A stretch of 32,000 nt of DNA, from the NCBI RefSeq assembly GCF_000092105.1, contig NC_014148.1, positions 90,001 to 122,000 on the forward strand. Direction: 5' to 3'. Numbering within the stretch: the stretch's first letter is position 1; each line of letters starts with the position of its first letter. Source of the DNA: Planctopirus limnophila DSM 3776. Its GTDB lineage: Bacteria > Planctomycetota > Planctomycetia > Planctomycetales > Planctomycetaceae. Below are positions 1 to 32,000 of this stretch, in pieces. The notes under the pieces were generated by a model. That model searched no databases. It saw only the letters and a program-made list of their open reading frames with translations, and was not told the origin of the DNA. Position numbers and translations under genes: made by a program.

Positions 1-866
1 CCGGGATAAGAGACCGGCATCGACATGTGAGACATGACGGCTGGCAATAGCGAGGCAATAGGAATCTGCCATGCGAGAAAATAGGCGATTTTAACAGAGA
101 GCGGTAAACCCTCCATCGGCACAATCACAAACCACCCCAACAGGTAAGGAACCGCCAGCAAAGGGAGTGCAAAAGCCAGTTGCCAGGCCACGGCCTGCAA
201 GCCTAAGGAACTGCACAAAAAGAAGTCGAAGTTGATGCGCGGCAGCTTATCTTTCCGCTCCATCGTCGCCTTGATGATTTCGGTATCCAGAAACCAGAAC
301 CATCCCGGAATGGCCATGACCGAAACGACGGCAATCAATCCCCAGAAGTATCGAGGGGGTGGCGAAGAAACCCAGAGCAGCATGAAGGCGCTGCCAAACA
401 TGATGGTCGACGAAACCAGCAGGTACATCATCGTCCGGAAGGCAAACAGCTTGTATTTGAGCGCAAACTTCCAGCTCTCCGACCAGAGATTTTCGTAAAA
501 TTTGTCCGGGTCTGGCCCTTTCATCTGCTTCTTGCGAGCCGTTTCTCCCAAACCACCGGTTGCCAGATCGATCCCACAATTCGGGCATTCGGTCGCTTCA
601 GGATCAACTTCTGTCCCGCATTTGCGACAGATGCTGGCTCCGGAATCTTCCAGATCACTCAAATCGAGATTGGCCAGTCCGTCCTCGCCGGAAGCCGATT
701 TTGACGACTTGGCAGATGCTCCCTTTTTGCTGGCTGTGGCTTTCGAATCGCCCGCGGGGACAGGAATCTTCGATTCACAGTCGGGGCAGCGAATCGCCTT
801 GCCACGGGCCGCATCCGGTGCCGTGACGACTGTCCCACAAGCCTTGCAACGAACTTTCAGCGGCAT
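1..866 (-). CDS. Double zinc-ribbon, polytopic membrane protein; C-terminus lies beyond the window edge
   Basis: I checked every minus-strand codon from 866 down to 3 by hand and found no stop. ATG is at 866-864, with an in-frame stop upstream at 875-873. Translation starts MPLKVRCKACGTVVTAPDAARGKAIRCPDCESKIP, then a second CxxC...CxxC (CRKCGTEVDPEATECPNCG), then several hydrophobic helices. The ORF is absent from the supplied track because it runs off the edge. Confidence 0.6.
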   Translation of the reverse strand, partial: MPLKVRCKACGTVVTAPDAARGKAIRCPDCESKIPVPAGDSKATASKKGASAKSSKSASGEDGLANLDLSDLEDSGASICRKCGTEVDPEATECPNCGIDLATGGLGETARKKQMKGPDPDKFYENLWSESWKFALKYKLFAFRTMMYLLVSSTIMFGSAFMLLWVSSPPPRYFWGLIAVVSVMAIPGWFWFLDTEIIKATMERKDKLPRINFDFFLCSSLGLQAVAWQLAFALPLLAVPYLLGWFVIVPMEGLPLSVKIAYFLAWQIPIASLLPAVMSHMSMPVSYP

Positions 867-1166
867 AAGGTGCTAATCCCTGCAGTACGAATCTCTGCAA
901 TAAAGCTGTTGAGCCCGACGCAAGTCATGCTCGTTGAATACCGGGTGATCAGCGGGTGGTAATCAAAGAGTGGAATCACGACGGGATTGGAATTCGAGAT
1001 TTTGACAATCGAAGTGGGTTCTCATGTGCCAGCAGAGCTTTGTTCACAAGACAACCTTGATTCGAATCTAACGTCTTTCCTGAGGCATTTCATCAGTCTT
1101 CATGATCTGAGGCCCAAAAGAGTGATTCATGGCATGAATACAGACCACTCTCTGAACCGTCTGAAC

Positions 1167-2885
1167 TTATTTTTTCCCCTCGTCTGCCGGGCTGAGTTTG
1201 GATTTCGGAGCATTCGACAATGTGGGCGCAACGGGTTCAATTGGTGAAGAGGCTTTCTCTATGGGGACGGCCCAGGCGGGAACTTCTCCGAGGCGAATTC
1301 CCATTTGCGGGATCAGCAGCACCCAGGTGGCTGCTGTACACAAAACAATCCCCATGAGATTCAACCAGAGGCCATATTTGAGCATCTGACCAATCGGAAT
1401 CCGCCCGGTTCCAAAAGCGATCGCATTGGGCGGAGTCCCGGCTGGCAGCATGAAGCCGCAGCTTGTGGCAATCGTGGCAGGGATCATGACCAGCCTCGGA
1501 TCGAGTCCCAAAGCAATCGCAGCTCCAGCAAAGACCGGCAAAACAGCATTCACCGTAGCCACATTGCTGGTGAATTCCGTGAGGAAGATCATCAGCGCAC
1601 AGATACCCAACACAGTAACAACCGGTGACTGGCCAATGAAAAAGTAGGCAAACAGGTCGCCACTCCAGCGGGAAAGACCAGTAATCCGAAAGCCTTCGGC
1701 AATGGCAAATCCACCGCCGAACAACAGCAGAATGCCCCATGGCAATCGATTGGCTGTGGGCCAGTCCATCAGACGTGGCGAACCTCGCTTCACATCCTGC
1801 TCACCCGCCGGGACGACAAACAGCAGTACCGCAAAAAGTAGACCCACAGTGGAATCATTGATCCAGTCTTTGTGAGAACTGGCTGGCTTAGCGTCAGCGG
1901 TCAGCCAGCTGAGAAAAGCTTCGGCCTGTCCTCCCCAGCCGGGAATGATCAGGTTAGACGAAAGAGGAAGATCAGTTCTTGTTAGCCAGAGGATCGCTGT
2001 CAGCGAGAAGACGATGAGAACACGCCATTCGGGGCGGCTCATCGGCCCCAGATCATGCAGCCTCTCGCGAAAAAAATCTCGATTCAAACGAGAAAACCCG
2101 GCGGGTGTCGTTAGCTTTCGAGTCAGCACAAACCAGGCCAGACCCAGGAAAACCAATCCAAAGGGCAACCAGGTCGCCATCCACTGACCGGCAGAAATCG
2201 GAGGTGCCTGGGGAAACTGTTTCTCCCAGATCCCCACAAACGCCATGTTCGTGGGGGTTCCCACGAGTGTGGCCACCCCGCCAATGCTGGCTGCATAAGC
2301 CACACCCAGATAGGTCTGGCAAGAGAGTCTTCCCAGTGCCTGAGTTGTCAGAAAATCTGGCTCTTTCTCATCGAAAGTACACAGCAATTCTTCGAGCGAA
2401 GTCATCAAAGCCATCGCAATCGGCAGCATCATCAGTGTGGTGGCGGTATTGCTGATCCACATCGAAATGAGGAATGTCGCCAGCATGAATCCCCAGACAA
2501 TCCCATGCGGGCTGGTCCCCGTCGCTTTGACGACATGCAAGGCCACCCGGCGATGCAGGCCCCAGCGTTCAATCGCCAAGGCAATAATGAAGCCACCCAG
2601 ATAGAGCATTGAGCTGTCGGTCAGATAGGTGCCGGCCACATTCTTGGCTGAGTCTATCCCTAGCAGCGGGAAGGCAATCAGCGGCACCAGACTGGTCACA
2701 GCCATAGGCACGCATTGCGTGGCCCACCAGACAGCCATCAGCACGACGACTGCAGCCAGCCTTTGGGCGGCATGTGGCAAGTCAGCAGGGCCGGGAACGA
2801 CCAGCACCACTAAGCCAAGCAGAGGGCCCAGCCATAAACCCAATCGACCGGCCCAGCCGCTATCAATTTCATCCCCTTCCGCCAT
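1167..2885 (-). CDS. SLC13/DASS-family anion:cation symporter (permease)
   Basis: 572-aa polytopic protein. It has two hairpin-tip motifs typical of the DASS fold (WISNTATTLMMLPIA and FTSNVATVNAVLPV) and an N-terminal AVWWATQCVPMAVTSLVPL segment. Confidence 0.8.
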   Translation of the reverse strand: MAEGDEIDSGWAGRLGLWLGPLLGLVVLVVPGPADLPHAAQRLAAVVVLMAVWWATQCVPMAVTSLVPLIAFPLLGIDSAKNVAGTYLTDSSMLYLGGFIIALAIERWGLHRRVALHVVKATGTSPHGIVWGFMLATFLISMWISNTATTLMMLPIAMALMTSLEELLCTFDEKEPDFLTTQALGRLSCQTYLGVAYAASIGGVATLVGTPTNMAFVGIWEKQFPQAPPISAGQWMATWLPFGLVFLGLAWFVLTRKLTTPAGFSRLNRDFFRERLHDLGPMSRPEWRVLIVFSLTAILWLTRTDLPLSSNLIIPGWGGQAEAFLSWLTADAKPASSHKDWINDSTVGLLFAVLLFVVPAGEQDVKRGSPRLMDWPTANRLPWGILLLFGGGFAIAEGFRITGLSRWSGDLFAYFFIGQSPVVTVLGICALMIFLTEFTSNVATVNAVLPVFAGAAIALGLDPRLVMIPATIATSCGFMLPAGTPPNAIAFGTGRIPIGQMLKYGLWLNLMGIVLCTAATWVLLIPQMGIRLGEVPAWAVPIEKASSPIEPVAPTLSNAPKSKLSPADEGKK

Positions 2886-2955
2886 TCGGGACTCTCCACG
2901 CTGCCTGTCATGCTGATGTTTAGGTTCAGGATTCTTGCGTTAGAAATGAGGATTT

Positions 2956-3969
2956 TCAGGCACGCAGGGCTCTTCCAGTCAATTGCAGGAACAAGCGTTC
3001 GAGATTCTGCTGTCTCGATTCCACCCGGTCGATCACGATCGATTCGGCATGGAACGCCTGCGAGAGCTGATGCAATCGATCAGGCCATTCGGTAAAGCTG
3101 GTTTCAATCAATACGGTGGGTAAAGACTCGACATTTTCGCCGACAGACACTTTGACGCCTGTAGCTTCAGGATCCACACGCTGGGCAATGTGCTGCAACC
3201 GGGCTGAGAATGACGAACTGGGGTCATGGCCAGCACCCACCGAATCGACGCTGTTGGCAGGCCGGACATGGAGCACCAGTTGCGTGGGGACTGATCCTAA
3301 AAGCTGATCGAGAACACCGCATTCCAGAACCACGCCATGATCGATAATCGCCACACGCCGGCATAGTGCTTCGACCTCTTCCATGTAGTGGCTGACATAA
3401 ATGATGGATGTCCCATCTCGTGCCAGTTGCCGGACAGATTCCAGCAGGTGAGCCCGGGATTGCGGATCGACACCCACTGTCGGTTCATCGAGAATGACCA
3501 GACGAGGTTTATGAACCAGCGTAATTGCCAGGTTGAGCCGGCGCTGCATACCGCCTGAATAATTGGCAGCAATCCGGTGAGCTGCATCTTCCAGCCCCAC
3601 GAGTTCGAGCAGTTCATCGGTCCGCTGGGAAAGAGCTGCCCCTTTCAGACCGTACAATCCACCGAAGAAGCGAATGTTTTCGATCGCTGAAAGCTCCGGG
3701 TACAGAGCGAGTTGCTGAGGCGCCAGACCCAGTTGCCGCTTCCATTTTTCGGGATGCTTCCAGGCGGGTTCTCCTTCCAGTAGAACCTCACCGGCGTCCG
3801 GGGCCATCAATCCCGCCAGCATCCGGATGGTGGTTGATTTTCCGGCTCCGTTGGGCCCCAGCAAACCAAACGCTTCTCCATGCATGATCGAGAAGCTGAC
3901 ATTCTTGACGGCCTGATGAGAACCGAATGTTTTTTTCAGTCCCCGGGCTTCCAGAAAGGGAGTGGACAA
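2956..3969 (-). CDS. ABC transporter ATP-binding protein (ABC-2/DrrA-like, with a ~100-aa C-terminal extension)
   Basis: Walker A GPNGAGKST, signature YSGGMQRRL, Walker B LVILDEPT and H-loop YVSHYM are all present. Confidence 0.9.
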   Translation of the reverse strand: MSTPFLEARGLKKTFGSHQAVKNVSFSIMHGEAFGLLGPNGAGKSTTIRMLAGLMAPDAGEVLLEGEPAWKHPEKWKRQLGLAPQQLALYPELSAIENIRFFGGLYGLKGAALSQRTDELLELVGLEDAAHRIAANYSGGMQRRLNLAITLVHKPRLVILDEPTVGVDPQSRAHLLESVRQLARDGTSIIYVSHYMEEVEALCRRVAIIDHGVVLECGVLDQLLGSVPTQLVLHVRPANSVDSVGAGHDPSSSFSARLQHIAQRVDPEATGVKVSVGENVESLPTVLIETSFTEWPDRLHQLSQAFHAESIVIDRVESRQQNLERLFLQLTGRALRA

Positions 3970-4141
3970 GGGAATTCCTTCGAGAGTCGGTCAGCAGGAT
4001 GTCAGTCGTCTGGTTGAGCGATGATGGACTGGTTGCCGTCATCAATGACCGAACCAGCAGAAACCCACCAAAGGGCGGATCTGCAGCGTAACACAAGCCG
4101 GGGGGCCGGTCACAACTAGGGATCTGGTAGATTCGTCGAAA

Positions 4142-4972
4142 TCACGAAGGAATCAGGAGCAGATGCGCGATTGCTCCGGTGCCGGCCGCTGCGATCCCCA
4201 CGCGAAGATTGTCATTGCGTAACGATGGAAAAGATTCCACCAGACCTGCGGTCAGGCTGGCCAGAAAGCTCACACCCAGTGCCAGGCGAAAATCTATTCC
4301 GGGCCGGAATTCTCCCCAGAACATGATGGCACCAGCCAGAGTCCCCATCGCGATAAAGGCCCACAGGCCCACCCACGATTTGCAGCCATTCCACGGCAAT
4401 TTGCGCTCGCCGAACTTGAGCCCGAGGAGTGTGGCCGATCCATCCCCAAACGCCAGAATCGCCAGTGTCATCATGCCGATCTCTTCCCGACCAGGGAAGA
4501 GCCATAATGTCGCCAGAACCACCACGGCATACGCGAGGACGGCGTCGTAACCGTGATCTTCACCGGGACGGGCAATTCTCGAGAACCACCTCAGCATGAT
4601 CGTTGCCGTCGATAAAGTCAGACCAAGCACTACACTCCATACAATCCAACCCCACGGGTCGGTATGGGGAATCACCCACAATAGCAGGGGTAGCAGTCCC
4701 GGTGTCATGTGCCATAGCCGGCGGCGGAATTCCTGCGTACTCAGGCTGCGATGGCAGAAAATGGGGACGTACGGATCAACAGGGCTGGTGAGATCTGTCC
4801 TCGGAATGATGGCAAGTGTCTCATTGGAGAGACGGTCGGGAATGGCGACATGCCAGTGAATTTTACGCTGTGGACTTTCTTCATGCAGCGCGGGCTGGAA
4901 ATGAAAGGCCTTCCGCCGAGGTTGGGGGAGATCGATCGCTGGTGCCGGTTTTTCCGAGGTCTGGGTACCCAT
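4142..4972 (-). CDS. Membrane protein of the CTP-dependent polyprenol/diacylglycerol kinase and CdsA-like superfamily
   Basis: 276 aa with multiple TM helices. The motif FGDGSATLLGLKFGERKLPWNGCKSWVG resembles the GDxxAxxxG...K[ST]xEG signature of the CdsA/dolichol-kinase/phytol-kinase family. The N-terminal ~90 aa are non-membrane. Confidence 0.55.
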   Translation of the reverse strand: MGTQTSEKPAPAIDLPQPRRKAFHFQPALHEESPQRKIHWHVAIPDRLSNETLAIIPRTDLTSPVDPYVPIFCHRSLSTQEFRRRLWHMTPGLLPLLLWVIPHTDPWGWIVWSVVLGLTLSTATIMLRWFSRIARPGEDHGYDAVLAYAVVVLATLWLFPGREEIGMMTLAILAFGDGSATLLGLKFGERKLPWNGCKSWVGLWAFIAMGTLAGAIMFWGEFRPGIDFRLALGVSFLASLTAGLVESFPSLRNDNLRVGIAAAGTGAIAHLLLIPS

Positions 4973-5820
4973 GGGTTGCCTAACTGCGGATTCAAGTTCC
5001 GCATCAATGTCTAATGACTCACTGATGACCCGGCTCCATCCCGACTCGTCAAACTTCCATTTCTCGCGGCAAAATTGCGAACGGACTCATCTCCCGAGTT
5101 CCAACAACGTCTTATCGGCAATCACTCACAGTGAACTGTGATGCTTCTGCACCGATCACGATGCCTGACGTACTGCCCAGTCAGACCATCATCCGTCATT
5201 GCCGACAGAGAAGACGTTGTCGTACGACTCGAATCGTTCCAGAGATGTTCGAAATCACTGACCAGACCGAACCCATCTGAGAGCAAAAGCTGAGAGCGAA
5301 AAACATGCCAGCGACATGAGTTCTGCCATAACAATCCTGGGTTGAAAATGAAGAGGGCTAATGCTGAAGGCATGCATTGGGTCAACAACGCGGGGATGGC
5401 TGCAGGAAAAATGTTCGTGGCATGAGGCTTCGTGATGCTGTCTGAATTATCGCCCGGCTACCACCGGCGATCGTTCACCGGCCAGCCGACCGACAAACCA
5501 CTCGACGCTCGGCAGATACGGGGTTCTACCTGTGCTTCGGCCTCTAATGACTGCAGACCACAGCAGGCATTTCCATAGTGTATGTGTAAATAGTCAAATA
5601 CAATGACAACTTGAATCTATAAGTGTTTTTGAGTGCTGTAAGAACAGGGTGGCGTTCTGTGTTTTCCTGGTTTTCAGGGTTCGGAAGCACTTTGCGTGCA
5701 GAATCTACAGCGTGTGAATAGTCAAGCTCCTTGCCAAAGATCTTCGCAAGAGCATATACTGATATGTCTCGTCTCGGGCCTTTTTTCCGTTTTTCACTTC
5801 TTCTCAAGGAGGCCATCCTC

Positions 5821-6777
5821 ATGGCACAAGTTTCTGGCGGTTCCACCCGTCGCTCTGGATTTACTCTGATTGAACTCCTGGTGGTGATTGCGATCATCGC
5901 CATCCTGATTGCACTGCTGTTGCCGGCAGTTCAGCAGGCACGGGAAGCGGCCCGCCGCACCCAGTGCAAAAACAATCTCAAGCAGGTGGGGTTGGCGATG
6001 CACAACTACCACGACACCCACAACACGTTCCCACCGGGGAATATTCGTGGAGCCCTCAACGTTGGTCACGGACCGACCGCCTGGGTACACATCCTGCCTT
6101 ATGTTGATCAGGCTCCGCAGTACAACAGAGTCAACTTTTCGACTCCAGGCACATGGTGGGGCGGAACAGCTGGACCACCCGTTGGCGGCCCGCACGGCGC
6201 GACGTGGAATGGTTTTATTGTCAACGGATTCATCTGTCCTTCGTCACCACTTGTTTCGAGAAACTCCTACAATGGCGGCCAGAACGTCTGGCAACGTGCC
6301 AGCTACACGCTGATTGAAGGTGCTGTTGGTCTGAATGAAGTCGCAAACAACGGCAATGGAATTCGGTCAAACGGAGGTATGTTTACCCGCGACCGAAATT
6401 TCAACTTCCGCGACATGACCGATGGCAGCTCGAATATTGTGATGGTGGCTGAGCAGTCGAATTGGGGGCGAGATGCTGCCAATACCAACAATGTCGAGTA
6501 TCGATCCGATGGTGGTGACTCTGTCTGGATGGGGACAGATTATGGAAACCGTTGTTTTAACACGACCACTGTGCGGTATGCGATCAACACTCGCAGTAAT
6601 GCTCTGAGTGGTTCAGGATCACAGAGTTGCAATACACCGATCCAGTCGGCCCATACCGGCGGAGCCCATGTGCTCATCGGTGATGGGACCGTTAAGTTCC
6701 TGTCCGAAAATATGAACTTCGACACGCTCCGGTTCTTGGCAGATCGTGCTGATGGCAACGTAGTCGGTGAGTTCTAA
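5821..6777 (+). CDS. DUF1559-type prepilin-like protein (type II secretion/type IV pilin-like N-terminal cleavage-methylation domain)
   Basis: ATG at 5821 is preceded by AAGGAGG (about 5806-5812). N-terminus is [55 protein letters not shown], and the C-terminus has the [23 protein letters not shown]...VGEF motif typical of planctomycetal DUF1559 proteins. Confidence 0.9.
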
Positions 6778-6896
6778 TCGCCGCCGCAACGGCATGAACA
6801 TCGGGGGCTGCCAGTACTGCTGGTGGCCCCTCTTCTTTCCAACTTTGTTGATCTCATTCGATGAGCAAAGCTCCATTGACTCTTCCATTTCCGAGG

Positions 6897-7334
6897 ATGA
6901 ACAGCATGTTCCGCTCGATGTTTGTCGCCTTTGTCTGCAGTGCTTTGTTGATGAATGCCGGGTGTGGTTCCGCCGATCGCGGACCGCAGGCCCAACTGAC
7001 AGGCAAAGTCACTTTCAGTGGTCAGCCAGTTCCCGAAGGTGTTGTGCAGCTATCCAAAGTGGGTGGCGGGGCAGGGGCCTCGGCGAACATCTCGGCTGAC
7101 GGCAGCTTTTCCGTCGTGCTGGTCGATCCACTCCCGCCGGGTGAATATCTGGTGCTGATTGTGCCACCCACGATCGAAGACAACTCGAACCCCAACAGCC
7201 CCCCTGTGCAGAAGCCCAAAGAGATGGAACAGATTCCACCGCGCTACGGCAATGCCAAGACCAGCCCACTCAAGGTCACTCTCAAGGAAGGGGCGAACAC
7301 CGCAGATTTTGCCCTCGAACCTGAGAAGAAGTAA
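6897..7334 (+). CDS. Small lipoprotein with a carboxypeptidase-regulatory-like (beta-sandwich) domain, partner of the DUF1559 gene
   Basis: Signal/lipobox-like N-terminus MNSMFRSMFVAFVCSALLMNAGC, then LTGKVTFSGQPVPEGVVQL...SADGSFSV, the pattern of CarboxypepD_reg-like domains. The start could instead be the ATG at 6861. Confidence 0.7.
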   Translation: MNSMFRSMFVAFVCSALLMNAGCGSADRGPQAQLTGKVTFSGQPVPEGVVQLSKVGGGAGASANISADGSFSVVLVDPLPPGEYLVLIVPPTIEDNSNPNSPPVQKPKEMEQIPPRYGNAKTSPLKVTLKEGANTADFALEPEKK

Positions 7335-7370
7335 TACGGATTCCAATAATCAACTACGCTCGTTGATATG

Positions 7371-7403
7371 GGGTGGCTGGGGTTGAGTCTTCGAACCCCC
7401 AGC
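7371..7403 (+). repeat. REP-like palindromic unit A (GGGTGGCTGGGGTTGAGTCTTCGAACCCCCAGC)
   Basis: It is the exact 33-nt reverse complement of unit D at 7621-7653. The unit folds on itself (GGGGTT...AACCCC). Confidence 0.85.
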
Positions 7404-7418
7404 AATCTTCATAACCAA

Positions 7419-7454
7419 CTGGGGGTTCGCGAAGACGCTCAACCCCAGCCACCC
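7419..7454 (-). repeat. REP-like palindromic unit B
   Basis: CTGGGGGTTCGCGAAGACGCTCAACCCCAGCCACCC is unit D with two dinucleotide insertions. It can pair with unit A to form a long hairpin just downstream of the 6897-7334 gene. Confidence 0.8.
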
Positions 7455-7554
7455 GCCGTCATCTGGTCCATAGAGTTCATCCGCACAATTGCCGCTGAAG
7501 ATATGCTTCACGACTTGAGCGCCTATTGATCATAGACAACTCGAGTGCAATGAC

Positions 7555-7590
7555 CTGGGGGCAAACGAGGACGTTTGACCCCAGCCACCC
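7555..7590 (-). repeat. REP-like palindromic unit C (diverged core)
   Basis: CTGGGGGCAAACGAGGACGTTTGACCCCAGCCACCC has the same 7-nt and 12-nt ends as unit B. Its core is changed, but the changes still allow pairing (GGGGCAAA / TTTG.CCCC). Confidence 0.7.
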
Positions 7591-7620
7591 GTCGCTAACC
7601 CACCGTTCATGCTGGTTAGC

Positions 7621-7653
7621 GCTGGGGGTTCGAAGACTCAACCCCAGCCACCC
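7621..7653 (-). repeat. REP-like palindromic unit D
   Basis: GCTGGGGGTTCGAAGACTCAACCCCAGCCACCC is the exact inverted copy of unit A. It lies 20 nt from the stop of the 7673-10711 gene. Confidence 0.85.
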
Positions 7654-7672
7654 GTCGTCATCTTTTTGACCG

Positions 7673-10600
7673 TCATTCAAACACAAACTCAATATCGGCG
7701 ACTTCATAGGCACTGAGTGCCACGCGGGATTCATTTCCCGTTGTTTTCAACCACGCGGCATGGGCTCCACCAAGTGTCAACTTGTGAGCCCCGGCCAGTG
7801 GTGCATACCAGACCATCGAAAAGGTCTTGGCCTGCCCCTCGGTCTCCATCAGCCGCACCCGGCACGACTTCTTCGATACGGTTGCCTTCGCTGCTCTATC
7901 GACGCTTTCAGTGTCTGAAGGATCGGCTGGAGCTTCGATGGGCCAGTCGGTCATCCCCGCTTCCCACGACAGAATGCTCACTTGTTTGGCTGGGCATTGG
8001 ACGAAGAAAGACGTCTCGCCTGTTGCGGGCCTGGTGACGTTTTCCAGCCGCACGAGAGGAACCATCGCCTCGTGCGCGAGCCGTGCGGGATGCGGATCAT
8101 CAATGGCAATGGTCCAGCGGAAGCGGCGGGAAGTTTCGCCCGAAACGACCATGAGGCCATCGAGCATGCGGGGGCCCGTTTTGCGAAAGTAAGGTCGGCC
8201 ATGCGGCAAAATCGTCGCCCGCAGGGAACCATCACAGATTTCGACAAACTCGGGAGCTTCAAACCGTTCGCTCCCCGCCACATGGACGCTTCCCAGCACC
8301 GAGCGGGATATGGCCGCCATCTCGCTGCCGAACGCAAAGCGGGCGCCGATGTAGTTGTTCCAGGGGTCGCCATCGAAGGCCGCCAGTTCGAGAAACTGCA
8401 GATCGATCTCCACCTTCAGTGAACCGGCACGAATCGTGACATCGAGTTTGTAGTAGCAGATGCGTTCCCCTTTGGCCTGATCAATGAGGTCTCCCAGTGA
8501 TCGAACCGTGAGGGAATGACTCGTCAGGGCGATAATCGATAACTCACCAGCGCGCATCTCCGAGTAAGCCGTCTTGATCACTTCGTCGTCAGGATCTGGC
8601 CCGAGGCGAATGGCCCGTTCACGCGGAAAGCGGCGGGCCAGCTGCAGGCTCAGTCGGTTCTCGCGCTGCTCATGCCGACGAATCCGGGCGATCCCTCCTG
8701 TTTGTGGGTGAAAAACGACCTCGAAGAGATCGTTTGAGAGGACACCTTCGGTAAATTTGACGACAGGCTTGCTCTTGCGTGCGGGACTTTTGCCATTTGG
8801 AGTGTTTTGGGCGAGCCAGAGATAGCCGCACGGTGGAATGGTGGGGAAGGTCCCATCTTCCATCTCTTCGGGAACTGGGCGTGCCCAGGGAAGCGGATTG
8901 ATCAATAAAGTTCCCGCAGGACTTGCGGCAGCCTCGTGATTTTGAATTTTTGACCCGAGCAGATTCGCGAACTGCTGGGCGGTCTGCTGCAGTGCGGTTT
9001 CTGCCGACCACTCCTCGTCGGCATTTGCGGCATGATCCGTGGTCGCACGATTGTCACTGGCACCAATCACGCGGAAGTGGGCGAGAAGTTCATCTTCCCA
9101 GCGTTGACCCCCACTTTTGATCCCCTGCACAGGCTGTTGGCGGTTTTCACTTGGAGAAAGCAGTGCACGCTGCACTTCGCAGAACTGCCAGGCTGCCTGT
9201 TGACCTTGCAGCTTCCAGGCACTCGCGACTCTCGAAATGGCGTTTTTCTCGCGAGCGGCGACTGCATAAACCAAGCTCGACGAAAGATATTCGCCCGCGT
9301 GGTATTGCCGCACATGGTCGGGGTATTCCACGCGCTCGAGAAATTCTTTGCAGGTGACAAACTTGCCCAGGACGGGGGCAAAAGTGGCAGCGCGCTGAAG
9401 ATCATGAAACCAGGGAGTCGCGACTTCGGGCCAGCGAGCAAAACCGAGAGCCGGGTTTCCATCGCTATCAAGAGCCTCTCCCAGTCGGGTTGCCAGCCTC
9501 AAAAAAGTCCCTGCGGATTGTGCCGGGAGTGGAATTCGTGAGAAAGCCGTTACCGCCTCGCCACTGGTACCTTCCCAACGGAAGCTGCTGAACTCTTCAT
9601 CCGGGTAGGTTCCTTCATCGAGCAGCAGATGTAACGCTCCCGCATAACCCGTCTGTGAGAGGAGACCGGGAAGTTGCGACACCAGCCCAAAGAGCCGCCG
9701 GGCAAACACCCGGGGAACTATTCCCAGTTGAGTTTTTGCGAGTAGATGGCCTTGTTGAAAGTTTCTGATCCACATCTGTGGCGAAATTAGCGGCGTACAA
9801 AGTTCGATAGCCTCTCCACCGAGAACATCGACAGCACCCTGGGCCAATAACTCCTTCAGAGTGGTGGTGGGAGCAGTGTTTGAGGGTGCTGTGAGTTCCT
9901 GAGGTGCCGCAAGTGGCAATTGTTCGTCAGCCAGCTTCAGCAGTGGAGAGGTTTCGAGTGAACCCGCCAGAAAGTTGACGGCTGGCTGGTTTCCTAAAGG
10001 TTCGTTGACCGGCCATGTGAAGCCGTTCAGAGCCGCTTTCAGCCGGGGCATATCGAGCTCGGAAGGTGCCAGGCACAAGTCGAAGAGCGAGATTTCGCCG
10101 GGGTAGAATCGCTCGCGTGTTTCGAGCAGGTTTTCGTAGGCAGTGGCCAGTTGCTGTCGGCATGGCAAGAACTCACCAGCAGCCAGCGAGCGGGCTGCTC
10201 CCACAGTTCGCTGTTGCAGAATGATTTCATCCAGACTGCTAAAGTGCCGCATCTGTCGGGAGAGGAGTTCCAACTGCAGAACTGTGGTTCCGAAGGCCAG
10301 AAAATCGTCGATCGAGGTTTTGGCTTCCGGCTGAAAGAACAGGCTCGGCTGGGCTGAATCGTCGGCATCGGATTCGAGCCACGCCTGGAGCTGCTGCAGA
10401 TTGTCTTCTCGCCGGGCGACTGTTTTCAGTAAGCCAGCCCCCGCTTGCTCCAATCGCTCATGCCAGTCGTAAGGAAACCAGTCTTCGGAGGGTTGAGGAA
10501 GAATCAGCAGCTGCCCGGGTGCGGGTTCGGGAGGAGCATCAGCACGGTACCACTGAGGAATTCGACCAGCTGTCGCCAATAGAGCCGGATGCCAGGCGAT

Positions 10601-10711
10601 GGCAAAAGCTTCCAGCAGGCTTCCTGCGGCCTCTTCTCCCAGATCCTGTGGAAAGTCTTCGAGGCTATGCGATGGAATCAGCACATAAACTTCAGAGCAG
10701 GTTTTCGTCAT
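7673..10711 (-). CDS. Large conserved hypothetical protein, possibly GH38 (alpha-mannosidase)-like in architecture
   Basis: Uninterrupted 1012-aa ORF. The N-terminus VYVLIPSHSLEDF resembles, but does not match, the GH38 hlvpHsHwDreW motif. The beta-rich C-terminal region (ARFAFGSEMAAISRSVLGSVHVAGSERFEAPEFVEICDG...RFRWTIAID) resembles the GH38 C-terminal domain pattern. The function call is weak. Confidence 0.7.
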   Translation of the reverse strand: MTKTCSEVYVLIPSHSLEDFPQDLGEEAAGSLLEAFAIAWHPALLATAGRIPQWYRADAPPEPAPGQLLILPQPSEDWFPYDWHERLEQAGAGLLKTVARREDNLQQLQAWLESDADDSAQPSLFFQPEAKTSIDDFLAFGTTVLQLELLSRQMRHFSSLDEIILQQRTVGAARSLAAGEFLPCRQQLATAYENLLETRERFYPGEISLFDLCLAPSELDMPRLKAALNGFTWPVNEPLGNQPAVNFLAGSLETSPLLKLADEQLPLAAPQELTAPSNTAPTTTLKELLAQGAVDVLGGEAIELCTPLISPQMWIRNFQQGHLLAKTQLGIVPRVFARRLFGLVSQLPGLLSQTGYAGALHLLLDEGTYPDEEFSSFRWEGTSGEAVTAFSRIPLPAQSAGTFLRLATRLGEALDSDGNPALGFARWPEVATPWFHDLQRAATFAPVLGKFVTCKEFLERVEYPDHVRQYHAGEYLSSSLVYAVAAREKNAISRVASAWKLQGQQAAWQFCEVQRALLSPSENRQQPVQGIKSGGQRWEDELLAHFRVIGASDNRATTDHAANADEEWSAETALQQTAQQFANLLGSKIQNHEAAASPAGTLLINPLPWARPVPEEMEDGTFPTIPPCGYLWLAQNTPNGKSPARKSKPVVKFTEGVLSNDLFEVVFHPQTGGIARIRRHEQRENRLSLQLARRFPRERAIRLGPDPDDEVIKTAYSEMRAGELSIIALTSHSLTVRSLGDLIDQAKGERICYYKLDVTIRAGSLKVEIDLQFLELAAFDGDPWNNYIGARFAFGSEMAAISRSVLGSVHVAGSERFEAPEFVEICDGSLRATILPHGRPYFRKTGPRMLDGLMVVSGETSRRFRWTIAIDDPHPARLAHEAMVPLVRLENVTRPATGETSFFVQCPAKQVSILSWEAGMTDWPIEAPADPSDTESVDRAAKATVSKKSCRVRLMETEGQAKTFSMVWYAPLAGAHKLTLGGAHAAWLKTTGNESRVALSAYEVADIEFVFE

Positions 10712-11693
10712 ACCAGGAGGTTTCTACAGGCTGTTTGACTGACCGAAGCGGATTGATCTTATAGATCAGGAACGTCTTCGGGCTTGATCGAGTCGAATCA
10801 CATCAGCCACATTGCTGGCGTTAGCGGGCGAGATCAAGCCACAAGGCGACAATTCACCAGACGTGTGAATCTACTGGCGGCAAAATCAAAACCTGCTGCT
10901 TGCATAACCGCTGAATTCGCTTGAACCTGCGTGTTCGCTCAAATCTTTGTCCCAGAAGAGTGGCCGTCCGGCGGAATTTCACTCGATACGATGTTCGCAT
11001 CTCCCGGTCGATATTCGAAAACTTTTGGAACCTGGAATGCGGAGAACGAGTCCAAATAACAGGGAATCCTGATGCGTTACGGGCAGGTTCATGCAGGATG
11101 CCACACACATCCTTTGAACGATAAAACGGAACATCAGTTCACTCGGGTTTGTGAAAAATGGCTGTTTCTATCACCTAACTCTCGGGACTGTCGCTACTTA
11201 TTGACTTTTCTCGGGTCGTGGCTGTAGTCTGAATACTTGATTGTTTATTCGTAATTTCCTTGCGTGTTTTTCAATTCTGACCCAGCGAATTCTCGCGAAC
11301 GCCTCTCTTTTGAGCATATTCTTGCAGAACGTGACAATTGCCCACAACTTTCCCGACGCATTTGAATTCGGTTTTTCGACTGGTATGCCGGCTCTGGTTA
11401 AGTCCCAGCCGGCGCCCAAAAACTGCATTTGATTCACGATGTTCAAAGCGATCTCTGTGGATGGAAAGTCGTGGCAAAATGAAAGTCACAGGAATGAAAT
11501 GACGGTTTCCTGAGAGAGTGGTAGTCTATCTGTCTGGTCAGAAACCCAGCGAAAAGCTGAAATTCAACGTAATGTAGTGGTGCGATAGAAAGAGATGATT
11601 GAGTCTGGTCGGTTGGGTGAACCAGTTGCCCGGGATATTCGGTTTGAAAAGATCGTGATGCAGGAAGGGTGACTTCCCGCTTCGCGGCGAGAC

Positions 11694-11719
11694 ATACGCA
11701 ATCTGTGAAATACGCAATC
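11694..11719 (+). promoter_or_regulatory. Direct repeat ATACGCAATC x2 (16-nt period), candidate regulator binding site upstream of the pilM-like operon
   Basis: Exact 10-mers at 11694-11703 and 11710-11719, 53-78 nt upstream of the ATG at 11772. Confidence 0.25.
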
Positions 11720-11771
11720 AGTCCACACGCTGAAACAACGCCTTGATGAACGGACAAGAGGGGTTTTCGTT

Positions 11772-14021
11772 ATGGCCGAATTGAAATCTGCCTGGGGGAT
11801 CGAGATTGGACAGGCTGGTCTCAAGGCCATCAAGCTGCGCTATGCCGAGGCCTCGAATCAGGTCTTTGCTGTCGCGTTTGATTATGTGCCGCATCCCAAA
11901 CTGTTGAGCCAGCCCGATGCAGATCCGGATGAACTGATTTCCGAAGCTCTCAAAACCTTTTTGAGCCGCAATCAGATTCAGGGAGATCTGCTGGGAATTT
12001 CGCTCCCGGGATCAAAATCGCTGCTGAAATTCATTCAATTGCCACCTGTCGAAGAATCGAAGGTGGCCGAGATTGTGCGCTATGAAGCCCGCCAGCAGAT
12101 TCCTTTCCCACTGGAAGATGTGATCTGGGATTTCCAGCCCATGGGATCATCTTCCGTCGAAGGTGGATTCATGCTGGATGCCGAAGTCGGCCTCTTCGCC
12201 ATGAAGCGGGACGACATTGAACACCAGATGTATCCGTTCAATCAGCGGAAGCTGGAACTGGAACTGGTGCAGATCGCACCTTTGGCCGTCTACAACTTTC
12301 TCTGGTTCGACCGGCTGGGACAGCGGAAAGACCCTGAGCAATCGCTGAATACACTGGCCGATGACCAGTATGTCGTTGCGCTTGATATGGGCTGCGACCA
12401 GACGACATTGATCGTCACTAATGGCAAGAAGATCTGGACGCGTAACGTGCCGATTGGTGGCAATCATTTTACGCGGGCATTGACGCGGGAAATGAAGCTC
12501 ACGTTTGCCAAGGCGGAACATCTCAAATGCAATGCCACAAAATCGCCTGATCCCAAGGCTGTCTTTCAGGCCATGCGGCCTGTCTTCAACGACTATGTGA
12601 ATGAGATCCAGCGATCGATTGGCTTCTTCTCGAGTGTCAATCGCTCGGCTCAAATCACGAAACTGGTCGGTCTGGGAAATGGCTTCAAACTGGCTGGTCT
12701 GGCCAAGTTTCTCCAGCAGAACCTCAACTACGAAGTCGAGAAGATCGACACGTTCCCGAGTTCCGTGGGCGACAGTGTCCTGACAGCGCCACTGTTCCAT
12801 GACAACATTCTGACGTTCACTGGCCCCTATGGACTGGCCCTCCAGCTTCTCGGGCAGACGCAGATTCATACTTCTCTGTTGCCACCCGAAATTGTGGTGG
12901 CCAGGAAGATTCGCCGCAAAAAGCCGTGGGCAGTCGCTACCGCCGCCGTGCTGCTCTTCGGACTGGCCACATCGGTGGCGGGTTATGGCAGCGTCGCCCA
13001 ATCGGTGAGTAAGAGCCGCTTTGGTAATGCTGAAACTCAGGCCGATGAAGTTGCCAAATACGCCTCCAAACTCGACAGCGATTACAAGGCTCAGGAAGGG
13101 CGTAATGCGGCCGCCAAAGAGCGCGGGGAGAAACTGGTCAAAGCCCTCGATTCCCGTGCCAACTGGCTGGAACTCTACAAGGCGATTGATGAGAGCCTGC
13201 CCCGCGATGAAAGTGCCGAACAACTCGATGAGACTCGCATCGAACTGATGAATCGCATTTCACTGAAGTCGGTGACATCCAAGAAATACGATGACCTGGC
13301 AACCTGGTACAACGATAACGCTCAATTAGCGAAGGTCTCACCTCAATACTTTTCAGCCTTCGATAAAGCTGAGGCACGCAAGACCGGGCCCACCGGCCCA
13401 GGCTATGTCTTCACTCTGCACGGGGTGCATTTCCACCATGCTCCGGAAGATCCTGTCAAAGGCCAGGGAACAGGGTATGTCGTGAATACTCTGCTCAAAA
13501 ATCTGCAGAGCTTTAAGGTGACTCGCAAAGACTCGGTCACTGGTCAGGTGATTGAGACACCTGTTGGTCAACTTGGGATCAGTTACGCGACCGTCAAAGC
13601 GGATCCATTTGTGCTCATCGATTACTACCCGATGGGTCGTCCCGATATGGCCAGTGCGAGCAGTGCGGCTCGCGGCCTGAGGCCTGGCTTCCAGCCTGGT
13701 TTCAATCCCGGCGGCTCAGGTGCTGAGTCGAGCTATTCCCCGCCGACACCTGGTGGAATTTCCAGTCCGGGAATTCCCAGTCCTGGCATTCCCGGGACAG
13801 GAACAGGCCGTGTGATCGATACCCAGTTGCCACCTGAGCAGGTCAATACGCCTCGTAAGATTCATATGACGAACTTTGTCGTGCAGTTTGTCTGGAAGCC
13901 GACTCCGGAAAAAGATCGACCTAAAGAAGATCCAGCCCTTCCGCCAGTCGATCCCGCTGCAGCACCGCAGGATGGCCAGGCAGCACCAGTTGCCACACCA
14001 CAGACACCACCCGCAGTTTAA
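11772..14021 (+). CDS. pilM: PilM-like actin-fold ATPase fused to a TM helix and a PilN-like periplasmic region (GspL-like topology)
   Basis: - SD-like AGAGGGG lies upstream.
- N-terminus AWGIEIGQAGLKAIKL and the VALDMGCDQTTLIVTNGKKIWTRNVPIGGNHFTRAL...AEHLK pattern match PilM phosphate-binding motifs.
- A TM helix (WAVATAAVLLFGLATSVAGYG) is followed by a coiled coil and WLELYKAIDESLP, as in PilN.
- The C-terminal region is Gly/Ser/Pro-rich. Confidence 0.85.
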   Translation: MAELKSAWGIEIGQAGLKAIKLRYAEASNQVFAVAFDYVPHPKLLSQPDADPDELISEALKTFLSRNQIQGDLLGISLPGSKSLLKFIQLPPVEESKVAEIVRYEARQQIPFPLEDVIWDFQPMGSSSVEGGFMLDAEVGLFAMKRDDIEHQMYPFNQRKLELELVQIAPLAVYNFLWFDRLGQRKDPEQSLNTLADDQYVVALDMGCDQTTLIVTNGKKIWTRNVPIGGNHFTRALTREMKLTFAKAEHLKCNATKSPDPKAVFQAMRPVFNDYVNEIQRSIGFFSSVNRSAQITKLVGLGNGFKLAGLAKFLQQNLNYEVEKIDTFPSSVGDSVLTAPLFHDNILTFTGPYGLALQLLGQTQIHTSLLPPEIVVARKIRRKKPWAVATAAVLLFGLATSVAGYGSVAQSVSKSRFGNAETQADEVAKYASKLDSDYKAQEGRNAAAKERGEKLVKALDSRANWLELYKAIDESLPRDESAEQLDETRIELMNRISLKSVTSKKYDDLATWYNDNAQLAKVSPQYFSAFDKAEARKTGPTGPGYVFTLHGVHFHHAPEDPVKGQGTGYVVNTLLKNLQSFKVTRKDSVTGQVIETPVGQLGISYATVKADPFVLIDYYPMGRPDMASASSAARGLRPGFQPGFNPGGSGAESSYSPPTPGGISSPGIPSPGIPGTGTGRVIDTQLPPEQVNTPRKIHMTNFVVQFVWKPTPEKDRPKEDPALPPVDPAAAPQDGQAAPVATPQTPPAV

Positions 14022-14137
14022 CTTGAACACAAATTGAAACTGGCTATCGAATAGAACGAATTGCCTGAACGCGGATTGATCGAACAAAGAACATCGCCAA
14101 GTCACTTCTTGTGACCATGAATAGTGCGGAGATCGTT

Positions 14138-15877
14138 ATGGAAAAACTGGAACCCATCATTCGCAATCGCTTCTGGATCCTCAGTGGACTGGTCGTGATT
14201 TTGAGTCTCGCTGGCTGGTGGATGGCTTCGTCTTCACTGGCGACGACGATTGATACACGGACAAAAGAAATCAAAGCTGCTGAGGACAAGATCCCCAAGG
14301 GAAATGTACCCAGTGCGGATTACTCGAACAAACTCTCGACAATCAACACGTATCAGGAGCGGCAGGTCGAACTTGCGCGGACGATGCTCTGGGATCAACA
14401 GCGGGCCAAAATGGCATGGCCCAAAAATATTCAGCCCTATGCTGATGAAGCGGGTTATCGCGGCGAGTTCGCACCTCTCGCCCGGGATATCTATCGCACC
14501 AGTTCACCATCAGATATTGCCTCCGTCTGGCAAAAGGTTCGCCCTTTCAATGCTCAGACTGGTGAAGGCGTCGTCGTCTTTCCACTGCAGGCGATGCCGG
14601 TGAAATACTGGCGTGATCTCCCTCCAACCTCCAAGGAAATGTGGGATGCTCAGGAAGACCTCTGGCTCCTCGATTCTCTCCTGAGCACGATTACTCAACT
14701 CAATGGGGGTGAAACCACTAACAATCGGCTGGATGCTTCCATTCATCAGATTCTGAAACTCCAGTTGATGGGTGGTAAGCGTGGTGAGCCCATCGATGCC
14801 CCTGCCGCTGGTGGCGATCCATCAGGAGGTGGTGGAGAAGGTTATTCCCCACCTATGGCAAGTGGTGGCGATGCTTTTTCCAGTGGCGGTGGTGGGCGTG
14901 GTGGCAAGATTGCCCCACCAGCCAGTGCCGATTTCCCCATTAAGGAAGAGTTTGGCTCAGCCGGTGGCGAAGGGGGCCTGAATGGCAGCTCATCTTCGGC
15001 TGATTCATTTGCTGCCGATCCCTCCGCGCTGGGTGATGGGGCTCCGCAAATGGCAGCCGCTCGACGTTACATTGATGACGACGAAGGTGCACCATTTCGC
15101 ACGCGAGGATTTTATCTCTCCGTGCTGATGGATCACCGCCGCATTCCCGATTTCATCGCGGAGTTGACAAGTAACGAACGCTCGGTCTGGCCGGTGGAAG
15201 TCGTTCGTGTGCAGATGATTCGCAAGAATGAGGATGGCAACTTTGCCCGCGGCGGGGCCTCAGGCATGCCGAATTATGGCGCAGAAGCCGGGAGTTTTGG
15301 CGGCTCTTCGCCTACGTTTGGAACAGCATCGGAAGGGTTTACCGGCGGAGGAGCGAACAGTGTTCCTCCGGAATTCCTGACACAATCCCAGGGCATCAAT
15401 CCACAGGATGCCAACAATCCGATGCTGATGAACAAGATTCAGGCGGCGAATGCAGCTCTGCAAACGGCACTGACTGATCCGAATATCGCCGAAGTTGTGA
15501 TTGCCGGTTATTTCACGCTTTACAATCCGCCCCAGACAGCGCCAGAGGCAGCAGCAGCGACATCGGCAGATTCCACAGCAGCACCAGCGACACCAGCAGC
15601 ACCAGCAACTTCTGAAACACCAGCAGGTACCGAACCGACCACGCCGGAAATGACGAACCCAGCACCGGCGGAAAATCCCCCGGTGGATGGTGCCACACCG
15701 GCTGCACCCGCAGCACCTGTTAATCCCGCGCCGACAGATCCAGCAGCGACTCCGCCTGCGAACACTCCCCCGGCAGCACCAACAGCTCCAGCAACGACAC
15801 CAGCAGCACCAGCTGGTGAACCGGCTGCGCCAACTGGTGAAGCAGCGCCGGCTACTCCACCAGCCGGTGGAACTTAA
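14138..15877 (+). CDS. Bitopic membrane protein in the PilO/GspM position, with a large Gly-rich insert and a ~110-aa Pro/Ala/Thr tail
   Basis: GGAG at 14128-14131 sits 6 nt before the ATG at 14138 (alternatives: GTG 14111, ATG 14117). One TM (FWILSGLVVILSLAGWWMA), then a coiled coil. Ferredoxin-like segments FYLSVLMDHRRIPDFIAELTSNERSVWPVEVVRVQM and AEVVIAGYFTLYN are interrupted by low complexity. Confidence 0.6.
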   Translation: MEKLEPIIRNRFWILSGLVVILSLAGWWMASSSLATTIDTRTKEIKAAEDKIPKGNVPSADYSNKLSTINTYQERQVELARTMLWDQQRAKMAWPKNIQPYADEAGYRGEFAPLARDIYRTSSPSDIASVWQKVRPFNAQTGEGVVVFPLQAMPVKYWRDLPPTSKEMWDAQEDLWLLDSLLSTITQLNGGETTNNRLDASIHQILKLQLMGGKRGEPIDAPAAGGDPSGGGGEGYSPPMASGGDAFSSGGGGRGGKIAPPASADFPIKEEFGSAGGEGGLNGSSSSADSFAADPSALGDGAPQMAAARRYIDDDEGAPFRTRGFYLSVLMDHRRIPDFIAELTSNERSVWPVEVVRVQMIRKNEDGNFARGGASGMPNYGAEAGSFGGSSPTFGTASEGFTGGGANSVPPEFLTQSQGINPQDANNPMLMNKIQAANAALQTALTDPNIAEVVIAGYFTLYNPPQTAPEAAAATSADSTAAPATPAAPATSETPAGTEPTTPEMTNPAPAENPPVDGATPAAPAAPVNPAPTDPAATPPANTPPAAPTAPATTPAAPAGEPAAPTGEAAPATPPAGGT

Positions 15878-15981
15878 GCCTGTCCCTCAGTTCGTTTTTG
15901 AACTTTGATAGAACATCGCCAGCAACTATCGAGCAGACAACTTTTCAGCGAACATTGTTTTGAAGATCAAGGGGATATCCC

Positions 15982-18105
15982 ATGGCAGGTATCAAAGGTT
16001 TGAATTTCAAATCGCTGCTGGTCGATCATGGCGAGAAAATCGTACTGGCCGGTATTGGCCTGCTGGTGCTGGGTGTGTGGGGAACCACCTCCTGGAGCCG
16101 GACAGAGAAATCGCCGGATGAGATCATCAAGAAGGCCACCAATTCGAAAACGAATATCGATGCGGGTGTGTGGCCTGTGGAGAAAGCCAACGAGTTTGCG
16201 ATTGTGGCTTACCAGGATCGTGCCTCTCAGCTGTTGAAGCCGATGGAGTCGGTCGCCGCTTACGAGTTTTCGACACCTCTCTACCATCCGCTTTATCGCA
16301 AGCAGGAGCAGATTAAGGAACCAGAATGGTTGCCTGTGGCCGACCTGATTGCCGATGCCGGGACAGCGATCATCGCGATTAACAAAGGCCTCGATGTCAC
16401 TCTCGCGGAAACAGAAACCGGGGATTTGACCAAGGCCAGTGAAGAAGAAGTCAACACGGAATTCGCGATTCGTTCTGGCGTCGGCGGAACAGCAGCCGGC
16501 GGCCCGGGTGCATCGGGCGCGGAAACTCCTGTCGGCAGCTACAGTCCGCCACCCGTTTCCGAATCGACCTTTGGCAGTTCGTCTCCATATGGTTTGGATG
16601 GCAGCGTCGGCGGCACAGTTTCGAGCGTCGAAGCTCGCGGCGTGCGCTATGTCGCTGTGCGCGGCATTGTTCCTTTGCAGCAGCAGGTGGCCAAGCTTCA
16701 GAAAGCACTGAACCTGCAGAGCCTCACGGAAGCCGAGCAGTATCTTGAACTCCTCGACTTCAAGCTGGAACGTCAGGAGGCCGTCGCTGGCGACAACCCG
16801 TGGGTCGGGAAGTGGGAAGCGGTCGATATGGTGGCCGACTCACAGATTCTGGCGGAATCGCCCAACTTCGATATTGATCCCTTCGATGCCCGCATCTCAG
16901 ATGCGACGATCACCGCCCCACTCCCGTTGAGGCTGATGGGGTACTGGGGCGAACATGCGACACATCCGAAAGTCCGAAATTTCACTTTAAGCCCGGAAGA
17001 GCGTGCCAAGCAGGAGCGATTCCTCGATAAGGTTGTCGAAACTGCGACAAAAGAGCGGGCCCTGCTGGAACAATCCCAGAAGCCACAAAGGCGCGGGTTT
17101 GCCGTCGTGCAGCGGGATTTGCGAGCCTTGCAAGGGGCGATTATGTCGTCGAGCAGTTCTGACCAGATTCTGGGAACAATGTCGACGATGATGGCAGTGC
17201 CTGGCAGCCCTGCGATGACATCTCAACAGCTCAAAAAGATGCTCGACACGGCGGGTGGCCGGTTGCTGCTGTTCCGATATCTGGACCTGCAGGTGAAGCC
17301 GGGCCGCGCCTATCGCTACCGCGTGAAGCTGCTCTTTACGAATCCGAACTACAATCTGCCAATTGAACAGATCGTGGATCCTTCGGTCGCTGCGGGAGCC
17401 GAGCGGGAATCACCCTGGAGCACGATTTCGAATCCAGCAGTGGTTCCTGGGGATGTCAAATACTTCCTGGCTGGAAGTGAACGTGATCCCGTCCGCGACG
17501 TGACCCGCTCGATTCGTAAAGCCGTGGCCAATATGAGTGTCTACCAGTGGGATGCCAAACTCGGATCACTCCTGAATTCCACGCTCGATCTCACCTCGGT
17601 CGGCCAGGTCATCAAAGAGACCAAGAAGGTGAAGAGGGCCGATCTGGGGAATGGCACGTATGAAGATGCCGACATCGTGATCGGCACCACAGACCTGCTG
17701 CTGGACGTCGCCGCGGATGTCGAAGTCAACGTGACCTTACAGTCCAAGCTGCCTGTCCACATGGCTGAACTGGGACTGACTCCCGTCAGTGGCAAACTCA
17801 ATTTTGGCTTGCTGCCTGAAGCTGTCGTTGTCAATGAAGCGGGTCAAATGGAATTTATTGATTCCAAGACCAACCAGAAACAGGAAGACGAGCTGAAGCG
17901 CAGGTATGAGGGCGAGAAAAAAGAGTATGAGAAATTCAAGCCGCCCGAAGTAGCTGACCCACTTCTGGGCCCGGGTGGTGGCGAGGAGAGTAGTTATGTT
18001 CCGCCAGGTATGGGAGATCCGACGGCGCGAAAAGTGAGTTCCAAGAAGATTCGCACGAATCGCAAGGGCCAGCCGGGCATGGGATCGAGCCCACCCGCCC
18101 CATGA
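15982..18105 (+). CDS. Bitopic membrane protein of unknown function, third gene of the pilM-like operon
   Basis: AAGGGGA lies about 7 nt before the ATG. One N-terminal TM (IVLAGIGLLVLGVWGTTSW) is followed by a large extracytoplasmic part with Gly/Ser-rich inserts. The gene is 707 aa, on the same strand, and 104 nt after the previous gene. Confidence 0.7.
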   Translation: MAGIKGLNFKSLLVDHGEKIVLAGIGLLVLGVWGTTSWSRTEKSPDEIIKKATNSKTNIDAGVWPVEKANEFAIVAYQDRASQLLKPMESVAAYEFSTPLYHPLYRKQEQIKEPEWLPVADLIADAGTAIIAINKGLDVTLAETETGDLTKASEEEVNTEFAIRSGVGGTAAGGPGASGAETPVGSYSPPPVSESTFGSSSPYGLDGSVGGTVSSVEARGVRYVAVRGIVPLQQQVAKLQKALNLQSLTEAEQYLELLDFKLERQEAVAGDNPWVGKWEAVDMVADSQILAESPNFDIDPFDARISDATITAPLPLRLMGYWGEHATHPKVRNFTLSPEERAKQERFLDKVVETATKERALLEQSQKPQRRGFAVVQRDLRALQGAIMSSSSSDQILGTMSTMMAVPGSPAMTSQQLKKMLDTAGGRLLLFRYLDLQVKPGRAYRYRVKLLFTNPNYNLPIEQIVDPSVAAGAERESPWSTISNPAVVPGDVKYFLAGSERDPVRDVTRSIRKAVANMSVYQWDAKLGSLLNSTLDLTSVGQVIKETKKVKRADLGNGTYEDADIVIGTTDLLLDVAADVEVNVTLQSKLPVHMAELGLTPVSGKLNFGLLPEAVVVNEAGQMEFIDSKTNQKQEDELKRRYEGEKKEYEKFKPPEVADPLLGPGGGEESSYVPPGMGDPTARKVSSKKIRTNRKGQPGMGSSPPAP

Positions 18106-18157
18106 ACACACACAGTGTGACTCGCGATTATAAATCCTAGATGAATAAAGACCTTAT

Positions 18158-18200
18158 GGCCCGGCTCATGGTGTAGATCCCATGAGCTGGGCCAATTTTC
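18158..18200 (+). terminator. Intrinsic terminator of the pilM-like operon
   Basis: 14-bp stem GGCCCGGCTCATGG / CCATGAGCTGGGCC (one G-U pair), 8-nt loop, then AATTTTCT. It lies 53 nt after the stop at 18105. Confidence 0.65.
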
Positions 18201-18464
18201 TGGATAGGTTGAACCGGCGTATCCCTGCCTGGTCCATGAACTTCCCGATCTCTCCGGGAATGCGGATCGGTAACACTTGGAGCGGGGGCGTTCCGTTCGT
18301 TATGCTCTGGAACAACGAATTTCCCGGCTGGTGCTGATTCTGAACTTACTGATCGGGAAATTGATGATCTGCGGGGATGCGACTTCGCCTTTGAGGTGCC
18401 AGTTCTCTTCGCAGTCACTCCACAATATTCCCTTACTTCCTTTGCGTCTGGAAAGTCCTCCGCC

Positions 18465-19634
18465 ATGTACGATGTCACGCTGATTCCCGGAGATGGTGTC
18501 GGTCCCGAAATCGCAGAAGCCACGCGTCGCTGTGTGGAATCCACCGGCGTCAAAATCAATTGGGACGTCCAGGAATGTGGCATTGAAGTGATCGAAAAGG
18601 TCGGCAAGGTTCCCGAATCGGTACTGACTTCGATCCGCAAAAACAAAGTGGCTCTCAAAGCACCGATCACCACACCCATCGGCAAAGGCTTCCGCAGTGT
18701 CAACGTCTTCCTGCGACAGGAACTTGGCCTTTACGCCTGCGTACGCCCCTGTAAGACCTATAAGGGCGTTCGCAGCTACTTCTCGAATACACCCGTCGAT
18801 CTGGTGGTGGTTCGTGAGAACACCGAAGACCTTTACGCCGGTGTCGAATTCCAGGCAGGTCTGCCCGCAACCAAAGAACTGATCGAAGTGATCAATCGTC
18901 TGGCGACTGGCAAAAAAATCGGGACTGGCCTCGATACCACCGGCGTGAGCATCAAGCCCATGTCCTACGAGGGGACTCGAGACATCGCCAACTACGCCTT
19001 CCAGTACGCCGTCGATAATGGCCGTAAATCGGTCACTTCGGTCTGCAAGGCGAATATCATGAAGTTTACCGATGGTCTGTGGTACGACGAATCACGGGCT
19101 GTCGCCAAGGCATACAATGCCAAGTTCGAGCAGCCAGAACTCGCCAAGGATGCTGATCCTGTTCTCGCCGGAAAAGTGGCTGATGGCAGCCATCTGCATT
19201 ACATGGAACGTCTCATTGACAACATGTGCATGCAACTGGTGCAGAAGCCCGAACTCTACGATGTCATTCTCCTGCCCAACCTCTATGGCGATATCCTCAG
19301 TGACCTGTGTGCAGGCCTCGTCGGTGGCCTGGGTGTCGCACCGGGAGCCAACATCGGCCCCGATTCGGCGATCTTCGAAGCCACGCACGGAAGTGCCCCC
19401 AAGTACAAAGGCCAGAACAAGGTCAACCCCGTGGCACTCATTCTGTCGGCCAAGCTGATGCTCGAACATCTGGGAGAAAAGTCTGCTGCCGAGCGACTCG
19501 AAAAGGCCGTGGCCGCTGTCATCGAAGAAGGCAAAGATGTCACTTATGACATGAAAGCCAACCGCAATGATCCCACGGCTGTCGGCACACAGCAGATGGC
19601 TGACGCAATCTGCCGTAAAGTTCAGTCGCTGTAG
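18465..19634 (+). CDS. icd: Isocitrate dehydrogenase
   Basis: Motifs [57 protein letters not shown]...[15 protein letters not shown] (compare E. coli Icd KGNIMKFTEGAF) and [19 protein letters not shown]. The GTG at 18396 is an alternative start. Confidence 0.85.
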
Positions 19635-19640
19635 TGATGC

Positions 19641-19681
19641 AGCGTTCTCTATCCTGGCAACCAGAAACTTTAGAGAACGCT
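19641..19681 (+). terminator. Hairpin after icd (possible terminator, no U-tract)
   Basis: 11-bp perfect stem AGCGTTCTCTA / TAGAGAACGCT with a 19-nt loop, starting 7 nt after the icd stop. A second 7-bp hairpin CCGGGAT/ATCCCGG is at 19697-19726. Confidence 0.4.
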
Positions 19682-19937
19682 TGAGAATGAAATGAACCGG
19701 GATTCAACAATCGCGTTGGATCCCGGCGCTTTCGAGAGCATCGTCGACGAGATTTGAACTGTTGAGTACAGGTCGCTTGAAGGCCCGGAGGCAGTCAACT
19801 TCTGGTACGGCGTTCATCCGAAATTTGAAAGGTTATCTCTGGCCTCGAGGGCATGATTTCCCTTCTGGCAAGAGAGAAAGTGATTTGCTGGTGGATAACT
19901 GCTGGCTGAGCACTTTCTGTGGAAAGTAGCACTGTTT

Positions 19938-20912
19938 ATGGATATGTCAGCTCCCCCCAGCCAGGCATGGGTTGTTCGCTATGGCGTGACGCGTCTGCTG
20001 GGAGAGTTCGTCATTCGCGGGCCGCACATTCCTGTCTCTCGCGGCACCCAGGTGATTGTACGCTCAGATCGCGGGACGGAATGGGGCGAAGTGCTCTGTG
20101 CTGCGTCCGAGAGTACTCGAGAGTGGCTGGGAATCGATAAGGAAACTGGTCGAATCTTAAGACTGCCGACCCTCGATGATGAGCGGCATAAAGACCGTGT
20201 GGCTCAACTGGAAGTCGAAGAATTCAACAGTTGCAAGCAATTGATCGGTGAAATGTCTCTGCAGATGCAGCTCGTCGATACCGAGCACGTCTTTGGCGGT
20301 GAACGAATCGTTTTTTACTATGTCTCGGAGCAGCGGATTGACTTCCGTGAACTGGTCAAAGTCCTGGCCAAAAGGCATCAATCGCGCATTGAAATGCGGC
20401 AGATTGGAATTCGGGATGAAGCTCGCCTGCTCGCCGATTACGGCGATTGCGGCAAGCCCGTCTGTTGTAATACGCACCTCAAGGAAATGCCCCCAGTTTC
20501 GATGAAGATGGCCAAGCTGCAGAAGGCCACTCTCGATCCCTCGAAAATCTCCGGGCGCTGCGGTCGGCTCAAATGCTGCCTGCGATACGAATACGATACT
20601 TACGAAGAACATCGCAAAGAACTCCCTCCCATTGGTGCGACAGTCGTGACCAAACTGGGCCAGGGTAGAGTCGTCGCTCAGGAACTGCTGGCTAAGAAGC
20701 TGATGGTGGCTTACGAAGGCCAGCGGACAGTGCTGACCGATCAGAAAGAGATCATCACCGTGGTCGGGAAAAAGGGGCTGCCGGCGGCTGTCGAGCGGGA
20801 AATCGAAGAGGAGGAGGCGGAGGAATTCATGCAGTCCGAATCTTCCCGACCACCTCGCCCGCAGCGCCCTCCTCGCAATCCCTCAGAGAATCGAAACCAG
20901 CCTGATCGCTGA
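19938..20912 (+). CDS. PSP1 C-terminal domain protein (YaaT/RicT-like)
   Basis: Cys-rich PSP1 core CGKPVCCNTHLKEMPPVSMKMAKLQKATLDPSKISGRCGRLKCCLRYEYDTY, with an acidic then Pro/Arg-rich tail. Confidence 0.85.
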   Translation: MDMSAPPSQAWVVRYGVTRLLGEFVIRGPHIPVSRGTQVIVRSDRGTEWGEVLCAASESTREWLGIDKETGRILRLPTLDDERHKDRVAQLEVEEFNSCKQLIGEMSLQMQLVDTEHVFGGERIVFYYVSEQRIDFRELVKVLAKRHQSRIEMRQIGIRDEARLLADYGDCGKPVCCNTHLKEMPPVSMKMAKLQKATLDPSKISGRCGRLKCCLRYEYDTYEEHRKELPPIGATVVTKLGQGRVVAQELLAKKLMVAYEGQRTVLTDQKEIITVVGKKGLPAAVEREIEEEEAEEFMQSESSRPPRPQRPPRNPSENRNQPDR

Positions 20913-20970
20913 ACTTGCCTCATGATGAGCAGGCCGTCATTTCCCACAAGGACCAACACTGGAACATGCG

Positions 20971-21582
20971 ATGAGGATTGGCCTGTACGGAGGGACGTTC
21001 GACCCCGTTCATCTGGCACATCTGGTGCTGGCGGAGACCTGCCGGGAAAAATTGCAACTGGATCAAGTCTGGTTCATACCGGCCTATCAACCTCCGCATA
21101 AGCCGGGGCGCGTCATCCTGGAGCCGAAGCACCGCATTCAGATGCTCAAGCTGGCCGTTGTGGGCATGCCTTGTTTCAAAGTCGAGCCGGTTGAAATCCA
21201 GCGTGGAGAAATCTCTTACACAGTCGACACTTTGCGTCAGCTACAGCAGCTTCACCCGCAGCATGAGTTTTTCCTCCTCATGGGTGCGGATTCGCTGGCC
21301 ATGCTCCATACCTGGAAAGAGCCCCAGGCGTTATTCGATCTAGCCACAATCGCGGTGGTAAATCGAGGGAAGGAACCCGCTCCGGGAGTTGAGGATCTTG
21401 GCGAGCTCAAATCTCTCGTGGGCGAAGCGGCTCTCGCGAAAATACTCCATGTTCGCATGCCCGGGATGGATCTCAGTGCCACCACTTTGCGTGAGAACGT
21501 CGCTCAGCGGCAGAGCATTCGATTTCTCGTGCCTCGCGCCGTCGAAGCCTACATCGAGGCCAATCACTGCTATCGGAGCTGA
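20971..21582 (+). CDS. nadD: Nicotinate-nucleotide adenylyltransferase
   Basis: MRIGLYGGTFDPVHLAHL (nucleotidyltransferase HxGH-type motif) and LSATTLRE (ISSTxxR-type motif). The 203-aa size is typical. Confidence 0.9.
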   Translation: MRIGLYGGTFDPVHLAHLVLAETCREKLQLDQVWFIPAYQPPHKPGRVILEPKHRIQMLKLAVVGMPCFKVEPVEIQRGEISYTVDTLRQLQQLHPQHEFFLLMGADSLAMLHTWKEPQALFDLATIAVVNRGKEPAPGVEDLGELKSLVGEAALAKILHVRMPGMDLSATTLRENVAQRQSIRFLVPRAVEAYIEANHCYRS

Positions 21583-21845
21583 AAACGCGACGAAGCTTCG
21601 AATCGCTCATTGATGAAGTGACGCTGCTGCTGTTTTTGTCGCTTAAGCCTGTTCCGAAGCAGGCAAATCGTGTCGAGAAGGGCTTGCCCTCTTTGTTTCG
21701 CCTGGCAATTTGATTACCCTTCAGCAGTGCGGTGAATGCCACTGGTTTCTTCACTCGGCGAGTTGTCGGCATAGGGCCTTCATCTCAACAAGTCGAATGC
21801 TTCACCAGTTCGGGCAGATTGAGACTTTTCTTTCCGAGAAATGGA

Positions 21846-23648
21846 ATGCAACGCTTACTGTCTCTCCTTCAGTACTCGCTGCTTTGGGGCATCCTGGTCT
21901 CTGGCAGCATGTGCCTGTTTCAGGGCGAAGCTCTGGCACAAGGTGGCGCTGTCACCACAGCCGCTCCCTCGACTTATCCACCTGTCCCAGGAGGCCTTTT
22001 CTACCGCGGTAATAACCCCACCCAGCCGGGTTCTGCGGGATATTACTTCAGCCTCCCGATGCTCATCTTCTCACTGTCGCTGGTCACGCTGATGGTCTGG
22101 ACCTTGGGCTGGATTGCTGATGATGCGCGCAGTCTGAAGGTCCGCCCCGAGTTCTGGAATACGCTGGGTTTACTCGTCGCCGCCGCCGCTGTGCTGATTT
22201 TGTATCTCGGGCCGACACCGCTGGTGGCCGTCCTCGGATTTCTGATCTGCTATGCCGGTTTACTGGGAGGCTATGCTCCCGAACGTAACCGCAAGGTTCC
22301 TGAGAACTCGAAGATCCTTACGCCCTATCATCTCCAGACCATCGCCATACGCGGCCTGGCACGCCTCGGGATTGAAGTGGGTGGCAAGAAAGCGGTCCAT
22401 GCCGCCATGGGGCCACCCATCACGTTTATCGGGAAGTCGAATAAAGGGGCTGGCGAGGTCGATCGATCGAGGCAAGTCGAAAGCAGCCGAGGCTACACTT
22501 CCGCTCGGGAACTTGTCTACGACGCCATTCTTCGCCGGGCGACCGATATTCACCTCGAGCCCAAAGACGACGAATTCGCCGTCCGGCTGCGCGTCGACGG
22601 AGTGATGTTCCCCGCCGAACCATTCGATCGACCCACCGGCGAATCGGTCGTGAATATTTTCAAAGTGCTCGGAGCGATGGATATCACCGAACGCCGCAAG
22701 CCACAGGACGGCAGCTTCCGTGCCGAGACCGAAGGTCGCGAAATTGACTTTCGCGTCGCCACGCAGGGTACACAGTTCGGCGAGAAGATGTCGCTGCGTA
22801 TTCTCGATGGTGGTTCAACAGTCCGCCGCCTGGCAGATCTAGGCATGCGCAAGCAGTTGATCGAGCAGATCGTAGGAATTGTCCAACAACCCCACGGATT
22901 GTTCCTCTCCTGCGGGCCAACTGGTGCCGGTAAATCGACCACACTTTATGCGGCTCTCCAGGAAATCAACCGCTACGAAAACAACATCATCACTGTCGAA
23001 GATCCCGTCGAATACAAGATGGATGGTGTGACCCAGATCGAAATCAATCAAAAAGCGGGGCAGACCTTTGCGGCCTCTTTGCGCAGTATTCTTCGCCAGG
23101 ATCCCGATGTGGTGATGCTGGGCGAAATTCGTGATGGAGAAACCGCCAAGATCGCCTGTCAGGCAGCCAACACCGGACACATGGTCTTCTCGACAGTTCA
23201 CGCCAACGACACGATTACAGCCCTCTCGCGTCTGATCGATCTGGGTGTCGAACCGTTCCTCCTCTCCGATTCGCTCTCAGCCATTCTCGGCCAGCGGCTC
23301 TGTCGCAAATTGTGCGACGACTGCAAAGAGTCGTACAAGCCCTCCGCCGATCAACTGGAAAAGATCGGTCTCCCCGCCGAGAAAGCCGGTGTGTTCTACC
23401 GCCCGCCCAAGGATGGTACCGATGCCTGCCCGACTTGCAGTGGCATGGGATACATGGGACGAATCGGCGTTTTTGAATTGCTGGTGATCAACGATCGCAT
23501 CCGAGACCTGCTGCGGGAATCGCCGAACATGACATCTGTCCGGGCCGAAGCCCGTAAACAGGGCATGCTTTACATGCGAGAAGAAGGCCTGCGACTGGTT
23601 CTCAAAGGAACAACAAGCCTCGAAGAACTTCTCCGCGTGGTGAAGTAA
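21846..23648 (+). CDS. GspE/PilB-family secretion ATPase with an N-terminal polytopic membrane domain
   Basis: The core carries ATDIHLEP, Walker A GPTGAGKST, DPDVVMLGEIRD, His box GHMVFSTVHAND and tetra-Cys CRKLCDDC...CPTCSGMG. The N-terminal ~190 aa hold a signal-like helix plus three TM helices. The start was chosen at MQRLLSLL (ATG 21846); the ORF is open from 21732. Confidence 0.85.
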   Translation: MQRLLSLLQYSLLWGILVSGSMCLFQGEALAQGGAVTTAAPSTYPPVPGGLFYRGNNPTQPGSAGYYFSLPMLIFSLSLVTLMVWTLGWIADDARSLKVRPEFWNTLGLLVAAAAVLILYLGPTPLVAVLGFLICYAGLLGGYAPERNRKVPENSKILTPYHLQTIAIRGLARLGIEVGGKKAVHAAMGPPITFIGKSNKGAGEVDRSRQVESSRGYTSARELVYDAILRRATDIHLEPKDDEFAVRLRVDGVMFPAEPFDRPTGESVVNIFKVLGAMDITERRKPQDGSFRAETEGREIDFRVATQGTQFGEKMSLRILDGGSTVRRLADLGMRKQLIEQIVGIVQQPHGLFLSCGPTGAGKSTTLYAALQEINRYENNIITVEDPVEYKMDGVTQIEINQKAGQTFAASLRSILRQDPDVVMLGEIRDGETAKIACQAANTGHMVFSTVHANDTITALSRLIDLGVEPFLLSDSLSAILGQRLCRKLCDDCKESYKPSADQLEKIGLPAEKAGVFYRPPKDGTDACPTCSGMGYMGRIGVFELLVINDRIRDLLRESPNMTSVRAEARKQGMLYMREEGLRLVLKGTTSLEELLRVVK

Positions 23649-23735
23649 TCTTCCTCGAACCTGACGATCTGCCTCCCTCGATTCTGTTGATTGATGTTGA
23701 TCTGCTTCATTTCGTGAACTACAGGGCGAACAGCC

Positions 23736-24410
23736 ATGATTGATATTCTGCTTCTGGCCATTCTGGGGGTTGTCACCTGGTGTGTCGCCAGTGACGGTGC
23801 CTGGTCGGCAGTGATCACTTTTCTATGCACGTTGATCGCCGGCCTGATTGCCATGAATTTCTTCGAGCCCGTAGCGATTCTGCTGGAAGGAATCTCACCC
23901 TTTTTTGCCAATCGTGCCGACATGATTGCACTGCTGGGACTCTTTATCGCGGCATTATTCGCTTTGCGTGTCGGCTTTGAACAACTGGTGAAGCTACACG
24001 TCGAAGTCGCCCCCATGGCTCATGAACCCATTCGCTGGGCCTTTGCGTTTTTTACAGGCTATGTGAGCATGGCCTTCCTGCTGACAGCTCTGCACACTGC
24101 CCCTTTACCCCGCGAGTTTTTAGGATTTCGCGCCGAGCGTCCCAACTTCCTGGGCCTGGCCGCTCCTGATCGCCAATGGCTGGGTTTGACGCAGTTCGTT
24201 TCCGAACACGCCCTCGCACGCGGCGACGGCCATTCGTTCGATACGGCCCGCATGAAAGTCGCCAGCTATCCCAACAGCGAGTGGTCCTCATTCCCCATTC
24301 GTTATGCCACCCGCCGCGAACGATTTTCCACCGGGATGGGCGCTGCTGCCGCACCCGCACAACCTGTCACGACACCCGGCGCACCCGTCACCACCAACCC
24401 AGGGTTCTAG
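23736..24410 (+). CDS. CvpA-like 4-TM membrane protein
   Basis: MIDILLLAILGVVTWCVASDGAWSAVITFLCTLIAGLIAMNFFEP resembles CvpA-family N-termini. It starts 87 nt after the ATPase stop, and I saw no hairpin in between. Confidence 0.5.
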   Translation: MIDILLLAILGVVTWCVASDGAWSAVITFLCTLIAGLIAMNFFEPVAILLEGISPFFANRADMIALLGLFIAALFALRVGFEQLVKLHVEVAPMAHEPIRWAFAFFTGYVSMAFLLTALHTAPLPREFLGFRAERPNFLGLAAPDRQWLGLTQFVSEHALARGDGHSFDTARMKVASYPNSEWSSFPIRYATRRERFSTGMGAAAAPAQPVTTPGAPVTTNPGF

Positions 24411-24526
24411 GTCGCTCATCTCCCGACTTTCCAGACTCTTCCCCAACCTTTGTGCTCTTCGAGGCCTTCGTGGCGAACTCGCAGCTCATCGGATGCAATT
24501 TCCATGAGAAACAGCGCTCTTCGTGT

Positions 24527-24552
24527 CATGCTTGCAGCTCTGGGCAAGCATG
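24527..24552 (+). terminator. Hairpin after the CvpA-like gene
   Basis: 9-bp perfect stem CATGCTTGC / GCAAGCATG with an 8-nt loop, followed by TCTTC (weak U-tract). Confidence 0.35.
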
Positions 24553-24746
24553 TCTTCGCAGCCCATAACGCACTGTCGTTTCCTGAGAAACAGATCTCAA
24601 CTTGAAATGGCGAGTTGAAACCCGCTCAAATACATGTGCATGAAGGAGCTCGCTTGGCGATTAACAGCCTGCATCTCGACGGAGCACGCTGCTGATCAAA
24701 AGTGGCATTTTGCATGAGGGACGGTGCGTCCTCAGGAACCCGACGG

Positions 24747-25634
24747 ATGGCTGAAACTCAGGACACTCCCGCCCCGCCAGATCAGCCTGACCCGCCACAT
24801 CGGCCCAAAAGTCTCTGGCAGATCATGCGGGGAGAACCTGCATCAGATTCTCTTTCTCACCCTGTCGAAACCCAGGCAATAGATCCCGACGCTTTACAGC
24901 CTCAGGCAACGGAAACTGCTCTCGATACTGAGAAGATGATTCCCACAGCCCGTGGTGCTCCGTCCCTCCGTGGCCTCTGGCATGTCATGCGGGAGCAGAA
25001 GCAGCCCCAGCGGCTTCCCGCCGTCCCTGCATTTCGATCACTCCAGCGCAAGCCTGCCCCAGCCATCAACTCAGATTCTGCTCCTTTGGCAGACGGTCAA
25101 CAAGCGGCTCCCCCGGCAACGGCAGAAAAAGTCCGTCAAGCCCGCTGGTATACCGCAGGCATGCAGTTTCGTGCGTCCCGCCCGAGAGTCGCCAGGCGAT
25201 ATCCACATGTCGTTCGTCGAGGAACATCAGTCACCTCTCCCGCTGATGATATGCAGACCGGTTTGGACGTCATTGCGCCAATACATACCACAGAGTTGGA
25301 AGCTGAACTCCTCTACGAGCGACTGACTCCCGTAACCTCTGCCTGGACGTGGATCGGCCGGGGAGCCACATCGACTTTGGCCGCATTTCTGTTCTCACCA
25401 CTGGCGCAGTGGGAGAGCTTATGGTGGGAGCTCCCGGCGACAATCTTCGGGTTCGGCGGCCTGTTCTGTGCCTGCCTCGCCATGACCGAAGCCGAAAGGC
25501 GGTATCTTTACAGTGCCGGGCCTCATGGAGACCACGCCGCCAGGCAATCCACAGACATTCAACTGGCGACAGCCGCCCTCCTGATACTAGCCGCCACCAC
25601 AAGCATCTTCATCGGGCCATTCGTTTGGGGTTAA
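24747..25634 (+). CDS. Hypothetical protein with a Pro-rich N-terminal half and C-terminal TM helices
   Basis: The ORF is open from the GTG at 24702. The ATG at 24747 follows AGGAA at ~9-nt spacing. C-terminal hydrophobic segments are STLAAFLFSPLA, ATIFGFGGLFCACLAM and ATAALLILAATTSIFIGPFVW. I recognise no family. Confidence 0.45.
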   Translation: MAETQDTPAPPDQPDPPHRPKSLWQIMRGEPASDSLSHPVETQAIDPDALQPQATETALDTEKMIPTARGAPSLRGLWHVMREQKQPQRLPAVPAFRSLQRKPAPAINSDSAPLADGQQAAPPATAEKVRQARWYTAGMQFRASRPRVARRYPHVVRRGTSVTSPADDMQTGLDVIAPIHTTELEAELLYERLTPVTSAWTWIGRGATSTLAAFLFSPLAQWESLWWELPATIFGFGGLFCACLAMTEAERRYLYSAGPHGDHAARQSTDIQLATAALLILAATTSIFIGPFVWG

Positions 25635-25692
25635 TAAAGTGCTCAGAATCAGATAAGTAAGTTGCACGCAAAACATACGCACGGCTAGAAAA

Positions 25693-26145
25693 TTAGCCTC
25701 TTCGTTTCTTAGCTTTATTCAAATCCAGCTCTATCACATTGTTGTTATTCTCAATGCTCATTGTCGATTCAAATATGTAGTCTGTCGGAGGTGAATTCCC
25801 CAGCGAAACTTCTTTAGGTGGCTCGTTGGCCTCCGAAGAACTTACTTCAGCAGGTTTTGGAAGTCCAGTTGTCACTTTGACGCTATGAGGCCCTACAACT
25901 GCACCTTTACCAGCGGTCGCCATCAGAGTGAACTGACCGTTTGAATCTGTGTAACCCTGTGAAGATGGCCCCTTGGTAGGGCTAAACTGCACGAGAGCAT
26001 CAGGGACTGGGGTGGAATCGAGTACAACACGACCTTCAACAGGTGCAAGTACAAATGATTCACCCGAATTTTGACAGCCCACGTTTGTCAAAATCAACAT
26101 GAGAAGTGCAGGACTCAAGCGATACAACATGGCTAGAGGTCTCAT
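25693..26145 (-). CDS. Small lipoprotein with a carboxypeptidase-regulatory-like domain, partner of DUF1559 cassette 2
   Basis: MRPLAMLYRLSPALLMLILTNVGC lipobox, then VEGRVVLDSTPVPDALVQFSP...YTDSNGQFTL. The longer 212-aa ORF upstream looks non-coding. The ATG at 26130 is an alternative start. Confidence 0.7.
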   Translation of the reverse strand: MRPLAMLYRLSPALLMLILTNVGCQNSGESFVLAPVEGRVVLDSTPVPDALVQFSPTKGPSSQGYTDSNGQFTLMATAGKGAVVGPHSVKVTTGLPKPAEVSSSEANEPPKEVSLGNSPPTDYIFESTMSIENNNNVIELDLNKAKKRRG

Positions 26146-26371
26146 TAGAAAATGTTCTATATTGCAATCAGTCATATAGATATTGTTCGGAGCGAGTTCA
26201 AAGTCTGAACTCTTGACGTTGAGGCGGATATCGCCACGAAGACACAAAACTCGATTGACTGAATAAGGACGAGTTGGCTGATGTAAAAAGTGAGGCCACG
26301 CTGTCTGACGGAAAGAAGTTGGGGCACTCACATTCCGAGACAGGCGTGGCCGGAAGCACTAGAACTAGTCT

Positions 26372-27409
<1,038 letters not shown>

Positions 27410-28032
27410 CGACATCCTCCCAAGAATTTGAAAAAAACCGAAACAACGGCCCGAAATGGCAAATGAGTGAAAACACTTAAAAGTTATAGTTTGCAGCAAC
27501 AAACATTCCACCCATCGATCAATGAGACAGGCATTTTGCGAATAGCCGAGTTATCATACGGCGACAAACTGGATTATGGGGAGAAACAAGCTGTAAAAAA
27601 GCCAAGTCTTCTCAGAACTCTAAAGCAGAAAATTAATCGCCCATCTTTTGATCGACATAAACACTGAAAAAATCAGAAATATGCCAGAAGTCTGGGCAGA
27701 GGTGTGCCCAAATTGTTATCAGTCCGGTAGACAGAATACAACAACAGATTTTGATTTGTTGAGTGTTTTATCGACAAACGCGTAGGTGATATGCACGAAA
27801 TGACAGGTAGGATTACGGGAGTTCGATCATAAGATTGATTCGGTGCCCATTCTTTTCTGCAGGAGTCGCGAATTAGTGGTAATCCTGATCATTTCCCGAC
27901 AAAACGCCGTGCGCATGCGACGAAAAGCAGGTTCCCCGGCACGCCGCGACCAGAAATTCGCCCCGGAGAACCACCCGGCAATCCACGCCTCGCTTGCATC
28001 TCCGAGGGCTGGCGACTAATTTTAAGTTAGCC

Positions 28033-28106
28033 GGACGATTGGCTCAGTTGGTTAGAGCGCCACGTTGACATCGTGGAGGTCACTGGTTCGAGTCCAGTAT
28101 CGTCCA
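28033..28106 (+). tRNA. tRNA-Val (anticodon GAC)
   Basis: Cloverleaf folded by hand:
- Acceptor stem GGACGAT/ATCGTCC.
- D arm GCTC-AGTTGGTTA-GAGC.
- Anticodon arm CCACG-TTGACAT-CGTGG.
- Variable loop AGGTC.
- T arm ACTGG-TTCGAGT-CCAGT.
- Discriminator A; CCA is not encoded. Confidence 0.9.
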
Positions 28107-28145
28107 ATCCACCAGATTTGCCTGCCTCATCACTAAGCATCACGA

Positions 28146-28178
28146 CCCCGCAAAACGCCTTGTTTTGTGGGGTTTTCT
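28146..28178 (+). terminator. Intrinsic terminator after tRNA-Val
   Basis: 11-bp stem CCCCGCAAAAC / GTTTTGTGGGG (one G-U pair), 5-nt loop, then TTTTCT. Confidence 0.75.
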
Positions 28179-28326
28179 GTTGTCGGTGGGAGGAATCGCC
28201 AGTGGCAGGTCATTGCCGACCTGGGGATCGAACTTCCGTTCGATGCGGTCTCTTGAGCATCGCGAAGAATGGTTGGCCCCTGTTGTTCATCAGCTGCACG
28301 TCCGTGCTGATGTTTTCGTCAACCGC

Positions 28327-30774
28327 TCATCTTCGCAGGCGTAACGAATTCAGAATCACGCTGACGGAACTGAGGCTCATGGCGGCACTGGCCCACATGG
28401 GAGTAATCCAGCCCAAGGCCGCCACCGGGATGCAGATGGCGTTGTAGCCAAAGGCCAGGATGAGGTTCTGACGGATTGTTCGCGAGGTGGCCTGGCTCAG
28501 TTCCATGGCCCGGACGATCCCCGACAGATCGCCTTTGACCAGCGTGACGGCCGCACTCTGGATGGCGACATCTGTCCCTGTTCCCATCGCAATACCGACA
28601 TTGGCCCGAGCCAGAGCTGGTGCATCGTTGATGCCGTCTCCCGCCATTGCCACGAATCGCCCTTGCTGCTGAAGCTCTGCGATCGCTGCCGCTTTTTCAT
28701 CGGGTAGAACTTCCGCAATCACTTCCGTGATTCCCAGCTTATTGGCGAGATGTGCTGCCGTGCTTCGTCGATCGCCCGTCAGCATGACGATGCGGAGACC
28801 TTGTCCACGGAGTTTGCTCAGCATTTCGGCTGCCGATGGCCGCACTTGATCGGCCAGCAGGAACGTGGCTGCGGGTTGCTGATCGATCGCCATGTGGATG
28901 ACAATCTGCCCATCCTGCTGCTGCGAACTGGCCTTTTGCCACTGGTCAGTCTTGAGCCCAGCTTGTTCCAGGAATCGGGCATTGCCAATCTGAATCCCAT
29001 GACCCTGCACCTGCCCTGCAATGCCCAGGCCCGGGGCTGTCTGGATCTCATGGGCCATTTCGATGGTCAGGTTCTTCGCACGAGCACCGGCCACGATCGC
29101 TTTCGATAACGGATGCTCACTTCCCAGTTCGACAGCTGCAGCCCACTGCAGCACAGTGGACTCATCGAAACCGGTCTCTGGGAAGATGGCTGTCAGTTCG
29201 GGTTGGCCCAGTGTGAGCGTGCCGGTTTTGTCGATGACGAGCGTATCGATCGCACGCAAGGTTTCAATCGCTTCGGCATTTCGAAAGAGGATCCCCATAC
29301 GGGCACCACGCCCCATCCCCACCGTCACCGCCATAGGCGTCGCCAGGCCCAGAGCACACGGGCAGGCAATCACCAGAACAGAAACCGCATGAATCAACCC
29401 TCGTTGCCAGCCTTCCGGGCCACCCAGCATGCTATGGCCAGCCCATGCTGCCAGAGCCACCAGCACCACAGTTCCCACAAAGTATCGGGAGACGTGATTG
29501 ACGAGTTGTTCGATGGGTGCTCTGGTCCGCTGGGCTTCAGAGACTGAAGCAATAATGCGGGCCAGCATCGTCTCTGTTCCCACATGCTGTGCTTCAAAGA
29601 GCAGTGGGCTTGAGCCATTGGTTGTGCCACCCAGTAACGAGCACCCGGGATGTTTTTCCACAGGCAACGATTCCCCCGTCATCATCGATTCATCAACGTC
29701 GCTGGTTCCTTCGAGAACAAATCCATCGACAGGGATGGTCTCACCAGGTCGAACCAGTAATTGATCACCCACCAGCACATGTTCGAGGGCAATCTCCTCT
29801 TCTCTCCCTGATGGATGCCATAATCTGGCTTTTGGTGGAGTGAGCGAAAGGAGCGAGCGAATCGCTTCGCCTGTCGCCTGGCGAGCCCTCAGTTCCATCA
29901 ACTGCCCGATGAGTACCAGCATGATGATCACTGCGGCACTATCGAAATACGGCTCCACGACAGGAGCAAAATGAGGTTCAACGACAGGGGCTTCAGGCGA
30001 GGTGTTCATGGCCTGCATGTGAAATGAAGTCGGAAACTGGCCGGGAATGATCGTGGCCAGCAGGCTGTAGAGGTAAGCCGTACCGACACCCAAGGCAATG
30101 AGCGTGAACATATTCGGGTTGCGACTGAGGATCGACTTCCAGGCGCGCTCAAAGAAGGGCCAGCCGCAATAGAAGACGATCGGCGTGGTCAGAAGCAACT
30201 GGATCCAGTTCAGCCATGACATATTGGCATGCAGCCACTGCATGGTGGCACTCGAAGGGAGCATGCCCAACATGGCAATGACAAAGACAGGGAGACCCAG
30301 AACAACGGCCCAGCGCAAGCGGGATGAAAGCAGCATCCATTCGGGATCGGGCCCTGCTTGAAATGTGGGTTGTGACGGTTCCAGAGCCATGCCGCAAATG
30401 GGGCAGCTACCTGGTGCGGATTGGACAACTTCGGGATCCATGGGGCAGATGTATGTTTGACCCGGGGCAGCGGGTGTGGACTGTGCACAATCGTGACGAA
30501 TCGCATCGGGGGATAAATAGACTTCCGGATTTGCACGGAACCTGATCAGGCAGGAGCGCGCGCAGAAGTAATAGGTGGTGCCGGCATGTACCAGGGAACC
30601 TGAAGCATGGGCTGGATCGACAGACATCCCACACACCGGATCTGTTTCTCGATGCGGTTCTAGAATGGTCAGCAGAGAGGATGGTCTGGAAGGTGGCACA
30701 GGCATGATGCAGGTCTTCAGCAAAGGATCAGAGGGCCTGAGAGCAGAGAGCGTGCGTGTCAAGACATTGAGCAC
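28327..30774 (-). CDS. copA: Cu(I)/Ag(I)-translocating P1B-type ATPase
   Basis: Motifs CPC ([11 protein letters not shown]), [22 protein letters not shown]7 GYNAICIP (YN) and TM8 [16 protein letters not shown]-terminal Cys motifs are DPVCGMSV...YYFCARSC and ICPMDPEV...CPICGMAL. The start is uncertain (GTG 30774 or ATG 30705). Confidence 0.9.
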
Positions 30775-31307
30775 CCATCCATCGTATCAATCGTACCGAT
30801 GATCTCTGGAAGTGATAAAGGTTTCGCTCAGGCAGCTTACGAGTGGTGATCCCCAATCGCCCGTTGTTGTGGCAAAAAGTTCTCGCAAAGCTTGTGGACT
30901 TCACCACTGTCGCCGGCAGATCTTCGATTGTCGATGCCAGCAGGTTTCGCCATCTTCCCTACGATGAATTCATATTTTTGCAGTCGGGGCACTTGAGTCG
31001 AATTTTTCGTCGCTCCGAAAAACTTCAAAAAAAATAGAAAACTGCTCTTTGCAGCGGCGGAATCTTCCGATACACCCCGCCTCAGCAATGAAAATGTTCC
31101 CCGCATTGGCATTGCCGGGTTTTGTCTCGATTCGCTGCAGTCACGAATGTGAGTGAGCCGTCCTGCCAGAATTCTTCAAGAAAAGACACTTCGCGTGGTC
31201 ACTGTCCGGCGGCCACCAGACAATTGAAAACCCCTCTCAAGCCCGAGCGTTTTGCTCATCGGCTAACCGATTTCCCCCCTCTCTCCCGTTCCTGAAGGAA
31301 TCTGTTC

Positions 31308-31610
31308 ATGTTCACTCGTATGGCCTTGGCACTGGCTGGTCTCGCGATTGCAATTTCGGCTTCTGGCTGCTGCTGCTCTGCCAATCGCTGCAATCCTTGT
31401 GGCCCTTGTGGTGCTGCAGCTCCATCACCTTGCTCGACAGGTAACTGCTCGCCCAGCTTCTATCCTCCTGCCGGTGGCGGCGGTGGGCAATTCTTTCAGG
31501 GTGCAGATGCTTCTGGCATGAACCTGGGAACCTCCACAGTGGCGACATCTCAGCCATTCGGTGGATATCCAGCCACAGCCATGGCTCCTGCACAGCTGCT
31601 GCCAAACTAG
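31308..31610 (+). CDS. Small secreted, possibly lipidated, Cys-rich protein
   Basis: GAAGGA lies ~8 nt before the ATG. The signal peptide MFTRMALALAGLAIAISASG is followed by CCCSANRCNPCGPCGAAAPSPCSTGNC (8 Cys within 27 residues), then a Gly/Pro-rich tail. Confidence 0.55.
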   Translation: MFTRMALALAGLAIAISASGCCCSANRCNPCGPCGAAAPSPCSTGNCSPSFYPPAGGGGGQFFQGADASGMNLGTSTVATSQPFGGYPATAMAPAQLLPN

Positions 31611-31808
31611 TGGGTATTCCACGTGAGTGCTCTCCACGTGAATGCTCTCCTGGAACAGATGGCTTTCGCGGGCCCGTTTGACTCCTGAAAATGCACGTCG
31701 ATCAAGAATTCACTTGTGCGGCTGATCGCTGAAGTTTGGTATCATTATGCAAAGCATCACACAGATAAGATGCTTTCAAGTGACCCGAATGGAACTGGAG
31801 CCACATCA

Positions 31809-32000
31809 ATGAGTCGACTCATCTCTCACGCGCCGACACCTAACGCTTCCAAGTCCGATAGCAATCATGCATCGGCTCAGGATGACCGTACGATTCAGGC
31901 CTCGCAGTCATCACATACGAGCCCTTCCACTTTCGGGAAGACCCTGTTGCTGTGGGCCTTGGCCTCACTGATCGGTGGCGGGCTGGGATATGGTTACACA
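31809..32000 (+). CDS. Hypothetical protein, N-terminal fragment (runs off the window)
   Basis: ATG at 31809 follows GGAG (31797-31800). It is open for 64 codons to the window end, and LLLWALASLIGGGLGYGY looks like a TM helix. Confidence 0.35.
   Translation, partial: MSRLISHAPTPNASKSDSNHASAQDDRTIQASQSSHTSPSTFGKTLLLWALASLIGGGLGYGYT

Follow-up and report, generated by a model that had tools for sequence, protein, structure and literature searches.

The three co-directional genes described here most plausibly code for the alignment/assembly subcomplex, located in the inner membrane, of a PVC-type type-IV-filament (pilus or pseudopilus) machine, a reading to which we give a probability of roughly 60%. 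They form a real operon, strongly conserved in planctomycetes; the first gene combines a bona fide PilM domain with the topology of GspL, and the nearest known relative of the trio is the Amuc_1099-1101 (MUL2) cluster of Akkermansia. A preliminary description of this DNA had suggested a module specific to this lineage. That wording was too strong, as Akkermansia Amuc_1101/1100/1099 shares the PilM-TM fusion and the two bitopic proteins, and our results support the preliminary reading in part: the trio is a variant of a PVC-type inner-membrane subcomplex rather than unique to one lineage, with its function inferred. We found no experimental data on any planctomycetal member in the literature. 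Two of the three operon proteins belong to large families that are so far uncharacterized.

Operon organization and synteny

The genes lie on the + strand of the window (the whole stretch of 32,000 nt that was analyzed) at 11772..14021 (gene 1, 749 aa, ATG start), 14138..15877 (gene 2, 579 aa from its ATG) and 15982..18105 (gene 3, 707 aa, ATG start). An alternative GTG at 14111 would give a gene 2 product of 588 aa; the ATG at 14138 fits the consensus start of the family, MDKLxPILKQKFWIL. Depending on which start is used, genes 1 and 2 are separated by 89 or 116 nt, and 104 nt lie between genes 2 and 3. A terminator-like hairpin at 18157..18194 (+ strand, 15-bp stem, 10 G-C pairs) starts 51 nt past the gene 3 stop codon; its folding energy is -32.7 kcal/mol (z = -5.3, with none of 200 shuffles as good), and only a short U-tract, AUUUUCU, goes with it. 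Across the region, sites resembling terminators were as numerous as expected from shuffled sequences (8 observed, 8.0 expected), and therefore this hairpin alone stands out. ORF calls, gaps and hairpin thus agree with the operon as first described, with gaps of about 100 nt and a closing terminator. The 1,060-bp intergenic region between gene 1 and a divergent GH38N-like gene (10712..11771) presumably holds the promoter or leader; we found within it no convincing ORF, no Rfam family and no sigma-70-like site on the + strand.

Synteny in relatives, which the preliminary description had proposed as a check, holds: the order gene 1-gene 2-gene 3 is kept in 47 of the 50 related genomes with enough flanking sequence. 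Order and strand persist in these species-level loci, whose gene 1 homologues are 47-64% identical, apart from one Planctopirus locus at 98%, and the order is also kept in a distant locus (L085). This conservation in the 47 loci and in more distant lineages makes it highly improbable that genes 2 and 3 encode envelope proteins of no relation to pilM that share its transcript by coincidence, as does the position of the gene for Amuc_1100, a protein similar in fold to that of gene 2, after Amuc_1101 in Akkermansia. A coincidental grouping would nevertheless be compatible with the failure to detect any sequence-level link between genes 2 and 3 and pilus families, or any significant resemblance when the profiles of the three were compared with one another.

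A PilM domain joined to a membrane anchor

The N-terminal part of gene 1 is a cytoplasmic actin-like PilM domain (aa 9-358, 11796..12845, +). PilM_2 (PF11104) matches it with an E-value of 1.7e-30 over model positions 1-338 of 340, TIGR01175 pilM scores 151.6 bits, exceeding its cut-off of 133, and a solved PilM structure is also matched (PDB 3jc8_M, E 3e-23). The domain is highly conserved among 22 homologues, and homologues of gene 1 already carry a PilM annotation in databases. It seems quite improbable that gene 1 is instead an FtsA/PilM-like actin-family protein with which a planctomycete lacking FtsZ grows its cell envelope or buds, genes 2 and 3 being its membrane partners. The FtsA Pfam domain PF14450 does match gene 1 (E 5e-8) and 22/22 homologues, the family is very highly conserved, and Amuc_1101 itself was first annotated as FtsA (PMC5332112). 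However, the PilM models are far ahead (TIGR01174 ftsA reaches 24.3 bits where its cut-off is 175.85), the PDB matches of gene 1 are all PilM, and its partner gene 2 has an Amuc_1100/PilO-like predicted fold.

The domain is followed by a juxtamembrane linker, IHTSLLPPEIVVARKIRRKKP (aa 365-385, 12864..12926, +), with the invariant pattern T-x-LLP-x-EI…R-KKP; T367, L369, L370, P371, E373, I374, R378, R381, K383, K384 and P385 are the same in 22 of 22 homologues. The linker resembles the cytoplasmic, PilM-binding N-terminus of PilN, for example that of E. coli HofN, which belongs to the Pfam PilN family and in which MNPPINFLPWRQQRR precedes the TM helix, and BLASTP aligns it with LNIDLEPTAVAKKRANQKKMP of Amuc_1101. 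The likeness to PilN lies at the level of the motif only. The single TM helix comprises aa 386-404 (12927..12983, +), the sole Kyte-Doolittle 19-mer of at least 1.5 in the protein (1.77). The remaining periplasmic part (aa 405-749, 12984..14018, +) contains, from N- to C-terminus, a coiled-coil-like stretch, WLELYKAIDESLP (W465 and P477 invariant) and conserved strand/helix blocks; after these come a G/S/P insert (aa 627-688), the last conserved strand, FVVQFVWKP, and finally a tail of P/A. It occurs only inside PilM-annotated proteins.

This layout, PilM domain, linker, TM and periplasmic domain, is the GspL topology with PilM-type sequence, as had been recognized at the outset, and it is shared with GspL/PulL, the accepted PilM+PilN fusion (PMC10191384). 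Of the PilM-PilN fusion proposed for gene 1, the PilM half is secure. The other half is less so: the periplasmic part matched neither the PilN Pfam model nor any PDB sequence, no GspL profile matched gene 1, and comparisons with PilN by profile, PDB sequence or hhalign gave nothing significant. Topology, linker motif and helix/strand pattern suggest that it may be PilN-like, an assignment whose want of statistical support counts against the filament-machine reading.

Two oversized bitopic partners

Each of the three products contains exactly one strong hydrophobic 19-mer, a predicted TM helix, located at aa 12-30 in gene 2 (ATG numbering) and aa 20-38 in gene 3. Segments rich in G/S/P/A/T, which coincide with those of pLDDT below 50 in the AlphaFold models, occupy aa 627-688 of gene 1, aa 212-308, 367-417 and 455-579 of gene 2 and aa 157-215 of gene 3. 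This confirms genes 2 and 3 as oversized bitopic proteins broken up by disordered inserts. Their supposed standing in the places of PilO and PilP fared unevenly, with weak fold matches to PilO for gene 2 and neither fold nor sequence support for gene 3 as PilP. They are also not ordinary PilO, PilP or PilQ homologues: the Pfam and NCBIfam models of these proteins matched 0 of 41 members of either family. With the synteny described above, neither of the two outcomes that would have contradicted the preliminary description was thus obtained.

Gene 2 is real, having 91 homologues, and no Pfam, NCBIfam or PDB sequence match to it was found. Its AlphaFold model (pLDDT 71.9, 225 residues at 90 or above) predicts a fold similar to that of Amuc_1100, described as PilO/PilN-like (bioRxiv 10.64898/2025.12.30.696933). 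Amuc_1100 crystal structures were its best matches of all PDB entries and the top 10 in Foldseek were all Amuc_1100 chains, with a modest best E-value of 1.1e-2, probability 0.99 and TM-scores on the target of 0.48-0.61; PilO (3jc8_O, 2rjz, 5uvr) ranked after them, weakly. The protein (14138..15877, +) may thus be described, from AlphaFold and Foldseek, as an Amuc_1100/PilO-like core with Gly/Ser-rich loops and a Pro/Ala/Thr tail. Amuc_1100 likewise has a Pro/Ala-rich insert ahead of its last strand (sequence checked against 6LAD). By sequence or profile the two were not significantly similar (probability 0.6%), a point against the filament-machine reading.

Gene 3 is equally real, with 87 homologues and, in a profile search, 4472, 2452 and 960 cluster representatives at E-values of at most 1e-3, 1e-10 and 1e-30. 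In its model (pLDDT 72.6), the TM helix is followed by helices and by long strands around a disordered insert (aa 137-213), then by a helical region and a beta-sandwich-rich part (aa 428-627); the chain closes with a helix and a basic G/P tail. Foldseek returned weak FnIII-type matches alone (E at least 0.04, probability at most 0.38), and none of the 50 matches listed is to a PilP, GspC or secretin. No sequence-family match was found in Pfam, NCBIfam or PDB sequences, and no similarity to PilP, GspC or Amuc_1099 was detected, which also weighs against the filament-machine reading; one family member matches Amuc_1100_fam at E 0.078.

Related machines and possible role

The MUL2 locus of Akkermansia muciniphila (Amuc_1098-1102) is represented in NCBIfam by Amuc_1102_rel, Amuc_1101_fam, Amuc_1100_fam, Amuc_1099_fam and Amuc_1098_fam. 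Its core layout is that of the trio, a PilM fusion and, after it, two bitopic proteins (Amuc_1100, 317 aa; Amuc_1099, 337 aa). Like gene 1, Amuc_1101 (612 aa) consists of PilM, a basic linker, one TM (aa 376-394) and a periplasmic domain, and the two are 24% identical over 342 aa, linker included (E 4e-29). Homology to Amuc_1101_fam, the best specific match of gene 1, covers aa 55-479 (196 bits, E 1.1e-57), extending beyond the PilM domain across linker and TM; because the score stays below the cut-off of 650, gene 1 is not an Amuc_1101 equivalog. Genes 2 and 3, however, have no significant match to the Amuc_1100 or Amuc_1099 models; they carry Gly/Ser inserts and Pro/Ala/Thr tails and are roughly double the length of the corresponding Akkermansia proteins. 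Unlike MUL2, the trio has no Amuc_1102-type pilin-like gene upstream and no TPR-secretin (Amuc_1098) downstream, a GH38N/GH57-like gene being its conserved neighbor in place of these. Published work ties the Akkermansia cluster to the acquisition of mucin and to pilus-like structures (PMC5332112, PMC13174399).

With T4aP PilMNOP (models PF11104/TIGR01175 for PilM, PF05137 for PilN, PF04350 for PilO and PF04351 for PilP) the trio shares the PilM-type actin-like domain and consecutive bitopic partners within one operon. It differs in that PilM is covalently joined to a membrane partner, the partners are 3-4 times larger, PilN, PilO and PilP profiles match no family member, none of the fold matches of gene 3 is PilP-like, and no PilQ gene comes next. 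The T2SS likewise has bitopic partners, GspM and GspC, but the GspL, GspM and GspC models all lack a match, the gene 1 cytoplasmic domain is PilM-type by score, and gspD and gspF are not adjacent.

In the filament machine that we favor, the PilM domain, tied to its membrane partner as in GspL through the PilN-like linker and TM, would dock a hexameric PilB/GspE-type ATPase and the platform, and the periplasmic side of gene 1 would form a coiled coil and an alpha/beta domain with which gene 2 may pair. Gene 3, with one TM anchor and beta-sandwich domains, could extend the complex toward peptidoglycan and an outer-membrane component, taking the connector job held elsewhere by PilP or GspC, and the Gly/Ser loops and Pro/Ala/Thr tails might give reach over the wide planctomycetal periplasm.

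An unlikely, though not negligible, alternative sees the trio as an envelope scaffold or tether that has given up filament assembly. A PilM-derived cytoplasmic domain and two long bitopic proteins would then staple the cytoplasmic membrane to the outer membrane or the wall, for example at the 'press-stud' contacts of planctomycetal crateriform structures. These structures, to which no genes have been assigned, join the cytoplasmic membrane to the outer one (PMC5394234). In keeping with a tether, platform, peptidase, secretin and pilin genes are not co-conserved with the trio, its three products are oversized and rich in linkers, and gene 3 is unlike known pilus components. Against it stand the strong conservation of the PilM domain, its scores above the PilM cut-offs, and the position of the nearest relatives, the Amuc_1101 cluster, beside a secretin and a pilin-like gene. 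Moreover, pili-like fibers are present on the crateriform structures themselves (PMC5394234), and therefore the tether overlaps the filament reading rather than excluding it.

The earlier statement that machine parts are missing is correct for the immediate operon. No secretin, PilC/GspF or prepilin peptidase was found in the window, which speaks against a filament machine; two prepilin-type N_methyl/DUF1559 genes (5731-6777, +; 26372-27511, -), GspG-like, a feature in common with the T2SS, and a PilB/GspE-type ATPase gene (21732-23648) that scores best on GspE (453.8 bits) do lie there and speak for one. Linkage of the ATPase to the trio (1/42 loci) and of the DUF1559 genes is confined to Planctopirus, which is again in line with a tether; in the case of the ATPase it also weighs against the filament machine.

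The divergent GH38N/GH57-like gene upstream (7673..10711, -) encodes a 1012-aa protein with a weak GH38N match (E 8.9e-5), no TM or signal peptide, and no PDB sequence match. Among 49 loci with sufficient flanking sequence, 32 carry it in divergent orientation before gene 1, and as a conserved neighbor it is a possible partner of the trio. It is present in three distant loci as well, with weak matches to GH38N (L002), to GH57 and GH38N (L085) and to Polysacc_deac_1 (L084).

Operon layout and conservation

Gene 1 (11772-14021, 749 aa), gene 2 (14111-15877) and gene 3 (15982-18105, 707 aa) are plus-strand ORFs. Gene 2 encodes 588 aa from a GTG start or 579 aa from the ATG at 14138, the latter agreeing with the consensus start of the family. 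The gaps measure 89 or 116 nt between genes 1 and 2, according to the start chosen, and 104 nt between genes 2 and 3, while a hairpin with a 15-bp stem (18157-18194; -32.7 kcal/mol, z -5.3) lies 51 nt past the gene 3 stop codon, with icd as the next gene beyond this terminator. A single strongly hydrophobic 19-mer occurs in each protein; that of gene 1 covers aa 386-404, and those of genes 2 and 3 lie close to the N-terminus. Segments rich in Gly, Ser, Pro, Ala and Thr overlap low-confidence stretches of the AlphaFold models. These ORFs, gaps and hairpin, the single hydrophobic 19-mers and the overlap of low complexity with low model confidence confirm the preliminary description of an operon whose products have one TM helix each and disordered segments. 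Profiles for PilN, PilO, PilP and secretin had no match in the genes downstream of gene 1; we rejected a pilMNOPQ operon with a terminal secretin gene because these profile matches are absent and icd follows the terminator. The 1,060 bp upstream of gene 1 (10712-11771) contained no convincing or pilin-like ORF and no Rfam match, and its plus strand no sigma-70-like site. This spacer is unusually long, equivalent spacers in related loci being roughly 400-700 bp.

We scanned one genome per species and recovered at least 552 gene 1 relatives among the first 600 pattern matches. In the best 80 of these at least 552 loci, most of which bear Planctomycetaceae-type names, gene 1 homologues are 47-64% identical to gene 1, with the exception of Planctopirus hydrillae (98%), whose locus is collinear with the entire window region. 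Genes 2 and 3 share 95% and 99% identity, respectively, with Spb1_08470 and Spb1_08480 of P. ephydatiae. Genes 2 and 3 follow gene 1 with order and strand kept in 47 of the 50 loci having at least 4.5 kb of downstream flank, and thus the loss of synteny that would have spoken against the preliminary description was not seen. Set beside this conservation, mere co-transcription of the three genes appears very improbable.

Split homologues of genes 1, 2 or 3 were found on metagenome contigs (L001, 12230-15902; L002, 10001-16325; L085, 7842-9949), with splits of 88+449, 205+399 and 200+577 aa in L001 and L002. In each split the downstream frame is open past the end of the upstream ORF. Because the split frames overlap openly in this way, frameshift errors in metagenome assemblies are likelier than real fission. 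L085 also has an intact three-gene unit, in which genes 2 and 3 encode 539 and 620 aa and gene 1 is about 42% identical to ours. For both reasons, we rejected an origin of genes 2 and 3 by fusion of smaller ancestral genes.

Divergent to gene 1 is a GH38N/GH57-like gene (7673-10711, minus strand), which was found upstream of gene 1 in 32 of 49 loci with enough upstream flank and also in the distant loci L002, L084 and L085. Its 1012-aa product (relatives have about 1,000 aa) lacks a TM helix and signal peptide and carries the conserved N-terminal motif VVLIPSHSLEDFPT. It has weak GH38N matches, its homologues weak GH57 or polysaccharide-deacetylase matches, and a PDB sequence search with it was empty. 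The protein and the operon may be functional partners.

Gene 1 as a PilM fusion protein

Profile searches place a PilM domain at aa 9-358 of gene 1 (PF11104, 106.6 bits against a cut-off of 27, E 1.7e-30). TIGR01175 also exceeded its cut-off of 133 with 151.6 bits, and solved PilM structures matched, the best PDB entry being 3jc8_M (E 3e-23). The domain is joined in a single 749-aa chain to a TM helix (aa 386-404) and a 345-aa periplasmic part; full-length homologues have 630-683 aa. A stand-alone cytoplasmic PilM of about 350 aa that binds a separate PilN was rejected on account of this TM helix and periplasmic part. The topology, namely a PilM-like cytoplasmic domain, one TM helix and a periplasmic domain in one chain, is that of GspL, and no GspL model was among the Pfam and NCBIfam matches of gene 1. 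The most specific NCBIfam match was the family of Akkermansia muciniphila Amuc_1101 (NF045709, "PilM-like pilus complex protein"; 196.2 bits, E 1.1e-57), with gene 1 aa 55-479 aligned to model positions 53-464 of 608, which spans the TM helix and continues beyond it. The score is far under the cut-off of 650, so gene 1 was rejected as an Amuc_1101 equivalog; authentic Amuc_1101 scores 753.6 bits. Homologues of gene 1 already carry PilM annotation in databases, and the fusion architecture itself is known from Amuc_1101 and from GspL/PulL, the textbook PilM+PilN fusion (PMC10191384). An FtsA-like role in growth or division is an improbable reading of gene 1 and its partners.

The PilM domain leads straight into IHTSLLPPEIVVARKIRRKKP, and this in turn into the TM helix. 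In 22 homologues this linker reads T-x-LLP-x-EI…R-x-x-R-x-KKP, with T, LLP, EI, R, R and KKP invariant, and BLASTP aligned it with the equivalent linker of Amuc_1101. PilN proteins have a cytoplasmic N-terminal "INLLP" motif; our literature search on this motif found no paper. The N-terminus of E. coli HofN, a member of the Pfam PilN family, is MNPPINFLPWRQQRR (INFLPWRQQRR), again followed by a TM helix. At the level of this motif, the gene 1 linker resembles the cytoplasmic N-terminus of PilN-family proteins such as HofN.

The periplasmic part was seen only within PilM-annotated proteins. Its conserved blocks run from a coiled-coil-like stretch through WLELYKAIDESLP and alternating strand and helix blocks to a Gly/Ser/Pro insert and a last strand, FVVQFVWKP. 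Neither gene 1 nor any of 22 homologues matched PF05137 (PilN) at E<=10, and PDB searches for PilN/GspL homology of the C-terminus, with a profile and with the linker/TM/coiled-coil segment, gave nothing significant. Comparison of the C-terminus with E. coli HofN, HofO and HofP by hhalign was likewise non-significant; the WLELY…LP helix was aligned with the beginning of the PilN domain of HofN, the topologically right place, with a probability of 0.8%. When the periplasmic parts of the three gene products and of Amuc_1100 were compared by hhalign, all against all, no pair was significant, and therefore no paralogy of the PilN/PilO type is demonstrable. The earlier view of gene 1 as a PilM-PilN fusion hence holds for the GspL topology with a PilM-type domain, but not for detectable PilN homology, and the periplasmic part may tentatively be called PilN-like from the topology, the linker motif and the pattern of helices and strands.

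Genes 2 and 3 and the possible role of the trio

Genes 2 and 3 are unannotated in databases. Gene 2 had no sequence match in Pfam, NCBIfam or the PDB, whether searched as the protein, as a 41-homologue profile or with each of the 41 homologues alone, and neither PF04350 (PilO) nor NF038287 (the Amuc_1100 family) matched it or its 41 family members. Its AlphaFold model has a mean pLDDT of 71.9, and 225 residues reach 90 or more. It starts with a long TM/coiled-coil helix, continues with a helical bundle and a beta-alpha-beta core that is broken by three disordered loops, and ends in a Pro/Ala/Thr tail of about 110 residues. When this model was compared with the PDB using Foldseek, the ten best matches were all Amuc_1100 chains, with a modest best E of 1.1e-2 (prob 0.99) and TM-scores of 0.48-0.61 on the target; below them came weak PilO matches (E 1.9-5.2). 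The Amuc_1100 sequence that we used was checked against 6LAD/6KNY (100% identity over residues 31-317). Given these Foldseek matches on the one hand and a non-significant hhalign of the gene 2 profile with Amuc_1100 (probability 0.6%) on the other, gene 2 appears to be Amuc_1100/PilO-like in its modelled fold only.

Gene 3 had no sequence match in Pfam, NCBIfam or the PDB, either as a single sequence or as a 41-member alignment, and a PDB profile search was empty. One of the 41 family members reached E 0.078 against the Amuc_1100 family model, which we took as noise. From the N-terminus on, the model (pLDDT 72.6) has a TM helix, helices and a disordered Gly/Ser insert (aa 137-213) with a very long strand on either side. 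After these come a helical region, a region rich in beta-sandwich structure (aa 428-627), which includes the invariant block LLLFRY-D…PG-AYRYRVKL-NPN, and a terminal helix. Foldseek returned weak FnIII-type matches only (E>=0.04), and PilP, GspC, secretin and GldM were absent from the 50 matches listed. We therefore rejected a PilP (PF04351) or GspC HR domain, whose beta-sandwich binds secretin N0, given these folds and the lack of a profile match in 41 members, as well as a secretin (PF00263), since no C-terminal secretin domain was matched, in contrast to Amuc_1098 (Secretin, E 7e-30). Profile comparison with Amuc_1099 was not significant. The claim that neither gene 2 nor gene 3 is an ordinary PilO, PilP or PilQ homologue thus withstood profile searches with 41 members of each family. 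Against 1.84 billion cluster representatives, the gene 3 profile found 4472, 2452 and 960 proteins at E<=1e-3, 1e-10 and 1e-30, respectively. Nearly all of the best 150 are full-length, at roughly 620-840 aa, and two shorter ones (518 and 538 aa) lack the N-terminal part of the profile. By these homology searches, gene 3 represents a large, uncharacterised family.

The closest known system is the A. muciniphila cluster Amuc_1098-1102, or MUL2 locus, which has been tied to pili-like structures (PMC5332112) and to mucin acquisition (PMC13174399; bioRxiv 10.64898/2025.12.30.696933). Its genes run in the order Amuc_1102 (pilin-like), Amuc_1101 (612 aa; PilM, a TM helix at aa 376-394 and a periplasmic domain), Amuc_1100 (317 aa, bitopic), Amuc_1099 (337 aa, bitopic) and Amuc_1098 (TPR and secretin), and each of the five proteins has a curated NCBIfam model. 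[quoted passage not shown] The two systems share the central three-gene layout, in which gene 1 is trailed by two bitopic proteins; gene 1 is related to its counterpart in sequence, and gene 2 in fold. However, the planctomycetal operon lacks the flanking pilin-like and secretin genes, and no Amuc_1102-like or Amuc_1098-like gene was present in the window; its genes 2 and 3 also have roughly double the length and fall short of the family models from Akkermansia. In Amuc_1100 (7911-8864 of the Akkermansia locus), a Pro/Ala-rich stretch of low complexity is inserted immediately ahead of the final beta strand (…MMPPPIANPAAAKPAAAQPATGAAS…EQVFVQVSLNLVHF), a placement that matches the inserts of window genes 1 and 2. 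Disorder inserted at this site may be a shared PVC trait.

We propose, with a probability of about 60%, that the trio is an inner-membrane assembly or alignment subcomplex of a type-IV-filament machine. The PilM domain would act as a cytoplasmic docking module permanently tethered to its membrane partner, gene 2 would contribute a PilO-like partner, and gene 3 would connect across the periplasm to a putative outer-membrane partner, with low-complexity linkers that would suit an enlarged planctomycetal periplasm. The filament itself could be a pilus or a DUF1559-type pseudopilus. A scaffold or tether that acts independently of any filament would fit an operon without flanking pilin-like and secretin genes; beside the MUL2 kinship of genes 1 and 2, we consider it possible but doubtful.

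That alternative overlaps with another idea. Planctomycetes take up large polysaccharides via fibres from crateriform structures, which hold the outer and cytoplasmic membranes clamped together and to which no gene has been assigned (PMC5394234). Tentatively, and with odds well below even, the trio, possibly together with the divergent GH38N/GH57-like cytoplasmic protein, may be the inner-membrane base of this crateriform-structure/fibre apparatus for capturing and importing polysaccharides, as a counterpart of the Akkermansia MUL2 machine. If so, a PVC-wide, pilus-derived system of macromolecule uptake would be defined, with gene 3 as a novel kind of connector across the periplasm. The main appeal of the operon is this testable link between MUL2, in a sister phylum, and crateriform-fibre uptake, which it joins through the sequence of gene 1 and the fold of gene 2. 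Since the operon is conserved, single-copy-looking and genetically tractable, it provides specific genes to knock out in Planctopirus limnophila, a species with available genetic tools (PMC5394234; PMC11958385). Literature searches found no publication on its planctomycetal form, and genes 2 and 3 represent two large families without a Pfam or NCBIfam model, that of gene 3 comprising about 1,000-2,500 clusters at 50% identity. Should the function prove ordinary, the gain would be one of annotation: a PilM-N-type fusion, an Amuc_1100/PilO-like partner and an unknown connector.

Other genes in the window

The filament-related ATPase of the window (21732-23648, plus strand, with an ATG at 21846) is of the PilB/GspE type (T2SSE domain at aa 260-635, E 1e-113) and is flanked by a nadD-like gene and cvpA. 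We rejected it as an operon partner, because such an ATPase was present anywhere in the locus in 1 of 42 loci, that of Planctopirus. Members of this family are normally soluble, and membrane anchoring is unusual. This one looks membrane-anchored from its sequence, because its N-terminus is extended by some 220 aa, within which at least two 19-mers are strongly hydrophobic (aa 110-128, KD 1.99; aa 154-172, KD 2.26).

A duplicate gene pair occurs at 5731-7334 (plus strand) and 25693-27511 (minus strand). The first member encodes a prepilin-type N_methyl and DUF1559 protein, and the second a small CarboxypepD_reg/Ig-like protein with a lipoprotein-like N-terminus. A 34-residue sequence is present in both DUF1559 proteins, and DUF1559 genes are linked to the pilM operon in Planctopirus only. 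Two ORFs without a Pfam or NCBIfam match (24702-25634, plus strand, 310 aa; 4142-4972, minus strand, 276 aa) have hydrophobic C-terminal halves, which suggest membrane proteins. A tRNA-Val(GAC) gene (28033-28106, plus strand) adjoins a gene for a copper-type P1B ATPase with the metal-binding domains YHS and HMBD (28327-30774, minus strand); both are ordinary and unrelated to the pilM operon.
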